From NCBI GenBank assembly GCA_919901855.1, contig CAKKQC010000002.1:40296-104295 (forward strand): 64,000 bases of DNA. Reading direction: 5' to 3'. Position numbers and translations under genes: made by a program. Shown here piece after piece: positions 1-64,000 of the stretch. This DNA comes from a bacterium. Its GTDB lineage: Bacteria > Oederibacteriota > CAKKQC01. Numbering within the stretch: the stretch's first letter is position 1; each line of letters opens with the position of its first letter. The notes under the pieces are model-generated. The model was not told where the DNA came from. It did no database searches and saw nothing but the letters and a program-made list of their open reading frames with translations.

Positions 1-1551
1 CCCCCGCCGACTCCGACGGGGCCGACGGACGGCGTGGCGGGGGCAACCTACACCTACACGACGACCGGATCGACGACCAGCCTGGGGCACACCGTCGAGT
101 ACAAGTTCGACTGGGGGGACGGGACCTACTCGAGCTGGTCCACGAGCATGGACGCGTCGCACTCGTGGAGTGCGGCCTCCACCTACGTGGTGAAGGTTCA
201 GGCGCGGTGCCAGTCGGACACGGGGGTCTTGTCGTCATGGTCCGGAGGGGTGACGATGGTTCTCGAGACCGTGAGCATCCCGACCCCGCCGACGGGCACG
301 GCGAGCGGGAGTTACGGAACGAGCTACGGCTACACCACAGGCGGTTCGACGAGCAACCTGGGCCACACGGTCGAATACCGGTTCGACTGGGGGACCGGCA
401 CGAATTCGACGTGGTCGACGTCCACGACCGTGTCCTATACCTTTACCGCCGCGGGCAGCTACACGGTGAAAGCGCAGGCGCGGTGCCAGGCAGACACGAC
501 CGTGGTGTCGTCCTGGTCCGGCGGGATGGGCGTGGTCATGGGCGTACCCAGCGGGACGATCACGACGATCGCGGGGGACGGATCGCCGGGAACCGGGTGC
601 GAGAGTTGCGCGGCCGAGACCGCCCAGTTCAACGGTCCGTGCGGGGTGGCCGTGGACACGGCGGGCAACATCTACGTCGCGGACACCAACAACCACCGCA
701 TTCGGAAGATCACGTCGGGCGGCGTCGTGACCACCATTGCCGGAGTCAGCGGCTCCTCCGGGTTCGGCGGGGACAGCGGAGCCGGGACCTCGGCGTACCT
801 GAACCAGCCCTGGGCGGTCACGTGGAACTCGTCCGCCAATGTTCTCTATATCGCCGACACGGGGAACCACCGGATCCGGATGCTCAACCTGGGCAACGGG
901 ATCATCAATACGGTCGTGAACGGCACTCCCGGCACCGCGGGCTATAACGGGGACGGCGGCAACGCCTACTCGGCACAGCTGTTCCAGCCGATGGGTGTGT
1001 GGTACGACGCAGGCGCCAGCAACCTCTACATCGGGGACACCATGAACTCCCGGCTCCGCATGGTGAACAACTCGAACATCATCAGTACGGTGGGGGGGAA
1101 CGGTACGTATGGTTGCAGCACCTCTGCCCTGGGAGGGCCCGCAGGCGTGACTCTCAAGTCCGGCAACCTGTACGTCGCCGACGAGGCCTACAACGTCGTG
1201 CGGCTCGTGTCGGGGGGGACGGGCAATCTGTTCGCGGGCAGTTGCGTCAGTGCCGGGTACAACGGCGACGGTATCGCGGCCACCTCGGCGTGGCTGAACA
1301 TGCCCATCGGCGTGGCGGTCAACGGCTCCGGTGCCGTGTTCATCGGGGACATGCTCAACCATCGTGTCCGCAAAGTGGCGGGCGGCACCATCACCACCGT
1401 TGCCGGGACGGGTACGGCGGGGTACAACGGTGACAACCAACTCGGAACGGCGGCTCAAGTGTACGATCCCGCGGGAGTGGCCGTCGCCACGGACGGAACG
1501 CTCTACATCGCGGACCGGTACAACCACCGGATCCGGAAGGTGACGCCGTAG
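1..1551 (+). CDS. Secreted PKD-like/NHL-repeat protein, 5'-partial (paralog of next gene)
   Basis: Frame is open from nt 1 (upstream residues PPPTPTGPTDGVAGATYTYTT continue the repeat). Two ~95-aa repeats with GHTVEY(K/R)FDWGDGTYSSWS...ARCQ (PKD-like WxFGDG-type motif), followed by about six NHL repeats (NHRIRKIT, YIADTGNHRIRM etc.). Stop at 1549-1551. Confidence 0.85.
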   Translation, partial: PPPTPTGPTDGVAGATYTYTTTGSTTSLGHTVEYKFDWGDGTYSSWSTSMDASHSWSAASTYVVKVQARCQSDTGVLSSWSGGVTMVLETVSIPTPPTGTASGSYGTSYGYTTGGSTSNLGHTVEYRFDWGTGTNSTWSTSTTVSYTFTAAGSYTVKAQARCQADTTVVSSWSGGMGVVMGVPSGTITTIAGDGSPGTGCESCAAETAQFNGPCGVAVDTAGNIYVADTNNHRIRKITSGGVVTTIAGVSGSSGFGGDSGAGTSAYLNQPWAVTWNSSANVLYIADTGNHRIRMLNLGNGIINTVVNGTPGTAGYNGDGGNAYSAQLFQPMGVWYDAGASNLYIGDTMNSRLRMVNNSNIISTVGGNGTYGCSTSALGGPAGVTLKSGNLYVADEAYNVVRLVSGGTGNLFAGSCVSAGYNGDGIAATSAWLNMPIGVAVNGSGAVFIGDMLNHRVRKVAGGTITTVAGTGTAGYNGDNQLGTAAQVYDPAGVAVATDGTLYIADRYNHRIRKVTP

Positions 1552-1558
1552 GCCGGTC

Positions 1559-4114
1559 ATGATGCGGCCCGGCCTGACGAAGTGGGCAGTCTGTGCCGCA
1601 GCCGGCGGTCTGCTCGCTGCCAGCGCGGTCTGGTCCGCCGGGTTCAGTATCGGCATGACCGGGGCCGTGCGGCCGAAGCCGAAGGGGGCCGGCAACGGCG
1701 CGGAGACGGTCAGCACGCCGGGCAGGCCCAGCGGGACGGCGAGCGGTCTGTCGGGACACGACTACGGCTACAGCACCGGCGGATCCGCGAGCAGCAAGGG
1801 GCACCCGGTCGAATACCGGTTCAACTGGGGCGACGGCGTGTACTCATCCTGGTCGGTCTCGACGGGCGCGTCGCACACGTGGGCGGCGGACGGGGCATAC
1901 GCGGTGACGGTCGAGGCCCGGTGCCAGGCCCACCCCGATGTCACGGCGGCGCCGTCGGACAGCCTGGGCGTCACCATGGCCACCGAGACGATCGGCGTGC
2001 CGAACATGCCGGCCGGGGCGACGACCGGGGGAGCGAACAGCAACTATTCCTATAACGTGGGCGGTGCTATCAGCAACCTGGGGCATCCGTTGGACTACCG
2101 GTTGAGCTGGGGAGATGGGACGTATTCCTCCTGGACGGGAGCCGGCAGCGCCTCGCACTCCTGGACCTCCACGGGTTCCTACGCGGTGACGGCGGAGGCC
2201 CGGTGCCGGACGGATACATGGGTCGCGTCGGCGGCATCCGGCGCCCTCGCCGTGTCGATCATCGACGAGACCGTGAGCGTGCCGAACAACCCGACCGGGC
2301 CGGCGTCGGGCGTGCCCGGGACCAGCTACTCCTACAACACTGGGGGGGCAACCAGCAACCTGGGTCACACGGTCCAGTACCGGTTCAACTGGGCGGACGG
2401 CAGCTACTCGACCTGGTCCACGGGCACGAGCGCGGCTCACACGTGGAGTTCGGGGGGGAGCTACGCGGTGACGGCGGAGGCCCGGTGCCAGACGCACACG
2501 AGTGTGGCGTCGGTGTCCGGGGGATCGCTGGCTGTGACCGTGGAGACCGTGAGCACGCCGGACACGCCCACGGGGACGACGGGAGGGGTGGCCGGGACGA
2601 GCTACACCTACAACACGGGTGGTTCGACCAGTACCATCGGGCACAGTGTGGAGTACCGGTTCGATTGGGGGGACGGGACCTATTCGAGCTGGTCCACGGG
2701 AACCAGCGCGTCGCACTCCTGGAGCCCGGCTTCAACGTACACGGTGAAGGCGCAGGCGAGGTGCCAGGCGGACACGGGGGTGGTGTCGTCCTGGTCAACC
2801 GGGCTGACCGTTGTCCTCGAAATCGTGGGGACGCCCGGCACGCCGACGGGAACCACGAGCGGGAACGGCGGGACCAGCTACGCTTACAACACGAGCGGTT
2901 CGACCAGCAATCTGGGCCACACGCTCGAGTACCGGTTCGACTGGGGGGATGGTGCCTACACGGGCTGGTCCACGGGAGCCACCGCCTCGCACTCGTGGAT
3001 CTCCGCATCGACGTTCACGGTGATGGTGCAGGCGCGGTGCCAGGCGGATACGGCGGTGGTGTCGTCCTGGTCGGGCGGGCTGGGCGTGGTCATCACGATC
3101 CCGAGCGGGACAAACGTGCCGGTCGCCGGGGATGGGACGTCCGGCAGCGGCGGGGATGGGGGCGCGGCGACGGCCGCGCAGCTCAACCATCCGCGCGGCG
3201 TCGCCGTGGATTCCTCCGGCAACGTCTACATCGCGGATACGGACAACAACCGCATCCGGAAGGTGACACCCGGCGGGATCATCAGCACCGTTGCCGGGAC
3301 GGGGGCGGCCGGTGGTACCGGGGACGGGGGCCTTGCCACGCTGGCGACGCTGAGCGGGCCGTGGGGAGTGTCGTGGAACGCGACGGGACCGGTCCTCTAC
3401 GTCGCGGACACGGGCAACAACAGGGTGCGGAAGATCGACCTCTCGTCGGGCTACATCTACGCCTTCGCGGGAACCGGGACGGCCGGCGGCGGCGGGGACG
3501 GGGGTTCGGCCACCACTGCGCAATTGAACAGCCCCATGGCTGTCCTCTGGGAGGCGGGAGGCAGCAATCTCTATATCGCGGACATCAACAACTTCCGTGT
3601 TCGCAAAGTGAACAACTCGAACGTCATCAGCACGGTGGCTGGCAGCGGGACCATCGGCGATACCGGGGACGGCGGTTCGGCGATCGTGGCGCAGTTGATG
3701 GGCCCGGCTGGGCTGGCTTGGTCGGGGACCAGCCTCTACGTCGTCGACGCGGCGAACCGGGTGCGGAGAGTGTCCGGTGGGAACATCTATGCCGTTGCGG
3801 GAGTCAGTGTCACGAACGGGTACAACGGCGATGGGATCACGGCGACGACGGCTTGGCTCAACTCGCCGGTCGGGGTGGCGGTCGACGGCTCGGGCGTCGT
3901 CTACATAGGGGACCAGATCAACCACCGGGTCCGTAAGGTGGATGCGGGGACCATCTACACGCGGGCCGGCACGGGGACGTCCGGGTACAACGGCGATTTC
4001 CTGGCGGCGACATCCACGAACCTCTACAATCCGTCCGGCCTTGCCCTGGACGGCGCGGGGAATCTGTACATCGCGGACACGAACAACAACCGTATCAGGA
4101 AGGTCACGCCGTGA
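1559..4114 (+). CDS. Secreted giant repeat protein: six PKD-like ~95-aa repeats plus about six NHL repeats
   Basis: ATG 1559 follows the previous stop by 7 nt. N-terminal signal-like hydrophobic segment (WAVCAAAGGLLAASAVWSAG). Six repeats of GxSYxYNTGGxTSNLGHxVEYRFxWGDGxYSxWSTGxSAxHxW...Y.V.A.ARCQ, then NHL repeats (NNRIRKVTP, GNNRVRKID, NNFRVRKVN, NHRVRKVD). 851 aa. Confidence 0.9.
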   Translation: MMRPGLTKWAVCAAAGGLLAASAVWSAGFSIGMTGAVRPKPKGAGNGAETVSTPGRPSGTASGLSGHDYGYSTGGSASSKGHPVEYRFNWGDGVYSSWSVSTGASHTWAADGAYAVTVEARCQAHPDVTAAPSDSLGVTMATETIGVPNMPAGATTGGANSNYSYNVGGAISNLGHPLDYRLSWGDGTYSSWTGAGSASHSWTSTGSYAVTAEARCRTDTWVASAASGALAVSIIDETVSVPNNPTGPASGVPGTSYSYNTGGATSNLGHTVQYRFNWADGSYSTWSTGTSAAHTWSSGGSYAVTAEARCQTHTSVASVSGGSLAVTVETVSTPDTPTGTTGGVAGTSYTYNTGGSTSTIGHSVEYRFDWGDGTYSSWSTGTSASHSWSPASTYTVKAQARCQADTGVVSSWSTGLTVVLEIVGTPGTPTGTTSGNGGTSYAYNTSGSTSNLGHTLEYRFDWGDGAYTGWSTGATASHSWISASTFTVMVQARCQADTAVVSSWSGGLGVVITIPSGTNVPVAGDGTSGSGGDGGAATAAQLNHPRGVAVDSSGNVYIADTDNNRIRKVTPGGIISTVAGTGAAGGTGDGGLATLATLSGPWGVSWNATGPVLYVADTGNNRVRKIDLSSGYIYAFAGTGTAGGGGDGGSATTAQLNSPMAVLWEAGGSNLYIADINNFRVRKVNNSNVISTVAGSGTIGDTGDGGSAIVAQLMGPAGLAWSGTSLYVVDAANRVRRVSGGNIYAVAGVSVTNGYNGDGITATTAWLNSPVGVAVDGSGVVYIGDQINHRVRKVDAGTIYTRAGTGTSGYNGDFLAATSTNLYNPSGLALDGAGNLYIADTNNNRIRKVTP

Positions 4115-4163
4115 TGCTCGCGGTCGCGGAAGTGGTGGACCGGACCGGGGAACCGAAAGGAGA

Positions 4164-4559
4164 ATGAAGGTGAGGAGAATGCACATTCCGCTATTGGCCG
4201 GGGTGGTTGTTCTGTCCGGGTGCGGGTCGACGATGGACTACATGCTCATGCGGCCCAGCGCGGAGCTTCCGGGCCCGATGCAGACGACGGTCCAACTGAC
4301 GACTTCGGGGAAGGCGGACTTGCAGTACGAGGTCCTGGGAATGGGAACGGGGAGCTCGTCGGGGTTCGTCTTCCTGATGGGGATAATCGGTAACGATGCC
4401 GATGTCAGCAAGGCCTACGACGACGCGGTGCGGAGCCTCAACGGGGACTTCCTGATCAACGCCAACAAGCAGGTCAAGAAGTCGGGATTCTTCGCCCCTC
4501 TCCTGTTCGGCTCCTACACCGTGAAGGTCACGGGATTGGTGGCGAAGATCAGGAGGTAG
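4164..4559 (+). CDS. Small lipoprotein (hypothetical)
   Basis: ATG 4164 is preceded by RBS-like aaaggagaa. N-terminus MKVRRMHIPLLAGVVVLSGCGST is a signal peptide with lipobox LSGC. The longer upstream reading frame from 3942 is Arg/Thr-rich junk. Confidence 0.6.
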   Translation: MKVRRMHIPLLAGVVVLSGCGSTMDYMLMRPSAELPGPMQTTVQLTTSGKADLQYEVLGMGTGSSSGFVFLMGIIGNDADVSKAYDDAVRSLNGDFLINANKQVKKSGFFAPLLFGSYTVKVTGLVAKIRR

Positions 4560-4630
4560 GCTGGATGCGCAAAGGAAGCAGCCGAGACGTCGATGAACGG
4601 CGGTTGAGCAGTCGGCAAGCTCGGGGTTCC

Positions 4631-4993
4631 TCAGGCGGCCATCAGGGCGACCTTGGGGGAGAGCTTGAGCCGGCGGCGCTTGAGGTCCACCGACGCCCCC
4701 AGGAGCTCCAGGGTTGCGGCTCCGAGGAGGATGTCGCCTCCCGGCGCAATCAGCACCGTGCTGGGCGTCTCGCGTCCATCGAGCCGGATGAAGGCGGTGG
4801 ATACCGGCATCCGGGTCGTGCGGCCGCCGGCGAGGCGGACCGGCACCGTCCTGCCGGGCGTGATCCCGACGTGGCGCGCAAGGTCGCGCGGGATGACCGT
4901 GAGCGACGCCCCGGTATCCACCCGCGCGTTCCGCTTCTCCACCCGGCGCCCGCGGCTTGAGCGGATGGCGACCATGACTCGAATCAAGCCCAT
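4631..4993 (-). CDS. Retropepsin-like (clan AA) aspartyl protease, ~120 aa
   Basis: Minus-strand ORF. The C-terminal 120 aa contain VDTGASLTVIP (D-T/S-G-A active-site motif) and ILLGAATLELLGASVDL. ATG on minus at 4991-4993. The upstream 128 aa of the 248-aa ORF look like spurious high-GC extension. Confidence 0.6.
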   Translation of the reverse strand: MGLIRVMVAIRSSRGRRVEKRNARVDTGASLTVIPRDLARHVGITPGRTVPVRLAGGRTTRMPVSTAFIRLDGRETPSTVLIAPGGDILLGAATLELLGASVDLKRRRLKLSPKVALMAA

Positions 4994-5062
4994 GACGAGT
5001 TCAGTATAGCGGTCCCGGCGGGGTTGACGGCCGCGGGGTCCGGGGCGTAGCCTCAAAGCTCG

Positions 5063-6940
5063 ATGACACCACAACACTGGAGCATCAAGAAGACCCGGGG
5101 CGTCCACTGGCTGGTCTCGCCGGAAGGCCGCCGCATGATCTACACCTCGGTCCAGTGCGTGGGGCCGAAGCACGGGAGCAAGGTCGCGGGCGCGCCCGCG
5201 TACGACGGGATCGCCTCTGCGGGCGGCACGCTCCTCGGCTGGGTCGAGAAGACCGAATCCCGGCTCAAGGCGTGGGGCCTCAAGGGCCTCGGCGCGTGGA
5301 ACCACCGACTCTGGCGCTACCGCGACGTCCCCTACACCGAGTGCCTCAATATCTGGAAGTCGCTCAACGACTCGCACGGGCTCAAGGGCATCTTCGACGC
5401 CGACTGGGCGACCCAGGCCGAGAATCTCATCCGGCCGCAGATCGAGGAGCTCCGCGACGCGCCGTCGCTCGTGGGCTGGTTCCTCGACAACGAGATCCCG
5501 TGGGGGCTCTGGTGGTTCGACGCGTACTTCAACGACCGCAAGCCCGGGGACCTAAACCGCCGCGCCGTCCTCGCGTTCCTGCATCGCCGGTACCGGACGA
5601 TCGGGCGGCTCAACGCCGCGTGGGGGACGTCGATCCGGAGCTGGGCCGATCTCGCGTCCCGGCGCAAGCTCCCGGCGCCGCAGGACGAGGCGCGCCGCGA
5701 CCGCGTCGCCTTCCTCTCGATCGTCGCCCGGAAGTTCTTCTCGACCACGTGCCGGATCGTGCGATCGTGCGACGCCCACCGGCCGATCCTCGGGGTCCGG
5801 TACGCCGGGTTCCCGCTTCCCGTCGTCGTGGCGGCCCAGAAGGGACACACGGACGTGGTCTCGGTCAACCTCTACATCGCCGAAGGCGTCTTCCCGGTGG
5901 AGGAGGCGACCCGCGCCCACCGGCTCTCGGGCGGCCAGCCCGTCTGGGTGACCGAGTTCTCGTGGCACGCCCCGTGGGACAACCGGAGCGGCGACCGGAA
6001 CACGATCGGGTTCGGCTCCCGCGTCCGCCTCCAGTCGTCGCGCGGCCGCGCCTACGAGCGGTTCGTGACCGGCGGAGCGTCGCTCCCGTTCGTGATCGGG
6101 TTCGACTGGTTCCAGTGGTGCGACGAGTCGCCCAAGGGGCGCGGCGGGGACGGCGAGGACGTGAACTTCGGTCTCGTGGACATCCACGACCGCCCCTACG
6201 AGGGCCTGGTGGCCCGGATCGCCAGGGCGAACCGGGCCCTCGAGCGCGTGCACGCGCGGTCGGGGAGCTGGAAGCTCCGGGTTCCGAAGACGGACCCGCT
6301 CCCGTTCTTCGCGGCTCCGCCGCTACACGCACTTCCGGCGTCCGCCGGAAGGGCGGCGGTCCCTCTGGGGACCGGGGGGGCCGAGCTGCGGGGCCTCCGG
6401 TTCCGGCCGAGCCCGGATCCCGCGCCGAAGACGATCCCGGTCCGGGCTTCCGTGGGCTGGTCGCCGCGCGAGCTCCGGGTCGTCGTCGATGTCCGGGACG
6501 CGGTCCGGACGGTCGAGACCGCGAAGCCCAGGCGCTCGATCGAGTGGTTCTGGATGACGGATGCCGTCGAGCTCCTCCTGCGCACGGGGACCGAGGACGC
6601 CGAGGCCCTCGACGCGAAGTCGGTCAAGATCTGGGCCGTGCCCGACGGCGAAGGCCGAGGCCGGCCGTACGTGGGCGCGATCCGGAACCACGTCCGGGTG
6701 GCCGGGGCGGCGTCGGGCGCGCGCGTCCGGCAGTCGCGGATTCCGGGCGGGTACCGGATGGAGTTCCGGGTGGCCGCGGCGACGCTCCAGCCGGGGCCGT
6801 TCCGGCCGTTCCAGGTCCTGCGGTTCAACCTCCTCGTCGAGGACTGCGAGAAGGTGCTCGAGGTCTGCTGGAGCTCGCACCAGGGCGAGTGGACGACCGA
6901 GAAGCCGAAGACGTGGGGACGGCTCGCGCTCGTCCCTTGA
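5063..6940 (+). CDS. Putative glycoside hydrolase (TIM-barrel-like) with C-terminal CBM9/DOMON-like sugar-binding domain
   Basis: 625 aa. W/Y-rich N-terminal catalytic region with GWFLDNEIPWGLWW (NE acid/base-like motif) and VWVTEFSW. The C-terminal ~230 aa (EWFWMTDAVELLL...RFNLLVEDCE...GEWTTEKPKTWGRLAL) resemble CBM9-like modules. Family assignment is tentative. Confidence 0.55.
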   Translation: MTPQHWSIKKTRGVHWLVSPEGRRMIYTSVQCVGPKHGSKVAGAPAYDGIASAGGTLLGWVEKTESRLKAWGLKGLGAWNHRLWRYRDVPYTECLNIWKSLNDSHGLKGIFDADWATQAENLIRPQIEELRDAPSLVGWFLDNEIPWGLWWFDAYFNDRKPGDLNRRAVLAFLHRRYRTIGRLNAAWGTSIRSWADLASRRKLPAPQDEARRDRVAFLSIVARKFFSTTCRIVRSCDAHRPILGVRYAGFPLPVVVAAQKGHTDVVSVNLYIAEGVFPVEEATRAHRLSGGQPVWVTEFSWHAPWDNRSGDRNTIGFGSRVRLQSSRGRAYERFVTGGASLPFVIGFDWFQWCDESPKGRGGDGEDVNFGLVDIHDRPYEGLVARIARANRALERVHARSGSWKLRVPKTDPLPFFAAPPLHALPASAGRAAVPLGTGGAELRGLRFRPSPDPAPKTIPVRASVGWSPRELRVVVDVRDAVRTVETAKPRRSIEWFWMTDAVELLLRTGTEDAEALDAKSVKIWAVPDGEGRGRPYVGAIRNHVRVAGAASGARVRQSRIPGGYRMEFRVAAATLQPGPFRPFQVLRFNLLVEDCEKVLEVCWSSHQGEWTTEKPKTWGRLALVP

Positions 6941-6956
6941 GCCTCCGGTCCACCGC

Positions 6957-7985
6957 ATGAACTTCATCGCCGCCAGCATGGGCAGCTATCCCCGCATCGG
7001 GGACGCGCCCGGGCAGCAGAGGCTGCTGGAGGTAGCCGCCTCTCCCGGGCGGCTCGAGCTGGAGGCGGGCCGGCTCGACGAGATCCAGCAGGAGGTCATC
7101 CGCGACGTCCTGGCCGAACAGGCGAAGGCCGGGCTCGACGCGTTGTCGGACGGCCAGGTCCGGTGGGCCGATCCGGTTTCGCACCTGATGGGAAAACTCG
7201 CCAACGTGACGCCCGGGGCCCTGCTCCGGTACTTCGACACCCCCCTCCACTTCCGCCGGCCGGTCGTGTCGGGGCCGATCGCGATGCGCGATTCTTCGCT
7301 GGCCGCCGACGAGGTCAAGTGGACCGTGGCCGTGAGCGCTCGTCCGGTCGCGGTCACGCTCCCCGGGCCCCTGACGCTCTCGCGCCTCGCGATCCTGCGG
7401 GGCCCTTCGTACGCGTCGCCGGACGCGCTCATGGACGCGCTCGTGCCGCTCCTGGCCGACGAGGTCGCGCGGCTCGCAGCCGCCGGGGCGTGGGCCATCG
7501 TGATCGAGGAGCCGTGGCTGCTCCGCGAGCCCGACGCATTCCCGCGGCTCAACGACGCGCTCGAGGTGATCGCGGCCCGCCGGGGCGCCTCCCGCCTCTG
7601 GGTGTTCCCATCGTTCGGCGACGCCGGGGCGCTGTACGACCGGCTGCAGGCCCTGCCCGTGGACGGTATCGTGCTCGACCTGACCCGGGGGACCGGCGCG
7701 GCGGAGGCGGTGACGTCCGCCGGCAGCCGGCTCGCGATCCTGCTCGGGATCGCGGATGTCCGGACGACGGAACTCGAGACGCCGGGCCAACTGGCGAAGA
7801 CGGCCGCCGCCCTGCTGCGGAACGTCCGGGCGCCGCTGGCCGGCCTCGTGCCCTCGGGCGGGCTCGAGGCCCTGCCCCGCGACCGGGCCTTCGCCAAGTG
7901 CCGGGTGCTCGCGAAAGCCCGGGATCTCCTTTCCGGGAAGGGCCGGGGCCGCAAGCGGCCGGGGCCGCGCGGGGCGGGGCGGTAG
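6957..7985 (+). CDS. Cobalamin-independent methionine synthase (MetE) N-terminal-domain-like protein (split MetE, part 1)
   Basis: ATG 6957 lies 17 nt after the previous stop. MGSYPRIGD...W..Q..AGLDALSDGQVRW.DPV parallels the MetE Meth_synt_1 start (GFPRIG...AGID.IP.DFS.YD). No His/Cys zinc ligands. 342 aa. Confidence 0.7.
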   Translation: MNFIAASMGSYPRIGDAPGQQRLLEVAASPGRLELEAGRLDEIQQEVIRDVLAEQAKAGLDALSDGQVRWADPVSHLMGKLANVTPGALLRYFDTPLHFRRPVVSGPIAMRDSSLAADEVKWTVAVSARPVAVTLPGPLTLSRLAILRGPSYASPDALMDALVPLLADEVARLAAAGAWAIVIEEPWLLREPDAFPRLNDALEVIAARRGASRLWVFPSFGDAGALYDRLQALPVDGIVLDLTRGTGAAEAVTSAGSRLAILLGIADVRTTELETPGQLAKTAAALLRNVRAPLAGLVPSGGLEALPRDRAFAKCRVLAKARDLLSGKGRGRKRPGPRGAGR

Positions 7986-7990
7986 GCGCC

Positions 7991-8995
7991 GTGTCGCGCC
8001 CGAAGCTCCAGCAACTCGGGGTCGACGTGCCCATCCTGCCGGCCACGACGGTCGGGAGCGCGCCGGAGACGCCCGAGCTCGCCGCCACGAGAACGGCCGC
8101 CGCGCGCGGAGAGCTTGACGCCGGGCAGTTGGCCGCGAAGCGGCAGGAGGCGGTCGCCGGCTGGATCGCGACGCAGGAATCACTTGGCCTCGACATCCTC
8201 ACCGACGGCGAGCCGGGCCGCGGCGACGGCGTCGGCTGGTTCACCGCGCACCTGAAGGGGTTCAAGCCCGGCGGCCTCGTCCGCACGCGGGGGAACCGGT
8301 TCGTCCTGCGGCCCGTGCTCGCGGGCGAGGTGCGGTGGACGGCGCCGGTCACGGTGGCGCTGTGGTCCCACGCGCAGGGCCTGACGCAGAAGCCGGTCAA
8401 GGCCACGCTCCCGGGGCCGTACTCGCTCCTGGCGGCGTCCTGCAACGAGCGGTACCCGACGCGGCAGGTCGCGTGCCGGGCGCTGGCGCGCGAGATCCGC
8501 CGGGAGGCCGACGCGCTCGTCAAGGCCGGGTGTCGCATCCTCCAGCTCGACGAGCCCGCGCTCGGGAGCCGTGCCGATGAGCTCGAGCTCGCGAGCGACG
8601 CGATCCGGATCGTGACGCGGGATCTCGCGGCCTACGTCGTCGTGCACGTCTGCTACGCCGACCTCGGGACCCTGTGGCCCGCCCTGCTCGACCTGCCCGC
8701 GGACAACCTGGACCTCGAGATGGTGAACGGCGACTTCGCCGTGCCCCGATCTCCGGCGAAAGCCGCGTGCCCGAAGGATGTCTCGATCGGCGTCATCGAC
8801 GTCCTCAGTGCGAAGGCGGACACACCCGAGACCATGCTGCGGCGGGTGAAGAAGGCGCTTGCGGTGCTCAAGCCCGAGCAAGTCTGGATCGATCCCGACT
8901 GCGGGCTTAGGAGCCGGACCCCGGACGAAGCAGTCACCCAGCTCACGGCGATGGTGGCCGCCGCCCGGGAAGCGAGGAGAGGGCGCGGTGGCTGA
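7991..8995 (+). CDS. metE: MetE C-terminal catalytic-domain protein (split MetE, part 2; URO-D-like methyltransferase)
   Basis: GTG 7991 lies 6 nt after the part-1 stop. PATTVGSAPETPEL...LGLDILTDGEPGRGDGVGWF matches the Meth_synt_2 start. Zinc ligands are conserved: HVCYAD (His-x-Cys) and DPDCGL (Cys). 334 aa. Confidence 0.75.
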   Translation: MSRPKLQQLGVDVPILPATTVGSAPETPELAATRTAAARGELDAGQLAAKRQEAVAGWIATQESLGLDILTDGEPGRGDGVGWFTAHLKGFKPGGLVRTRGNRFVLRPVLAGEVRWTAPVTVALWSHAQGLTQKPVKATLPGPYSLLAASCNERYPTRQVACRALAREIRREADALVKAGCRILQLDEPALGSRADELELASDAIRIVTRDLAAYVVVHVCYADLGTLWPALLDLPADNLDLEMVNGDFAVPRSPAKAACPKDVSIGVIDVLSAKADTPETMLRRVKKALAVLKPEQVWIDPDCGLRSRTPDEAVTQLTAMVAAAREARRGRGG

Positions 8996-9269
8996 CGGGG
9001 CCTGTCCCGGGTGCTCGGCGCCCTGGACGAAGGGGAAACCCGAGTTCCGGACGACCTGCCCGGCCTGCGGGGCCTGGATGCACGTGTGCATAAACTGCAG
9101 GCACTACGATCCGCATATTCATCACGAATGCCGGGCCGCGGCGACCGCGGAATACGTGGCCGACAAGGAGAAGTTCAACTACTGCGAGGAGTTCGTGCTG
9201 GCCGCGCGGCCGGCGACCAAGGGGGGCTCGACCAGCCGGGCGGACGCCGAGAAGAAGCTCTTCGGGTAG
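8988..9269 (+). CDS. Small Cys-rich zinc-ribbon protein, translationally coupled to MetE-C
   Basis: GTG 8988 overlaps the MetE-C stop (gcGGTGGCTGAcgg). 93 aa with CPGC...CPAC...CINC...HHEC...YCEEF. Followed by the hairpin atcgaagg-ccc-ccttcgat at 9276-9295. Start codon uncertain. Confidence 0.4.
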   Translation: MADGACPGCSAPWTKGKPEFRTTCPACGAWMHVCINCRHYDPHIHHECRAAATAEYVADKEKFNYCEEFVLAARPATKGGSTSRADAEKKLFG

Positions 9270-9372
9270 GGGCCGCATCGAAGGCCCCCTTCGATAACGC
9301 TCGTCTTCGAGCCCCACGGCGAACCTCCATATACCCGCCCCGTTCGGCGACGGTCCCGTCTGCGGGACCGCC

Positions 9373-9402
9373 TTGACGTCGCGCTGGCTATGGTGCTAAA
9401 CT
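9373..9402 (+). promoter_or_regulatory. Candidate sigma70-type promoter for ptsN
   Basis: TTGACG (9373-9378), 18-nt spacer, TG-n-TAAACT extended -10 (9394-9402), 17 nt upstream of the ptsN ATG. Preceded by the hairpin gtcccg-tctg-cgggac. Confidence 0.3.
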
Positions 9403-9418
9403 CCTGCAACCTCAAACG

Positions 9419-9886
9419 ATGCGTATCCGCGACATCCTAAAGGATTCGGCCGTCATCGTCGGGCTCAAAGCCGACACGAAGAAGGCTGTGCTCGAGGAGA
9501 TGGTCTCCAGCCTGTTCGAGCAAGGCGTCATTGCGGACAAGCAGAAAATGCTCGAAGTCCTGCTCGCCCGCGAAAGCCTGGGGTCCACGGGGATCGGCCA
9601 GGGCATCGCGATTCCCCACGGCAAGTCCTCGGTGGCCAAGGAGTTGTCGGCCGCCTGCGGAATCTCGCGGGGCGGCGTCGACTTCGACGCCCTCGACGAC
9701 GAGAAGGTCTTCGTGATATTCCTCCTGGTCGCCCCCGAGGACCAGGCCTCCCAGCACCTGAAAGCCCTCGCCAGGGTCTCCGCCCTCCTCAAGGACAAGT
9801 ACTTCCGCAAGGCCCTGATCGCGTCCGAAAAGTCCGAGGACGTCACCCGCGTCCTGGATCAGGAAGAGCAGGCCCGGAAGGCGTAA
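9419..9886 (+). CDS. ptsN: PTS EIIA-Ntr (nitrogen regulatory protein PtsN)
   Basis: 155 aa. PTS_EIIA_2 fold: MRIRDILK...GQGIAIPHGKS (phospho-His region)...VFVIFLLVAPED. Confidence 0.85.
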   Translation: MRIRDILKDSAVIVGLKADTKKAVLEEMVSSLFEQGVIADKQKMLEVLLARESLGSTGIGQGIAIPHGKSSVAKELSAACGISRGGVDFDALDDEKVFVIFLLVAPEDQASQHLKALARVSALLKDKYFRKALIASEKSEDVTRVLDQEEQARKA

Positions 9887-9913
9887 CCCAAGCCGTACGG
9901 CCGGAACGGCGGG

Positions 9914-9926
9914 CGGCGGTACAATA
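9914..9926 (+). promoter_or_regulatory. Candidate promoter -10 (GCGGCGGTACAAT) for hprK, implying a near-leaderless transcript
   Basis: TACAAT at 9921-9926 is only 10 nt before the hprK ATG (9937). The identical 13-mer GCGGCGGTACAAT recurs at 15844-15856 just before the NHL gene start. Confidence 0.35.
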
Positions 9927-9936
9927 GGATTTCGAC

Positions 9937-10926
9937 ATGCCCCTGACCCTCGGCACGCTCCTGGAGGATCTCGAAGAGCCGCTCTCGCTGCGCCTCGTCA
10001 GCGGCGGTGCCGGCCTGGAGCGGGTCATCAAGACCCCGGACCTCAACCGGCCCGGCCTCGCCTTCTCGGGGTTCCTCGACTGGTTCCCCCCGGACCGCCT
10101 CCAGGTCGTGGGGAAGACCGAGGTGACGTTCTGGAAGACGCTTCCCGCCAAGGTGCGCCAGGCGCGGATCCAGGAGGTCCTCAAGCTCAAGCCGGTGGGG
10201 TTCATCGTCTGCCACGACCAGGAGCCGCCCCGGGACATCTGTGCCGCGGCCGACGCGGCCGGGATATCCGTGCTCGCGAGCCCGGTGCCCACGATGAAGT
10301 GCATGAGCGAGCTCATGCTGCACCTCGAGGAGAAGCTCGCGCCGAGCATGACCGTGCACGGAAGCCTCATGGACACTTACGGCGTCGGGGTCCTCATCCT
10401 CGGCGACTCGGGGATCGGGAAGAGCGAGTGCGCGCTCGCGCTCCTGAACGTGGGCCACCGGCTGGTGGCGGACGACGTCGTCGAGATCCGGCGGACGCCG
10501 GAGAAGACCCTGCTCGGCGCCGGGATCAAGGCCCTGCGCTACCACATGGAAATCCGCGGGCTGGGCATCGTGGACATCCAGCGGCTGTTCGGGGCGCGGG
10601 CCGTCCGCGAGCACAAGCTGGTCGACCTCGTCGTCCAGCTCGTGCCGTGGGAGCCGGGCAAGCTCTACGACCGCACGGGACTCGAGCAGCAGACGCACAC
10701 GATCCTGGACGTGGCGCTCCCCATCCACGTGGTGCCCGTCAAGACGGGGCGGAACCTGGCCGTGCTCGTCGAGGTCGCGGCCATGAACTTCCGGCTGAAG
10801 CAGATGGGCGTGAACCCCGCCGAGAGCCTCGACGAGGCCGTGCTGCGGGAGGTCGCCCGGGACAACGCGCCGCCGCCGCGGCCGGCGGCCGGGCCGTCGC
10901 GCCACAAGCGGCACGAAGAGCGGTAG
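9937..10926 (+). CDS. hprK: HPr kinase/phosphorylase
   Basis: 329 aa. Walker A GDSGIGKSE. HprK C-terminal kinase-domain motifs (LVADD, EIRGLGI). Confidence 0.9.
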   Translation: MPLTLGTLLEDLEEPLSLRLVSGGAGLERVIKTPDLNRPGLAFSGFLDWFPPDRLQVVGKTEVTFWKTLPAKVRQARIQEVLKLKPVGFIVCHDQEPPRDICAAADAAGISVLASPVPTMKCMSELMLHLEEKLAPSMTVHGSLMDTYGVGVLILGDSGIGKSECALALLNVGHRLVADDVVEIRRTPEKTLLGAGIKALRYHMEIRGLGIVDIQRLFGARAVREHKLVDLVVQLVPWEPGKLYDRTGLEQQTHTILDVALPIHVVPVKTGRNLAVLVEVAAMNFRLKQMGVNPAESLDEAVLREVARDNAPPPRPAAGPSRHKRHEER

Positions 10927-10940
10927 CCGGAGCTCCCCGC

Positions 10941-12248
10941 ATGAACCTCAAGGATCGCCTGCCGGGGCCCCTGTACCGCTTCCTGTATCCGGGCATCGCG
11001 CTCAAGCGCTGGAGCTTCCTTCTCATCGTGAGTTCCGTCGTCCTGATCGCCGGCGCTACCGGGATCACGGGCGAGGCCCTCACCGGGCGCACGTTCCACG
11101 TCCGCTCGCTCCAGCGGATGGAGCGCAACGTGCGCCGCCACTGGACCGGGCTGCGCGCGCTCGACCGGTGGCTCATCGCGCTGGGGGCGATCGGCATGGT
11201 CTTCGCCGTACGGCGCGGCTACTACGCGATCCTGACCGTCGTCCTGCCGCGCGGCGAGCGGGACCTCGTCCGGCTCGCGTACCAGCGGGCGCGGCGCAAG
11301 CGGGGCCCCAGGATCGTGGCCATCGGCGGCGGGACCGGGCTGCCGAACCTGCTCACCGGGCTGAAGGAGTACACGGACAACCTCACCGCGATCGTGACCG
11401 TGGCCGACGACGGGGGGTCGTCCGGCCGCCTGCGCAAGCAGTTCGGCATCCTGCCGCCCGGCGACCTCCGGAACTGCCTCGTCGCGCTGGCGGACGAGGA
11501 GCCGCTCATGAGCAGGCTATTCCAGCACCGGTTCTCGAAGAAGGGCGACCTCGAGGGGCACACCTTCGGCAACCTCTACCTGACGGCGCTGGCCGAGATC
11601 TCCGGGGACTTCACGACCGCCCTCGCCGAGTCCCACCGTATCCTGGCAGTCCGCGGCCGGGTCGTGCCCGTGACCCCGCACCTGGTCCAGCTCGCGGCGA
11701 AGCTCAGGAACGGCCGCACCGTGCGCGGGGAGAGCCGGATCGCGAAGGCGGGCTCGCCGATCACGGGCGTCCACCTCATCCCGGCCCGGCCGCGCGCAAA
11801 TCCCGAGGCCGTCCGCGCGATCGCGAAGGCGGACATCATCGTGTTCGGCCCCGGGAGCCTGTATACGAGCATCGTGCCCAACCTGCTCGTGCCAGAGATC
11901 CGGGAGGCCATCGTGGATTCCCGGAACCTCAAGCTATACGTCTGCAACATCATGACCGAGCCGGGGGAAACCGACGGGTTCACGGCCGGGGACCACGTCG
12001 AGGTGCTCGTCCGGTACCTCAAGGGCAAAGCCCCCGACGCGGTCGTGGTGAACGTCGAGATGCCCGATGACGGGCTCCTGATCCGGTACCGGACCGAGCA
12101 CGCGGAGCTCGTGCTCAACGACGAGATCCGCATCCGTCAGCTTGGGAGCCGCGTGGTCCGGGGCCGGGTCCTGAGCGAGCGCGCGGACTTCATCCGCCAC
12201 GACTCCGCCAAGCTCTCCCGCGTCATCATGAAGTACGCGGTGATCTGA
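10941..12248 (+). CDS. yvcK: YvcK/CofD-like gluconeogenesis factor family protein (UPF0052) with N-terminal TM segment
   Basis: ATG 10941 lies 15 nt after the hprK stop. IVAIGGGTGLPNLLTGLK...VADDGGSSGRLR...LPPGDLRNC are YvcK/CofD-family motifs. An N-terminal hydrophobic helix precedes. The long 649-aa ORF from 10299 is an out-of-frame overlap with hprK. Confidence 0.85.
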   Translation: MNLKDRLPGPLYRFLYPGIALKRWSFLLIVSSVVLIAGATGITGEALTGRTFHVRSLQRMERNVRRHWTGLRALDRWLIALGAIGMVFAVRRGYYAILTVVLPRGERDLVRLAYQRARRKRGPRIVAIGGGTGLPNLLTGLKEYTDNLTAIVTVADDGGSSGRLRKQFGILPPGDLRNCLVALADEEPLMSRLFQHRFSKKGDLEGHTFGNLYLTALAEISGDFTTALAESHRILAVRGRVVPVTPHLVQLAAKLRNGRTVRGESRIAKAGSPITGVHLIPARPRANPEAVRAIAKADIIVFGPGSLYTSIVPNLLVPEIREAIVDSRNLKLYVCNIMTEPGETDGFTAGDHVEVLVRYLKGKAPDAVVVNVEMPDDGLLIRYRTEHAELVLNDEIRIRQLGSRVVRGRVLSERADFIRHDSAKLSRVIMKYAVI

Positions 12249-12448
12249 GGTCGGCGCTCCCAATCCCCTTCCCCGGCATGATCTATCCGTCCAGCCCCGC
12301 CCGTGGGGTGGGGTATCATGGGGTAGCCATGGGCATGCCCAGTGCCACACGCGAGGTCACACATGCCGTCCCGCATCGCGCCGGCCTATCGTTGGCCCGG
12401 TCCTCTCGCGCGTCGGCTGCAAGAGCTGGGAATCGAGTGAGGCACCCG

Positions 12449-13174
12449 GTGATCGAGAGCATTCTTCTTCTCTCTTGCTTCGTTTCCGTTGCATCAACCG
12501 CTATGCCCGGTGCCGAAGGATTGTCGGTCACCACGGCTGGGAAGGCGGTTTCCCGTGAAGTCTGGAGGTGGGGAATCACCCTCGCACGCCTAGACGAAGC
12601 GGCGATGCTCGATGCTGATGGTAACACGAGGCTCTTCGATGAGCTCGTCGGCAGATGGAACTTCGACGGGACGGACATCGCTCGGCTTGTTGAGCTGGCA
12701 CTACTGCAAAGGCGGATCGAGGGACTCGAGAAGAGCATATCCTACGAGGAGAGCCTCCCGGGCCGCATGGCAGCGTCCGGTTACGCGACTCTCTATACGG
12801 AGGATGTGGCCGCAAGGCGCGAGAGTGGGCTGGGCACCAGTCAGTCTGAGCTCGCCCCGCTGCTGGAAAGGAGGCAATTACTGCTCACAGATCTCCGGAA
12901 GAAGATGGGGGTTCGATACGAGAAAGACTTTCAGGAGTGGATCTGGGAGCAATCGATCATTACGGCCTACTACGATACTTGGCACTACAACCAGTGGAGC
13001 AAAGAGAAGGATCCGTTGCCTCCGATCGAGCATTACAAGATGCTCAAGAAGATCTCCTCTCGGCTGAGTGAGGCTGAACTGGCGTTGAAGCGGCATGAGT
13101 GGCATGGCCGGTTCGAACGGGTCAAGGAGCAGGCCCGCCGGAATGACGAGCTGTGGCGCAAGAAGAAGAGCTAG
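12449..13174 (+). CDS. Hypothetical lipoprotein/secreted protein in low-GC islet
   Basis: GC drops sharply from ~12440. GTG 12449 gives VIESILLLSCFVSVASTAMPGAEG (signal peptide, possible LLSC lipobox). K/E/W-rich ~240-aa body with no recognisable domain. Confidence 0.45.
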   Translation: MIESILLLSCFVSVASTAMPGAEGLSVTTAGKAVSREVWRWGITLARLDEAAMLDADGNTRLFDELVGRWNFDGTDIARLVELALLQRRIEGLEKSISYEESLPGRMAASGYATLYTEDVAARRESGLGTSQSELAPLLERRQLLLTDLRKKMGVRYEKDFQEWIWEQSIITAYYDTWHYNQWSKEKDPLPPIEHYKMLKKISSRLSEAELALKRHEWHGRFERVKEQARRNDELWRKKKS

Positions 13175-13209
13175 GACCGGAGAGGAACGCAGCCTTCGCG
13201 GGACCCTCA

Positions 13210-13350
13210 AGCCAGGATGATCATGCGTCCCCACGAGGAGAAGTGCCGGTCGAAGGCGATGGCGTGCCGGATGCCGAGGCGCTCGGCGATCACGAAACTG
13301 AGGGCGTCACAGAACGAGTAGGACTTGTCCTGCCGCGTCCTCACCCGCGG
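13210..13350 (-). pseudogene. vapC: vapC (PIN-domain toxin) 3' remnant, N-terminal two-thirds missing
   Basis: Minus-strand translation PRVRTRQDKSYSFCDALSFVIAERLGIRHAIAFDRHFSSWGRMIILA* is a PIN-domain C-terminus (D...F motif). No start codon. Frame-shifted relative to the upstream antitoxin ORF. Confidence 0.45.
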
Positions 13351-13568
13351 CCCTTGACGTACCCCAAGTGCTTGTACTTGTCGCTGGACACGTCGGGGAA
13401 GCGGGAGTGCGCAATGCCGGCCAGGGCGATGAAGGACTGAAGGGCCTTCTCCTGGCGGACCTTCTCACCATTCGGTGCCTGCGGGGCGCTTGCGAGCGCC
13501 CGCAATAGCCGCTGGCGGTCGCGGCCCGAGAGCTTGTCGGCCTGTTTGACGAGTTGGGTGACCGTCAT
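13341..13568 (-). CDS. Putative antitoxin of the degraded vapBC module
   Basis: 75-aa ORF directly upstream of, and overlapping, the PIN remnant (MTVTQLVKQADKLSGRDRQRLLRAL...). Conserved 18-bp motif GTTCAGTATAGCAGTCCG sits 13 nt upstream. Confidence 0.4.
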   Translation of the reverse strand: MTVTQLVKQADKLSGRDRQRLLRALASAPQAPNGEKVRQEKALQSFIALAGIAHSRFPDVSSDKYKHLGYVKGRG

Positions 13569-13666
13569 GCGTGTCCTCCGGGTTCAGTATAGCAGTCCGC
13601 GATTCGAGCGCCGGGGAGAGCTGAACATTCGTGAACGGAAGCGCCCTCGCCTGTTAGACTCAATTC

Positions 13667-15820
13667 GTGCCGAACAAGGTCGGGTTCGTCTTCGGGGTCC
13701 ACGACCACCAGCCGGTCGGGAACTTCGACCACGTCGTCGAGGAGGCCTACCAGAAGTCGTACCGGCTCTTCTTCGAGGTGGTGGCCGCTCACCCGAAGGT
13801 CAAGCTCTCGTGCCACATCAGCGGCTGCCTCTGGGACTGGATCCTGGCGCACCATCCCGAGTTCGTGAAGATTCTCAGGCCTCTCGTGGACCGGGGACAG
13901 GTCGAGATGCTCTCGGGCGCGTACCAGGAGCCGATCTTTCCGATCATCCCCGAGGACGACCTCGTGGGCCAGATAGGGAAGCTCAACGAGTTCCTCCACA
14001 AGACCTTCGGGAAGATGCCCGAGGGCGCGTGGCTGACCGAGCGGGTCTGGGAGCCGCATCTCCCCGCGCTCCTCGCGCGGGCGGGGATCAAGTACACGCT
14101 CGTCGACGACTGGCACCTCAAGGGGGCGGGGGTGCCGGAGGCCGACTTGCACGGACCGTTCGTGACCGAGCACCTGGGGTCGTCGGTCAAGATCCTGCCG
14201 ATCGACGAGCGGCTGCGGTACGTGGTGCCGTTCAAGGAGCCGGAGGAGACACTGGCCCATCTCCGACACATCGCCGACGCTGGCGCCCATCAGGGCTGGC
14301 TGCCCGCGGGCATCCTCGTCGACGACGGCGAGAAGTTCGGGGTCTGGCCCGAGACCCACGACTGGGTGTACGTGCGCGGCTGGATGGACCGGTTCCTCGC
14401 CGCGATGGAGGGGGCCGCGGACTGGGTCGAGTTCCTGACGTGCGGCGAGTACCTGGCCCGGGTGCCGGCGCGCGGGCCGTTGGCCATGGGCACCGCGTCC
14501 TACTCCGAGATGATGGAGTGGGCCCTGCCGCCGGAGCCCCAGCGCGTGATCGCCCGGGCGCACGAGGCGCTGAAGGCGGCGGGGCGGCTGGAAGAAGCCG
14601 CCCCGTACCTCAAGGGCGGCACCTGGCGCGGGTTCCAGTGGAAGTACCCGGAGGCGAACTGGCTCCACAAGAAGATGCTCCGGGTGAGCGGAAAAGTTCG
14701 CGCCGCTTCGGCTGCGCATCCCAAGTCCAAGGTGGTCGTGCAGGCCCGGGAGGCCCTCTGGCGGGGGCAGTGCAACTGCCCGTACTGGCACGGCGTCTTC
14801 GGCGGGCTCTACCTCAACTACCTGCGCCACGCGGTCTGGCGGAACCTGATCGAGGCCGAGCGGCTCGCGGACGGCGTCCTCCACGGCAAGACGCCGTGGC
14901 TGGACGTCGTCGAGGGGGACGTGGACGCTGATGGCCATGCCGAAATCATCATGGAACACGAGTCGTTGTCCATCCTCCTGCGGCCGGCCGAGGGCGCGTG
15001 CGCGTCGTCGTGGGAGGTCCGGGCCCGGGGGTGGAACGTCCTCGACACGCTCGCGCGGCGGCCGGAGGCGTACCACGACAAGCTCCGGGCTGCCGTGTCG
15101 TCCGGCACCGCCGCGGACCCCGGGGCGGCCGCCAAGAGCATCCACGACTTGGTCAGGGTCAAGGAGCCGGGGCTGGAGCGGTACCTGACGTACGATCCCG
15201 ACCGGCGGCGCGCGGCGTTCCAGGACCACCTGCTCGTGCCCGGCACGGCGCGCGAGGCCTTTCGCGACGGCACCGCGGCGCGGGCGGCGGACCTCCTGGG
15301 CCTGCGCCATGCGCGGGCGGACGGCGGGGAGAGGGCGGGCCGGGTCGTGCTCCGGGGGACGGCGCAGGCCATGAACGGGGAGCTCGAGATCGAAAAGACC
15401 TTCGAGCTCGCGAAGGGGGCCCCCACCGTGCATGCCGGGTATACGCTCCTGCGAAAGCATGGCGGAGCTTTGCGAGCCATGCTCGCGATCGAGTGGAATC
15501 TCGGGCTGCTGGCCGGTGACGCGCCGGACCGGTTCATCCTGTTCGACGGCCGTAGCCCCAAGGACGCGCGGGCCGCCGCCGACGGCGAGGAGACCGCGGC
15601 CGTCATCGAGGCCGTGGACGGCTGGCAGCGCGTCCGGGTGCGGTTCCGGTTCGCGGAGCCGGTCACCGTGTGGCGGCATCCTGTCTGGACGGTCTCGCTG
15701 TCCGAAGGCGGGTTCGAACGCACCTACCAGTCGACCTCGCTGTTCTTCCTCCGGACGATCGACCTGGCGCCGGGCCGGACCGACCGGTTCGGGTTCGCAG
15801 TCGAGGTTGAGACGGCCTGA
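13667..15820 (+). CDS. Glycoside hydrolase family 57 alpha-glucan enzyme (alpha-amylase / 4-alpha-glucanotransferase type)
   Basis: 717 aa. GH57 conserved regions: VHDHQP (HQP), GQVEMLSGAYQEPIFPII, WLTERVWEP, LVDDGEKFGVWP, GQCNCPYWHGVFGG. Confidence 0.9.
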   Translation: MPNKVGFVFGVHDHQPVGNFDHVVEEAYQKSYRLFFEVVAAHPKVKLSCHISGCLWDWILAHHPEFVKILRPLVDRGQVEMLSGAYQEPIFPIIPEDDLVGQIGKLNEFLHKTFGKMPEGAWLTERVWEPHLPALLARAGIKYTLVDDWHLKGAGVPEADLHGPFVTEHLGSSVKILPIDERLRYVVPFKEPEETLAHLRHIADAGAHQGWLPAGILVDDGEKFGVWPETHDWVYVRGWMDRFLAAMEGAADWVEFLTCGEYLARVPARGPLAMGTASYSEMMEWALPPEPQRVIARAHEALKAAGRLEEAAPYLKGGTWRGFQWKYPEANWLHKKMLRVSGKVRAASAAHPKSKVVVQAREALWRGQCNCPYWHGVFGGLYLNYLRHAVWRNLIEAERLADGVLHGKTPWLDVVEGDVDADGHAEIIMEHESLSILLRPAEGACASSWEVRARGWNVLDTLARRPEAYHDKLRAAVSSGTAADPGAAAKSIHDLVRVKEPGLERYLTYDPDRRRAAFQDHLLVPGTAREAFRDGTAARAADLLGLRHARADGGERAGRVVLRGTAQAMNGELEIEKTFELAKGAPTVHAGYTLLRKHGGALRAMLAIEWNLGLLAGDAPDRFILFDGRSPKDARAAADGEETAAVIEAVDGWQRVRVRFRFAEPVTVWRHPVWTVSLSEGGFERTYQSTSLFFLRTIDLAPGRTDRFGFAVEVETA

Positions 15821-15843
15821 CCTTCGCCTTACCTTGCCGCCGA

Positions 15844-15856
15844 AGCGGCGGTACAA
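15844..15856 (+). promoter_or_regulatory. Candidate -10 (GCGGCGGTACAAT) for the NHL protein gene
   Basis: TACAAT at 15851-15856 abuts ATG 15856/15865. Identical 13-mer to the one before hprK. Confidence 0.3.
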
Positions 15857-16989
15857 TGCGTGACATGAACACACACCTCCGTTGGCTCGGGTTGGTCCTC
15901 ATGCTTTGCTCCGCCGGCGTCTCGACGGCGGGCACGATCCGCACCGTGGCAGGGAACGGCGAAAACTGCGTCACCGGAGACCGGATGCCGCCTCTGACGA
16001 CCATGCTCTGCTTCCCGGCCGGCGTCTGGGTCGACGCGGCCGGCAACATCTACATCGCGGACAACCGGAACAACCGCATCGCGAAGGTACGGCCGAAGGC
16101 CGCGGCGATCACGACCTTCGCGGGGAGCGTAAACGGGAGCTCGGGACTTACCGGGGACGGCGGACCGGCCGCGAAGGCCGCCGTCGACTCGCCCAAGGGC
16201 GTCTGCGTCGACAAGGACGGCAACGTGTACATCGCGGATTCGTCCAACCATCGCGTCCGCAAGGTCGCGGCCAAGACCGGCGTGATGAGCACGGTCGCGG
16301 GGATGACGGGGAACGGCTACAACGGCGACGGGATCGCGGCCACGGCGGCCAAGCTGTACTACCCGTCCGGCGTCTGCGTCGACGCGGCGGGGAACCTCTA
16401 CATCGCCGACAAGGGCAACTACCGCGTCCGTAAGGTCGACGCGGCGACCGGCCTGATCAGCACCGTGGCGGGCGGCCATGCGGGGTACAACGGGGACGGC
16501 ATCGCGGCGGCGAAGGCGAACCTCAACATGCCCCAGGGAGTCGCCGTGGATGCGGCCGGGAACGTGTACATCGCGGACACCAAGAACGCGCGCATCCGGA
16601 GGGTGGATGCGGGGACCGGGCTGATCAGCACCGTGGCCGGGAGTGGGACCGAAGGGTTCAGCGGCGACGGGGCCGCCGCGACGGCCGCGCAGCTCAGCTC
16701 GCCGGCCGGCGTTTTCGTCGATGCGGCGGGCAGCCTCTACGTCGCCGACAGCGGCAACCACCGCGTCCGGAAGGTGGACGCGGGCACCGGCGTGATCAGC
16801 ACCGTGGCCGGGACGGGGGTCGCGGGGTACAACGCGGACGGGATCGATGCCGCGACGGCGCAGCTCAACTCGCCGGCCGGGGTGTTCGTCGACGCCTCCG
16901 GGAACGTGTACATCGCCGACAACTCCAACCATCGCATCCGGAAGATCGAGAACGCGCCGGCCGCCGCGCCGGCCCGCAAGGCGAAGTGA
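15856..16989 (+). CDS. Secreted NHL-repeat beta-propeller protein
   Basis: Signal peptide MNTHLRWLGLVLMLCSAGVSTAGT. Six NHL repeats (NNRIAKVR, SNHRVRKVA, GNYRVRKVD, KNARIRRVD, GNHRVRKVD, SNHRIRKIE). Confidence 0.85.
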   Translation: MRDMNTHLRWLGLVLMLCSAGVSTAGTIRTVAGNGENCVTGDRMPPLTTMLCFPAGVWVDAAGNIYIADNRNNRIAKVRPKAAAITTFAGSVNGSSGLTGDGGPAAKAAVDSPKGVCVDKDGNVYIADSSNHRVRKVAAKTGVMSTVAGMTGNGYNGDGIAATAAKLYYPSGVCVDAAGNLYIADKGNYRVRKVDAATGLISTVAGGHAGYNGDGIAAAKANLNMPQGVAVDAAGNVYIADTKNARIRRVDAGTGLISTVAGSGTEGFSGDGAAATAAQLSSPAGVFVDAAGSLYVADSGNHRVRKVDAGTGVISTVAGTGVAGYNADGIDAATAQLNSPAGVFVDASGNVYIADNSNHRIRKIENAPAAAPARKAK

Positions 16990-17076
16990 TATCCGGGCGG
17001 GGGTGCCCGGGACGCCCCCGCCCGTTTGGGTTCCCCCGGAGGGTGGTGGTAGAGTCGAAGCGGAGGGCCCCTGCGA

Positions 17077-17346
17077 ATGCCGGCACGTGACGTGGAAATC
17101 GTGAACAAGCTCGGCCTGCACCTGCGTGCCGCCGCGGCATTCGTGCAGCTCGCCGAGAAGTACCAGTGCCGGATCACGGTAGCCAAGGACAACCACCGGG
17201 CGAACGGCAAGTCCATCCTGTCGGTGCTGGCGTTGGGCACGCCCAAGGGCGAGAAGGTGCGGATCGAGACCGACGGCAAGGGCGCCGAGGAGGCGCTGGC
17301 CGCGCTGGTGGCCTTCGTGGAGGGACGGTTCGGCGAGCCCGAATAA
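17077..17346 (+). CDS. ptsH: Phosphocarrier protein HPr
   Basis: 89 aa. GLHLRAA (His15 region) and KSILSVLALG (Ser46 region). Confidence 0.85.
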   Translation: MPARDVEIVNKLGLHLRAAAAFVQLAEKYQCRITVAKDNHRANGKSILSVLALGTPKGEKVRIETDGKGAEEALAALVAFVEGRFGEPE

Positions 17347-17362
17347 CCTACAATAGCCCTTG

Positions 17363-19105
17363 ATGCAGATCCTCAAGGGCATCCCCGTCGCGGCCGGCAT
17401 CGCCATCGCGCGCCCGTTCCTGCTCGAGCGCGAGGGCCTCTACTGCCCCCTGCGCCGTTCCCTGTCCGACGCCGAGGTCGAGCGCGACGTCACGGCCTTC
17501 AAGGAGGCCATCGCGAAGACCGCGGCGGGCATCCGGCGCACGAAGGAGAAGCTCGAGCGGCGGGTGGGCAAGGGCCACGGGGCCATCCTCGACGCGCACC
17601 TCATGATCCTCAAGGACCCGCTGTTCGTGGGCGAGACCATCGCGCAGTCCCGGCGGGAGCACGTGAACGTGGGCTGGGCGTTCTACCAGACCATGCAGAA
17701 GTTCGCCCAGCTCGTGGCCTCCGTGGGTGACGCGTACCTCCGGGAGCGCACGAACGACGTCGAGGACGTGGGCTGGCAGGTGCTCAAGAACCTGACCGGG
17801 AGCGACAAGCGGACGCTGGACAACCTCAAGGAGCCCGTCGTCGTCATCGCCGACGACCTGACGCCGTCCGAGACCTCGGACATCCCGCGCGACCGGGTGG
17901 TCGGGTTCGCGACGCTGACCGGGTCCCGGACCTCGCACACGGCCATCATCGCGCAGGCCCTGGAGATTCCCGCGCTCGTGGGCGTGGCCGCGCTCCGGGA
18001 TGTCGCCGTGGGCGAGGGGCTCGTGATCCTCGACGGCACCGGGGGCGTCCTGATCCTGGATCCCGACGAGGCCACGCTCGAGGAGTACCGCCGCCGCCAG
18101 CGGATGTCGGTCCAGCGGCGGAAGGACCTGCGCAAGCTCGCGGTCCTCAAGACCGAGACGTCGGACGGCCACGTCGTCTCCCTCTTTGCCAACCTCGAGC
18201 TGCCCATCGAGGTGCCCGCCGCCCTCAAGGGCGGAGCCGAGGGGATCGGGCTCTTCCGCACCGAGTTCCTCTTCCTCAACCGCGACACGATTCCCGACGA
18301 GGACGAGCAGTACCAGTGGTACCGGAAGGTGGTGGAGCAGATGGCGCCGCGGCCCGTCGTGATCCGGACGCTCGACGTCGGGGGCGACAAGTTCCTGAAG
18401 TCGGCGGGGGAGGCGCGCGAGATGAACCCGTTCCTGGGTCTGCGGGGCATCCGCCTGTCGCTGGCGCACCGCGACCTGTTCCGGGCGCAGCTCCGCGCCA
18501 TCCTGCGGGCGAGCGTGTACGGCAAGGTCGAGGTCATGTTCCCGCTGATCTCCTCGGTCGAGGAGTTCCGGCAGGCCCGGGGGGCGTTCGAGGACGCCAT
18601 GGTCGAGCTCCGGAGCGAGCGGGCGAAGTTCGACGAGACGATCCCCGTGGGGGCCATGATCGAGACCCCCTCCGCGGCCATCGTCGCGGACCTCCTGGCG
18701 AAGGAGGCGAAGTTCTTCTCGATCGGGTCGAACGACCTCATCCAGTACGCGATCGCGGTCGACCGGGGAAACCAGGGCGCGAGCTACCTGTACCAGCCGC
18801 TCCATCCGGCCATCCTCCGGCTGATGCGGATGGTGATCGACATGGCGCACGCGGCGGGCATCGAGGTCACGGTGTGCGGCGAGATCGCGGCCGACCCGCT
18901 GGCCGGCGCGCTGCTGCTCGGGCTCGGCGTGGACGCGCTGTCGGTGAGCCCCGTCTCCCTGATCGAGGCCAAGCGACTGATCCGGTCCACCTCGTACGTC
19001 GAGGCCCGGACGGTCGCTCAGGAGGCGCTCACCCTCCCCACGGCCCAGACGGTGCGCGAAGTCGTGCTCAGCCGGCTGGGCTCCCGGGTCGCCGCCGCCT
19101 CCTGA
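17363..19105 (+). CDS. ptsI: PTS Enzyme I (phosphoenolpyruvate-protein phosphotransferase)
   Basis: GSRTSHTAIIAQALEIPALVG (phospho-His loop) and C-terminal PEP-utilising TIM-barrel motifs (CGEIAADPL). ATG 17363 (TTG 17360 also in frame). Confidence 0.92.
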   Translation: MQILKGIPVAAGIAIARPFLLEREGLYCPLRRSLSDAEVERDVTAFKEAIAKTAAGIRRTKEKLERRVGKGHGAILDAHLMILKDPLFVGETIAQSRREHVNVGWAFYQTMQKFAQLVASVGDAYLRERTNDVEDVGWQVLKNLTGSDKRTLDNLKEPVVVIADDLTPSETSDIPRDRVVGFATLTGSRTSHTAIIAQALEIPALVGVAALRDVAVGEGLVILDGTGGVLILDPDEATLEEYRRRQRMSVQRRKDLRKLAVLKTETSDGHVVSLFANLELPIEVPAALKGGAEGIGLFRTEFLFLNRDTIPDEDEQYQWYRKVVEQMAPRPVVIRTLDVGGDKFLKSAGEAREMNPFLGLRGIRLSLAHRDLFRAQLRAILRASVYGKVEVMFPLISSVEEFRQARGAFEDAMVELRSERAKFDETIPVGAMIETPSAAIVADLLAKEAKFFSIGSNDLIQYAIAVDRGNQGASYLYQPLHPAILRLMRMVIDMAHAAGIEVTVCGEIAADPLAGALLLGLGVDALSVSPVSLIEAKRLIRSTSYVEARTVAQEALTLPTAQTVREVVLSRLGSRVAAAS

Positions 19106-19106
19106 C

Positions 19107-19595
19107 ATGGGAGACCGCGGCCGAAGCCGGCCGCGGAGTTTCGACGGACGTCGAAGCTCCTCTCCCTCAAGAAGGCCGCCCCGGTCGGCCTCGTCCCTGG
19201 TCACGCGATCCGTCCGCGGGACCGAGGCGGCCGGGGCCCGCCTGGCGCGCACGCTGGTCGCCGGCGACTGCGTCTGCCTGATCGGCCCATTGGGTGCGGG
19301 GAAGACGGCGTTTGTCCGGGGGGCGCTCCGCGCCCTGGGAGTCCGCCGCCCGGCGGCCTCCCCGACCTTCGTCCTGGCGCGGGAAGGTTCCGGCCGCGTA
19401 CCGGTCGCCCACCTCGACTTCTACCGCCTGCGGGTCCGGGCCGAGGAGCGCGGCCTGCTCGACTACCTCGACGGGCGTCACGTCGTCTTCGTGGAATGGG
19501 CGGACCGGGATCCGTCCTTCTGGCCCGGGAACGCGATCGTGGTCGTGATCGAGCCGGTCGGCCCGGCGCGGCGGCGCCTCCGGATCTGGTCATGA
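19107..19595 (+). CDS. tsaE: tRNA t6A biosynthesis ATPase TsaE (YjeE) with Arg/Ser/Pro-rich N-terminal extension
   Basis: LIGPLGAGKTAF (P-loop)...SPTF.L..EY...VAHLDFYRL...VEW. ATG immediately follows the ptsI stop. The first ~35 aa are low-complexity (RSRPRSFDGRRSSSPSRRPPRS). Confidence 0.8.
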   Translation: MGDRGRSRPRSFDGRRSSSPSRRPPRSASSLVTRSVRGTEAAGARLARTLVAGDCVCLIGPLGAGKTAFVRGALRALGVRRPAASPTFVLAREGSGRVPVAHLDFYRLRVRAEERGLLDYLDGRHVVFVEWADRDPSFWPGNAIVVVIEPVGPARRRLRIWS

Positions 19596-20311
19596 CGCGG
19601 CGGATCCTCGGACTCGAAACCTCGAGCCCCGACTGCCGGGTGGCGGTGCTGACCGTCACCGGCCGTCCCCGTTCGCTGGCCGAGGCGTTGCGGTCGGGGT
19701 CCGTCGTGGAACGGTCGGGCGCGAGCGAGTTCGCGCGCCACTCCGACGTCGTATACGGCCTGCTCGAGGGCGCGTTGCGCGGCGCCCGGATCAGGCTGGC
19801 GGACCTCGACGGAATCGCGGTATCGATCGGGCCGGGATCGTTCACCGGGCTGCGCGTCGGGCTCACGGTCGCCAAGGTGCTGGCCCGGTTCGGCGGGATC
19901 GGGCTCGCGGCGGTGCCCACCCTCGAGGCGATGGCGGCCGAGGGAATGGCCGGGTCGACGGAGACGGTGTGCGTGCCGTCCGTCGACGCGCGGCGGGGCG
20001 AGGTCTACGCGGCGGTCTACCGCCGCGCCGGGACGCGGGTCCGGAAGACCGGGGGCCCCTGGGTGGCCGGGCCCGGGCGGCTCGCGGCGCTCGCGCCCGC
20101 CGGGGCCCGCTCCGTGACCGGGGCTCCGCGCGCGGCGACGGTGGCCGCGCTGGGACTGCTCCGGCTGCAGGCGGGCCGCGGGGTCGATGCCGCGCGGCTG
20201 GTGCCCCTGTACCTGCGGCGCCCCCAGGCGGTGGAGCAACGCCTCGCGGGCCGGCGCACGTCGATCCGTCGGGATCGACGAGGGTCGGACCGTCCGGGCC
20301 GACCCGGATGA
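19592..20311 (+). CDS. tsaB: tRNA t6A biosynthesis protein TsaB (YeaZ)
   Basis: ATGA overlap with the tsaE stop. ILGLETSSPDCRVAV and GPGSFTGLRVG motifs. Confidence 0.85.
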   Translation: MTRRILGLETSSPDCRVAVLTVTGRPRSLAEALRSGSVVERSGASEFARHSDVVYGLLEGALRGARIRLADLDGIAVSIGPGSFTGLRVGLTVAKVLARFGGIGLAAVPTLEAMAAEGMAGSTETVCVPSVDARRGEVYAAVYRRAGTRVRKTGGPWVAGPGRLAALAPAGARSVTGAPRAATVAALGLLRLQAGRGVDAARLVPLYLRRPQAVEQRLAGRRTSIRRDRRGSDRPGRPG

Positions 20312-20772
20312 TGGAATTCGTTCCCTTCGGGCCTCAGCACCTCGACGCCGTGACCGCGCTCGAGGCCGAGGTGTTCCAGGGCCGGGAACCGTGGAGCCGG
20401 CAGGCGTTCGAAGGCGAGCTGATCAATTCCCAGGCGGTCTGGATCGTGGCCCGGGCCGGGACCGCCGTGATCGGGTACGCGGGCGGCTGGGCGGGCGGCG
20501 CGGAGTTCCACCTCCTGAACCTCGGGGTCGCGGTCCCGTTCCGGCGGCGGGGGGCCGGCCGCGGGCTCGTCCGGGCCGTGCTGGGCGCGGCTGCCGCGCG
20601 CGGGTGCCGCCGGGCGACGCTCGAGGTGCGGAGTTCGAACGAGGGGGCCCGGGCTCTCTACGAATCGTTCGGGTTCCGCTCCGCGGGCGTGCGCCCGCGG
20701 CACTACGGGAACGGCGAGGACGCCGTGATCTACTGGCTCGACGCCGTAGAGGCGGTCAAGATGGCCCTGTAG
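20308..20772 (+). CDS. rimI: Ribosomal-protein-alanine N-acetyltransferase RimI (GNAT)
   Basis: ATG overlaps the tsaB stop. GNAT motif RRRGAGRGLV and conserved YESFGF. Classic tsaE-tsaB-rimI order. Confidence 0.85.
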   Translation: MMEFVPFGPQHLDAVTALEAEVFQGREPWSRQAFEGELINSQAVWIVARAGTAVIGYAGGWAGGAEFHLLNLGVAVPFRRRGAGRGLVRAVLGAAAARGCRRATLEVRSSNEGARALYESFGFRSAGVRPRHYGNGEDAVIYWLDAVEAVKMAL

Positions 20773-20816
20773 TAGTTTCGGCGTCCGCCGAAACTACGCG
20801 GGACGTTCCGTCCCGC
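20772..20816 (+). terminator. Tandem stem-loops after rimI (palindromic-element copy plus 8-bp hairpin)
   Basis: GTAGTTTCGGCG-tc-CGCCGAAACTAC (20772-20797, perfect 12-bp arms) is immediately followed by GCGGGACG-ttc-CGTCCCGC (20798-20816). No U-run. Confidence 0.45.
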
Positions 20817-20894
20817 GAGGTCCGCTTAGAAGCCCTCACCAAACCATGGATTCATCCGCTGCTTCCAGAGGCCGTTGGGGCTTCGCAACGGCCT

Positions 20895-22004
20895 CTACGG
20901 ACCTGCAATAACCTGGAGGCCGACTAGGCCGCAGGCCCGCTCGCCGAACGTCCCCGGATCGGGCGCTGCCGGCCTCCTCGGCGTCGCGGCATCCCAGGAC
21001 GCCGCGCTCAGGTACACGCGCACGACCTCGCCCACGGCGTCGAGCTCGGCCACGCGGCAGTCGGCGGGGTAGGCGTCGAGCACGAGCAGGTGGTCGCCGG
21101 GCAGGATCGCGGCCGCCCGGGTGTAGGTCGCGCACCGCTGCGCGCCGTACTCCTCGACCCGGATGGCGCGGGTCGATCCCCAGGACCACAGGAAACGCCC
21201 CTGCGCGTCGGTGTCGACGACTTCCATGGTCTTTCGGGGCATGAGCGTTCCCGGCGACGCCTGTTCCGGGACGCAGAAACAGCCGTAGAACCGCCAGCGA
21301 TCGGGCGTGACTTCCTCGGCCCGGGAAGCCTCCCAGAGGTGGCAGAGCGCGTCGAGCGGGACGCCCGTCAGCGAGCGCGTGGCCGGGTCGTAGACGGCGA
21401 ACCGCTCGGGATCGCGGAACGCGGCCAGCCAGCGGCCGTCCGCCAGCGGGGCGGCGGAGCGCAGAGACCGGTGCAGCATCTCGCGCTCGACGCGCCACCG
21501 GCGGGAGAGGCAGGCGGCCCACCCCGCGGTCGAGACGAAGACGCCGCCGCCGGCCAGGCCGCGCAGTCCCGTCGGCTGCGGGGGCGAGGCGGCATCGGCG
21601 ACGGCGAGCTGGGCCGCGCTGCGGATCTCGCCCGCGGGGTCCACGACGAGCAGGCGGCTGAACCGGCCGGGCGACCACTGGGCCACCAGCGTCGTGCCGT
21701 CGGCCGCGCGCGAGAACCCGGCGAGCGTGCCGCCGGGGCGCAGCCGGCATTCCCATACCGTGGCGCCCGCGGCGGTCAGCTCGACCAGCCCGTCGTCACC
21801 CCGTTCGTCCGAGGACCATCCGATGAGCAGGTTGCCCGCGGCGTTGAACGCCCCGGGGCGCACCTGCACCGCGGCGCAGGTGCGCGAGGGGACCTTCGCC
21901 GGCCGTACGACTACGGCGGCGGCCTCCGCGGGGTCCTGGGCCACGAGGAGCGAGGCGGCCGCGAGGCCGGGCACGAACAGCCGCCGGAAGCTCATGGCTT
22001 CCAT
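20895..22004 (-). CDS. Hypothetical secreted protein (369 aa)
   Basis: The C-terminal 369 aa of the 707-aa minus ORF start MEAMSFRRLFVPGLAAASLLVAQDPAEA (signal peptide) and have W/Y/C-containing normal composition. The upstream 338 aa are an out-of-frame overlap of the GspE gene. Co-directional and 44 nt downstream of gspE. Confidence 0.5.
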   Translation of the reverse strand: MEAMSFRRLFVPGLAAASLLVAQDPAEAAAVVVRPAKVPSRTCAAVQVRPGAFNAAGNLLIGWSSDERGDDGLVELTAAGATVWECRLRPGGTLAGFSRAADGTTLVAQWSPGRFSRLLVVDPAGEIRSAAQLAVADAASPPQPTGLRGLAGGGVFVSTAGWAACLSRRWRVEREMLHRSLRSAAPLADGRWLAAFRDPERFAVYDPATRSLTGVPLDALCHLWEASRAEEVTPDRWRFYGCFCVPEQASPGTLMPRKTMEVVDTDAQGRFLWSWGSTRAIRVEEYGAQRCATYTRAAAILPGDHLLVLDAYPADCRVAELDAVGEVVRVYLSAASWDAATPRRPAAPDPGTFGERACGLVGLQVIAGP

Positions 22005-22048
22005 GTTAGCGCGTCGGCCTTGCGCCGGTCCGCGCGGCTTGCCGCCCG

Positions 22049-23743
22049 TCAGATGTCGGCGTGCTGAAGGATCTCCTCGAGGGTGGTGGCTCCCGCGAGG
22101 AGCTTCTCGAGGCCGTCCTCGTAGATCGACTGCATGCCCGCCTTCAGCGCGGCCGCCCGGATCACGGGGGCGGGCCGGCGCTGGGTGATCAGCTCCCGGA
22201 TGTCGTCGTTGATCTCGCAGACCTCGGCGATGACGCTCCGGCCGCGGTAGCCCGTGTTGTTGCAGTACCGGCACCCGGCACCCTGCGCGCCCTTGACGGT
22301 CTTGCCCTGGAGTTCCGGCGGCAGGCCCGGCACGTCCGTCAGGGGCACCGGGACCTCGCGTTTGCAGCGGGTGCAGACGGTGCGCACGAGCCGCTGGGCG
22401 ACCACGCACCGCAGCGAGCTGGCGATGAGCGCCGGGTCCGCGCCGAGGTCTAGGAGGCGCGAGACGGCCGAGGGCGCGTCGTTCGTGTGCAGGGTCGAGA
22501 ACACGAGGTGGCCGGTGAGCGAGGCGCGGATCGCGATCTGGGCCGTCTCGAGGTCCCGGATCTCGCCCACCATGATGATGTCGGGGTCCTGGCGCATGAT
22601 GGAGCGCAGGACCGCGGCGAACGTCAGCTCGATGTCGGGGTTCACCTGGTGCTGGGTGATGCCGTCGATCTGGTACTCGATCGGGTCCTCGACGGTGACG
22701 ATGTTCTTCTCGGCGAAGTTGAGCGACGCCACGACGCTGTAGAGCGTCGTGCTCTTTCCTGATCCCGTGGGGCCCGTGAGGATGACGATGCCGTGGGGGC
22801 GCGTGATGTGCCGGCGCAGGGTCGTGAGGTCCCGCTGGGAAAACCCGAGCTGGTTGAGGTCGAGCACGACCGCGCTCTTGTCCAGGATCCGCATGACGAT
22901 CTTCTCGCCGAAGTAGGCGGGGTTCACGCCGACGCGAAAGTCGATCTCGCGTCCCTCGACGAAGATGTGGAACGCGCCGTCCTGCGGCAGGCGGTGCTCG
23001 GTGATGTCCAGCTTGCACATGATCTTCACCCGCGAGATCACGGCGGGCGCGAGGCTCTGCGGGATCCGCTGATACTCCTTGAGGACGCCGTCCACGCGGT
23101 ACCGGACGGTCATCTGGGTCTTGGTCATTTCCATGTGGATGTCGGATGCCCGGCGCTGGAGCGCCTGGAGGATGATCCCGTTGATGGCCTTGACCGCGGG
23201 CGCCTGCTCGAGCAGGTCCTCGATGCTTTCGATGTCGAGCCCGAGCTTGCGCGTGAGCTGGACGCCCTGGTCCGTGACGCCCTCGAGAAGCCGCTGGATC
23301 ATCTGCTCGCGCCAGTATTCGTGGTACTCGGCGAGCGTCTTCCGGATCGCTCCGCGGGCGGCGAGCACGGGGATGATGGGCATTTTGACCGCCCGCTGGA
23401 TCTCCTCCAGGAGGAGGAAGTCCTCGGGGGTCGCCATGGCCACGGTCATCTTGCCGTCGGCGACTGAGACCGGCATGACGGCCCGCTGCTGCGCGAGGTC
23501 CTCGGGCAGCATCGTGACGAGCCGGGGCTCCGGGAGGATCTGGTCGGCGTGCATGAACGAGACGTTCAGGTGCTCGGCGCGGACCTTGAGGGCGTCCTCC
23601 TCTTTGAGGTAGCCGAGGTCGACGAGGATCTCGTCGACGAGGGCGGACCGGTGCTCCTGCTCGCGCTTGGCGATCACGAGTTGTTCCTCGGTCACCAGGT
23701 TGCGCGCCCGGAGCGTCTTCTCGATATCGGCCTGCAGGGGCAT
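22049..23743 (-). CDS. Type II secretion / type IV pilus assembly ATPase (GspE/PilB family)
   Basis: 564 aa. N-terminal GSPII_E_N-like domain. Walker A GPTGSGKSTT. Tetracysteine motif CxxC...CxxC (CTRCKREV...CRYCNNTG). Confidence 0.9.
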   Translation of the reverse strand: MPLQADIEKTLRARNLVTEEQLVIAKREQEHRSALVDEILVDLGYLKEEDALKVRAEHLNVSFMHADQILPEPRLVTMLPEDLAQQRAVMPVSVADGKMTVAMATPEDFLLLEEIQRAVKMPIIPVLAARGAIRKTLAEYHEYWREQMIQRLLEGVTDQGVQLTRKLGLDIESIEDLLEQAPAVKAINGIILQALQRRASDIHMEMTKTQMTVRYRVDGVLKEYQRIPQSLAPAVISRVKIMCKLDITEHRLPQDGAFHIFVEGREIDFRVGVNPAYFGEKIVMRILDKSAVVLDLNQLGFSQRDLTTLRRHITRPHGIVILTGPTGSGKSTTLYSVVASLNFAEKNIVTVEDPIEYQIDGITQHQVNPDIELTFAAVLRSIMRQDPDIIMVGEIRDLETAQIAIRASLTGHLVFSTLHTNDAPSAVSRLLDLGADPALIASSLRCVVAQRLVRTVCTRCKREVPVPLTDVPGLPPELQGKTVKGAQGAGCRYCNNTGYRGRSVIAEVCEINDDIRELITQRRPAPVIRAAALKAGMQSIYEDGLEKLLAGATTLEEILQHADI

Positions 23744-23777
23744 CGTGGACCTCTAGAGCATCATAGTACGGGCAGGC

Positions 23778-24542
23778 TCACATCGCGAGGATGAGCCGGC
23801 CGGCGTAGACGAGGTCGCGCCCGCCCTGGAGGCTGCCGGGCACGGTCCAGCCGGGGGTGTTGGCGACGAAGACGTCGAACGCCTGTTCGCCGGCGGGCAG
23901 GCGGAGTCCCGCGGCCCAGGGCGTCTTCCACTTCCGCGGATTGGCGAGAAAGACGCCGACCTCGGCCAGGATCGAGGCCCGGTTCCACGCCGGGGATTCC
24001 AGCCCGAAGACGGTCGCGTGGACGGAAGTCCGCGTCCCGGTGTCGCGCACGTAGCGCTCCGCGACCGTGCCCCGGCCGCCGGCCAGGCGTCCCGCTCCGG
24101 CCGCGAACTCGCCCCAGACCGCCCTATCCCGCGCGAAGGCGTAGCGCCCGTCGTCGAGCCGTACCCTGGCGTAGCCGCGCGTGAGTCCGGCGGAGAGCGT
24201 TACTCCGCCCGAGACCGATCCGCCCGGGACGGGCGCGCCCCAGCGCAGGGCGGCCTGGAAGTCGTCGGCGTCGTACCGTCCGCCGGCCCCCGGCCAGTCG
24301 ACGCGGGCGTGCGCGAAGCGTCCGGCGCCCGCGACCTCGAGGCCGCCGGGCATGCCTTCGGCGAAGGCCGCACCGAGCGCGGGGTAGTTGCCGCGGAACG
24401 ACGCCCCGAGGGCGAGGGCCTGCACGCCCGGGCCCAGGGGCGAGGGGGCGGACAGGTTGAGCCCCGGCCGGGGAGCGGCCCCGCCGCCGGGCCCCGCCGC
24501 CCGCGCGGCCGCGGCGACGCACAGGAGGGCGAGGAGCGTCAC
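23778..24542 (-). CDS. Hypothetical secreted protein (254 aa)
   Basis: GTG start at 24542 overlaps the upstream gene stop (GTGA). Signal peptide VTLLALLCVAAAARA. Gly/Ala-rich. The upstream 400 aa of the 654-aa ORF are spurious antisense of the HAD gene. Confidence 0.4.
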   Translation of the reverse strand: MTLLALLCVAAAARAAGPGGGAAPRPGLNLSAPSPLGPGVQALALGASFRGNYPALGAAFAEGMPGGLEVAGAGRFAHARVDWPGAGGRYDADDFQAALRWGAPVPGGSVSGGVTLSAGLTRGYARVRLDDGRYAFARDRAVWGEFAAGAGRLAGGRGTVAERYVRDTGTRTSVHATVFGLESPAWNRASILAEVGVFLANPRKWKTPWAAGLRLPAGEQAFDVFVANTPGWTVPGSLQGGRDLVYAGRLILAM

Positions 24543-25351
24543 CGGCGTGATGGCGCCAGGCGCCCGCGCACCAAGCGCGTTGGCGCAGCGAGCCCGAGGG
24601 CGACCATGAGGGCCAGCATCGGTCCGGCCGCGAGGAGGGGGCTGGCATACAGGCCCCAGACGAGCCAGCCGGCAATGGCGGCCAGCCCGACGCGGGCCGC
24701 GGGGTCCGCCCGTCGACCGAAGGCCGGCGGCAGGAGGGTGACGAAGGCGGCCGCCACGAGGAGGACGAGCGCCGCCGCCACTACGAGGCCGCCGTCCGTG
24801 AGGTGATGCCGGTAGAGGTCCGGCGGGTCGAGGGTGACGCTCCCGCGGGCCGTCACGGCCCCCGGGATCTCCGCGGACGCCGACACTCCTCGTGCGGCGG
24901 GAAGCCACCGGCTCGTGAACCGGCCGAATTGGCCCGGGCCCCAGCCGAAGACCGGATGCTGGGTGAACGCGAGCCGGGCCGCGGCGGCTAGATCGCTCCG
25001 GGGGATCCGGATCGCGGGCGGGACGGCGAGGACGACGGCCAGCGCCCCGGCGACGAGCGCGGCGGCGGCGAGCCGGGCCCGGAGCCGGTCCGCGCCGTCT
25101 CGCGGCGGGAAGGCGGCGCGGAGACAGATGCAGAGTAGCGGCCCGCCGACGAGGGGAATCGCCGCGCGCAGAGCCGCAGGGAAGTCCCAGGGCGCGGCGA
25201 GGCCGGCGACCTGCCATGCGGCGGCGTACGCGAGCAGGGCCCAATCGAGGACGTCGAACGGCGCGTTGCGCTTCCACGCGAAGCAGCCGGTGATAATGAG
25301 CGCGGCGGCCAGGGCAGGCAACATCGGGTTCAGGATACCATGGGACATCAT
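24539..25351 (-). CDS. Hypothetical polytopic membrane protein
   Basis: Minus ORF with about 8 hydrophobic helices (LPALAAALIITGCFAW, LLAYAAAWQVAGLAAPW, VVAAALVLLVAAAFVTLL...). Start taken at MMSHG (25351). Start and real-gene status uncertain. Confidence 0.4.
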   Translation of the reverse strand: MMSHGILNPMLPALAAALIITGCFAWKRNAPFDVLDWALLAYAAAWQVAGLAAPWDFPAALRAAIPLVGGPLLCICLRAAFPPRDGADRLRARLAAAALVAGALAVVLAVPPAIRIPRSDLAAAARLAFTQHPVFGWGPGQFGRFTSRWLPAARGVSASAEIPGAVTARGSVTLDPPDLYRHHLTDGGLVVAAALVLLVAAAFVTLLPPAFGRRADPAARVGLAAIAGWLVWGLYASPLLAAGPMLALMVALGLAAPTRLVRGRLAPSRR

Positions 25352-26015
25352 GGCGGGAAACCTGCAGGCGGTCTGCTTCGATCTCGACGGACTCCTCGCG
25401 GACACGGAGCCCTTCTACTTCGAGGCGCACCGGCAGGTCTTCGCGAAGTACGGAGTCGCCCTCACGATGGAGGAATACGCGCGCCGGTGGATCATCCTCG
25501 GCCAGCGCACGTCCGGGGCGGCCCCCGCCATGGGGATCACGGAGGACCCCGCGGTCCTGACGTTGGAGGCGAAGGCCCTGTACCGCGAGATGGTGCGTGC
25601 GGGGGTCACGGCGATGCCGCATGCGGTCGAGACGATGCGGGCGGTCTCGGCCAGGTTCCCGACGATCCTGGTAACGAACACGCCGGAAGCCGAGACCCGC
25701 CTCATCCTCGAGAAGACCGGCCTCGCGCCGTACCTGCACCACCTGGCGCCGCGCGAGTCGTACGAGAATCCCAAGCCCGCGCCCGACTCCTACCTGGCGG
25801 CGGCGCGGATCCTGGGCCGGGCCCCGGGCGGGTGCCTGGCCATCGAGGACTCGCCGCGCGGGGTGCGCGCCGCGCTCGCGGCCGGCATGCGGTGCGTGTG
25901 GATCCCCAACGAGTACACGCGCGTCGCCGAGCCTCCGCGGGGCATCCTGGCAACGCTCGGTAGCCTCGCGGAACTGGACGTGGACTCTATCGCCGCGAGG
26001 TGGACCTCGCTCTAA
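25350..26015 (+). CDS. HAD-superfamily hydrolase (beta-phosphoglucomutase-like subfamily IA)
   Basis: Motif I CFDLDGLLADTEP, motif II VTNT, C-terminal IEDSPRGVRAALAAGM. ATG 25350. Confidence 0.8.
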   Translation: MAGNLQAVCFDLDGLLADTEPFYFEAHRQVFAKYGVALTMEEYARRWIILGQRTSGAAPAMGITEDPAVLTLEAKALYREMVRAGVTAMPHAVETMRAVSARFPTILVTNTPEAETRLILEKTGLAPYLHHLAPRESYENPKPAPDSYLAAARILGRAPGGCLAIEDSPRGVRAALAAGMRCVWIPNEYTRVAEPPRGILATLGSLAELDVDSIAARWTSL

Positions 26016-26101
26016 GGTCGCGGACGACCTTTCGTCGAAGGTGGCGGGAATATCCGGATTCGACGCGCGAGCTGGGCCGGACTCTAGGGTCGGGGACGAC
26101 C

Positions 26102-28555
26102 TCAGAGCCCGGCGAGGAACTCCGCGAGCCGGATCGTGTCGTCCCGGAGCATGACGGCGGGCACTTCGACCTCGGCGATCGCGGCAGGAGCTAGCCCCTT
26201 GAGGTGCGCCTTCTCGCGCTTGACCGCGAGGTTAACGATTTCGCCCGTGGACAGCGTGATCGGGATGCGGCGGACGGGGATGTCGTGCTCGATGAGCTGG
26301 GCGGCAAAGGCCACGGTCTCGATGCCGCGGAGCTGGAGGTACTCGGCGGGCGTCCGGCCCTCGAGCGGCGTGGGATAGTGGAGGTTCGCCTCCGACTTGT
26401 GGCAAAAGACCTCGAAGGCCACCGCCTGTCCCGCCTGCCAGTACCGTTCGAACTTCGGTCCGGCCCCCACAGTCTGCAGCAACTCGGCGAACACCGCCGA
26501 CTCCATCCGCTCGACGAAGTACGAGACGGAGCCGGCGACGTGGCCCTCCATCATCACCGGGAACTTCCAGAGGAAGGGGACGCCCGGCGGAGCCGAGTCG
26601 AGCGAGCCACCTCCCAGCTCGCGCAGGGCCTTCTCGTCGATGGCGATGCCCGCATTGTAGAGCCGGCCCCACTTCACGTGTACGCGGTGGGGGTGCTTGG
26701 CGTACCGCGCCCTCATGTAATCCGCGATCGCGTCGTCGCGGGCGTTAAGCCGCGCAGCCCGGTTCGTGACCTCGTTCAGGAAGTCGCCCGTCGTGACGTC
26801 CCGGTAGATTTCGCCGACCGAGAGCCCGATGCCGATCCCGAGGCCGACCTTCTGGTGGGCGGCGCCCTGGACCGACAGAATCGCGCGCTTGAAGGCATCC
26901 ATGGCGGGATGACAGTAGATTCGGCCGTCGCCGACCTCCTTGCGCCACAGCGGCTCGATGCCGGTCTCGTTCGCGACCTTGAGCATCCGTCCGTAGATTT
27001 CGAGGGCGTTCGACAGCGTCTGCTGGGTTGACATCTCGGTGGAGCCGACGACGTCGATGAAGTAGACGGCGGCGCGGTTGGCCGTGCCGAGGATGAGGGA
27101 GGGGTAGACGTCGTCGTAGCAGACCGCGGCGTTCTGGCCCCACTTGTCCCGGAGTTCCCACTCGGCGTACATCTCCGAGTTGTCCAGCGGCGGCAGGGGC
27201 AGGTGCGCGAGCGTGTGGTAGTCGAGGCAGTCGGACTTGAACTTCCGGTAGGTCTCGAGGAGTTTCGGGACGCCCGGACGCCAGGCCCGTCCCGGCAGGT
27301 GGCGGGCCACCTCCCGGCGCTTCTTGAGGGCGCGGGAGGTGCGCCGCCAGCGGCGGCAGACGGCGGACATGAGGCGCCGCCAGTACATCCAGCCCGCACC
27401 GAGAAGGCCGACGGTGGTCGCGGCCGCTCCGCCGATGCCGATGGCGAGAAAGGCGCGGGCGAGGAAATCGGGATCGGCGAGCTTGTGCCGGATCTCGGGC
27501 CAGGCGGCCGGGCTGAGCAGCCAGGGGAGGATGCTGCCGACGGCCACCAGCACGAACAGCCCGCTCAGGATCAGGAACGCCTTCCGCCGTGCCGCGGCTT
27601 CGAGCTCATCGTAGATCGCGCGGTCGTGCCAGACGCCGAGCACGTCGTTCACGCGGTCGTGCAGGCCTTCCGCCGTCTCGGGCTCCTCGAGGAGCCCCGC
27701 GAGCTGGCCGGCGAAGTGTTCGTCGAGGTCGCGAACGAGAGCGGGGGTCAGCCGATAGGGGTTGGAGGTTTCCAGGACTTGCTGGACCAGGTCGCCGACA
27801 TCGGGGGGCGGCGAGGCGCGCCGGAGCGCGAACGGGGCCAACGGGTTCGCGAGGAGGCGGAGGGCCGTCCGGTTGCGGCGAACGCCGGACAGCAGGCGGG
27901 CGGTCCACGTGACGAGCTGGTCGTTCAGGTCGTCGAACGCTTCCCGGATCTTGGCCGGCGCGACCATGCGCCGGTAGATCTCGTCCGCGAGCACCCGCAT
28001 CGCCTGGAGCAGGGTGGCGAGGAAGAACGGATGCGTCGTGTCGCTCGTGCGTTCCTCGACCTGGGCCCGGCCGAGCAGGCCAAGTTTGGCCATGGGGCCG
28101 CCGTCCCCCGTGCCGACCATGTACCCCTTGAGCACGCCGAAGCCTCCCTTCGTGAACAGCTCCTTCGTGACCGAGACGTAGAAGGCGGACGGGAAGACGA
28201 ACCGCATGCTACGGAGGGCGGGCGGCAGGTCGAACGAGTCCTCGTCCCCGGCTGGCGCGGCCTCCAGGGCCTTCCCCGTATCCGGGGCGGCGGCGCGCCG
28301 TTCCATGGGCAGTTTCTCGTCGCTCTTCCGGACGGCGTCGATCACGTCGCCGAGGTTGATCCGCGAGGCGAGGTCCTCGATCGTGTGCACGTCGCCGGGG
28401 AGCACGAGGGAAACGAAGACAGCGCGGTCGAGGACGGCGTCCTCCCAGGCGAGCAGTTTGACCCGTTCGGTCACCTTGAGGGTGCCTGTGACCGCGTCCA
28501 TTAATCTACATTCTAGGTCCGATGCGTTCACGCCTGCCACGGCTTTCCCATCCAT
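26102..28555 (-). CDS. Membrane-anchored class III adenylate/guanylate cyclase domain protein with unknown N- and C-terminal domains
   Basis: 817 aa from ATG 28555 (low-GC leader upstream). About 340-aa N-domain, two TM helices (FLILSGLFVLVAVGSILPWLL; FLAIGIGGAAATTVGLLGAGWMYW), then a cyclase core: VYFIDVVGSTE (metal Asp), KEVGDGRIY, GLGIGIGLSVGEI, GDFLNEVTNRAARLNA. About 190-aa unknown C-terminal domain. Confidence 0.7.
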   Translation of the reverse strand: MDGKAVAGVNASDLECRLMDAVTGTLKVTERVKLLAWEDAVLDRAVFVSLVLPGDVHTIEDLASRINLGDVIDAVRKSDEKLPMERRAAAPDTGKALEAAPAGDEDSFDLPPALRSMRFVFPSAFYVSVTKELFTKGGFGVLKGYMVGTGDGGPMAKLGLLGRAQVEERTSDTTHPFFLATLLQAMRVLADEIYRRMVAPAKIREAFDDLNDQLVTWTARLLSGVRRNRTALRLLANPLAPFALRRASPPPDVGDLVQQVLETSNPYRLTPALVRDLDEHFAGQLAGLLEEPETAEGLHDRVNDVLGVWHDRAIYDELEAAARRKAFLILSGLFVLVAVGSILPWLLSPAAWPEIRHKLADPDFLARAFLAIGIGGAAATTVGLLGAGWMYWRRLMSAVCRRWRRTSRALKKRREVARHLPGRAWRPGVPKLLETYRKFKSDCLDYHTLAHLPLPPLDNSEMYAEWELRDKWGQNAAVCYDDVYPSLILGTANRAAVYFIDVVGSTEMSTQQTLSNALEIYGRMLKVANETGIEPLWRKEVGDGRIYCHPAMDAFKRAILSVQGAAHQKVGLGIGIGLSVGEIYRDVTTGDFLNEVTNRAARLNARDDAIADYMRARYAKHPHRVHVKWGRLYNAGIAIDEKALRELGGGSLDSAPPGVPFLWKFPVMMEGHVAGSVSYFVERMESAVFAELLQTVGAGPKFERYWQAGQAVAFEVFCHKSEANLHYPTPLEGRTPAEYLQLRGIETVAFAAQLIEHDIPVRRIPITLSTGEIVNLAVKREKAHLKGLAPAAIAEVEVPAVMLRDDTIRLAEFLAGL

Positions 28556-28577
28556 GGCGGGATGGTCAGGTCCCCCG

Positions 28578-29741
28578 TCAGGGCATCCGGACCAGGTGGA
28601 ACCGCCCGTCCGCGCTGGATTCGCGCGCCTTGAGGCACGTGAGCGCGCTTTCGAGGCCGGCGGCGATAGGCGTGCGTGGGGCGCAGCGCCCTTCCAGGAC
28701 ATCGACGAAGTTGCGGCACAGGACGGCGTCGCCGCCGAAGTGGGCGTCCTGGCCCGGCAGCGGTACCCGCTCGGTTTTCGCACGGTGGTGCCAGTGGATG
28801 AACAGGGTCCCGGCGTACCAGTCGAACTCGAGCGTGCCCCGGTAGCCGTACAGCCTGGCGCCGCGGCGCGCGGCGTTGCGGCGCGCGAAAAAGTTCTGGT
28901 GGTAGACGGTCTGGGCGCCGTTCTCGTACTCGATAAGGCAGGCGCCCATATCCTCGTTCCGGATGCCCTTCGCGTAGACGCACAGCCGCCAGTCCCGCCA
29001 GCCCGGCCGGGCGCCGGGAGCGATCATGGACCGCGAATTGAAAGGGCTCTCGGGGCAGGTCTTCCGCTTGCGGCAGTCCCGGCACCGGAGCCCGAAGGGC
29101 ATCGTCCCGCCCCATACGCGCTGCGCGTTCATGGCCGCGACCCGTTTCGGCTTCGACCCCGCCAGGTACGCGAGGTAGTCGAGGTCGTGCGTGGCCTTCT
29201 GGAGCCACAGCCCGCCGACCTCGTCCCAGTTCCGGTACCAGCCGCCGAAGTAGACGTCACCATATGGAACGTCGTTGAATGCCACCAACTGCTCGATCGT
29301 GCCCAGCCGCCCAGAGTCCACGATCACCTTCGCCTTCTCGACCAGGGGGGAGACGCGCAGCGGAAAGGACACGACGACCGGCGGAGCGCCACGGCGCCGG
29401 AACGCGTTTCGAAGCGCGCGGAGCTGAGGCATCGAGATCGCGACCGGCTTCTCGAGGAAGAGCGGGAGGCCGCGCTTCGCCGCCTTGACCGCCATCGGCG
29501 CGTGCAGGAGGCACCGGGTTCCGATCATGATCCCGTCGAGATCCTTCCGCGCGAGCAGGCCGTCCTCCCCGGCGTGGAAGACGGCGTCCTTAAGCAGCTC
29601 CGGATGCTTCGCCCGCAGCGCCTCGCCCTGCGGGTCCGCGACCGCGACGACCCGGAACCCGCGATCCATCCGCGCGCACTCGCGGGCCACGCCCGAGATC
29701 CGGTTCCCGCACCCGATGATCCCGATGTTGATGGTGGTCAC
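28578..29741 (-). CDS. Gfo/Idh/MocA family NAD(P)-dependent oxidoreductase
   Basis: GTG 29741 (VTTINIGIIGCGNRISG Rossmann motif). EKP motif (LFLEKPVA). GTGA overlap with the upstream gene stop. Confidence 0.8.
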   Translation of the reverse strand: MTTINIGIIGCGNRISGVARECARMDRGFRVVAVADPQGEALRAKHPELLKDAVFHAGEDGLLARKDLDGIMIGTRCLLHAPMAVKAAKRGLPLFLEKPVAISMPQLRALRNAFRRRGAPPVVVSFPLRVSPLVEKAKVIVDSGRLGTIEQLVAFNDVPYGDVYFGGWYRNWDEVGGLWLQKATHDLDYLAYLAGSKPKRVAAMNAQRVWGGTMPFGLRCRDCRKRKTCPESPFNSRSMIAPGARPGWRDWRLCVYAKGIRNEDMGACLIEYENGAQTVYHQNFFARRNAARRGARLYGYRGTLEFDWYAGTLFIHWHHRAKTERVPLPGQDAHFGGDAVLCRNFVDVLEGRCAPRTPIAAGLESALTCLKARESSADGRFHLVRMP

Positions 29742-30835
29742 GGTCCCGTCGACTCGCAGAGGTGCATGACCCAGCGGACGCGCTCGAGCATGACCTCGGA
29801 CGCGCCCTGCGGGAACTCGTCCGAGATCCCGAGGACGAGCCGCGGGTGGAAGAGCTTGATCACCTGCCTCACGCACGCCTCGAACTCCTCCTCGGAGTGG
29901 TACGGCATGAAGAGGAGGGCCGGGATGCCGTCGAGCAGGACCTTGTCCCCGATCGCGGCCTTCATCTCCTCGAGCGTGACGTCGCCCTGCGGCGTCGGCG
30001 TGAGCGCCTCGAGGCCGTCGAAGGGCAGGTCCTTGAGGTACGGGAGGAGGGGCTTGAAGTAGCCGTCGATGTGGACGTGAGTGTAGATCCCGTCGCGCCG
30101 CAAGCCTCCCGAGCGCTTCTCGTAGTAGGGGAGGTAGTATTTCTCGAAGTACTTCGGCGACAGCAGGGCCGAGTGCACGTTCTCGCCGAAGTTCACGATG
30201 TGGACGACGTCCGCGTTCGCCCTGAGCTCGTCGTACAGCGGGTCGTAGGAGGCGTCGACGGCCTTCATCGCGTCCTCAACGACGTTGGGAATCTCGTGAA
30301 GCGCGACGACGAGGTCGTCGAGCGTGGACCAGCTCTGCGCGAGCGCCTGGTAGGGCATCTTGGGGACCCAGAACTGCGGCTCGCCGCGGTCCCCGAGGTT
30401 CGCGGCGCCCTTGAGGAAGGCCTCGCGGTTGAAGTGGTGGGTCGTGCGGGCGCACAGCCACCCGAGCGCTTTGAGGTCGGCTTCGGTCGCGACCGGGAAC
30501 CTGACCGTCCGCCACGCCTTGTCCGAGGTGAGCTGGCTTTCCTCGACCAGGTTCCCGAACGGCGTCTCGACGACCTTGCACGCGTGCTCGCCGTCGCCCG
30601 TGTACCGGATCTTGACCTCCGGCGCGTGCCGGGTCTCGATGGGGTAGGGCATACCCGTGTAGTAGTGCGTGTATCGCATCGAGACCCGGAGGTCGTCGTA
30701 GAACTCGAGCAGGGACATGCCCCGGAGCCGCGGCGAGATGTCGCCCAGCCGCTGGTGCATGTCGTACCAGGGCTCGATGCGGGGCTGGAAGAAGACGCGC
30801 GGGTTCGGGCGCCCAGCAAAGATATTCAGGTTCAT
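29738..30835 (-). CDS. Uroporphyrinogen decarboxylase (URO-D)-like family protein
   Basis: About 365 aa from ATG 30835 (MNLNIF...). URO-D/MtaA-like C-terminal features (LVLGISDEFPQGA). Low-confidence family call. Confidence 0.5.
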   Translation of the reverse strand: MNLNIFAGRPNPRVFFQPRIEPWYDMHQRLGDISPRLRGMSLLEFYDDLRVSMRYTHYYTGMPYPIETRHAPEVKIRYTGDGEHACKVVETPFGNLVEESQLTSDKAWRTVRFPVATEADLKALGWLCARTTHHFNREAFLKGAANLGDRGEPQFWVPKMPYQALAQSWSTLDDLVVALHEIPNVVEDAMKAVDASYDPLYDELRANADVVHIVNFGENVHSALLSPKYFEKYYLPYYEKRSGGLRRDGIYTHVHIDGYFKPLLPYLKDLPFDGLEALTPTPQGDVTLEEMKAAIGDKVLLDGIPALLFMPYHSEEEFEACVRQVIKLFHPRLVLGISDEFPQGASEVMLERVRWVMHLCESTGP

Positions 30836-30962
30836 CTCACGCTTGGTCAATCCCTCAACCTCCGCTCCGTTTGTGGCTCCCAGCCATCTCCGCTATGATA
30901 GCGCCGGTTTGACTCGGATGACGTCCTGGACAGGCAATCACAGGTAAGGCAAGGAGCGCCCC

Positions 30963-33038
30963 ATGGAACACGTAGGCCCTTCCCTCTTCATGCTCGGCGG
31001 GTTCGGCACGATCCTCGTGGCCCTCGCCGTGCTCATCTTCCTCTACAACTCCATCGCCATCGTGGGCGGCGACCAGATCGCCGTCCTCGAGCGCCGGTGG
31101 CTGGGCCGGGGCATGCCCGAGGGGCGCGTGGTGGCCATGCGCAACGAGGTCGGCGTCCAGGGCCGGATCCTGGGCCCGGGCCTCCACCTCCTGATCCCGT
31201 TTCTCTACACGGTCGAGAAGGTGCCCATGATCAAGATCGGCGAGGACGAGGTGGGGCTCGTGGACGCCATCGACGGCAAGCCGATCCCGCCGGGCCGGAT
31301 CTTTGCCAAGGTCGTGCAGGGCCACAACCTCTATCAGGACGGCGAGGCGTTCCTGACCAACGGCGGCGAGAAGGGGCCCCAGCTCCAGATCCTGCCCCCG
31401 GGGCTCTACCGCGTGAATCCGTACCTCTTCAAGATGACGAAGGTCTCGTCGATCGAGATTCCGAGCTCGCGCATCGGGCTCGTGATGGCGCGCGACGGGG
31501 AGCCGATGCCGTCGGGCCGCCTCCTCGCGCGGCGCGCCGAGGGCCACGACAATTACCAGAACGGCCAGGGATTTCTCGAGAAGGGCGGGCAGAAGGGCCC
31601 CCAGATCGACATCCTCCTGCCGGGCACCTACCGGATCAACACCCGGCTCTTCCAGATCGAAATCCGGGACGCCACCGTGATCCCGACGAAGAAGGTCGGT
31701 CTCGTCACGGCGCGGGACGGCGAGCCGCTCCCGACCAACGAGTACGTGGCCAAGATCGTGGTCGGGCATCGGGAGTTCCAGGACGCGGCCGGGTTCCTCG
31801 CGGCCGGCGGCCAGCGAGGGCCGCAGCTCGGGTTCCTGCGTCCGGGCACCTACTACATCAACCCGCTCATGTTCGACGTGGCGCCCGACTCGGTGGCCGA
31901 CGTCGAGCGCGGGTTCGTGGCCGTCATCGTCTCCAACGTCGGGCTCGATCCCGCGGAGTCGCCGAAGGTCAAGGCGGCCGCCGTCGCCGGGACGGACCCG
32001 CTGCGGGCCGGCGTCGAACGGTACGTCGTGGACGCCGGGTACCGGGGCATCCAGCGCGAGGTGGCCGGGCCCGGCACCTACTACCTCAACAAGCTTGCGT
32101 ACATTCCGCACATCATCCCGACTACGAACATCACGATCGACTGGGCGGACGAGGCGAGCAGCGGCGGACGGGGCCCGAGGATCTTCAACCCGCTCGCGAT
32201 CGTGTCCAAGGACGGGTTCGAGATGACGATCTCGGTCAAGGTCATCATCCGCGTCCTCCCCGAGCAGGCGCCGCTGATGGTCGCCCGCATCGGGACTATC
32301 GAGAACCTGATCGAGCACGTCATCCACCCGCTCATCGACTCCTCGTTCCGCAACCAGGCCTCCTCGTCGGAAGCCATGAAGTTCATGCAGGACCGGCACG
32401 AGGAGCAGCGGAAGGCCGAGACGCACATCCGCGAGGAGCTCGAGCGGTACCATGTCCAGTGCGTGAGCGTGCTCATCTGCCAGATCGGGCTTCCCGAGCG
32501 GCTCATGGAGACGCTGACAAACAAGGTCGTGGCCGCCCAGCAGATGTCCATGTTCGACTCCCAGAAGCAGGCCGAGGACCGGCGCCGCGACATGGAGAAC
32601 ACGAAGGCGCAGGCGAACCTCCAGCCCTCGCTGGTGAAGGCCGAGATCGACGTCGCGATCGCGAACCAGAAGAAGCAGGAGGCGGTCATCCTCGCCGAGG
32701 GCCGGGGCACCTCGACCCGGCTCGAGCAGGAGGGAATCGCGGCCGGTATCTCCGCCGTCGGCAAGGCCGAAGGCGAGAAGATCCGGGCGATCGGGCAGGC
32801 CACGGCCGAGGCCTACGCCAAGCAGGCGGCCGCGGTCGGCCAGACCCCGCTGGCGCTCATCGAGATCATGAAGCGGGTCTCGGAGGGCAACGTCAAGATC
32901 ACGCCGGACATCATGGTGTCCGGCGGCGACGGCAGCGGGGGCGGGGCGTCGTCGAACATGCTCGCGGCGTTCATGGGGTCGATGATGGCGGGGACGCTGA
33001 AACCGCCCGCCGTGGTGGAGCCTCCCAAGAAGGTCTGA
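30963..33038 (+). CDS. SPFH/band-7 (flotillin-like) membrane protein with three internal ~75-aa repeats
   Basis: RBS aaggagcg. N-terminal TM (LFMLGGFGTILVALAVLIFLY). Three repeats of G.V.ARDGEP.P......A...GH..YQ....FL..GG.KGPQ...L.PGTYRINP.LF. C-terminal SPFH core plus coiled-coil/flotillin tail (EQRKAETHIREELER...). Confidence 0.85.
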   Translation: MEHVGPSLFMLGGFGTILVALAVLIFLYNSIAIVGGDQIAVLERRWLGRGMPEGRVVAMRNEVGVQGRILGPGLHLLIPFLYTVEKVPMIKIGEDEVGLVDAIDGKPIPPGRIFAKVVQGHNLYQDGEAFLTNGGEKGPQLQILPPGLYRVNPYLFKMTKVSSIEIPSSRIGLVMARDGEPMPSGRLLARRAEGHDNYQNGQGFLEKGGQKGPQIDILLPGTYRINTRLFQIEIRDATVIPTKKVGLVTARDGEPLPTNEYVAKIVVGHREFQDAAGFLAAGGQRGPQLGFLRPGTYYINPLMFDVAPDSVADVERGFVAVIVSNVGLDPAESPKVKAAAVAGTDPLRAGVERYVVDAGYRGIQREVAGPGTYYLNKLAYIPHIIPTTNITIDWADEASSGGRGPRIFNPLAIVSKDGFEMTISVKVIIRVLPEQAPLMVARIGTIENLIEHVIHPLIDSSFRNQASSSEAMKFMQDRHEEQRKAETHIREELERYHVQCVSVLICQIGLPERLMETLTNKVVAAQQMSMFDSQKQAEDRRRDMENTKAQANLQPSLVKAEIDVAIANQKKQEAVILAEGRGTSTRLEQEGIAAGISAVGKAEGEKIRAIGQATAEAYAKQAAAVGQTPLALIEIMKRVSEGNVKITPDIMVSGGDGSGGGASSNMLAAFMGSMMAGTLKPPAVVEPPKKV

Positions 33039-33039
33039 C

Positions 33040-33561
33040 ATGATCCGCTGGGTCTGGGCCGCCCTCGCCGTGCTCGCGGCGGGCGTGGGGGCGGCCTGGT
33101 ACCTCTCCTCCCGGCCGGTCATGGAGGAGGATTGGCGGATGGACGACTCCGCCGGGGCGCCGGCCGGGATGTGCGCCTCGCCGGCCGAGGTGGCGGCGCT
33201 CGTGGACCGGATCGCGGGGACGGACGCCATGGACGCGTCGAAGGCCTGGCTCGAGCTGGGCGCCCGGTATCGTGATTCCCGGAGCTACATCGGCGGCGTG
33301 TGCGCCGGGTTCTGGGACACGCGCCCGGTCGCGTTCGAGATCGTGAAGGAGCGGATGTCGGGCGGGGGCGCCACCTTCATCTACTACACGGTGAAGACGC
33401 CGGGGACGAAGGGCGTTCCGGCGTTCGTCCACACCGTAGGCCAGGCGCTGGCGTATCACCTCTGGCAGTACGAGGACGCCTCCAACAGCGGGTTCAAGGG
33501 GACGTTCCGGGCGTGGTGGTCCGGGTACGCGGGGCCGCACGGTCTCCCGGGACCCAGATGA
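33040..33561 (+). CDS. Membrane-anchored hypothetical protein co-transcribed with the flotillin-like gene
   Basis: ATG overlaps the flotillin stop (tgacATG). N-terminal TM MIRWVWAALAVLAAGVGAAWYL. W/Y-rich 173 aa. Not NfeD-like. Confidence 0.5.
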   Translation: MIRWVWAALAVLAAGVGAAWYLSSRPVMEEDWRMDDSAGAPAGMCASPAEVAALVDRIAGTDAMDASKAWLELGARYRDSRSYIGGVCAGFWDTRPVAFEIVKERMSGGGATFIYYTVKTPGTKGVPAFVHTVGQALAYHLWQYEDASNSGFKGTFRAWWSGYAGPHGLPGPR

Positions 33562-33588
33562 TGTCTGGGTCGGGGGCGAGAACCTCAA

Positions 33589-33993
33589 TCAGTCCGTGAT
33601 CGCAACCACCCGGATTCCTTGCGGACGGTGGATGGGCTTCGAGGGTTTCTCGAGGGTCACGAGCTCTTCGGCCCCCACCATGAGCGCGGCAGCCACGTGG
33701 AGCGCGTCGCTGGCCCCGAGTCCGTACCGGTTTGCCTCCTCCAACGCCCGTCGGACAAGCTTCCCGTCGACTTCCGCCCACCTGGAAACTGCCCCGAAGA
33801 ACGCGTTGTAGAACTGAACCTCGGGTTCCTTGCGATGGTACGTGGCCTTGGGCAGGACTTCGAGCTTCACGATGTCGCTGGACGCGAAAGTCCGTGCCGG
33901 GTCATCCAGAATCTGGATCGCCCGCCGTTGGAGTGGATGACTGCCTCTGGCGGCCGCGATCAGCACGCCCGAATCAAGGAACGTGAGCTTCAC
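33589..33993 (-). CDS. vapC: PIN-domain toxin VapC
   Basis: MKLTFLDSGVLIAAARG (PIN N-terminal Asp), DALHVAAALMVGAEELVTLE. 134 aa. Confidence 0.85.
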   Translation of the reverse strand: MKLTFLDSGVLIAAARGSHPLQRRAIQILDDPARTFASSDIVKLEVLPKATYHRKEPEVQFYNAFFGAVSRWAEVDGKLVRRALEEANRYGLGASDALHVAAALMVGAEELVTLEKPSKPIHRPQGIRVVAITD

Positions 33994-34000
33994 CGGTCTG

Positions 34001-34216
34001 TCAGCTACCCCAACGCGTAGAGATTTCGCGCCGGATCGCCGCGGCGCTCAGGAGCGGTTCGCCCGAACGCACGATCCGCCCGCGCAACCGGAGCAGTTTC
34101 CTGCCCAGGGGCGTCCGCGCATCGGTAGCGCCGCCGTTGGAGGAACCGTTGCGGTGGCGTCCGCTGGAAGGACGCACTGCTGTCTTGACCGTTGCCTTGT
34201 CAATCACTTTGGGCAT
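34001..34216 (-). CDS. vapB: Putative VapB-type antitoxin
   Basis: 71-aa ORF ending 7 nt before vapC. MPKVIDKATVKT... Weak similarity. Assignment by position. Confidence 0.45.
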   Translation of the reverse strand: MPKVIDKATVKTAVRPSSGRHRNGSSNGGATDARTPLGRKLLRLRGRIVRSGEPLLSAAAIRREISTRWGS

Positions 34217-34440
34217 TGCTTCTTCCCAATCGACATCATACAGCTTCCGTTGGGGATAGGAATGCCGGTCAGCAGCACAGCCACATCTCCATGAGGGCGA
34301 CTGGTCCGTAGCGTCCTATCAGGAGACCAGCCAAACCAGCCAATACCACGCGAGCTACAAAGCTCCAGATCCCGGATGATGAAGGACCTCGAGAACGCAT
34401 GGACATGTGGTCATTGTATAGGGTGGATCCCGAACTTGGC

Positions 34441-34451
34441 GGGGGGGGGGG
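34441..34451. repeat. G11 homopolymeric tract
   Basis: ggcGGGGGGGGGGGgtag, about 200 nt upstream of the 34646 gene within low-GC islet DNA. Potential slipped-strand mispairing site. Confidence 0.9.
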
Positions 34452-34645
34452 TAGTTGGCGCCGCCTGGCGCCAAGACGCCATTACTGGCTGCTTGCGGGT
34501 GGTGGTACAGTGGGGGTGAGGCACGCGAAGGGTGCCGCCCGTCCGCGGGAAGGGCTTAGCCTACCTTCATGGTCGGTACAACCGAGGAGAAACTCCTTTT
34601 CCGCCCTGGATCGCGGACAGACGGGCACACCGAAGAGGAGGAGCC

Positions 34646-36001
34646 ATGTCGACGCCACTGCCTGCCCGCCCGAATCTCGAACACCTTCGCAACGAAGCCC
34701 ACGCGATGCTCAAAGCCCACACGTCCGGCGACCGGTCGGTCTGCGCCGTCCTCAAGGGCCTGCGCCGGTTCTCGGGGGAAACTGACGACGCGATCATGCG
34801 CGCCGAGGTGGGCCTACAGGAGGTCCAGCTTGCCCTCGCAATCAAGTACGGGTTCAAGGATTGGGCCGAGCTCAAGGCTCGGGTGGAAGGGACCGTCCCG
34901 CCCAGTGGAATTCCGCCCCGGTTCGGGGATGTCGAGGAACTGGCCGGCCTGGGGAACTCGCCCCTGCAGAGGTTGTTCATGGATCTCGACGACCTGGACC
35001 AGGCACTGGTCGCCTCGACGGGGTCGTCGCATCTTCGCCAGCGCCTGTTCGACAACATGACGGTGCGGCACCGCGAACGGCTGGAACGGCTTCCCGAAGT
35101 CCGGACGGCCGGCGCCGCGAGGATCGCGGAAGCCCGGAGCCGGGCGCTCTGGGTCGCGAACAAGCTCTCGGAACTGGGTCTGGTGCCCCTGGAGCCGCCG
35201 GCCGCCGGCGATGCCGCGGTGTCGGCGCGGACCTCCGACGCGCTCAGGAAGCTGGAGGAGTGTCTGAGGTCCGGACCGTCGTCCCGCTGGTCCGCGGCGC
35301 AGCTGGCCGGGTTTTTCGGGGCCGCCGCGGGGGCCTGGATGGAGCCGATGACGCTCGCGCCCCTGGTGCCGCGGCTCGATGATCCGTTCCTGCGCGACGG
35401 CATCGAGCTCTTCGTCGACGGTTGGGCCCCCGACTACGTCCGGTCGGTCATGACCGAGCGCAAGCGAACCCTGCTGGCCGAACACGAGCGCCGGTGCGAT
35501 ATCGGCACCACGGCCCTTGTCTCCATCGGCTGGGCGGAGCATCCCAAGGTGCTCGAGGAGCGGTGCCGGGCCCTGCTCGGACCGGACGCGGCCCCGGGCC
35601 ATCCGGTGGCCGGAGAGGGGAAGAGCCGGATCGAGGAACTCGAGGTCCTGCTGGCCGCGAAGCCGGCGAGCGCCTGGACACCGCTCGAGCTGATCGAGGT
35701 CATGAAGACCGCGCTCGGCGTGGCCCGGGCCGGGGGCCTGTTGGCCCTCGACGGCATCCCGGACCGGCTGGACGACCCGTTCCTGAAGGCGCCCATGCAG
35801 CTGCTCGTGGACGGCTGTGACGTCGAGCTCGTCCGGTCGATTCTCCTCGATCGCAAGCGCACGCTGCTCGGCGATCAGGAGCGACGGCTCGACATGGTGG
35901 TCACGGCGCTCTGCGGGATGGCGGCGGGGGACAGCCCGCGCGTGATCGAGGCGAAGTGCCGGGCGTTCCTCCCGGCCGAGTCGGGTCCAGGCTCCGTCTG
36001 A
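34646..36001 (+). CDS. Hypothetical protein: conserved helical N-terminal module plus two ~75-aa C-terminal repeats
   Basis: ATG 34646 with strong RBS gaggaggag. N-terminal PNLEHLRNEAHAMLKA...ALAIKYGFKDWAELKARVE module. Tandem repeats LDDPFL..G.EL.VDG.....VRS.....KRTLL...ERR.D...TAL at about aa 250-320 and 370-440. Confidence 0.6.
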   Translation: MSTPLPARPNLEHLRNEAHAMLKAHTSGDRSVCAVLKGLRRFSGETDDAIMRAEVGLQEVQLALAIKYGFKDWAELKARVEGTVPPSGIPPRFGDVEELAGLGNSPLQRLFMDLDDLDQALVASTGSSHLRQRLFDNMTVRHRERLERLPEVRTAGAARIAEARSRALWVANKLSELGLVPLEPPAAGDAAVSARTSDALRKLEECLRSGPSSRWSAAQLAGFFGAAAGAWMEPMTLAPLVPRLDDPFLRDGIELFVDGWAPDYVRSVMTERKRTLLAEHERRCDIGTTALVSIGWAEHPKVLEERCRALLGPDAAPGHPVAGEGKSRIEELEVLLAAKPASAWTPLELIEVMKTALGVARAGGLLALDGIPDRLDDPFLKAPMQLLVDGCDVELVRSILLDRKRTLLGDQERRLDMVVTALCGMAAGDSPRVIEAKCRAFLPAESGPGSV

Positions 36002-36017
36002 CGCCGGCGATCCGCCG

Positions 36018-36242
36018 TCAGAGGAGTTGGCGGAACTCCTCAATACTCAGCCCGGCATCCTTGATGATCCTGCGCAGGGTGCCGGGCTTGAGGTCACGAC
36101 GGTGCGTCGGGACCGAGACCGGATTCGGATGACCGGACCGATAGAGGATCGCATGGCTTCCGGTGTGATGATCAACATCGAAGCCGGCTCGCCTGAGCGC
36201 CGCGATTGCCTCGTGAGGCCGGCAAACCGGAAGTTTCGGCAC
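36018..36242 (-). CDS. hicA: HicA toxin (mRNA interferase, YcfA-like)
   Basis: 74 aa. LRRAGF...GSHAILYRSGHP...RDLKPGTLRRIIKDAGLS (HicA fold). Confidence 0.85.
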   Translation of the reverse strand: MPKLPVCRPHEAIAALRRAGFDVDHHTGSHAILYRSGHPNPVSVPTHRRDLKPGTLRRIIKDAGLSIEEFRQLL

Positions 36243-36245
36243 GGT

Positions 36246-36458
36246 TCAGACGCGGAGGGCCAGGGCTTTCCCGTGCTTCTTGCGGGCGATGTCGAGTGAA
36301 TGCTTGTTGGCGACCAGCAGGTAGCCCTCAAGGGCGTCGAGGATGTTCCGCTTCGCCTCATCCAAGGTATCGCCTTCGGAGATGCAGCCGGGCAGTGCCG
36401 GAATGTAGGCGGTATACCCGCCGTCCGCCTGGGGCTCGAAGACGGCGTTGATCTTCAT
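36246..36458 (-). CDS. hicB: HicB antitoxin (UPF0150)
   Basis: 70 aa. EPQADGGYTAYIPALPGCISEGDTLDEAKRNILDALEGYL. Four nt upstream of hicA. Confidence 0.85.
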   Translation of the reverse strand: MKINAVFEPQADGGYTAYIPALPGCISEGDTLDEAKRNILDALEGYLLVANKHSLDIARKKHGKALALRV

Positions 36459-36478
36459 GCTTCTAGGATACCATCCGG

Positions 36479-37018
36479 TCAGTACCCGCTGAGTTTGACC
36501 GGAACCAGCTTGCCGCCCTTGCGGGCGAGCTCGCCGAGGTTGCTCTCGATCCAGGTGGCGACCGCGACCTCGATCGCGCGGTCGGGGCCGTCGCGGACCA
36601 CGACGCGCTCGATCCCGGCGTTAATGATCATGCGCTTGCACAGCCGGCAGCACATGGCGCCGTCGATCGGCTCCTTCGTCTTCGCGTCGATGCCGGCGAC
36701 GTAGATCGTGCCGCCCATCATGTCGAACCGGGCGGCGTGGATGATCGCGTTCTGCTCGGCGTGGACGCCGCGGCAGAGCTCGTAGCGCTCGCCGCGCGGG
36801 ATCCCCATCGCCTCGCGGTAGCAGACGCCGAGGTCGAGGCAGTTCACGGTGCCGCGCGGCGCCCCGTTGTACCCGGTGGCGATGATCTGGTCGTTGTTGA
36901 CGATGACGGCCCCGAAGTTGCGTCGCAGGCACGTGCTCCGCGCCGCGACCTCGCGGGCGAGGTTGAGGTAGTAGTCGGTCTTGGAAACTCTGCGGCTGGG
37001 GGCTTTGGACTTCTTCAT
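36479..37018 (-). CDS. dCMP/cytidine deaminase family protein (ComEB-like)
   Basis: HAEQNAI zinc-binding motif plus CCRLCKRMI (PCxxC equivalent). 179 aa. Confidence 0.85.
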   Translation of the reverse strand: MKKSKAPSRRVSKTDYYLNLAREVAARSTCLRRNFGAVIVNNDQIIATGYNGAPRGTVNCLDLGVCYREAMGIPRGERYELCRGVHAEQNAIIHAARFDMMGGTIYVAGIDAKTKEPIDGAMCCRLCKRMIINAGIERVVVRDGPDRAIEVAVATWIESNLGELARKGGKLVPVKLSGY

Positions 37019-37545
37019 CCGTGCCTATTGAACCACGCGCGGTGGCCGAAAGGTTTCTTCTCCGGCCGGCGCACCTTCTCCGCGGGGACGCCGATGGGAA
37101 GCATGACCCGCACTGTCCGGTTCCGGGGCACGCGGAGCAGCCGGTTGAGCCTCGAAGCCCGGCCGCGCTCGCGCAGGTATCCGTCGATCCAGACCGAGCC
37201 GTACCCGAGCGCCGTGATCGCCAGGAGCATGTTCTCGATGGCGGCGGCGCAGTCCTCGACCTCGAAGGAGTCCCGGCCATGGAACGTCGGCGGCGCCTTC
37301 TTGTGCACGACGCACGCGATTATCGCGTGGGCCTGCCGGATCGCGGTCATGGGGTGGAGGGTCCGGATGACGGCCATCTTCCGGGGGTCGTCCACGATGA
37401 CGAAGGTCGTGGTCTGGGCGTTGCACCCGGACGGGGCCTTGAGCCCCGCCGCGACGATCCGGCGGAGGGCCGAACGGGGGACCCGGGCCTTGGTGTAGGC
37501 GCCACGGTAGCTATGACGCTTCTCGATCGCGGTAAAGAGGTTCAT
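37015..37545 (-). CDS. Nitroreductase family protein
   Basis: ATG 37545 (MNLFTAIEKRHSYRGAY), PSGCNAQ motif. ATGA overlap with the deaminase start. Confidence 0.8.
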   Translation of the reverse strand: MNLFTAIEKRHSYRGAYTKARVPRSALRRIVAAGLKAPSGCNAQTTTFVIVDDPRKMAVIRTLHPMTAIRQAHAIIACVVHKKAPPTFHGRDSFEVEDCAAAIENMLLAITALGYGSVWIDGYLRERGRASRLNRLLRVPRNRTVRVMLPIGVPAEKVRRPEKKPFGHRAWFNRHG

Positions 37546-37600
37546 GGTGCCCCATAGGTTGCCGGTTTTCGTTGCCCTTTGCAAGGGGCCACGGGAAGGT

Positions 37601-37629
37601 TTGACTCACGCACTCCCGGGGCGATACAA
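37601..37629 (+). promoter_or_regulatory. Candidate sigma70-type promoter for the GH4 gene
   Basis: TTGACT (37601-06), 17-nt spacer, ATACAA (37624-29). Lies in a divergent intergenic region with the nitroreductase. RBS aaaggacgg before ATG 37665. Confidence 0.3.
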
Positions 37630-37664
37630 CAACGTGACTCCACTTTCGAAAGGACGGTACCTCC

Positions 37665-38993
37665 ATGGCGCGGATCACGTTCATCGGTGCAGGCAGTCTC
37701 GGGTTCACGCGGGGCCTCGTGCGCGACATCCTCACCTTCCCGTCCCTCCGGGACGCGACGCTCGTCCTCATGGACGTGAACGCCGAGCGGCTGGGCTGGG
37801 TCGAGAAGGCCGTCCGCCGCATCGTGGCCGAGGGCCGGTACCCGGCCACGGTCGAGGTGACGACCGATCGCAAGAAGGCGCTCAAGGGCGCGGACGCGGT
37901 GCTGTGCACCATCCTGGCCGGCAACGTCGACATCTGGAAGTGGGACGTCCTGATCCCGAACAAGTACGGGGTCTCGACGAACGTGGGAGACACCCGCGGT
38001 CCTTCGGGCATCTTCCGCGCCCTGCGGACGATCCCGGTCATGGTCTCCATCTGCCGGGACATGGAGAAGCTCTGCCCGAACGCGATCCTGCTCAACTACA
38101 CGAATCCGATGGCCATGCTCTGCCGCGCCATGCAGAAGACCTCGCCGATCCAGGTCTCGGGGCTCTGCCACTCGGTGCAGGGTACGGCCATGATGCTCGC
38201 GCACTGGGCCCGCGTGCCGTACGAGGAGGTCCACTACGTCTCCGCCGGCATCAACCACATGTCCTGGTACGTCAAGTTCGAGCACCGGGGCCGCGACCTC
38301 TACCCGGACCTCCGCAAGCGCGTGCTCACCGACAGACAAGTCCGCAACGAGGAGCAGGTCCGCAACGAGATGTTCCTCCAGCTCGGGTACTACGTCACCG
38401 AGTCGAGCGGCCACAACTCCGAGTACAACCCCTGGTTCCGGAAGCGGAAGGACCTGATCAAGAAGTACTGCACGACCGGAACCGGCTGGAACCCCGGCCA
38501 CGAGAGCTACATCCTCCAGGAATACGAGCGGGCGAAGCGGCACTGGCGCAAGTGGATCAAGGCGTCGCTTGCGGACCCCAAGCCCCTGGACCTCAAGCGC
38601 GGCCACGAGTACGCGGCGTCGATCATCAACGCGCGGTTGGGTGGCGACATGTTCGAGTTCAACGGCAACGTGCCGAACAAGCATTACATCGACAACCTGC
38701 CGTACGACGCCTGCGTCGAGATCCCGGTCATCGCCAGCACCAAGGGCTTCAACGCGGTCCGGGTCGGGAGCCTCCCGCCCCAGTGCGCGGCGCTGAACAA
38801 CCTCACGATCGCGGTCGAGGAGATGGCCGTCGAGGGCGCGCTCACGGGGAACGCGGAGATGGTGTACCACGCCTGCGCGTACGACCCCCTGTCGTCCGCC
38901 GTGCTCTCGCTCGCCGAGATCCGGTCGATGGTGAAGGAGATGTTCGCCAAGAGCCGGGCGTACCTCCCGCAGTTCAGGCGGACGTCGTTGTAG
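37665..38993 (+). CDS. Glycoside hydrolase family 4 (NAD+/Mn2+-dependent alpha-glucosidase/galactosidase-type)
   Basis: ITFIGAGS (NAD-binding) start, [15 protein letters not shown] (GH4 Cys-His motif). 442 aa. Confidence 0.9.
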
Positions 38994-39015
38994 GTGGGGC
39001 TTCGCCGGCCGTCCC

Positions 39016-39043
39016 CGGGGTTTCGGCGGACGCCGAAACCCCG
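39016..39043. repeat. Palindromic repeat element copy (CGGGGTTTCGGCG-ga-CGCCGAAACCCCG)
   Basis: Perfect 13-bp inverted arms with 2-nt spacer. Intergenic, between GH4 and the amidohydrolase. Member of a 4-copy family (20772, 54566, 54743). Confidence 0.85.
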
Positions 39044-39100
39044 CACGTCAGGCTGTAGCGGATCCGGGTCGATCGTGAGGACGGCCGCGGGAGGCGCGTC

Positions 39101-39859
39101 GTGATCATCGACGCGCACGCGCACCTGGGGCTCGACGAGGTATTCGACGAGGACTTCACCGAGGCCGACCTGCTCGAATCGCAGGCGCGCAACGGGATCG
39201 ACCTCACGCTCGTCCAGCCCGCGATCACGCACGAGCTCGGGACCGTGCGGCGGTACCACGACGCGATCGCGGACCTGGCGGCGCGCCACCCGGGCCGGTT
39301 CCGCGGGATCGCGAACCCGAACCCGCACCTGGGCGGCGGTGCTTGGGAGGCCGAGGTCCGGCGGTGCCTGACCGAGCTGGGGTTCGTGGGGGTGAAGCTC
39401 CACCCCGCCGCGCACGCGGTGAACCCGGCCGGCCGCGCGGGGCGGAGGGTCTTCGACCTGTGCGCGGCCCTCCAGGTGCCCGTCATCGTCCACACCGGCA
39501 CGGGCATTCCATGGTCGGCGCCCTCGCTCCTGGCGCCGGCGGCGAAGGCGAATCCGGGCCTCCCGATCGTGGTGGCGCATGCGGGGATGATGGTGCTCGC
39601 GGGCGAGGCCGCCCGGCTGGCGTCCGATTTCCCGAATGTCTACCTCGAGGTGAGCTGGACCGGCGGTTTCGCGGTGCGGAGGTGGGCGCGCAAGCACGGC
39701 GCCCGGCGGCTCCTGTTCGGGTCCGACTACCCGGACAACGCGGCGACCGAGCTGGCCAAGGTCCGGACGGCGGGACTGACGGACGAGGAGATTGAATGGA
39801 TCCTGGGCGGGACCGCGGCTTCCGTGTTCGGGGTCGGGCCGGGGAGAGGCAGTCCATGA
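39101..39859 (+). CDS. Amidohydrolase-2 family metal-dependent hydrolase
   Basis: GTG 39101. VIIDAHAHLG, HPA...VHTGTG, HAG (metal-binding His pattern of amidohydrolase_2). Confidence 0.75.
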   Translation: MIIDAHAHLGLDEVFDEDFTEADLLESQARNGIDLTLVQPAITHELGTVRRYHDAIADLAARHPGRFRGIANPNPHLGGGAWEAEVRRCLTELGFVGVKLHPAAHAVNPAGRAGRRVFDLCAALQVPVIVHTGTGIPWSAPSLLAPAAKANPGLPIVVAHAGMMVLAGEAARLASDFPNVYLEVSWTGGFAVRRWARKHGARRLLFGSDYPDNAATELAKVRTAGLTDEEIEWILGGTAASVFGVGPGRGSP

Positions 39860-39882
39860 CGGAGTGTCATGGCGGGGAAGTA

Positions 39883-41448
39883 ATGGATTGGTGGAGGGTA
39901 GCGGGCCGGGCGGCGGCCCTGATCGCGGTGGGATTCGTGATGGCGGGAGGAGGCATGAGCATGACGACCTGGCACGTGGACGCGGTCAAGGGGAACGACA
40001 CGAACGACGGACGGACGCCCGCGACGGCATGGAAGACCACCGGCCGGGCGGCGAAGGGTCCGTTCGCGGCGGGTGACCGGCTGGTCTTCGCCGGCGGCCA
40101 GGTCTTTGCGGGCACCCTCACGCTCAAGGGAAGCGCCGGCGGCGCCCCCGACCGGCTCACGATCTCCTCATATGGAGAGGGGCGCGCGACGATCGACGGC
40201 GGCACGGGTGACGGCCTCGTCGCCGAGGGGCTCCAGGGGCTTCACGTCGAGCGGCTGATCGTCGTCGGCGCCGGCCGGCTGGCGGGCAACCGGGGCGGCC
40301 GCGGCGTCGCGCTGGTCAAGTGCCGGGACGCCGTCGTGGACGAGGTCGAGGCTTGTCGGTTCCAGAAGGCCGGGATCGTGACCTGGGACAGCGCGAACGT
40401 CCGGATCACCCGGTGCCACGCCCACGACAACGGGTTCGTCGGGATCTGGATGTGGGGGACGGCCAAGGGCTACGTCGGGCATTGCCGCTCGATCAACAAT
40501 CCCGGGGACCCCACGATCCGGGACAACCATAGCGGCAACGGGATCCTGCTGAGTGGGTGCACGGACGCCACGGTCGAGCGGTGCGAGTCCGCGGGCAACG
40601 GCTGGGACCAGCCCCGGGGCGGTCAGGGGAACGGCCCGGTCGGGATCTGGTGCCACGACTCGGAGCGGGTCACGATTCAGTATTGCATCGCCCACCACAA
40701 CAAGAGCACGTCCGGCGACGGCGGGGGATTCGACTTCGACGGCGGCACCCGCGACTCCGTGCTCCAGTACAACTACTCGTACGAGAACCACTCCAGCGGG
40801 TTTCTGATCTGGGAGTACGGGTCGAAGTACCCGATCAGGCACAACACGATCCGGCACAACGTCTCGGTCAACGACCGCGAGGGCGGCATCCGGATGGGCA
40901 AGAGCGGCGGCGCGGACATCACCGGGCTCTTCATCCATCACAACACGGTCATCAACGCCCACGACCCGTGCGTCGCGCTCCAGGGCGCGTACATCGACGG
41001 CAAATGGCTCGCGGACGGCGGCCTCGACGGCGTCTTCATCCGGAACAACATCCTCATCGGCCCCAAGAGCGGCGAGATCGTGAAGGGCCAGGGGGGCGCC
41101 CGGTTCGAGGGCAACCTGTACTGGTCCCAGGGCGGCACGTTCAAGATCGCGGGCCATTCAAGCCTCGAGGCCTGGGCCCAGGCGACCGGGCAGGAGACCG
41201 TGGGCGGCAAGGTCGCCGGGCTCTTCGCCGACCCGAAGCTGGCCGACTTCCGGCTCGTCCCCCAGCTCACCGATCCCGACCGGCTGGGCGACCTTATCGC
41301 GTTCATGCTGACCGCGGACTCCCCGGCGATCGACCGCGGGCTCGATCTCAAGAAGCTCTTCGGCCTCGACGCGGGCGGCAAGGATTTCTTCGGCCATCCC
41401 GCGCCGCGCGGCGCCGCGCCGGACCTCGGGGCTCACGAGTTGCGCTAG
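39883..41448 (+). CDS. Secreted right-handed parallel beta-helix (pectate-lyase-fold) protein
   Basis: Signal-anchor MDWWRVAGRAAALIAVGFVMAGGG. Repeated G..N-type beta-helix rungs (NHSGNGILLSGCTDATVERC, NNILIGP). 521 aa. Confidence 0.7.
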   Translation: MDWWRVAGRAAALIAVGFVMAGGGMSMTTWHVDAVKGNDTNDGRTPATAWKTTGRAAKGPFAAGDRLVFAGGQVFAGTLTLKGSAGGAPDRLTISSYGEGRATIDGGTGDGLVAEGLQGLHVERLIVVGAGRLAGNRGGRGVALVKCRDAVVDEVEACRFQKAGIVTWDSANVRITRCHAHDNGFVGIWMWGTAKGYVGHCRSINNPGDPTIRDNHSGNGILLSGCTDATVERCESAGNGWDQPRGGQGNGPVGIWCHDSERVTIQYCIAHHNKSTSGDGGGFDFDGGTRDSVLQYNYSYENHSSGFLIWEYGSKYPIRHNTIRHNVSVNDREGGIRMGKSGGADITGLFIHHNTVINAHDPCVALQGAYIDGKWLADGGLDGVFIRNNILIGPKSGEIVKGQGGARFEGNLYWSQGGTFKIAGHSSLEAWAQATGQETVGGKVAGLFADPKLADFRLVPQLTDPDRLGDLIAFMLTADSPAIDRGLDLKKLFGLDAGGKDFFGHPAPRGAAPDLGAHELR

Positions 41449-41509
41449 GCCCGCACGCCCGCCCCGAACCCGGTATATTGCAGGGCAGCACACGGCGGGG
41501 AGGGACGAC

Positions 41510-42082
41510 ATGGCGACGGAACGCGAGAAGCTCGGCTCGTATGGCAAGTCGCTGGAGGATGCCTTCTTCCTCCAGCAGGATTCGGCCCTGATCCAGCGGC
41601 ATCGGGAGGACCTTCGCAGGCAGCGATCGGCGAAGGAGCTGTCGGACGCGTCGGGGATCACGAACGCGGCCGTGCTGGCGAAGCTGGTGGAGATGGGCAT
41701 CACGGCCGAGCTGGCCACGTCGCTCTCGATCATCCCGCTGGTGGAGGTCGCGTGGGCCGACGGGAACGTGGACGAGAAGGAGAAGGCGGCCGTGCTCGCC
41801 GGGGCGGCCAAGTGCGGGCTGGCCAAGGGGCGCCTGGACTACGAGATGCTGGAGTCGTGGCTTTCCCGCCGGCCCCCGGCCGCCCTGCTGGAAGCGTGGG
41901 CCCACTACGTCAAAGGACTGTGTGAGCTGTTGGGCGACGGCGAACGCGCCGGCCTGAGGAAGGACCTCCTGCAACGGGCGAGGACGGTCGCGGAGGCGAG
42001 CGGCGGATTCCTGGGCCTCACGTCGGGCATCTCGGAGTCCGAGAAGAAGGTCCTGGCGTCCCTGGAGTCGTCCTTCTGCTGA
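41510..42082 (+). CDS. Hypothetical protein (TerB/DjlA-N-like helical domain)
   Basis: 190 aa. Acidic, helical. AWADGNVDEKEKAAV pattern resembles TerB-like tellurite-resistance/co-chaperone N-domains. Weak. Confidence 0.45.
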   Translation: MATEREKLGSYGKSLEDAFFLQQDSALIQRHREDLRRQRSAKELSDASGITNAAVLAKLVEMGITAELATSLSIIPLVEVAWADGNVDEKEKAAVLAGAAKCGLAKGRLDYEMLESWLSRRPPAALLEAWAHYVKGLCELLGDGERAGLRKDLLQRARTVAEASGGFLGLTSGISESEKKVLASLESSFC

Positions 42083-42108
42083 TCCCGGCGTCCCGGTAGA
42101 GACCGACC

Positions 42109-43023
42109 ATGATGCCCCGGCTCGCGGTCTTCCCGAAGGGGTTCTTCACGGATCTCGTCGAGCACCGGATGACCCTGACCCGGTGGCTGGACATCGCCGC
42201 CGGGCTGGGCGTGGACGGGGTCGAGATGTACCCGAAGTTCCTATTCTCGCTCAATGGCGGGCCGCTGCGAGCCGTCCGCGGCGAAGCAGCGGCACGGGGG
42301 CTCGCGATTCCGATGATGTGCCACTCGCCGGACTTCACGATTCCCGACGCTGCGGGCCGCGCGGCCGAGGTGGCGCGGACGGAGGAGGTCATCGCCGCGA
42401 CCGCGGACCTCGGCGGCACGTTCTGCCGCGTGCTCTCGGGCCAGAACCGGCCCAGGCTCGATGCCGTCAAGGCGCTGGGCTGGGTCATGGCCTCGATCGA
42501 GGCCCTCCTCCCGGTGGCCGCCCGGCACGGGGTCACCCTCGTGATCGAGAACCACTACAAGGACGGGCTCTGGGAGTACCCGGAGTTCGCCCAGAGCCGG
42601 GACCGGTTCCTGGCCATCCTCAAGGCGGTGCCCGAGCTCAAGGTCCAGTACGATCCCTCGAACGCCGTGGTCGCGGGCGAGGACCCGTATGCCCTCCTGG
42701 ATGAGGTCCTGCCGCGCGTCGCGACCATGCACGCGTCCGACCGGTACCTGGAGGGCGGGACCGTCGCCGATCTTCGTGCCCAGGCCGCGGACCCCGTCCA
42801 CGGGTACGCTAGAATCCTCAAGCACGGCGTGATCGGCCGCGGGTTCAACGACTACGACCGGATCTTCCAGGCGCTGGCCGGGGCCGGATTCGCGGGCTGG
42901 GTCTCGATCGAGGACGGGGAAGCCCCGACGGAGGAGGAAGGCGTGGCGAATCTCAAGACGAGTGCGGTGTTCCTGCGCGCCAGGCTCGCGGCGCACTTCG
43001 GCGCGTCCGGGGGGGCGGCATGA
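42109..43023 (+). CDS. Sugar phosphate isomerase/epimerase (xylose-isomerase-like TIM barrel; UlaE-like)
   Basis: GVDGVEM...TLVIENHY...GWVSIE are typical AP_endonuc_2 TIM-barrel motifs. Confidence 0.8.
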   Translation: MMPRLAVFPKGFFTDLVEHRMTLTRWLDIAAGLGVDGVEMYPKFLFSLNGGPLRAVRGEAAARGLAIPMMCHSPDFTIPDAAGRAAEVARTEEVIAATADLGGTFCRVLSGQNRPRLDAVKALGWVMASIEALLPVAARHGVTLVIENHYKDGLWEYPEFAQSRDRFLAILKAVPELKVQYDPSNAVVAGEDPYALLDEVLPRVATMHASDRYLEGGTVADLRAQAADPVHGYARILKHGVIGRGFNDYDRIFQALAGAGFAGWVSIEDGEAPTEEEGVANLKTSAVFLRARLAAHFGASGGAA

Positions 43024-43814
43024 GCGCCAAGGGCCGGCTCGCGGGCAAGCGGGCGCTGGTCACGGGCTCCACGCAGGGGCTCGGCGCCGGGATTGCGCGA
43101 CGGTTCGTAGCCGAGGGCGCGCGGGTCGTCGTCACGGGCCGGAACCGGGATCGCGGGAAGGCGATGGCCAAGCGCATCGGCCGCGGGACGGTCTTCATCC
43201 CGGCCGACCTCGTGAATCCCGAAGAAGTGCGGCGGCTCGCCACGGAGGCGCTGAAGGCGCTCGGCGGGCTGGACATCCTCGTGAACAGCGCGGCCATGCC
43301 CGAGCGGTCGAATCTCGACACGTTCACGGCCGACCAGTTCGACCGGCTCTTCCACTGCGACGTCCTCGCGCCCCTGCTCCTGGCGCAGGCGGCCCGGAAG
43401 GCGCTGGCCGCGCGGACGGGGACGATCATCAACATCGGGAGCGTGAACGCCTACGTGGGCGACGGCAACCTCCTCGTCTACTCCGCCACCAAGGGCGCGC
43501 TCATGACCGCGACCCGGAACCTGGCGGCCCAGCTCCAGTACGACCGGATCCGGGTGCACGTCCTCAACTGCGGGTGGATGGACACCGAGGGCGAGCGCGC
43601 GATCATGTCCGGCGAGGGGCACCCTATCAACTTCCTCGACGAGGCCGGCAAGTTCCGGCCCATGGGCCGGCTCATCACGCCCGCCGACGTCGGGGCCGCC
43701 TGCGTCTGGCTGGCGTCCGACGAGGCGGCCGTGTTTTCGGGAACCGTGATCGACCTCGAACAGCACCCGGTCGGCGGCTGGGGCCGGCGGCGCAGGAAAG
43801 AGGAGAAGAAGTGA
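43020..43814 (+). CDS. SDR-family short-chain dehydrogenase/reductase
   Basis: ALVTGSTQGLGAGIA (TGxxxGxG) and YSATKGAL (YxxxK). ATGA overlap with the previous gene. Confidence 0.85.
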   Translation: MSAKGRLAGKRALVTGSTQGLGAGIARRFVAEGARVVVTGRNRDRGKAMAKRIGRGTVFIPADLVNPEEVRRLATEALKALGGLDILVNSAAMPERSNLDTFTADQFDRLFHCDVLAPLLLAQAARKALAARTGTIINIGSVNAYVGDGNLLVYSATKGALMTATRNLAAQLQYDRIRVHVLNCGWMDTEGERAIMSGEGHPINFLDEAGKFRPMGRLITPADVGAACVWLASDEAAVFSGTVIDLEQHPVGGWGRRRRKEEKK

Positions 43815-44503
43815 ACCTGCTCGACGGCCGCCCGAAGGTCCAGGTCTCGCTCGACCTCACGAATCTCGACGAGGCGCTGGCGACGGCCCGGATCGCGGTT
43901 CGGGCGGGCGTGGACTGGCTCGAGGCCGGGACGCCCCTGATCCTGGCCGAGGGGCTCCACGCGGTGAAGGCGCTCCGGAAGGAGTTCCCGGACCACCCCG
44001 TGGTCGCCGACCTCAAGACCATGGACGCCGGTTTCCTCGAGGCCGAGATGATGTTCAAGGCGGGCGCCGCGTTCGTGGTCGTCATGGCCGTCGCGCACGA
44101 GCGCACGGTCCGCGAGGCCGTGCGGGCGGGCAAGCAGTACTCGGGGCTCGTGATGGCCGATGTCATGCTGCACGCGGACAAGCCGGGCATCGCGAAGAAG
44201 CTGGAGTCGTGGGGCGTAGACGCGATCATCGTCCACACCGGGTACGACGAGCGGCACCACACCCCGGGGCTCTCGCCTCTCGACGACCTGGTCGCGGTGC
44301 GCGCCGCGGTCAAGATCCCGCTCCAGGCCGTGGGCGGGCTCTCGATCGAGCAGGCGGCCGGGATGCCCGGCAGGGGCGCGCCACTGGTCGTCATCGGCGC
44401 CCCGCTCGCGATCGCGGACGCGGAGCTCAAGCCCGGCGCCGACGAGGCCAAGCTCGAGGCCGTGATCCGCGAGTTCGTGACCCGGGTCAAGGCGGGTGGC
44501 TGA
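43811..44503 (+). CDS. 3-hexulose-6-phosphate synthase / 3-keto-L-gulonate-6-phosphate decarboxylase family (OMPDC-like)
   Basis: GTG overlaps the SDR stop. KVQVSLDLTNLDEAL...VADLKTMDAG...DAIIVHTGYDE are KGPDC/HPS signatures. Confidence 0.8.
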   Translation: MNLLDGRPKVQVSLDLTNLDEALATARIAVRAGVDWLEAGTPLILAEGLHAVKALRKEFPDHPVVADLKTMDAGFLEAEMMFKAGAAFVVVMAVAHERTVREAVRAGKQYSGLVMADVMLHADKPGIAKKLESWGVDAIIVHTGYDERHHTPGLSPLDDLVAVRAAVKIPLQAVGGLSIEQAAGMPGRGAPLVVIGAPLAIADAELKPGADEAKLEAVIREFVTRVKAGG

Positions 44504-44504
44504 A

Positions 44505-45551
44505 ATGGCCGCCACGATGCGGGCGGTGGTCCAGTTCGATCTCAAGCCGAAGTCCGTCGAGCTCCGCGACGTTCCGGTGCCGGAGCCGGGGGAGGGCGAG
44601 GCCCTCTTGCAGGTCAGCGCCGTCGCCATCTGCGGGAGCGACGTGCACCAGTATCACGCCACCCAGTCGTGGAAGGTGGCGGTGCCCGTGATCCTGGGCC
44701 ACGAGTTCTGCGGGAGGGTGGCCCGGATCGGCCGCAACGCCGCCGGATTCGCCGAGGGCGACCGGGTCGTGAGCGAGACCGCGGCCGTGATCGACGAGAC
44801 CTCGCCGCTCACACGGCAGGGGAAGTACAACCTCGATCCGGCGCGCAAAGGCTTCGGGTACGGCGTGGACGGCGCGATGGCGTCGTTCGTGAAGGTGCCC
44901 GTCCGGTGCCTGCACCGTATACCCGGGAACGTGCCCGACGAGATCGCGGCTATGGCCGAGCCGTGCTGTGTCGCCTACCAGGCTACGGTCGTGAACTCGC
45001 CCATCAAGCCCGGCGACGTCGTCGCCGTGCTCGGTCCCGGGCCGATCGGCCTGCTCTGTGCCGCCATAGCGCGCCTGCGTGGGGCCGGCGTCGTCCTGCT
45101 CGCGGGCGTGACCAAGGACCGGGCCCGGCTCGCCGCGGGCCTCACGCTCGGCGCGACGCACACGGTGGACGTCCAGACCGAGGACGGCAAGGAGCGTCTG
45201 GCGACACTGGGCGACGGGCTGGGTGCCGACGTCGTCATCGACGCCGCCGGCGTCTCGGCCGCGCTCCGGACCGCGCTCGACTGGGTCCGCCCCGGCGGCC
45301 ACATCACCAAGGTCGGCTGGGGCCGCGAGCCCCTCGCCTGCTCGCTCGATCCGCTGGTCCAGAAGGCGGTGACGCTCCAGGGCTCGTTCAGCCACACGTG
45401 GCCGGTCTGGGAATCCGTCCTCCGCCTGCTCTCGTCCGGCCAGCTCAACCCCAAGCCGCTCCTCGGTCGCGTCGCCCCTCTTGCCGATTGGCAGTCCTGC
45501 TTCGACGGCATGTCCGACGGCGCCCTCATCAAGGCGGTCCTGAAGCCGTAG
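44505..45551 (+). CDS. Zinc-dependent medium-chain alcohol/polyol dehydrogenase
   Basis: CGSDVH...GHEFCG (catalytic Zn) and GPGPIGL (NAD-binding). GTG 44496 is also in frame. Confidence 0.85.
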   Translation: MAATMRAVVQFDLKPKSVELRDVPVPEPGEGEALLQVSAVAICGSDVHQYHATQSWKVAVPVILGHEFCGRVARIGRNAAGFAEGDRVVSETAAVIDETSPLTRQGKYNLDPARKGFGYGVDGAMASFVKVPVRCLHRIPGNVPDEIAAMAEPCCVAYQATVVNSPIKPGDVVAVLGPGPIGLLCAAIARLRGAGVVLLAGVTKDRARLAAGLTLGATHTVDVQTEDGKERLATLGDGLGADVVIDAAGVSAALRTALDWVRPGGHITKVGWGREPLACSLDPLVQKAVTLQGSFSHTWPVWESVLRLLSSGQLNPKPLLGRVAPLADWQSCFDGMSDGALIKAVLKP

Positions 45552-45562
45552 CTCCGAAAGCA

Positions 45563-45585
45563 GGAGGGGCCCTTTCGGGCCCCCA
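45563..45585 (+). terminator. Stem-loop after the dehydrogenase gene
   Basis: GGGGCCC-tttc-GGGCCCC, 12 nt after the stop. No U-tract. Confidence 0.4.
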
Positions 45586-45657
45586 ATGGCGTTCGCCATC
45601 CGCCAGGAGATCGATAGCCAGGCTTAACGGTCATTTCAGCCTAACAGCGGGGAAATA

Positions 45658-45693
45658 CCTGAACGATATCTCCAGAAGCTGACGCGAAGTCCT
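45658..45693. repeat. Left ~35-bp imperfect direct repeat flanking the R-M cassette
   Basis: cctgaacgatatctccagaagctgacgcgaagtcct. Compare the right copy cccgaacgagctgt-cagaaactgacgcgaatccct at 48806-48840. Confidence 0.6.
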
Positions 45694-45794
45694 GGTAGGC
45701 ACGGGGTTAGCCTCCGGATTCCCGGGATCCCGACTCCAGCGGCCGAAGAGCGCCAGCACGAATCCGAAGATACGGAGGATGCCCCCACTTCCTG

Positions 45795-45800
45795 TACAAT
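45795..45800 (+). promoter_or_regulatory. Candidate -10 (TACAAT) for the R-M cassette operon
   Basis: cctgTACAATcatg, in an AT-richer stretch about 100 nt upstream of the small ORF and the MTase. Confidence 0.25.
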
Positions 45801-45896
45801 CATGTTGTCAATACTGGAGACGATGCGCCACGGTTGGCGTCGGGGCGATTGATCGTGGGGAAGTTGACCGGAGACAGGGGTCTCCAAGATAAGACT

Positions 45897-46052
45897 ATGC
45901 GGCTGGCGGGTAGCGATATTAGAGTCGAGACTCTTGATGACGTGTTGGTGAAGGCCGAGCGAATCTACGGCGAGGTTGAGAAGACGCTGAAGAAAGTGGC
46001 ACCCGAGTACTCGAGGCAGGCCCGCCGAGGGCGAAAGAAGGAGAAGAAATAG
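45897..46052 (+). CDS. Small Lys-rich ORF preceding the methyltransferase (possible regulatory/leader peptide)
   Basis: 51 aa from ATG 45897 (MRLAGSDIRVETLDDVLVKAERIYGEVEKTLKKVAPEYSRQARRGRKKEKK). Its 3' end contains the MTase RBS aaggagaag. Stop TAG overlaps the MTase GTG. Confidence 0.3.
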   Translation: MRLAGSDIRVETLDDVLVKAERIYGEVEKTLKKVAPEYSRQARRGRKKEKK

Positions 46053-47275
46053 TGTCCTTCTCCGTCTCTTCACCCGCGACCGTGATCGACCTCTTCTGTG
46101 GGGCGGGAGGGCTTTCGCTAGGACTGCGACATGCCGGTTGGAGAATTGTCCAGGCGATCGACAGCGATCGCTCTGCCGTTGAAACCTACCGGAACAACCT
46201 TGGTGATGACGTTGTCCAAGCGGAGATTAGCGCTAAAACCGTGCTGTGCGATTCCCTCCTGATTGCTGGTGGACCGCCGTGTCAGGGCTTTTCATCTGCG
46301 GGCCTGCGGAAGAACGGTGACGGCAGAAACAGCCTGGTCAAGGTATTCGCCACTCTGATCGCTCGATATCAACCGAGGGCGTTTCTGTTCGAGAACGTGG
46401 AGGGGTTCTTGACCGCCGAGGGAGGGGCGCGCATCGTTGATCTACTTGGAACGCTCTTGTCCGCTGGCTACAACATACATCTCCGGAAGATTAATGCGGC
46501 CAATTACGGAGTTCCCCAACATAGAAAGCGTGTGATTGCAATCGGTGGCCTCGGCTGGCAGCCGACATTTCCGGAACCGATCTGCCACGCTCGGGGCATG
46601 CCTGGGGCGTCGCGATCGTTCCGCCACCTCCCCCCGGGCCCGTCATTGGCCGAGGCGCTCAGGGGGTTACCAAAGCCAAGCAAAGAACCCCCAGGCGTAC
46701 CACAAGGCCATTTCGAAACTCCGCTGAGTAGCGTTGACGCCGACAGGATTTCACGCCTAGAGATTGGCCAGACAATGCGCGACTTGCCGGGCGCGCTACG
46801 ACATAAGAGCTACCAAAGGCGGGCGTACCGACGCGTCATGGACGGGACGCCGACGGACAAGCGCGGCGGTGCTCCGGCTGGACTTCGAAGGCTCCGTCCC
46901 GATGAACCGTGCAAAGCCATCACGGGAGCCGCCCGGAACGAATTCGTGCATCCTTTGAAAGACCGCTTCCTCACAATCCGCGAGTGTGCGCGGCTGCAAA
47001 CCTTCCCAGACGATTTTGAGTTCTTCGGCTCATCAACCGAGCAATCCACTCTGATCGGGAATGCCGTTCCTTCATTGTTGGCCGAGGTTGTTGGCGCTCA
47101 TCTACTGAAGGAATTGTTGGCGGAACCAGCAAGAGCCGACGGGGGAAAGCTCCTGAGTTTCATTCCAACAATGGCTGAAGGCATGAGTCCCATTCTGGCC
47201 AGGGTAACGCAGCAGGTTCATACCCTCTTTGGAGGCGCGTCCCCGAGTGACGTGCAGCTACCCCTGTGGGTCTGA
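46052..47275 (+). CDS. DNA (cytosine-5)-methyltransferase (Type II R-M modification subunit)
   Basis: Motif I DLFCGAGG, motif IV GGPPCQGFS, motif VI ENV, motif VIII QHRKR, C-terminal RECARLQTFPDDFEF...GNAVP. Confidence 0.9.
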   Translation: MSFSVSSPATVIDLFCGAGGLSLGLRHAGWRIVQAIDSDRSAVETYRNNLGDDVVQAEISAKTVLCDSLLIAGGPPCQGFSSAGLRKNGDGRNSLVKVFATLIARYQPRAFLFENVEGFLTAEGGARIVDLLGTLLSAGYNIHLRKINAANYGVPQHRKRVIAIGGLGWQPTFPEPICHARGMPGASRSFRHLPPGPSLAEALRGLPKPSKEPPGVPQGHFETPLSSVDADRISRLEIGQTMRDLPGALRHKSYQRRAYRRVMDGTPTDKRGGAPAGLRRLRPDEPCKAITGAARNEFVHPLKDRFLTIRECARLQTFPDDFEFFGSSTEQSTLIGNAVPSLLAEVVGAHLLKELLAEPARADGGKLLSFIPTMAEGMSPILARVTQQVHTLFGGASPSDVQLPLWV

Positions 47276-48324
47276 CGCTAACGGAACGGTCGGTGGTTGA
47301 GAAGGCCCGTTCTGGGGGTGGGGCTGACTTGGCCACCACGCTCGATGACGAGGTCTGTGCCTATCTGGTGTCCGTGATTGTCCATGACCTTGGTCTTGCC
47401 GCCAGGATTCCGGAGATGCGGGCCAAGCCAGGGCCCTTCTTCGCCTCGGATTCACCCGAGAAGCTACGACTAAAGGGAGTGGAGTTCTGGGCTGTTCTGG
47501 AACGGCTTGTTGCGGCCAAACGTGACGCGGTCACGTACTTCTCTTGCTTGGCAGCGCTCCATAAGAGCCGTCTGAAGTACGCCAGGATATTGCGGAGCCA
47601 GCCCATACCAACTATGGATCAAGTCGGCCCGAGGGGGCTTCTCCAATACGGCTCGATGAGCCCGCAGGCCTTGACAGGATTGCTGCTGTGGAGGAAGTGG
47701 TTGTACGACATCGACAACCGGGCTGCACAGGAAACCGGCTATCTTTTCGAACCGATCATCGCGCATTCAATAGGCGGTGCCCCGTTCAGTTCGAGTCAGA
47801 GTCCGATAAGGCGGCATGACGATCGCGGGAAGAGAAGGCAAGTGGACTGTGTCAGGGATAAGAGAGCCTATGAATTCAAGATGCGCGTAACGATCGCGGC
47901 ATCAGGACAAGGACGTTGGCGTGAGGAGATGGACTTTCCACTTGACTGCCGCAAGAGCGGCTTCAAACCCGTTCTGCTCGTTTTCGATGGAACGCGCAAT
48001 CCCAAGCTCACCGAGCTCACGAAAGCCTTCCTCAAGTGCGGGGGCGAAACACACGTGGGCGACCATGCATGGCAACACCTGGAGGATGAGGCGGGGGATG
48101 TGATGGCCAGGTTCCTCGACATCTATGTTCGAGGACCGATCCAAGCCCTCCTGAAGGAGGTGCCCGGAGATGTTCTTCCCGAACTTCGGTTGAAGATGAA
48201 CAAACACCGTCTTGTCGTTGCTGTTGGCGGTGAGAGTATGCAGGTCAAGAGGGCCTCGAGGAGATCAGTTGACACGGAGGACCCGATGCCCGTTGACGTT
48301 GGCGACGAATCCCCGGGAGTCTGA
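47266..48324 (+). CDS. Putative Type II restriction endonuclease (PD-(D/E)xK-like) cognate to the m5C MTase
   Basis: GTG 47266 overlaps the MTase stop by 10 nt. 352 aa with no recognisable family. Candidate PD...(D/E)xK: VDCVRD...EFK. Position and overlap are typical of R genes. Confidence 0.55.
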   Translation: MGLTLTERSVVEKARSGGGADLATTLDDEVCAYLVSVIVHDLGLAARIPEMRAKPGPFFASDSPEKLRLKGVEFWAVLERLVAAKRDAVTYFSCLAALHKSRLKYARILRSQPIPTMDQVGPRGLLQYGSMSPQALTGLLLWRKWLYDIDNRAAQETGYLFEPIIAHSIGGAPFSSSQSPIRRHDDRGKRRQVDCVRDKRAYEFKMRVTIAASGQGRWREEMDFPLDCRKSGFKPVLLVFDGTRNPKLTELTKAFLKCGGETHVGDHAWQHLEDEAGDVMARFLDIYVRGPIQALLKEVPGDVLPELRLKMNKHRLVVAVGGESMQVKRASRRSVDTEDPMPVDVGDESPGV

Positions 48325-48371
48325 GGAAGTCCTGTCCTGCGGAAGTCTGATTGATACCATTGGGGTGAACC

Positions 48372-48842
48372 ATGAAGAAGCCGAAAACTCTGGAGCCGAT
48401 CCATCCCGGGGAGATACTCCTGGAGGAGTTCATGAAGCCGATGGGGATCAGCATCAACCGGCTGGCCCGTGACCTTGCCGTCCCGCCGAACCGGGTGAGC
48501 GGTATCGTCAACGGGGCCCGGGCGATCACGGCGGACACCGCCCTGCGGCTCGGTAAGTACTTCGGAGTGTCGCCGGAGATGTGGCTCAGGCTTCAGGCGC
48601 AATATGAACTGCGAGTTGCGCGGCACACACACCCTCGGTTCAAAGAAGCCCATCGAGCTGCTTCGCGAGATGGGAGGGATCCTCAGGTCTTCGGGCATCA
48701 CGAAGCGGGCGGCGCTCAAGATGCTCGAAGCGGCCCGCGCCGACGTCTATCGGTAGGGTTGTCCTCGACGCGGTTGTTCTTGTCTCCGTTGCTTTCGGCG
48801 GCATTCCCGAACGAGCTGTCAGAAACTGACGCGAATCCCTAA
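48372..48842 (+). CDS. higA: HigA-like HTH (XRE-family) antitoxin/controller with C-terminal read-through extension
   Basis: IHPGEILLEEFMKPMGISINRLARDLAVPPNRVSGIVNGARAITADTALRLGKYFGVSPEMWLRLQAQYEL is the canonical HigA core (~90 aa). The ORF then runs 60 more aa through the cassette boundary into the porin remnant before the first stop. Confidence 0.65.
   Translation: MKKPKTLEPIHPGEILLEEFMKPMGISINRLARDLAVPPNRVSGIVNGARAITADTALRLGKYFGVSPEMWLRLQAQYELRVARHTHPRFKEAHRAASRDGRDPQVFGHHEAGGAQDARSGPRRRLSVGLSSTRLFLSPLLSAAFPNELSETDANP
48806..48840. repeat. Right ~35-bp imperfect direct repeat flanking the R-M cassette
   Basis: cccgaacgagctgtcagaaactgacgcgaatccct. It overlaps the stop-codon region of the porin-paralog remnant. 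Confidence 0.6.
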
Positions 48843-49020
48843 CCCGGCGTCGGCGACGGGGGCGGGGATATCCAGGGCCGGGATGGGGATGCCGTTGATC
48901 GTCCGGGGGCCGGACTTCAGCCCGAACCGGAACTCGCCGCCGGGGGCGCCGTAGCGGCCCGAGGATCATCCCGCCACTGAGCAGTTCGAACCGGGCGCGT
49001 GCCATCGCCATGCCGCCGGT
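48821..49020 (-). pseudogene. Decayed 3' fragment of an outer-membrane beta-barrel gene (paralog of the 53324 gene)
   Basis: Minus-strand translation ...YGAPGGEFRFGLKSGPRTINGIPIPALDIPAPVADAGLGIRVSF* is near-identical to the C-terminus of the 53324..54856 protein. About 118 bp are ~90% identical at DNA level to 53340-53460, then homology continues with deletions. No 5' part. Confidence 0.6.
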
Positions 49021-49082
49021 TGACTCGTGCAGGCGCCGCCGTTAGAATCCCCGATCATGAACGGGGGGCGCGAGGGGCTTTT

Positions 49083-51131
49083 GTGAGGGTGATTTCCGTG
49101 TGCTGCGTGGCCATCGTGGCCGTCACGGCGGGCGCCAAGGCGGCCCAGCCGGACGCCGCCGCCGGGAATCCGTGTGCGTCTTTCTCCCGCCGGTGCGCGG
49201 AAGCCGGGGAGCTGGTGCGACGGGGCAGGCGGGAGGAGGCCAGGCAGGCCTACCGCGAGGCGATGGCACAGGCGCGGGAGCACGCCTGTCCTCCGGGAGA
49301 GGGGGGATTCGACGGCATGGCGGTGGTGACCCTCTTCGCGGGCCCCGCCGATCCGCGTTCCGCCGCCGCCGCGTGCGACTTCGTGCTGCAAGCCCATCCC
49401 ACCGGCCAGATCCGGCTGGAGGCCCTCCTGACCAAGGCCGGGGCGCACCTGGCGCTCGGCGAGCGGGCGACCGCGGACGGGATATGCCGGGGTATCATCC
49501 GGGACCTCCCGGACGACGCGACCGCCGGACCGGTGTTGTGCCGCATCGGCACGGTGGTCGGTTTCAAGGAGGAGATCGCGAGCAAGTGCGAAGCGATCAT
49601 CGGGGAGTCCACCGACCACGTCGCCACGTATCGCGAACGCAACATGGTCGAGCTGATCCGGCGGTACGGCGACGGGGGGCGTGCGCCCATCAACCTCTAC
49701 ATTCCGACGGAATGGAGATCCATGACCCCGGCGGCCAGGCTGGCCGTCTACAACCGGATTCTGGCGCGTTATCCGGCCTGCCGGCTCGCGCCCTACATCC
49801 GGTTCCTGCGGGCGAGCCTGTACCACGCGAGCGCGAACGCCGTGAGCCCGGGTACGCAAGCCGGCGGAGCCGTCCGACGCGCGGCCCGTATGCGCCAGGC
49901 GGCGGTCAGGGACTACGAATGGCTGATGGGCGGGGGGGGGAGCGGGGCGAGGTTCCCGGCTTCCTGGCCGGGGGAGGATGGCCTGGTCGGTTACCGGATC
50001 GGCGGGTCGATCCAGGCGGTTGCCGTCTGCCGGATGGGCCAGCTTCACGCCGCCGTGGATCCCCTCAGGGCCCAGTCATACTTCGGGTGGGCCATGACGA
50101 AGGCCGTCGAGGGGGTCGACTGCCACGGGGATCCTTACGGCCTGCTGGCCAGGCTGGACTGTCTCGCGATGTGGCTTGGCGGCCCCGTGTCCCTGCTGCC
50201 TCCGCGGGCGGTCGAAACCATCGCGGTCGAAGTGCTCGAATGGAAGGGCTCCGGCGGCCGGTGGGAGGGCAAGACCCGGGCGATCGGGCTCAGGCGGCTG
50301 GCGGAGTTCCACTCCCGGACCGGCGAACGGCAGAGGGCGATGGACGAGTGGCGCGGCTTCTTCGGGCAGCCCGGGACGGGAACGCCGGACACGGTCAGGG
50401 AGTTCCTGGGCGACGCCGTGGGCGCGCGCGCGGCATGGGGGGAAAGCGCGAAGCTGACGGGGAAGACGTTCCCGGTGGAAACCCGGATGGCGGCTCACGC
50501 GGTGCGGTCGGACTACCTGATCGCCTCCGGGGCGGGCGTCAAGGCGGCCCTGCTGGAACTGAGGAGGATGGAGGCGATCGGCGGGGACGGCGGGCAGGCG
50601 CCAAAGGGGGGAGACGGGGCGTTCGTGGCGCGGGCCCGCCGACGGGCGCTCGTACTGGCTGCCTACCTGAGGCTGATCGGGGACCGGCCGGACCGGGGGC
50701 GGATCCAGCAGGCGTGTGCCGGGGGCAGGAACACCGCTCTCCTGGGCGTCCTGTTCGAACAGGCCAGGTGGTGCAGGTCCAACCTCGACTGGTGGAAGCG
50801 GAGCCTGGCCCGGGGCGGTCCTTTGCGCAAGCCGGGCGGTCCGGGACTGGTGACCCTGGTCGCGTGGCACTATCTGTCCGGCGGCGACTGCGACGACTTC
50901 CTGCTATTCCTGCTCGAGGCCTACCCGCAGCAGGTCGCGCCCGAGGTGGTGCGCCTTGTCCGTGCGGCGCGCGGCGACGCCGGGGTGCTGGCGGGCCGGC
51001 AGCTCGGACGGATGCTCCGGCACCGGCATCCCGATCTGCTGGACGAGCTGTTGGCGGGCGAACCGGGCGGCGGCAAGAGGCCCGGTCGCAAGGAGCCCGG
51101 GACCCGAATCCGGGCAGCGAAGAAGGGATGA
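49083..51131 (+). CDS. Hypothetical secreted protein (682 aa)
   Basis: GTG 49083 gives VRVISVCCVAIVAVTAGAKAAQPDAAAGNP (signal peptide). High-GC native composition with W/Y/C present. No domain recognised. The overlapping +2-frame 683-aa ORF (49100) is Arg-rich junk. Confidence 0.45.
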   Translation: MRVISVCCVAIVAVTAGAKAAQPDAAAGNPCASFSRRCAEAGELVRRGRREEARQAYREAMAQAREHACPPGEGGFDGMAVVTLFAGPADPRSAAAACDFVLQAHPTGQIRLEALLTKAGAHLALGERATADGICRGIIRDLPDDATAGPVLCRIGTVVGFKEEIASKCEAIIGESTDHVATYRERNMVELIRRYGDGGRAPINLYIPTEWRSMTPAARLAVYNRILARYPACRLAPYIRFLRASLYHASANAVSPGTQAGGAVRRAARMRQAAVRDYEWLMGGGGSGARFPASWPGEDGLVGYRIGGSIQAVAVCRMGQLHAAVDPLRAQSYFGWAMTKAVEGVDCHGDPYGLLARLDCLAMWLGGPVSLLPPRAVETIAVEVLEWKGSGGRWEGKTRAIGLRRLAEFHSRTGERQRAMDEWRGFFGQPGTGTPDTVREFLGDAVGARAAWGESAKLTGKTFPVETRMAAHAVRSDYLIASGAGVKAALLELRRMEAIGGDGGQAPKGGDGAFVARARRRALVLAAYLRLIGDRPDRGRIQQACAGGRNTALLGVLFEQARWCRSNLDWWKRSLARGGPLRKPGGPGLVTLVAWHYLSGGDCDDFLLFLLEAYPQQVAPEVVRLVRAARGDAGVLAGRQLGRMLRHRHPDLLDELLAGEPGGGKRPGRKEPGTRIRAAKKG

Positions 51132-51149
51132 AGGGGAAACGCCTGAAGT

Positions 51150-51660
51150 AATCGACGTCGGGGCTCGACAACGGGAAGGCCCAGGAACCCCTGGACACCA
51201 CGCCTTGCGCCCTTTCCACGAAGCGGACCCGGGAGAGGAGGCGCCGGTCGAAGTATCTGCCTCCCGCCTCCGGATAGAAGCGCAGGATGGCACCGTCGTC
51301 GGTCTTGAGGAGAAAGCCTTCGGGAATCGCCTCAATCGCCAGCGTCTGCGGGTATGGCGGGGGGTTGTTCTCGAAACGGTAGTTCCCGACGGCTGTCGTG
51401 ATCTCGTCCGTGTTGAGCGGCCCGTCAATGCAAACGATGCCGTCTTCGGCGAGGCTCGAGAGCAGAAGGCGGGTGAAGGCCTTGGTCACCGACCCGATCT
51501 CGAAGATCGGTCTTTCCCCAAGGGGAACCGGCGCCGATCCATACGTCCGGAAGAGTGTCGTGTCCCGCTGCTGAACCGCCACCACCAGCGCCGGGCACCA
51601 ACCGTCCCGAACGTACGGTTGCGCGATCGAGTCGAGTTCCGCGGCAGTCAGTTGGGCCAT
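51150..51660 (-). pseudogene. Serine-hydrolase (beta-lactamase family) remnant, internally deleted and running antisense into the neighbouring gene
   Basis: ATG 51660. ERPIFEIGSVTKAFT (S-x-x-K active-site motif), then immediately C-terminal-domain-like sequence (YRFENN...FYPEAGGRYFDRR). After about 170 aa the frame becomes Arg/Pro junk, antisense to the 49083 gene. Confidence 0.35.
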
Positions 51661-51736
51661 CCTGCCTCCTCCGCGGAACGCTTCCGATTGGGACGCATCA
51701 TATTCCTACGGTCCGGTGTCGAGGCCGCGGCGGGAA

Positions 51737-52645
51737 TCATCGCCAGGGACCTCCTGCGGGCCAGGTGACATCGAAGGCGTTCCGGCTCGAGGCAGCCTCA
51801 AGCACGGGAGGGAGGAAGAGCCGGAGGCTCTTGCCGACGGAAGCGAAGTCGGTCGGCACATCCGTGAGATCGCCCTTGGTGAGGTATGCCTTCCACTGCT
51901 GGACCTTCCCGGGCTCCTCATAGAACGCCGGGGTCAGCGAGTCCGGCACGGCGGAGGGGATCTGCGTCTGCCGGCTCTTGAACGTTGCGGCGACTGCCAG
52001 GACCAGACGTTGGCCCTCGAAGGAGAAGCTTCTTGACAGCGTCAGGAGATCGTAGAAGTCCTTCATGCGGCTGTTCGCCAGCCCCAGCGACACCATGGCA
52101 TGAAACTTCTCCGCCACGACGGACTCCCGTGAGTAAGCCAGGATTCGCGGCTCCGGACCGTCCAGCAGGACCGGGAACACGATCTCGGCGGCGGGAGGCA
52201 CGAGTGAGTCCCCGAATCCCACGTCCACTTGAAGCGTAACGCGGGCGGTTCCGAGCCGCGCGACGAGGAGCAACCGCACCCCGCCTTCATCGGTGGCGCC
52301 ACGGATGCTGTTCACCCGGATCGTATCCGGCTGAAACTCGAGGCCGTCGTCCGGAACCTGCACCGCGCAGATCTCGCGCACGACTCCGGCCACGTCAGCA
52401 GGATTGCCGGATCCCTGTCCGAGAAGGTCCAAGTCCCGGGTCGCCCGATAGGCCTGCCCGCTCCAGAACGCGAACAGCATCGCCCCCTTGAGGGTGAAGG
52501 CGTTCCTGAACCGGGATTCCCCGAGACGATACAGGAAGCGCTCGGCGGCGTACCGCTGGAGGAGCAGATTGAAGTCCATGTCCCGGTCGCGGGACAGTTG
52601 CAGGAGCCGGTCGTGAACGGAAGCGGGCAGATTGCGGGGGGTCAT
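51737..52645 (-). CDS. abiEii: AbiEii/AbiGii nucleotidyltransferase toxin (Type IV TA, DUF1814)
   Basis: 302 aa. RDLDLLG...VDVGFGD are AbiEii NTase-fold motifs. ATGA overlap with the abiEi stop. Confidence 0.85.
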   Translation of the reverse strand: MTPRNLPASVHDRLLQLSRDRDMDFNLLLQRYAAERFLYRLGESRFRNAFTLKGAMLFAFWSGQAYRATRDLDLLGQGSGNPADVAGVVREICAVQVPDDGLEFQPDTIRVNSIRGATDEGGVRLLLVARLGTARVTLQVDVGFGDSLVPPAAEIVFPVLLDGPEPRILAYSRESVVAEKFHAMVSLGLANSRMKDFYDLLTLSRSFSFEGQRLVLAVAATFKSRQTQIPSAVPDSLTPAFYEEPGKVQQWKAYLTKGDLTDVPTDFASVGKSLRLFLPPVLEAASSRNAFDVTWPAGGPWR

Positions 52646-53250
52646 GCGACCAGCGATTGCAGGTACGGCATGACGACGGTTCTCGCCCGGCAGACGCCGG
52701 CGATCCGCGTGATCTCATCCACCGTCGCTTGCCGTGAGCGGATCGAGTCGCGCAGCGCCTCCAGCGCGACGTCGAGACCTATCTTCCGCCGATAGCGGAA
52801 GCAGTCCACGACCGTCCTGGCTGGCGAGGTGATTAGGATGGTGACGCCGAGCACCTCCTGCGTAACGACGGCGTGAGTGAGCATTCGGCCGGAGAACCGG
52901 ACGATCCGGACGGGCAGACCGGACAGCCGCGGCTTGCGAGCCTTGCGGTCCAGCGCGATCCAAACTGCCTTCGGTGCCTGAGTCCCGATGCCGTGCATGT
53001 GGAGGGCGGTGAGGAGGCATACGACGGCGTGGGGGACGCGCTTGCTGACCATGACTATTGTCACATGCTCGTTCTGGGCTGCTGATGTGAGGCGGTACAG
53101 TCCTCGAGCGACCCGGCTCGCTTCGCCCCGGCGGAGCATGGATTGGATGCGATGGCGGGTACTTCCCGGTTTCTCCAGGTCGGAGGGACGGAATATCCCC
53201 GGGAGGGTCGCGCCCTTGGACGACAGATGAGCACGTCGGTCAGTTCCCAT
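52642..53250 (-). CDS. abiEi: AbiEi antitoxin / transcriptional regulator (Type IV TA)
   Basis: LPGIFRPSDL...SRVARGLYRL (N-terminal wHTH) and conserved C-terminal domain. AT-rich promoter region 53251-53320. Confidence 0.8.
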   Translation of the reverse strand: MGTDRRAHLSSKGATLPGIFRPSDLEKPGSTRHRIQSMLRRGEASRVARGLYRLTSAAQNEHVTIVMVSKRVPHAVVCLLTALHMHGIGTQAPKAVWIALDRKARKPRLSGLPVRIVRFSGRMLTHAVVTQEVLGVTILITSPARTVVDCFRYRRKIGLDVALEALRDSIRSRQATVDEITRIAGVCRARTVVMPYLQSLVA

Positions 53251-53323
53251 GCTTGTACTATGCCGCATATGGTCGGCACCTGCAAGTATGTGCCTACACT
53301 ATGATGTATGCCTTCAGGGAGTG

Positions 53324-54856
53324 CTAGAAACTCACCCGGAGGCCCAGGCCGGCGTCGGCGACGGGGGCGGGGATGTCGAGGGCCGGGATCGGGATGCCAT
53401 TGATCGTCCGGGGGCCGGACTTCAGCCCGAACCGGAACTCGCCGCCGGGGGCGCCGTACCGGCCCGCCACGTACGCCTCGATGCGCAGATGCGTGAGCAG
53501 GACCGCGCCCCAGTCGAGCCGGGCGATGGCCGTGTGGTCCGAGAGGTTGGCGATGTTGGAGAGCGACAAGGACTGGTTCCCGTTCGTGCCGGGAATCGGG
53601 GAGAACGCGTACACGGCGGCGTAATCGCGGGCGAGGTAGAAGGGGGAGAAGCCGCCCTGGAAGATGAGCCAGGGGTATATGACCTTCTTCGTGTACCCGG
53701 CGGATTGGTAGAAGTACTCGGCGCCGATCGTCATCGCTTCCTTGTCCGTGATGTTGAACGACCAGTTGAGCCCGCCCGAGACCGCGGGCGTGAGCTTGTC
53801 GGGGATGTAGGATTCGAGCAACATGCCGCCGCCAGGGATCGGGTTCGCGATCTCGCGCCAGCGCGGATGATCGGTTCCCTTCATGATCACGCCTTCGGCA
53901 TAGACATCGATGGGACCCACGCCGGCGGAGAGGTCGGCGCCCGCCCGCGGGCGGTATCCGCGCTGGGCGATGGCGTCGATCCCGAACTCGCCGGTGCCGA
54001 AGACGGCCTCGGCGCGGGCGGCTCCGCCGATGCGCCCTATGGTGCCGGCGTGGTCGAGGCTCTCGAAGAGCTCCATGGCGTACAGGTTCCAGCCGCGCTT
54101 CTCCCACGGGATATGGACCTTGAGCATGGTTTGGCCGACCCGGGCGTCGAACTGGGCCAGCACGTCGCGGCGGGCGGAGTGGAGCAGGTCGTTGGGGTTC
54201 CAGAACCGGGCCGAGCCCCAGGTCACGTGCTGGCGGCCCGCCGTGACGAATACCGATCTTCCAAGGTCGAAGTTCACCCAGGCCTGGTCGAGCGCGACCG
54301 TGGGGCCGCCGCCGGGCGAGGCGCCGAGGAAGGAGGTCGTGGAGGTGACCGTAGGGTCAAATGACATGCGCGCGCGGAGCATGCCGCGGACGCGGTCGTT
54401 GGGCCGGGCGTCGAACCAGCCGTCGGCCAGGATCGGAACCGAGTTCGTCCAGGCGTCGGGCGGCTGGTGGGTGCCGGCGGTGACTGATTGACGGAGGTAG
54501 AACTGGCCACCGATGGAGAGCGGATTCTCGGGGGCTAACTCCTGGACACCCGAAGCGGGCGTCCGCGGAGTTTCGGCGGACGCCGAAACTCCGAGCGCGG
54601 TGGCGCTTTCGGCGGGGGAGCCGAACATGTCGGCTTCGGCGGCGCGGTTGTCGCCAGGTTCAGCCGCATGGACCGAACCAGAGAAGAGGATGAGCAGGGC
54701 AAAGAGGGCGCGGGTCCTGGTACGTCCGAGGACGGACGACCTGGAGTTTCCGCGGACGCGGAAACTCCTCGTGGGGACCTCGTCGGCGTGGGCCGTACGG
54801 ATTCGGGCTTCGGCGGACCGCTCGGCGGTCTGGCCAAAGCTCGCCTCGCTGCGCAC
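53324..54856 (-). CDS. Outer-membrane beta-barrel (porin-like) protein; start codon unresolved
   Basis: Signal peptide RTRTRALFALLILFSGSVHA-AEP. Amphipathic beta-strand pattern. C-terminal ...GLRVSF* (terminal Phe typical of OM beta-barrels). No ATG/GTG/TTG within 40 codons upstream of the signal peptide. Nearest in-frame GTG at 54856. Two palindromic elements lie in the 5' region. The 338 aa further upstream in the ORF are spurious. Confidence 0.5.
   Translation of the reverse strand: MRSEASFGQTAERSAEARIRTAHADEVPTRSFRVRGNSRSSVLGRTRTRALFALLILFSGSVHAAEPGDNRAAEADMFGSPAESATALGVSASAETPRTPASGVQELAPENPLSIGGQFYLRQSVTAGTHQPPDAWTNSVPILADGWFDARPNDRVRGMLRARMSFDPTVTSTTSFLGASPGGGPTVALDQAWVNFDLGRSVFVTAGRQHVTWGSARFWNPNDLLHSARRDVLAQFDARVGQTMLKVHIPWEKRGWNLYAMELFESLDHAGTIGRIGGAARAEAVFGTGEFGIDAIAQRGYRPRAGADLSAGVGPIDVYAEGVIMKGTDHPRWREIANPIPGGGMLLESYIPDKLTPAVSGGLNWSFNITDKEAMTIGAEYFYQSAGYTKKVIYPWLIFQGGFSPFYLARDYAAVYAFSPIPGTNGNQSLSLSNIANLSDHTAIARLDWGAVLLTHLRIEAYVAGRYGAPGGEFRFGLKSGPRTINGIPIPALDIPAPVADAGLGLRVSF
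54566..54593. repeat. Palindromic repeat element copy (CGGAGTTTCGGCG-ga-CGCCGAAACTCCG)
   Basis: Perfect 13-bp arms. Lies inside the predicted mature N-terminus of the porin-like ORF (encodes GVSASAETP). Confidence 0.85.
54743..54768. repeat. Palindromic repeat element copy (GGAGTTTCCGCG-ga-CGCGGAAACTCC)
   Basis: Perfect 12-bp arms, immediately 5' of the porin signal-peptide codons, where a start codon would be expected. Confidence 0.85.
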
Positions 54857-55026
54857 CGACCTCGCCCAGCGGGGCGTCCTCCATCGCTCGTGCGCCCCGA
54901 AGAACGCCGCCTCCGGTGTAGCCGCGTCGGCTCCGCCGCCGCTATACACCTCCGGCGGCCGGTCCGCACGGCGATGTCGGATCGGTCGGTGAGCTCCACC
55001 GAAGCCCGAATCCGTCCGGCCTGAGA

Positions 55027-55803
55027 TCACCGGCTCTTGGACTCGAGCCAGGCCTTGGTGAAGATGTTGGCCTCGAGGGGCTTGAGGTCGACGGCTTTCA
55101 TGAGCAGGATGGTGGAGTTGGCCTTGTCGACCTCGTCGTAGAAGCGCATCTCCATCGGGTACCAGACGTCGGACCCCTTGGATTCGGAGAAGATCTTCTG
55201 CCATTTGGGGTAGTAGGCGGTGCGCATGAGGCGGCCCGAGAGGGCGAAGTCCTGGCGCTTGAGCGTGTTGCCGGAGGCGACGTCGATCCAGAGCTCGATC
55301 ACGGGGTAGGCGACGTCGATGCCGGGTTTCGCGGTGAGGGCGAGGTGCCGGACGGTGAAGACGCCGAGCTTTTCCTCGCCCTTGTCGGCGGGCTCGTACT
55401 CGACGGCGAGCCGGGACTCGTCGAGGTCCTCGCGGCGCGAGTCGGTGCCGCCGATGCGCTCCCGCTCGGTCCGCCGCTCCCACTTGCCCACGGTGGGGTC
55501 GTACATCCACAGGTTCTTGTCCATGCGGAGGTACCCCTTGCCCGACTCGGCCTTGGGTTTCGTGAACAGGATCATGAACTTCTCGTCCTTATCACGCCGG
55601 AAGACCAGGCACTCGTAGGCGACGTCGGCCTTGTCGCGTTCCTTCTGCTCCATATAGATGAGCGCCTTCCAGTCGCCCTGGTTGCGCTGGCGCTCGTCGA
55701 GCGTCTTGAGCATCGCCACCATGGCTTCCTTCGTGATTGGCGCGCCAGCCGGGATGGCCGGCGTGGCGGCCAGGCAGGCGAGCAGAGCGGCGACGAGCCT
55801 CAT
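55027..55803 (-). CDS. LolA-like outer-membrane lipoprotein-sorting/carrier family protein
   Basis: ATG 55803 (ATGA overlap with the permease stop). Signal peptide MRLVAALLACLAATPAIPAGA. About 258 aa with LolA/DUF1571-like beta-sheet-rich composition. The upstream 118 aa of the ORF are spurious. Confidence 0.65.
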   Translation of the reverse strand: MRLVAALLACLAATPAIPAGAPITKEAMVAMLKTLDERQRNQGDWKALIYMEQKERDKADVAYECLVFRRDKDEKFMILFTKPKAESGKGYLRMDKNLWMYDPTVGKWERRTERERIGGTDSRREDLDESRLAVEYEPADKGEEKLGVFTVRHLALTAKPGIDVAYPVIELWIDVASGNTLKRQDFALSGRLMRTAYYPKWQKIFSESKGSDVWYPMEMRFYDEVDKANSTILLMKAVDLKPLEANIFTKAWLESKSR

Positions 55804-57113
55804 CCGGCGTGGCCCATGGCGGTCACGGGCTTGAGCTTCGCGGCCCGGAGCGCGGGATACAGGGCGGCCACTCCGGTCACGGCCGTGATGCCGAGGACGG
55901 CGAGGAGGAACGTCCCCGGCTTCACGATCAGGATGAGGTGGTCGGAGAGCAGGAAGAGCTGGACGACGAGGGGGACCGGGATCCGGACCGCGGTGACGAC
56001 GACGGCGAGGAGCGTGGCGGCGACGCCGCCCGCGAGCGCTCCCGCGAACCCGAGGAGGATCGACTCGATCATGAACATGCGCAGGATCTGGCGCCGCTGG
56101 ACGCCCAGGGCACGAAGCGTGCCTATCTCGCGGGTGCGTTCCCGGATCGCGATCCACATGACGTTCATGATACCCGCCACCGCGATGCCGAGGAGGACGA
56201 CGACGAGGATGAGCGTGATGGCGTCGAGCGCGGTGAAGACCCAGCTCATGAACGTGAGCTCGTCCTTCCAGGTCGTGAGGTCCAGTTTCTGGCCGGTCCA
56301 GGCTTCGCGGTTCACCTTGTCGAATTTCATGAAGAACGGGTTGGGGTCGGGGTCCATGAGCTTCCAGCCCCCCTTCAGGAAGGCGGCGCGCAGGCGCTCG
56401 ATCACGGCCGGGGCCTTCCCGATGTCCTTGAGGTAGACGAGGATGACGCCCGTCGAGTCGTCCGTCATCCGGTACATGCGGGTCAGGGCCGGCATGGACA
56501 CGAAGGAGGAGAACGCGCTCATGAGGCCGAGGTCGTGCGCGATCGCGACGACGGTCAGGTCGATGACGTTGTTGATCCCCCCCGCGGTCGGAGCGGAGAG
56601 GGTCACGGTGTCGCCGACCTTGACGCCCAGCTTCTCCGCCTGGGTGTGGAACAGGAGCAGGGCGTCGGGCTTGGCCATCCCGTCGAGCGATCCCGACTCG
56701 ATGCGCACGGCGGCGCGGAACCCGGGCTCCTTCGTCACGTCGAGGCTGGTCACAGGAGACCAGACGGAGCCGCCGGGGCCGATCATCTTGGCGAAGCCCC
56801 GGCCGCGGGGCACGGCGTACGCGAGCTCCGGGACCTCGCGGCGAATGACCTCCAGGACCGCCGGGTATTTCGTCACGAGCGGTGCCGCCTGGCCCGACGT
56901 GATCTTGAAGAACCCGCCGACGTTCACGTGGCCGCAGTCGAGCGCGGTCGAGTTGCGGACCATGGTGTCGCGCACGCCCGCGGTCAGCGCCGAGAGCAGG
57001 ACGAAGAGCCCGGTGACGGCGGCCAGCGCGCCCCCGAGGAGCAGGCTGCGCCGCCGGTGCTGGGCCAGGTTCAGCGCCGCGATCCGGAGGTCGACGCCGA
57101 AGGCGCCGGGCAC
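55800..57113 (-). CDS. ABC transporter permease (FtsX/MacB/LolE-type)
   Basis: 437 aa. N-terminal TM, about 220-aa periplasmic domain, C-terminal three TM with the FtsX signature region (IRERTREIGTLRALG). Confidence 0.85.
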   Translation of the reverse strand: MPGAFGVDLRIAALNLAQHRRRSLLLGGALAAVTGLFVLLSALTAGVRDTMVRNSTALDCGHVNVGGFFKITSGQAAPLVTKYPAVLEVIRREVPELAYAVPRGRGFAKMIGPGGSVWSPVTSLDVTKEPGFRAAVRIESGSLDGMAKPDALLLFHTQAEKLGVKVGDTVTLSAPTAGGINNVIDLTVVAIAHDLGLMSAFSSFVSMPALTRMYRMTDDSTGVILVYLKDIGKAPAVIERLRAAFLKGGWKLMDPDPNPFFMKFDKVNREAWTGQKLDLTTWKDELTFMSWVFTALDAITLILVVVLLGIAVAGIMNVMWIAIRERTREIGTLRALGVQRRQILRMFMIESILLGFAGALAGGVAATLLAVVVTAVRIPVPLVVQLFLLSDHLILIVKPGTFLLAVLGITAVTGVAALYPALRAAKLKPVTAMGHAG

Positions 57114-57115
57114 GG

Positions 57116-59209
57116 CTATTCGTCCGTCGCCATGGCCTGCCGCGGCGTGATGCGGGCGGCGAGCCAGGCGGGGTAGCCGGCCGAGAGGGCGTTCACGATG
57201 AGGACGAGGATGGCCGCGATCACGACGCTCGAGATCCGCAGGAAGGGTTTGAGCCGCGGGCCCGAGAAGAAGAAGAACATGACATCGGACTTGGCGGGAA
57301 TGCCGATCCAGCCGATCAGCTCGACCACGGCGCCTCCGGCCACCGCGCCGGCCCCGCCGAAGATGATCCCGACCACGGCGGCCTCGACCACGATCATGGC
57401 GAAGATGAACCCGCGGCGCGCGCCGACGGCGCGCAGGGTGCCGATGTCACGGACCCGCTCCAGCGTCGCCATGACGAAGGCGTTGGAGAGGACGACGAGG
57501 GCGACGAGGAAGATGATGCCGACGGCGACGAACAGGACCAGGCGCATGAGGAGGACAAGCTGGCCCAGGAGCCCCGCGGCCGTCTGCCAGGAGATGACCT
57601 TGAGCCCGAGCCCCTCCTTCTTCGACAGCGCCTCGATTTCGCGCATCGTCCGCGACATCCGGCGGGGGTCCTTGAGGATGACGGCGGCATTCAGCACCGA
57701 CGCCCGGTCGAGGTCGGCGGGGGTGAACGCCGATCCGGCCCGCCGGGAGGACGCACCGGAGAGGCGGTCGGGGATCCTCACGTCCCCGGTATGGCCCGTC
57801 TGGACGGTGGTGGTCCCGCCGCCGAAGAGGTCCGCTTCCGCCGTCTCGCGGCTGACGGCCTTCGCCCCGGCGGCCTTGCGCATCCCCGCGATCTCGGCCG
57901 TGCTCTCGGTGGTGGGGAAGCCCGAGAGCTCGTTGAACGAGACCAGGTCGATCAGGCACATGGACCCCGCGAGCGCGGACTTCTCCAGGCCCCGGAACTG
58001 GAAGGCGCCGTACACCTTCACGACCACGGACTGCGGGTAGCCGCTCCGGGTCACGGCCTTGATCGTGAGGTCGTCGCCGATCCGGACCTTGTAGAGGTCG
58101 ATCGAGGGGGCCACGTCGGCGTAGAAGAGGCGGTAGCGCTCGGCGAAGTTCGTGTCGTTGATGTCCAGCAGCTTCGCGAGGAGCGCGTCGAGCTTGAGGC
58201 CCGGCAGTTTGAGGTCGCGCTGGAGCGCGCGTTCGACCGCCTCGGCGCCGAGCTGGTCGAGCTGGTACAGGATCTCGTGCGTCTGCGCGACGTTCTCGCC
58301 CGCCCACCGCTTGAGCTCGGGGTCGCGCGCGATCGTCCGGCCGCCGATCTCCTTCGCCTCCTTGATCCGGTCGAGCCGGCGCGCGATCTTGACCTTGAAC
58401 ATCTCCTCGTAGTTGAACTTGGCGAAGAGGAACCCGCGCTTCCCCGGGGGCACGAAGGTTCCGTCCGTGATCTCGAGGCGGTCGAAGGACTTCCGGAACG
58501 CGTCGAGGTCGGTCCCGATGTAGCTCACGAAGAGCATGTCGGCCTCCGCCGCGGCCGGGGCCACCTTGTTCTCGAGGTACTCGAGCGACGCCAGGGGATC
58601 GTCGTCGAATCGCGCCCAGTACGCGGGCTGGGCCGCCCGGTGCACGTTCGCGATCGTGACCGCGTTCTCGGCCTTCTCGCTCGAGATCGAGGCGGCGCTC
58701 AGGAGGTCCTGCTCGAGGAGCTCGACCATGCGGCGGACCAGCGCTTTACGCGCTCCGATCTCGGCGCGCAGGGCCTTCGTGGGCCGCTTCCCCGCCCGCC
58801 GGACCGAGTCCCGGAGCTTTTCGAGGGCGTTGTCGACCACGTTGCCCGAGGTCGCGACCGCGCCGTTGATGCCCATGGGCACGACGGCCTTCACGTTGGG
58901 GAGGGTCAGGAGCCGGTCGCGAACCAGCGGGAACCGGGGGATGGGCGCCAGGTCGGGGAATCCCCCCATGCCGCCGAAGATCTCGAGCTTGTCCTTCGAG
59001 GCGGCGGCGTGGACCTGGATGTGGCCGGCCAGGCTGTCCACGATGGACCGGCTCATGCCGTCGTTCACGCTCTCGAGGAGCGAGAGGCCGAGCACGACGA
59101 GGAAGGCGCCGGCGAAGACGATCGATCCCACGATCAGGGTCTTGAGCCGCGCCGCGAAGAGGTTGCGGAAGGCCATCCGGACGAGGAGGACGAACGTGTC
59201 GGGGTTCAC
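57116..59209 (-). CDS. ABC transporter permease (FtsX-type, large periplasmic domain)
   Basis: 697 aa. Same topology. RVRDIGTLRAVGARRGFIF signature. Long periplasmic insert. Confidence 0.85.
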   Translation of the reverse strand: MNPDTFVLLVRMAFRNLFAARLKTLIVGSIVFAGAFLVVLGLSLLESVNDGMSRSIVDSLAGHIQVHAAASKDKLEIFGGMGGFPDLAPIPRFPLVRDRLLTLPNVKAVVPMGINGAVATSGNVVDNALEKLRDSVRRAGKRPTKALRAEIGARKALVRRMVELLEQDLLSAASISSEKAENAVTIANVHRAAQPAYWARFDDDPLASLEYLENKVAPAAAEADMLFVSYIGTDLDAFRKSFDRLEITDGTFVPPGKRGFLFAKFNYEEMFKVKIARRLDRIKEAKEIGGRTIARDPELKRWAGENVAQTHEILYQLDQLGAEAVERALQRDLKLPGLKLDALLAKLLDINDTNFAERYRLFYADVAPSIDLYKVRIGDDLTIKAVTRSGYPQSVVVKVYGAFQFRGLEKSALAGSMCLIDLVSFNELSGFPTTESTAEIAGMRKAAGAKAVSRETAEADLFGGGTTTVQTGHTGDVRIPDRLSGASSRRAGSAFTPADLDRASVLNAAVILKDPRRMSRTMREIEALSKKEGLGLKVISWQTAAGLLGQLVLLMRLVLFVAVGIIFLVALVVLSNAFVMATLERVRDIGTLRAVGARRGFIFAMIVVEAAVVGIIFGGAGAVAGGAVVELIGWIGIPAKSDVMFFFFSGPRLKPFLRISSVVIAAILVLIVNALSAGYPAWLAARITPRQAMATDE

Positions 59210-59218
59210 GGTCTCCCG

Positions 59219-59935
59219 CTAACGGGCCGGCGCGATCCCGGCCTCCGCGGGCGAGACGCGGTCGACGACCGCGCCGTCCGCGAGCCGGATGATGGCCTCG
59301 GCGTTCGCCATCACGCGCGCGTCGTGGGTGGAGAACAGGAACGTCGTCCCCTTCTCCCTGTTCAGGTGCTTCATGAGGTCCAGGATCATCTGCCCGTTGA
59401 CCGAATCGAGGTTCGCGGTCGGCTCGTCCGCGAGCACGAGCTTGGGGCCGGTCACGAGCGCGCGCGCGATCGCGACCCGCTGGCGCTGCCCGCCCGAGAG
59501 CTCGTTGGGCCGCTGGTCCGCGTACGGAGCGATCCCGACCCGCTCCAGGAGGTCGAGGACCCGGCGGCGGCGCTCGGCCGCGGGTCCCACGCGCTGGAGC
59601 AGGAGCGGGAGCTCGACGTTCTGGAAGACCGTGAGCACCGTGATCAGGTTGAAGCTCTGGAAGATGAACCCGATCTTGTGAAGGCGGAGGTCCGTGAGCG
59701 CGCGCTCGGGGAGCAGCGTGGTCTGCTCGCCGTCCACCTCGACGGTCCCGCCGGTCGGCGTGTCCACGCATCCGATCATGTTCAGGAGCGTCGTCTTGCC
59801 CGAGCCCGATGGGCCGGCGACGGCGAGGAACTCGCCGACGCCGAAGTCGAGCGAAACCCGTTTGAGGGCCGGCACGATCACGTTCCCGAGCCGGTACTCC
59901 TTCGTCAGGTCGCGGACGGAGACGATGGAAGCCAT
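59219..59935 (-). CDS. ABC transporter ATP-binding protein (LolD/MacB-type)
   Basis: ATG 59935. Walker A GPSGSGKTT, signature LSGGQRQRVAIARAL, Walker B LVLADEPT. The upstream 186 aa of the 424-aa ORF are an out-of-frame overlap. Confidence 0.9.
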   Translation of the reverse strand: MASIVSVRDLTKEYRLGNVIVPALKRVSLDFGVGEFLAVAGPSGSGKTTLLNMIGCVDTPTGGTVEVDGEQTTLLPERALTDLRLHKIGFIFQSFNLITVLTVFQNVELPLLLQRVGPAAERRRRVLDLLERVGIAPYADQRPNELSGGQRQRVAIARALVTGPKLVLADEPTANLDSVNGQMILDLMKHLNREKGTTFLFSTHDARVMANAEAIIRLADGAVVDRVSPAEAGIAPAR

Positions 59936-59958
59936 GGAACCCGCCGTACTATACGGAG

Positions 59959-60417
59959 CTACTTGCCGAAATTCTGGAGCAGTTCCAACGCGACGGCGAG
60001 CTGGGGCTCGGACTCGAAGTACGCGTACCGGCCGCCGGTGTAGTCGCCTTTCTGGACGAGCTTGATCCCGTGCTCGCCGAGCGTCTTCTCCTCGACCTCG
60101 GTGTCGGGGACGACGAACGCGATGTGGTGGACGCCTTCGCCCTTCTTGTCGAGGAACTCGCGCCACGTGGATGGCCCGCCGACGGGCTCGATGAGCTCGA
60201 GCTGGAGCGATTCCATGTTGAGGAACGCGAGCTTGGCCTGCGCCGTCGTGGGGCCTCCCCGGTACTGGATGTGGGACTTGTCGGCGGCGTCGGTCAGGCT
60301 GACCTTCGGCACCGGCAGGCCGAAGATGGCCGCGTACTTCTTCGCGGATTCCTCCGCATTGCGGACGATGATGCCGACCTGGACCATGCGATGCGAGCTC
60401 AGCACGGGCTTGTTCAT
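59959..60417 (-). CDS. VOC/glyoxalase-family protein (methylmalonyl-CoA epimerase-like)
   Basis: 152 aa. Paired beta-alpha-beta-beta-beta modules with HIAFVV and LELIEP metal-ligand motifs. Confidence 0.75.
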   Translation of the reverse strand: MNKPVLSSHRMVQVGIIVRNAEESAKKYAAIFGLPVPKVSLTDAADKSHIQYRGGPTTAQAKLAFLNMESLQLELIEPVGGPSTWREFLDKKGEGVHHIAFVVPDTEVEEKTLGEHGIKLVQKGDYTGGRYAYFESEPQLAVALELLQNFGK

Positions 60418-60513
60418 GGCGCCTCCTCGAATATGGTGAGCAGGATTTTACCCTGTTCGGGGAGTCGAGGAGTATGATGGGGGACCTGATCAAACTCCAA
60501 GGAGGGCCTGAAG

Positions 60514-61257
60514 ATGGCCACGAAGCCGGTCCGGGTCACGGTCTGGAACGAGTTCCGCCACGAGAAGTCGCACGACTACGTCCGCAAGGTCTACCCGAAG
60601 GGGATCCACGAGGCCATCGCCGAGGGGTTGCGCCAGGCCGGCGGGTTCAAGGTGCGCACGGCGACCCTGGACGAGCCGGAGCACGGGCTGACCGACGCCG
60701 TCCTCAAGGACACGGACGTCATCACGTGGTGGGGTCATATGGCGCACGGCGACGTGCGCGACGAGATCGTGGCCAAGGTCGCGCGCCGGGTGCGCGAGGG
60801 GATGGGGCTCATCGTCCTGCACTCGGGCCACTACTCCAAGATCTTCCGCACGCTGATGGGGACCACGTGCTCGCTCAAGTGGCGCGAGGCCGACGAGCGC
60901 GAGCTCGTGTGGAACGTCGCGCCCGGCCATCCGATCACGGAGGGCGTGGGCGAGTGCATCGACCTCGAGAAGCAGGAGATGTACGGCGAGCCGTTCAGGA
61001 TTCCGGAGCCCGACCAGCAGATCTTCATCTCCTGGTTCGAGGGAGGGAACGTGTTCCGCAGCGGCTGCTGCTACAACCGCGGCGCGGGACGCGTCTTCTA
61101 CTTCTCCCCGGGCCACGAGTCGTACCCGATCTTCAAGAACCTCCAGATCCGCCGCGTGATCGCGAACGCGTGCCGCTGGGCGGGGACCGGGGTGAACGTG
61201 CCCGACGAGTGCCCGAACGAGGTGAAGCCCCGGGCGGTCGTCAAGCCGAAGAAGTGA
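60514..61257 (+). CDS. ThuA-like (trehalose-utilisation / class-I glutamine-amidotransferase-like) protein
   Basis: RBS aaggaggg. [10 protein letters not shown]...[10 protein letters not shown]...IVLHSGHYS are ThuA family motifs. Confidence 0.8.
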
Positions 61258-61259
61258 TC

Positions 61260-62864
61260 GTGACAGCCGGGAAACGGACCGCCGCCCCGGCGGTCCTCGT
61301 CGCTTGCGCGGTGGCGGTCGTCTGCGCGGCCGGCCGCGCGGCGGCCGCCGACGCCGCGCCGGTCCTCAAGGTCGTCCGCACGATCGCCCTCAAGGGAGAC
61401 GTGCCGCGGGACCTCGCGCTCAGCCGCGACGGCGCGACCCTGCTTGTCGGGTGCTCGGCGGAGGGCGGGACCGGGGGCAAGGTGAAGCTCCTCGTTGCCG
61501 CCACGGGCAAGGCGCTGTGCAAGGACATCGCGGTCGGCGGTTCTCCCGTCGCCGTTGCGCTGTCGCCGGCCGGCAAGTACGCGTACGTCACCGGGGGCGG
61601 CGACGGGACAATGCTGACGCGGATCAATCTCGGCAAGTGCGAGTCGACGGGTGAGACCTCCATCACGCCGGGCGCGGGCGCGCTCGTGTTTTCCGAGGAC
61701 GGCAAGTTCGTCTACGTGGGCGGCGAGTCGGCGCCCCGCATCGACATCGTGGACATCCAGTGGAACCAGGTGGACGGCACCGTGTCGGGCCTGCCCCGGG
61801 GGCCGCGCCGGGCGGTACTGGTCCCCGGCGGCCGGTTCCTGTACGCGACAGTGGCTGGCGGGAAACTGCTCAAGATCGACCTGGTGTCGTCGGCGGTGGC
61901 GAAGACAATACCCCTGGACGGCACCGAGCTCGCGGTCTCGGCCGATGGGTCGCAGGTGTACGTGAGCGCGGGCGAATGGGACGCGGACGTGAAGGTGGTG
62001 TCGACATCGTCGGATACCGTGATCCGCACGATCGACGTCGAGCTCGTTCCCGGCGCGCTGGCCGCCGACCCGCTGGGCCGGTGGCTCTGGGTGGCTCTGC
62101 CCCGCAACGGCAAGGTCGCGGTAGTCGATCTCGAGACCGGCCGGGTCGCGGCCACGGTCAAGGCGGGCCGGCGGCCCGCCCGGCTCGCGGCTGCGCCGGA
62201 CGGCCGCACGGCCTACTGTGCCGACGCCGGCGACGCGGCGATCACGGTCATTGACGCCGCGCCCCCCGAGCCGGCGACCCCCTCCCCTGAGACCCCGGTC
62301 GTGGCGGCCGCCCCGGCGCCCGCGGCAGTTCCGGTGCTTCCGCCGGTCCAGGGCCGGTCAGAACCTGCCGTCACGGCGGCAGTTCAAGTGCTGCCGCCGG
62401 CCCCAGGCCGGTCGGAACCTGCCGTCTCCGTTGCCCCGGTCCAGATCGCGACGCCGTCCGCGACCGCGCTGGCCGTCGCGGTCACGGACTTCGAGTCCCA
62501 GGGCGTGGCCGGGAGCGTGGCGTCCATCGTCACCGAGTGGCTGCGGGACGAGGTGCTCAAGGGCGGCGCCTACCGGATGCTCGAGCGGCGGCGCATGGAC
62601 GCCGTCCTCGCCGAGCAGAGCCTCCAGCAGACGGGGTGCACGGACCAGGATTGCGCGGTCAAGCTGGGCAAGCTCCTGAACGTGAGGCGCATGATCGTCG
62701 GGAGCCTGGGCAAGTTCGAGACTTCCTACGTCATCGTCATGCGGATGGTCGACGTCGAGAACGGCCAGGTCGTCTGGAGCGGTACCGCGAAGGGGACGTC
62801 CGGCGACGAGGTGGAGTCGGCCGTGCGCCGGCTCGCCCGGGAGCTGTCCGTGTCGGGGAAGTAG
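61260..62864 (+). CDS. Secreted YVTN-type beta-propeller protein fused to a C-terminal LpoB/CsgG-like domain
   Basis: GTG 61260. Signal peptide (AAPAVLVACAVAVVCAAGRAAAA). Repeated ...DG..L.V... blades. Pro/Ala-rich linker with duplicated 17-mer (VLPPVQGRSEPAVTAAV / VLPPAPGRSEPAVSVAP). C-terminal DFESQG...ERRRMDAVLAEQ...GCTDQDCAVKLGKLLNV...DVENGQVVW. Confidence 0.65.
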   Translation: MTAGKRTAAPAVLVACAVAVVCAAGRAAAADAAPVLKVVRTIALKGDVPRDLALSRDGATLLVGCSAEGGTGGKVKLLVAATGKALCKDIAVGGSPVAVALSPAGKYAYVTGGGDGTMLTRINLGKCESTGETSITPGAGALVFSEDGKFVYVGGESAPRIDIVDIQWNQVDGTVSGLPRGPRRAVLVPGGRFLYATVAGGKLLKIDLVSSAVAKTIPLDGTELAVSADGSQVYVSAGEWDADVKVVSTSSDTVIRTIDVELVPGALAADPLGRWLWVALPRNGKVAVVDLETGRVAATVKAGRRPARLAAAPDGRTAYCADAGDAAITVIDAAPPEPATPSPETPVVAAAPAPAAVPVLPPVQGRSEPAVTAAVQVLPPAPGRSEPAVSVAPVQIATPSATALAVAVTDFESQGVAGSVASIVTEWLRDEVLKGGAYRMLERRRMDAVLAEQSLQQTGCTDQDCAVKLGKLLNVRRMIVGSLGKFETSYVIVMRMVDVENGQVVWSGTAKGTSGDEVESAVRRLARELSVSGK

Positions 62865-63036
62865 CAGGGGGCCGCGGGGCCGGGGGGCGGGAACTTCCGC
62901 CGAATCCCCGGCGGTTATTCATTCATGCCACTGGCCAAGGGCGGTTCGTGGCCGAGAGGTTGCAGGAAAGGCGGACCTTCCCTACAATACTCCACTGACG
63001 CGGAATTCCAACGCCGGGACCGCAGTCGCGACACCG

Positions 63037-64000
63037 ATGTTAATTAACGTGCACCGACCGTCGCCGGTCCCGGATCTCGACTTCAAAGTCCCCTCCGGGT
63101 GCGGCCTCACTGGCCTCATCAGCCAGAAGGGCGAACTGTTGCCCGGAGACGCCATCTACCGCTCCCTGTGCAGCATGGAGGAGCGCGGGAACGGGCTCGG
63201 CGCGGGTTACGCGGCCTACGGTATCTACCCGGACTTCGCGGCAAACCGGGCCTTTCATCTCATGTGCGACACCGAGGACGCGCGCCGCGCGGCCGAGGCG
63301 GTCCTGCGGCGCGACTGCACGATCCGGCACGACGAGCCGATTCCGACCTCGCCCGTCAAGGCGCTCAAGAACATCCCCGTGCTCTGGCGCTACTTCCTCG
63401 ACATCAAGCCCGAGGCGGTCGAGCGGGTCGGGGGCGGGGCGACCGAGCCGGACGCGGTCGTGCGGCTCGTGATGGAGATCAACCGGAAGGTTGACGGGGC
63501 TTTCGTCTTCTCCTCGGGCCGGAACATGGGCATCTTCAAGGGCGTCGGCAATCCGGAGGAGATCGGGGAGTTCTTCAGGATTCCGGCGTACCGGGCCAAC
63601 GTCTGGATCGGGCACAACCGGTTCCCGACCAACTCCGTGAGCTGGTGGGGCGGCGCGCACCCGTTCGGGCTCCTGGACTGGTCCCTCGTCCACAACGGCG
63701 AGATCTCGTCATACGGCACCAACCGCCGGTACCTCGAGTCCTACGGCTACTGGTGCACGCTCCAGACGGACACCGAGGTGATGGCGTACCTCTTCGACCT
63801 CCTCGTGCGCCGGCACGGGCTGGACTTCGACCTGGCCGCGCAGGTCATGGCCGCCCCGTTCTGGACCCGGATCGAGCGGGAGGAGGACCCCGAGGCGCGG
63901 CGGCTCTCGTCCGCCCTGCGCGCCGTCTACGGCGGCGCCCTCGTCTCGGGCCCGTTCGCCGTCCTCGTGTCCGACGGGAAGTCGCTCGTCGGGCTCAACG
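63037..64000 (+). CDS. Class-II (Ntn) glutamine amidotransferase domain protein (glutamate-synthase-like), 3'-partial
   Basis: Not in the ORF track (runs off the window). ATG 63037. VPSGCGLTG (N-terminal nucleophile Cys region), GHNRFPTNS, LVHNGEISSYGTNRRYLE are GATase-2 signatures. Confidence 0.7.
   Translation, partial: MLINVHRPSPVPDLDFKVPSGCGLTGLISQKGELLPGDAIYRSLCSMEERGNGLGAGYAAYGIYPDFAANRAFHLMCDTEDARRAAEAVLRRDCTIRHDEPIPTSPVKALKNIPVLWRYFLDIKPEAVERVGGGATEPDAVVRLVMEINRKVDGAFVFSSGRNMGIFKGVGNPEEIGEFFRIPAYRANVWIGHNRFPTNSVSWWGGAHPFGLLDWSLVHNGEISSYGTNRRYLESYGYWCTLQTDTEVMAYLFDLLVRRHGLDFDLAAQVMAAPFWTRIEREEDPEARRLSSALRAVYGGALVSGPFAVLVSDGKSLVGLN

Follow-up and report, generated by a model that had tools for sequence, protein, structure and literature searches.

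The palindromes analysed here represent a real family of dispersed REP-like repeats in a candidate-phylum bacterium. The host lineage is free-living and has a G+C content of 69%. The family was studied in a window of 64,000 nucleotides (contig CAKKQC010000002.1, positions 40,296 to 104,295), in related genomes and in metagenomes. We consider it probable that the family consists of small, non-autonomous selfish hairpin repeats of the REP type, restricted to this lineage and tolerated when they are translated.

Results

Palindrome copies in the window

Searching the 64-kb window with the core GTTTCSGCGNNCGCSGAAAC returned four exact matches, and six when up to three mismatches were allowed. Shuffled versions of the window yield 0.32 matches on average (sd 0.57) and never, in 100 shuffles, as many as six. 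A chance origin of the palindromes is therefore rejected, and the preliminary description was right to see in them a dispersed family rather than a coincidence. The family also accounts for four of the seven perfect hairpins with a stem length of at least 10 in the window. All four copies listed at the outset were recovered at their positions, with the perfect 12–13-bp arms and the GA or TC centre ascribed to them, and the consensus proved to occur beyond these four, at a fifth site in the window and at 91 metagenome loci. In total, the window holds five good copies and four decayed relatives. The first account contained neither the fifth copy nor the second, variable hairpin (H1) beside the conserved one (H2), nor the observation that about half of the copies in related genomes are intragenic in one frame.

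Copy 1 (H2 at 20772..20797, minus strand) is a GTAG...CTAC variant with its GGAC centre on the minus strand. It begins on the last base of the TAG stop codon of a rimI-like gene, with convergent genes on either side, and its H1 (20798..20816, minus strand) is GCGGGACG-GAA-CGTCCCGC (−33.9 kcal/mol, z −5.7). Copy 2 (39016..39043, plus strand) has 13-bp arms and a weak H1; it is intergenic, with the stop codon of a family-4 glycoside hydrolase gene 22 nt before it and the next gene 57 nt after it. Copy 3 (54566..54593, plus strand), CGGAGTTTCGGCG-GA-CGCCGAAACTCCG, carries its GGAC centre on the plus strand, antisense to the porin-like gene in which it lies. Its H1 (54544..54564, plus strand), GGACACCCG-AAG-CGGGCGTCC, contains one mismatch, and the two hairpins together give an RNA fold of −39 kcal/mol (z −4.8). 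Copy 4 (54743..54768, plus strand) is a CCGCG/CGCGG variant accompanied by an H1 at 54723..54738 on the same strand (CGTCCG-AGGA-CGGACG; fold −35 kcal/mol, z −6.9). The fifth, diverged copy (19135..19160, plus strand; GGAGTTTCGACGGACGTCGAAGCTCC) has the arms GGAGTTTCGACG-GA-CGTCGAAGCTCC, with one compensated pair (G:C to A:T) and one G:T wobble. It is located 29 nt past the stop codon of a PEP-utilising enzyme gene, and its H1 occupies 19117..19134 on the plus strand (GCGGCCG-AAGC-CGGCCGC).

Among the decayed relatives, a diverged, in-frame intragenic one (6332..6351, with a hairpin to 6374, plus strand) has the sequence CTTCCGGCG-TC-CGCCGGAAG and reads LPASAG; it is followed by a small hairpin at 6359–6374 and matches the TTCC/GGAA variant of other loci. 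In a degenerate copy at 24864..24889 (plus strand; GGGATCTCCGCGGACGCCGACACTCC) the arms are no longer complementary. The short hairpin at 36021..36041 (plus strand; GAGGAGTT-GGCGG-AACTCCTC), ~20 nt after a stop codon, comprises outer arms only and, judging from its sequence, may be a deletion derivative of the family. A non-palindromic relic (57791..57816, minus strand; GGACCACCACCGTCCAGACGGGCCAT) lies inside an FtsX-type permease gene, and two orthologues have the perfect variant GGAGTTTCACCG-TC-CGGTGAAACTCC at this site.

A unit of two hairpins

The conserved 26-nt hairpin H2, GGAGTTTCGGCG-GA-CGCCGAAACTCC, is part of a unit of ~45–50 nt, in which the variable H1 is followed by a gap of 1–2 nt and then by H2. 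H1 has a stem of 6–10 bp and a purine-rich loop (AAG, AGGA or GA, for example). Within 6 nt of H2, 49/83 copies have a perfect hairpin (stem of at least 6) upstream, and 6/83 have one downstream (Wilcoxon p = 7.6e-6); the side of H1 is thus fixed, and it correlates with the asymmetric centre of H2. The same H1 subtypes are seen again at unrelated loci, and identical 45-nt units were found at unrelated loci as well. Tandem H2–H2 pairs are rare (L154, L206). RNA folding confirmed that the window units are very stable, at about −34 to −39 kcal/mol with z scores of −4.7 to −6.9.

The 26-mer is identical in 38 of the 83 copies. The scan pattern left two pairs unconstrained, and here 61/63 and 63/63 unique copies show complementarity (Fisher test, 1e-8 and 1.6e-12); further symmetric stem variants were observed (GCC/GGC, CAG/CTG, TTCC/GGAA and CACC/GGTG). 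Such compensated arm variants argue for a constraint on the hairpin and not for half-site recognition. The terminal GGAG is paired with CTCC; GTAG occurs only in copy 1 and is paired there too. CGTC stands ahead of H2 in only ~10/88 copies, the flanks are nearly information-free, and flank logos showed no conserved target motif. The 26-mer contains a stop codon in no frame of either orientation.

The copies had also been called MITE-like, which did not hold up: neither terminal inverted repeats around an internal segment nor a border duplication was found at copies of the family. Intrinsic terminators were rejected since none of the window copies is followed by a run of T and a terminator scan of 18900–21100 was empty. 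Similarly, a known Rfam family was rejected, as nothing in the window reached an Rfam 15 gathering score and 54400–55100 had no match even at E <=1. A CRISPR array was discarded as well: a regular array of this type is absent, and the copies are isolated and kilobases apart, with the porin pair, in or adjoining coding sequence, 176 nt apart.

Distribution beyond the window

The exact-pattern scan of metagenomes yielded the 91 loci mentioned above, concentrated in a few samples, with 63 unique copies of the H2 type. No exact-pattern copy was present in viral contigs, and a phage origin was rejected for this reason. The bare core, which is highly degenerate, occurs in at least 115 other genomes of unrelated taxa, among the matches listed only as singletons and with any centre. 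The density of the family is approximately one copy per 8–13 kb. A full-text literature search returned no paper on the sequence, and no paper was found on repeats in the host lineage.

Two copies in a porin-like gene

A porin-like beta-barrel gene on the minus strand (53324..55030, with candidate starts) hosts copies 3 and 4. Both had been described as reading VSASAETP-like peptides. This is correct for copy 3, which gives GVSASAETP in the porin frame and whose H1 encodes part of RTPASGVQ; copy 4 reads RSFRVRGNS. Copy 3 falls in a low-confidence N-terminal segment (pLDDT <50) before the predicted barrel. Copy 4 is shared with the closest relative, L207, with one mismatch.

The preliminary description further placed one copy exactly where the start codon should be. 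The ancestral start, GTG at 55030–55028, is kept ~300 nt upstream and overlaps the stop codon of the upstream gene (GTGA, 55030–55027); what remains of the claim is that copy 4 sits within an insertion ahead of the signal-peptide core (~54715–54665). Between the ancestral start codon and the signal peptide lie approximately 300 nt of repeat DNA, of which copy 4 is one part. A MITE-like unit of 231 bp with 27-nt inverted ends adjoins copy 4. No exact match was found to the 541-aa form of the porin or to the GH4 protein.

Copies within and between genes

Gene context was analysed for the 75 unique copies whose flanking DNA sufficed, using a custom codon-usage gene finder, not a validated one, for gene calls at metagenome loci. 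The question whether the copies are genic or intergenic, raised at the outset, has a divided answer: 36/75 lie deep in strong ORFs, and the intergenic ones are mostly found within 30 nt after stop codons. Among the deep intragenic copies, 34/36 are in frame 0, G-V-S-A-(D/S)-A-E-T-P (binomial p = 1.7e-14), and a further 11 in-frame copies are located near ORF ends. Because of this frame bias, we infer that intragenic copies are translated. The peptide is GVSADAETP or GVSASAETP according to orientation and is often lengthened by GVEATP or GVASTP from H1. As H2 is a near-perfect palindrome, the two orientations encode the same peptide apart from a central D or S; 19 copies run in the direction of the host gene and 32 against it. 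Compensated DNA changes give rise to peptide variants (GVSPSGETP, AVPADAGTA, GVSTSVETP), and synonymous sites are invariant across loci.

Matches to 89 Pfam families were obtained with the host ORFs. Intragenic copies typically occupy linkers, either between domains or behind a signal peptide, and the proteins concerned are unrelated. Examples are the junctions of Memo with AMMECR1, of Fer4 with HEAT in QueG, and of the E3-binding with the catalytic domain in an E2 acyltransferase. The flanks are only modestly linker-like in composition (A+P+G+S+T of 46.9% vs 40.7%).

Of 17 intergenic copies, 9–10 lie within 30 nt past a stop codon, and window copies 1, 2 and 5 are 0–29 nt beyond one. The arrangement of the genes around intergenic copies was tandem in 12 cases, convergent in 2 and divergent in 4.

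Orthologous sites and mobility

The porin genes of the window, L208 and L213 carry the element, and their orthologues in L207 and L210 lack it; the check proposed at the outset, whether orthologous porins are free of the element, is answered positively by the latter two. In a relative with a 93% identical porin, the contig ends before the N-terminus. The element has decayed in the L213 porin and in the FtsX gene of the window. Presence, absence and decay among orthologues indicate, at the level of sequence comparison, that the element is not essential at orthologous sites.

The compared genomes are 13–25% diverged. No clean empty site was found; BLAST searches with the two flanks joined together recovered nothing but diverged orthologues, whose borders were not clean, and no target duplication was detected at the element borders. 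Element-bearing alleles are only 15–27 nt longer than element-free orthologues, for a unit of 45–50 nt, and in QueG the element peptide stands in place of a segment of approximately equal length in a solved homologue. No difference in presence or absence, and so no sign of recent mobility, was seen between near-identical sequences.

A tblastn search with approximate transposase queries revealed one Y1_Tnp (PF01797) gene in ~0.9 Mb around elements, in L132, with a 97% homologue in L215/L216. No family hairpin was present in the 160 nt upstream of the L132 gene, where the contigs end close upstream, and its 3' end overlaps the next gene.

Discussion

Origin of the family

According to the explanation that we favour, units would have reached many unrelated sites by spreading or copying, and copies would persist only where they do little harm, namely just past stop codons or in disordered linkers. 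Inside genes, they would persist only in the one frame that gives a small flexible peptide. The copying would be transposition-like and hairpin-dependent, probably acting on single-stranded DNA, by analogy to REPs with tyrosine transposases. Purifying selection on the encoded peptide would presumably account for the frame bias, which could instead come from a phase-specific copying mechanism.

The alternative that comes closest, albeit an unlikely one, is that the hairpins serve the host as RNA elements, i.e. terminators, 3'-end mRNA stabilisers or processing sites, each regulating its neighbour gene. In its favour are the high stability of the stems and the location of window copies 1, 2 and 5, and of 9–10 of the 17 intergenic copies, shortly after stop codons; REPs are thought to act in this way (PMC3733652). 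However, T tracts are missing and the terminator scan is empty, about half of the copies lie deep within ORFs, the element is lost or decayed at orthologous sites, and Rfam gave no match. Since copies are found in either orientation to the host gene, the RNA loop would be GGAC in some and GUCC in others. We place below it, as improbable, a scenario in which copies were written into existing linkers by replacement, through short-patch gene conversion or template switching, possibly with a codon-phase preference. Correction of quasi-palindromes by template switch is an established mutational mechanism. The small length differences between alleles, whose "empty" forms hold other sequence of similar length, the exchange in QueG, the extreme frame bias and the arm CACCG common to the FtsX variant and the non-palindromic relic of the window are all in line with replacement. 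Identical 45-nt units at unrelated loci would nevertheless still require copying between loci, donor–recipient homology in the flanks was not detected, and linker indels after plain insertion fit the same data, as the genomes are 13–25% diverged. Close behind, we see little probability in the unit being a gene-dwelling cassette, in which codon-phased replacement would produce a harmless linker, or in mRNA hairpins having been co-opted as translation pause sites. A pause-site function would place the hairpins at domain boundaries and after signal peptides.

The preliminary description also considered a protein-binding palindrome, and a site for a dimeric DNA-binding protein (nucleoid-associated or of the parS/Noc type) would explain the perfect dyad and the high conservation of the 26-mer; binding sites of this sort can occur within genes, and the outer GTTTC...GAAAC resembles what we take to be parS half-sites. 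The proposal fits poorly with the arm changes: they are matched on the other arm, which a hairpin requires and a protein half-site does not. In addition, the asymmetric centre correlates with the side of H1, one copy per 8–13 kb is far denser than sites of the parS type, and the half-site spacing is 10 bp off that of parS, leaving protein binding very unlikely. Still harder to credit is that the peptide GVSA(S/D)AETP is what is conserved, as a functional linker or modification motif, with the DNA palindrome incidental. The single reading frame speaks for it, as does the tendency of copies to follow signal peptides or to separate domains, but synonymous sites are invariant across loci, compensated changes freely alter the peptide, many copies are intergenic, and the centre is D or S from the two orientations. 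With DNA conserved while the peptide varies, a peptide motif was rejected.

The dispersed hairpins have practical consequences: assemblies break at them, start codons are miscalled, as happened with the porin, and protein sequences acquire "motifs" that are spurious. For protein evolution, they offer a ready supply of linker sequence and length variation between orthologues. If the cassette or pause-site reading were true, it would constitute an undescribed route by which selfish DNA shapes linkers proteome-wide.

Comparison with known systems

REPs are GC-rich stem-loops of 20–40 bp with many dispersed copies and subfamilies with complementary stem changes; in intergenic DNA they lie near ORF 3' ends and may abut the stop codon, and REP super-families are marked by a GTAG or CGTC tetranucleotide (PMC3733652). 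The present family shares with them a dispersed stem-loop of 26–28 bp, complementary stem changes and intergenic copies near ORF 3' ends, but has no conserved unpaired GTAG or CGTC tag. While REPs are predominantly extragenic, about half of the family copies are intragenic and in one frame; translated intragenic REPs are a minority, reported in Opitutus terrae, Rickettsia conorii and others (Di Nocera, De Gregorio and Rocco 2013, PMC3733652). Unlike in REP dimers (BIME/REPIN), H2 is paired in tandem with a hairpin of another, variable sequence and not with an inverted second copy. In ~0.9 Mb around elements, no tyrosine transposase gene flanked by the hairpins, the arrangement of REP/RAYT systems, was found. 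The missing clean empty sites and the attachment of a variable hairpin on a fixed side go beyond what known REP mobilisation accounts for.

Like MITEs, the family is short, non-coding, dispersed and presumably mobilised in trans, but it is a plain hairpin with no internal sequence, no separate terminal repeats and no target duplication. DNA uptake sequences (USS/DUS) are short over-represented motifs that are common in genes and have frame preferences, and their intergenic copies can form hairpins after genes. HIP1 of cyanobacteria is likewise a short over-represented motif common in genes (PMC5861425). The family resembles both in being short, over-represented, common inside genes and frame-preferring. 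For these motifs of 8–12 bp, however, point mutation suffices, whereas a 26-nt palindrome with a second hairpin is implausible by point mutation.

The Rickettsia palindromic element RPE-1 is ~100–150 bp long and inhabits AT-rich obligate intracellular alphaproteobacteria. Rickettsia palindromic elements (RPE) were reportedly presented by Ogata et al. in 2000 as "selfish DNA in protein-coding genes". Compared by description, the family is like RPE in being palindromic, in frame in many unrelated genes, tolerated as an extra peptide and also present between genes; it differs in its unit of 26 nt (45–50 nt with H1), much smaller than that of Rickettsia, and in its free-living host with 69% G+C, and kinship at the sequence level is not to be expected. 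The family would thereby extend "selfish DNA in protein-coding genes", best known in Rickettsia, to an uncultured candidate phylum of high G+C content, and provides an unusually clean case, with nearly all intragenic copies in one frame.

A family of two-hairpin elements

The sequence was re-read for the four palindromes of the preliminary description, and all of them were found as described, at 20772-20797 (copy 1), 39016-39043 (copy 2), 54566-54593 (copy 3) and 54743-54768 (copy 4), each with a GA or TC centre between arms of 12-13 bp that pair perfectly. The 20-nt core GTTTCSGCGNNCGCSGAAAC has four exact matches in the window and six at up to three mismatches. In dinucleotide shuffles of the window, which has a G+C content of 68.6%, 0.32 matches were expected and six were reached in 0 of 100. 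One three-mismatch match, GGAGTTTCGACG-GA-CGTCGAAGCTCC at 19135-19160 (copy 5), is a true family member that carries a G:C to A:T change on both arms and lies 29 nt 3' of the stop codon of a PEP-utilising enzyme gene. Decayed relatives lie at 6332-6351 (peptide LPASAG), 24864-24889, 36021-36041 (only the outer arms kept) and 57791-57816, the last a non-palindromic relic in an FtsX-type permease gene. In the window, which is an unbiased sample while the metagenome loci were picked for carrying the element, copies 1, 2 and 5 are intergenic, copies 3 and 4 lie in the ORF of the beta-barrel porin (53324-55030, minus strand), where copy 3 reads in frame, and the diverged 6332-6351 is intragenic and in frame. 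Perfect hairpins whose stem reaches 10 bp number only seven in the window, and this family accounts for four. The other three (14580-14605, 20867-20896 and 21858-21885; stems of 10-11 bp) are unrelated in sequence; one is intragenic, one lies over the stop of the minus-strand gene by copy 1, and one is within that gene.

When copies are oriented by their centre, GGAC, the conserved hairpin (H2) is preceded, 0-4 nt upstream, by another hairpin (H1), whose stem sequence varies between copies and whose loop is purine-rich (AAG, AGGA, GA, AAGC). H1 is clear in four of the five good window copies, at 19117-19134 (copy 5), 20798-20816 (copy 1, minus strand), 54544-54564 (copy 3) and 54723-54738 (copy 4), and weak in copy 2. 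In related loci, perfect hairpins whose stem reaches 6 bp were counted within 6 nt of H2: 49/83 copies have one on the upstream side and 6/83 on the downstream side. Folding is also better for the upstream than for the downstream flanks (Wilcoxon p = 7.6e-6). The commonest whole unit measures 45 nt, or 15 codons. In RNA folding, suggested as a check in the preliminary description, H1 and H2 give two adjoining stem-loops with energies between -34 and -39 kcal/mol (z from -4.7 to -6.9); copy 2, with its weak H1, reaches -27 kcal/mol (z -2.7). No window copy is followed 3' by a T run, a terminator scan of 18900-21100 was likewise empty, and no matching Rfam family was found.

The pattern used for the metagenome scan left two base pairs free to mismatch, and these are complementary in 61/63 and 63/63 unique window-type copies (Fisher 1e-8 and 1.6e-12). 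Further symmetric stem variants are GCC/GGC, CAG/CTG, TTCC/GGAA, GGGG/CCCC and CGAG/CTCG. Since stem changes are compensated on the other arm, the constraint acts on the hairpin and not on the peptide or on protein half-sites, which speaks against the protein-binding palindrome considered earlier. The source of this constraint may be selection, if copying is confined to hairpins, or the repair of palindromes by template switching; the data fit both.

Distribution beyond the window

In a search of one genome per species, the bare core gave at least 115 matches, those listed being singletons in unrelated taxa with any two centre bases; the core alone is therefore an occasional ordinary hairpin elsewhere. 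The longer pattern GRGTTTCSGCGGACGCSGAAACYC was found at 91 metagenome loci from only a handful of samples and was absent from viral contigs. In a first group of matches, from two samples, GGGTTTCCGCGGACGCGGAAACCC occupies the middle of a repeat of ~150 bp that contains several hairpins and has 28 copies (L116-L199, contigs of Ga0265331 and Ga0265328; for example L135 1034-1228). This central hairpin is of the window type, yet its flanks are conserved on both sides; the repeat had no significant Rfam match. The remaining matches resemble the window copies, with H1 and H2 in unrelated flanks. The window porin protein is identical to MEK7474324.1, from a MAG labelled Candidatus Coatesbacteria, and the metagenome loci L208 and L210 share the gene order of the window at 78-79% protein identity. 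Family hairpins lie within a few bases of the start or end of several metagenome contigs (L130, L141, L166, L170 and L206 among many), which suggests that the repeat breaks assemblies.

Gene context and reading frame

As the metagenome loci are unannotated, genes were called with our own simple codon-usage gene finder, which yields a sensible gene map of the window and agrees with the database gene calls for L208-L210. The count covers 75 unique copies flanked by at least 200 nt of sequence; 36 of them lie within strong ORFs at a depth of more than 150 nt, an intragenic fraction that, like the gene calls, rests on this finder and on element-containing loci. Of these deep copies, 34/36 are read in one frame, GGA GTT TCG GCG GAC/TCC GCC GAA ACT CCN (frame 0; binomial p = 1.7e-14), a result independent of strand choice, as frame 0 on one strand has frame 0 as its shadow on the other. 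Another 11 copies are in frame 0 near ORF ends; nine are in other frames and, since every one of them is near an ORF end, are probably untranslated. The remaining 19 are intergenic. Intergenic copies sit mostly 0-30 nt 3' of a stop codon, as do window copies 1, 2 and 5. Because the element is palindromic, either orientation gives nearly the same peptide, GVSADAETP or GVSASAETP, to which the commonest H1 adds GVEATP or GVASTP.

The host ORFs match 89 Pfam families, and wherever domains could be placed the element falls between them: between Memo and AMMECR1, between the E3-binding and catalytic domains of an E2 acyltransferase, between Fer4 and HEAT in QueG, and before the C-terminal domain of TamB. 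A signal peptide or membrane helix precedes many of the copies. In the porin model, pLDDT is <50 over residues 1-109 and the barrel runs from residue 113 onward; residues 89-105, which the element encodes, belong to the unmodelled part.

Orthologue comparisons

Some porin orthologues lack the element, a point that the preliminary description had proposed to check: the window and L208 (79% identity) have the linker copy and L213 has it in a decaying state, and it is absent from L207, the closest relative (86%), and from L210. In the FtsX-type permease, L208 and L210 have in common a perfect variant in which two pairs are compensated (CACCG/CGGTG), and they differ in H1; the window has its non-palindromic relic at the same site. 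Further orthologue cases gave the same picture. Element-bearing alleles are longer by only 15-27 nt, and in QueG the element peptide stands where the Bacillus enzyme of known structure has a segment of roughly the same length. None of the comparisons showed a clean empty site, and neither a target duplication nor a flanking motif was found at the element borders; a MITE anatomy, as had been envisaged, is thus not supported. At the 13-25% divergence of the genomes compared, both replacement and an insertion with later indels in the linker are possible. Two ~880-aa orthologues carry the element at the same site with opposite centres (L122 5221-5248, L143 2777-2804; GVSADAETP versus GVSASAETP), with a clear H1 in only one; this difference could reflect independent acquisition or a flipped centre.

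The 5' end of the porin gene

In relatives, the porin gene overlaps the TP_0789/LolA-like gene upstream of it by 4 nt (ATGA; L208 10001-10004, L210 8103-8106), an arrangement suggestive of translational coupling. A repeat insertion shared by the window and L207 disrupts this arrangement; the insertion consists of a 231-bp unit (54791-55021) followed by copy 4 with its H1. The 231-bp unit, which has 27-nt inverted repeats at its ends (54791-54817 and 54995-55021, 93% complementary), is a second, MITE-like repeat family with diverged copies in L207 (87%), L185 (9149-9364, 74%), L177 (8376-8493, 79%; also adjoining a family hairpin) and L174 (324-449). The porin frame is open across the insertion in both genomes; between them, the insertion has no conserved internal start codon and no third-position bias of substitutions (8/14/11), and public annotations of the window porin use two different GTG starts (510 and 541 aa). 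One copy had been thought to occupy the place of the start codon. The window, however, retains the ancestral start within GTGA at 55030-55027, upstream of the insertion and ~300 nt before the signal-peptide core, which makes copy 4 a copy in a leader or N-terminal extension and not a stand-in for the start codon.

Adjacent to the porin gene, two neighbouring ORFs of 302 and 208 aa (51737-53268, minus strand, 65% G+C) resemble, by eye, a nucleotidyltransferase-type toxin and its antitoxin. A low-G+C island at 45600-48900 (56-62% versus about 69-70% in its flanks) looks like an acquired restriction-modification module, with ORFs for a C5 DNA-methyltransferase-like protein (46052-47275), an overlapping 352-aa protein (47266-48324) and a small helix-turn-helix protein (48372-48842). 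Our finder, trained on high-G+C genes, called nothing there.

Comparison with known elements

A single tyrosine transposase gene (PF01797; RayT in the JGI annotation) was found in ~0.9 Mb around the elements (L132 12313-13263, minus strand; L215 63-1043; L216 160-1140). Its protein has HYH and YIHMNPVRAGL motifs and a C-terminal extension of ~170 aa. The gene lies 3 kb from a family hairpin, and none occurs in the 62-160 nt available upstream in three assemblies, two of which end there; the 3' end of the gene overlaps the next gene. Judged on these partial contigs with 62-160 nt upstream, the arrangement does not appear to be REP-flanked.

REPs are stem-loops of 20-40 bp with complementary subfamily variants and an unpaired GTAG or CGTC tag, located mostly after ORFs; translated intragenic REPs are a minority, in Opitutus terrae, Rickettsia conorii and others (PMC3733652). 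The REP-like reading of the palindromes is supported; they share with REPs their size, copy-number behaviour and intergenic positions. Unlike REPs, the family lacks the GTAG/CGTC tag, has an unlike hairpin as its partner where REPs have another copy, and has about half of its copies within genes in one frame. This last feature is shared with the Rickettsia palindromic elements, although the present element is 3-5 times shorter and resides in a very different genome.
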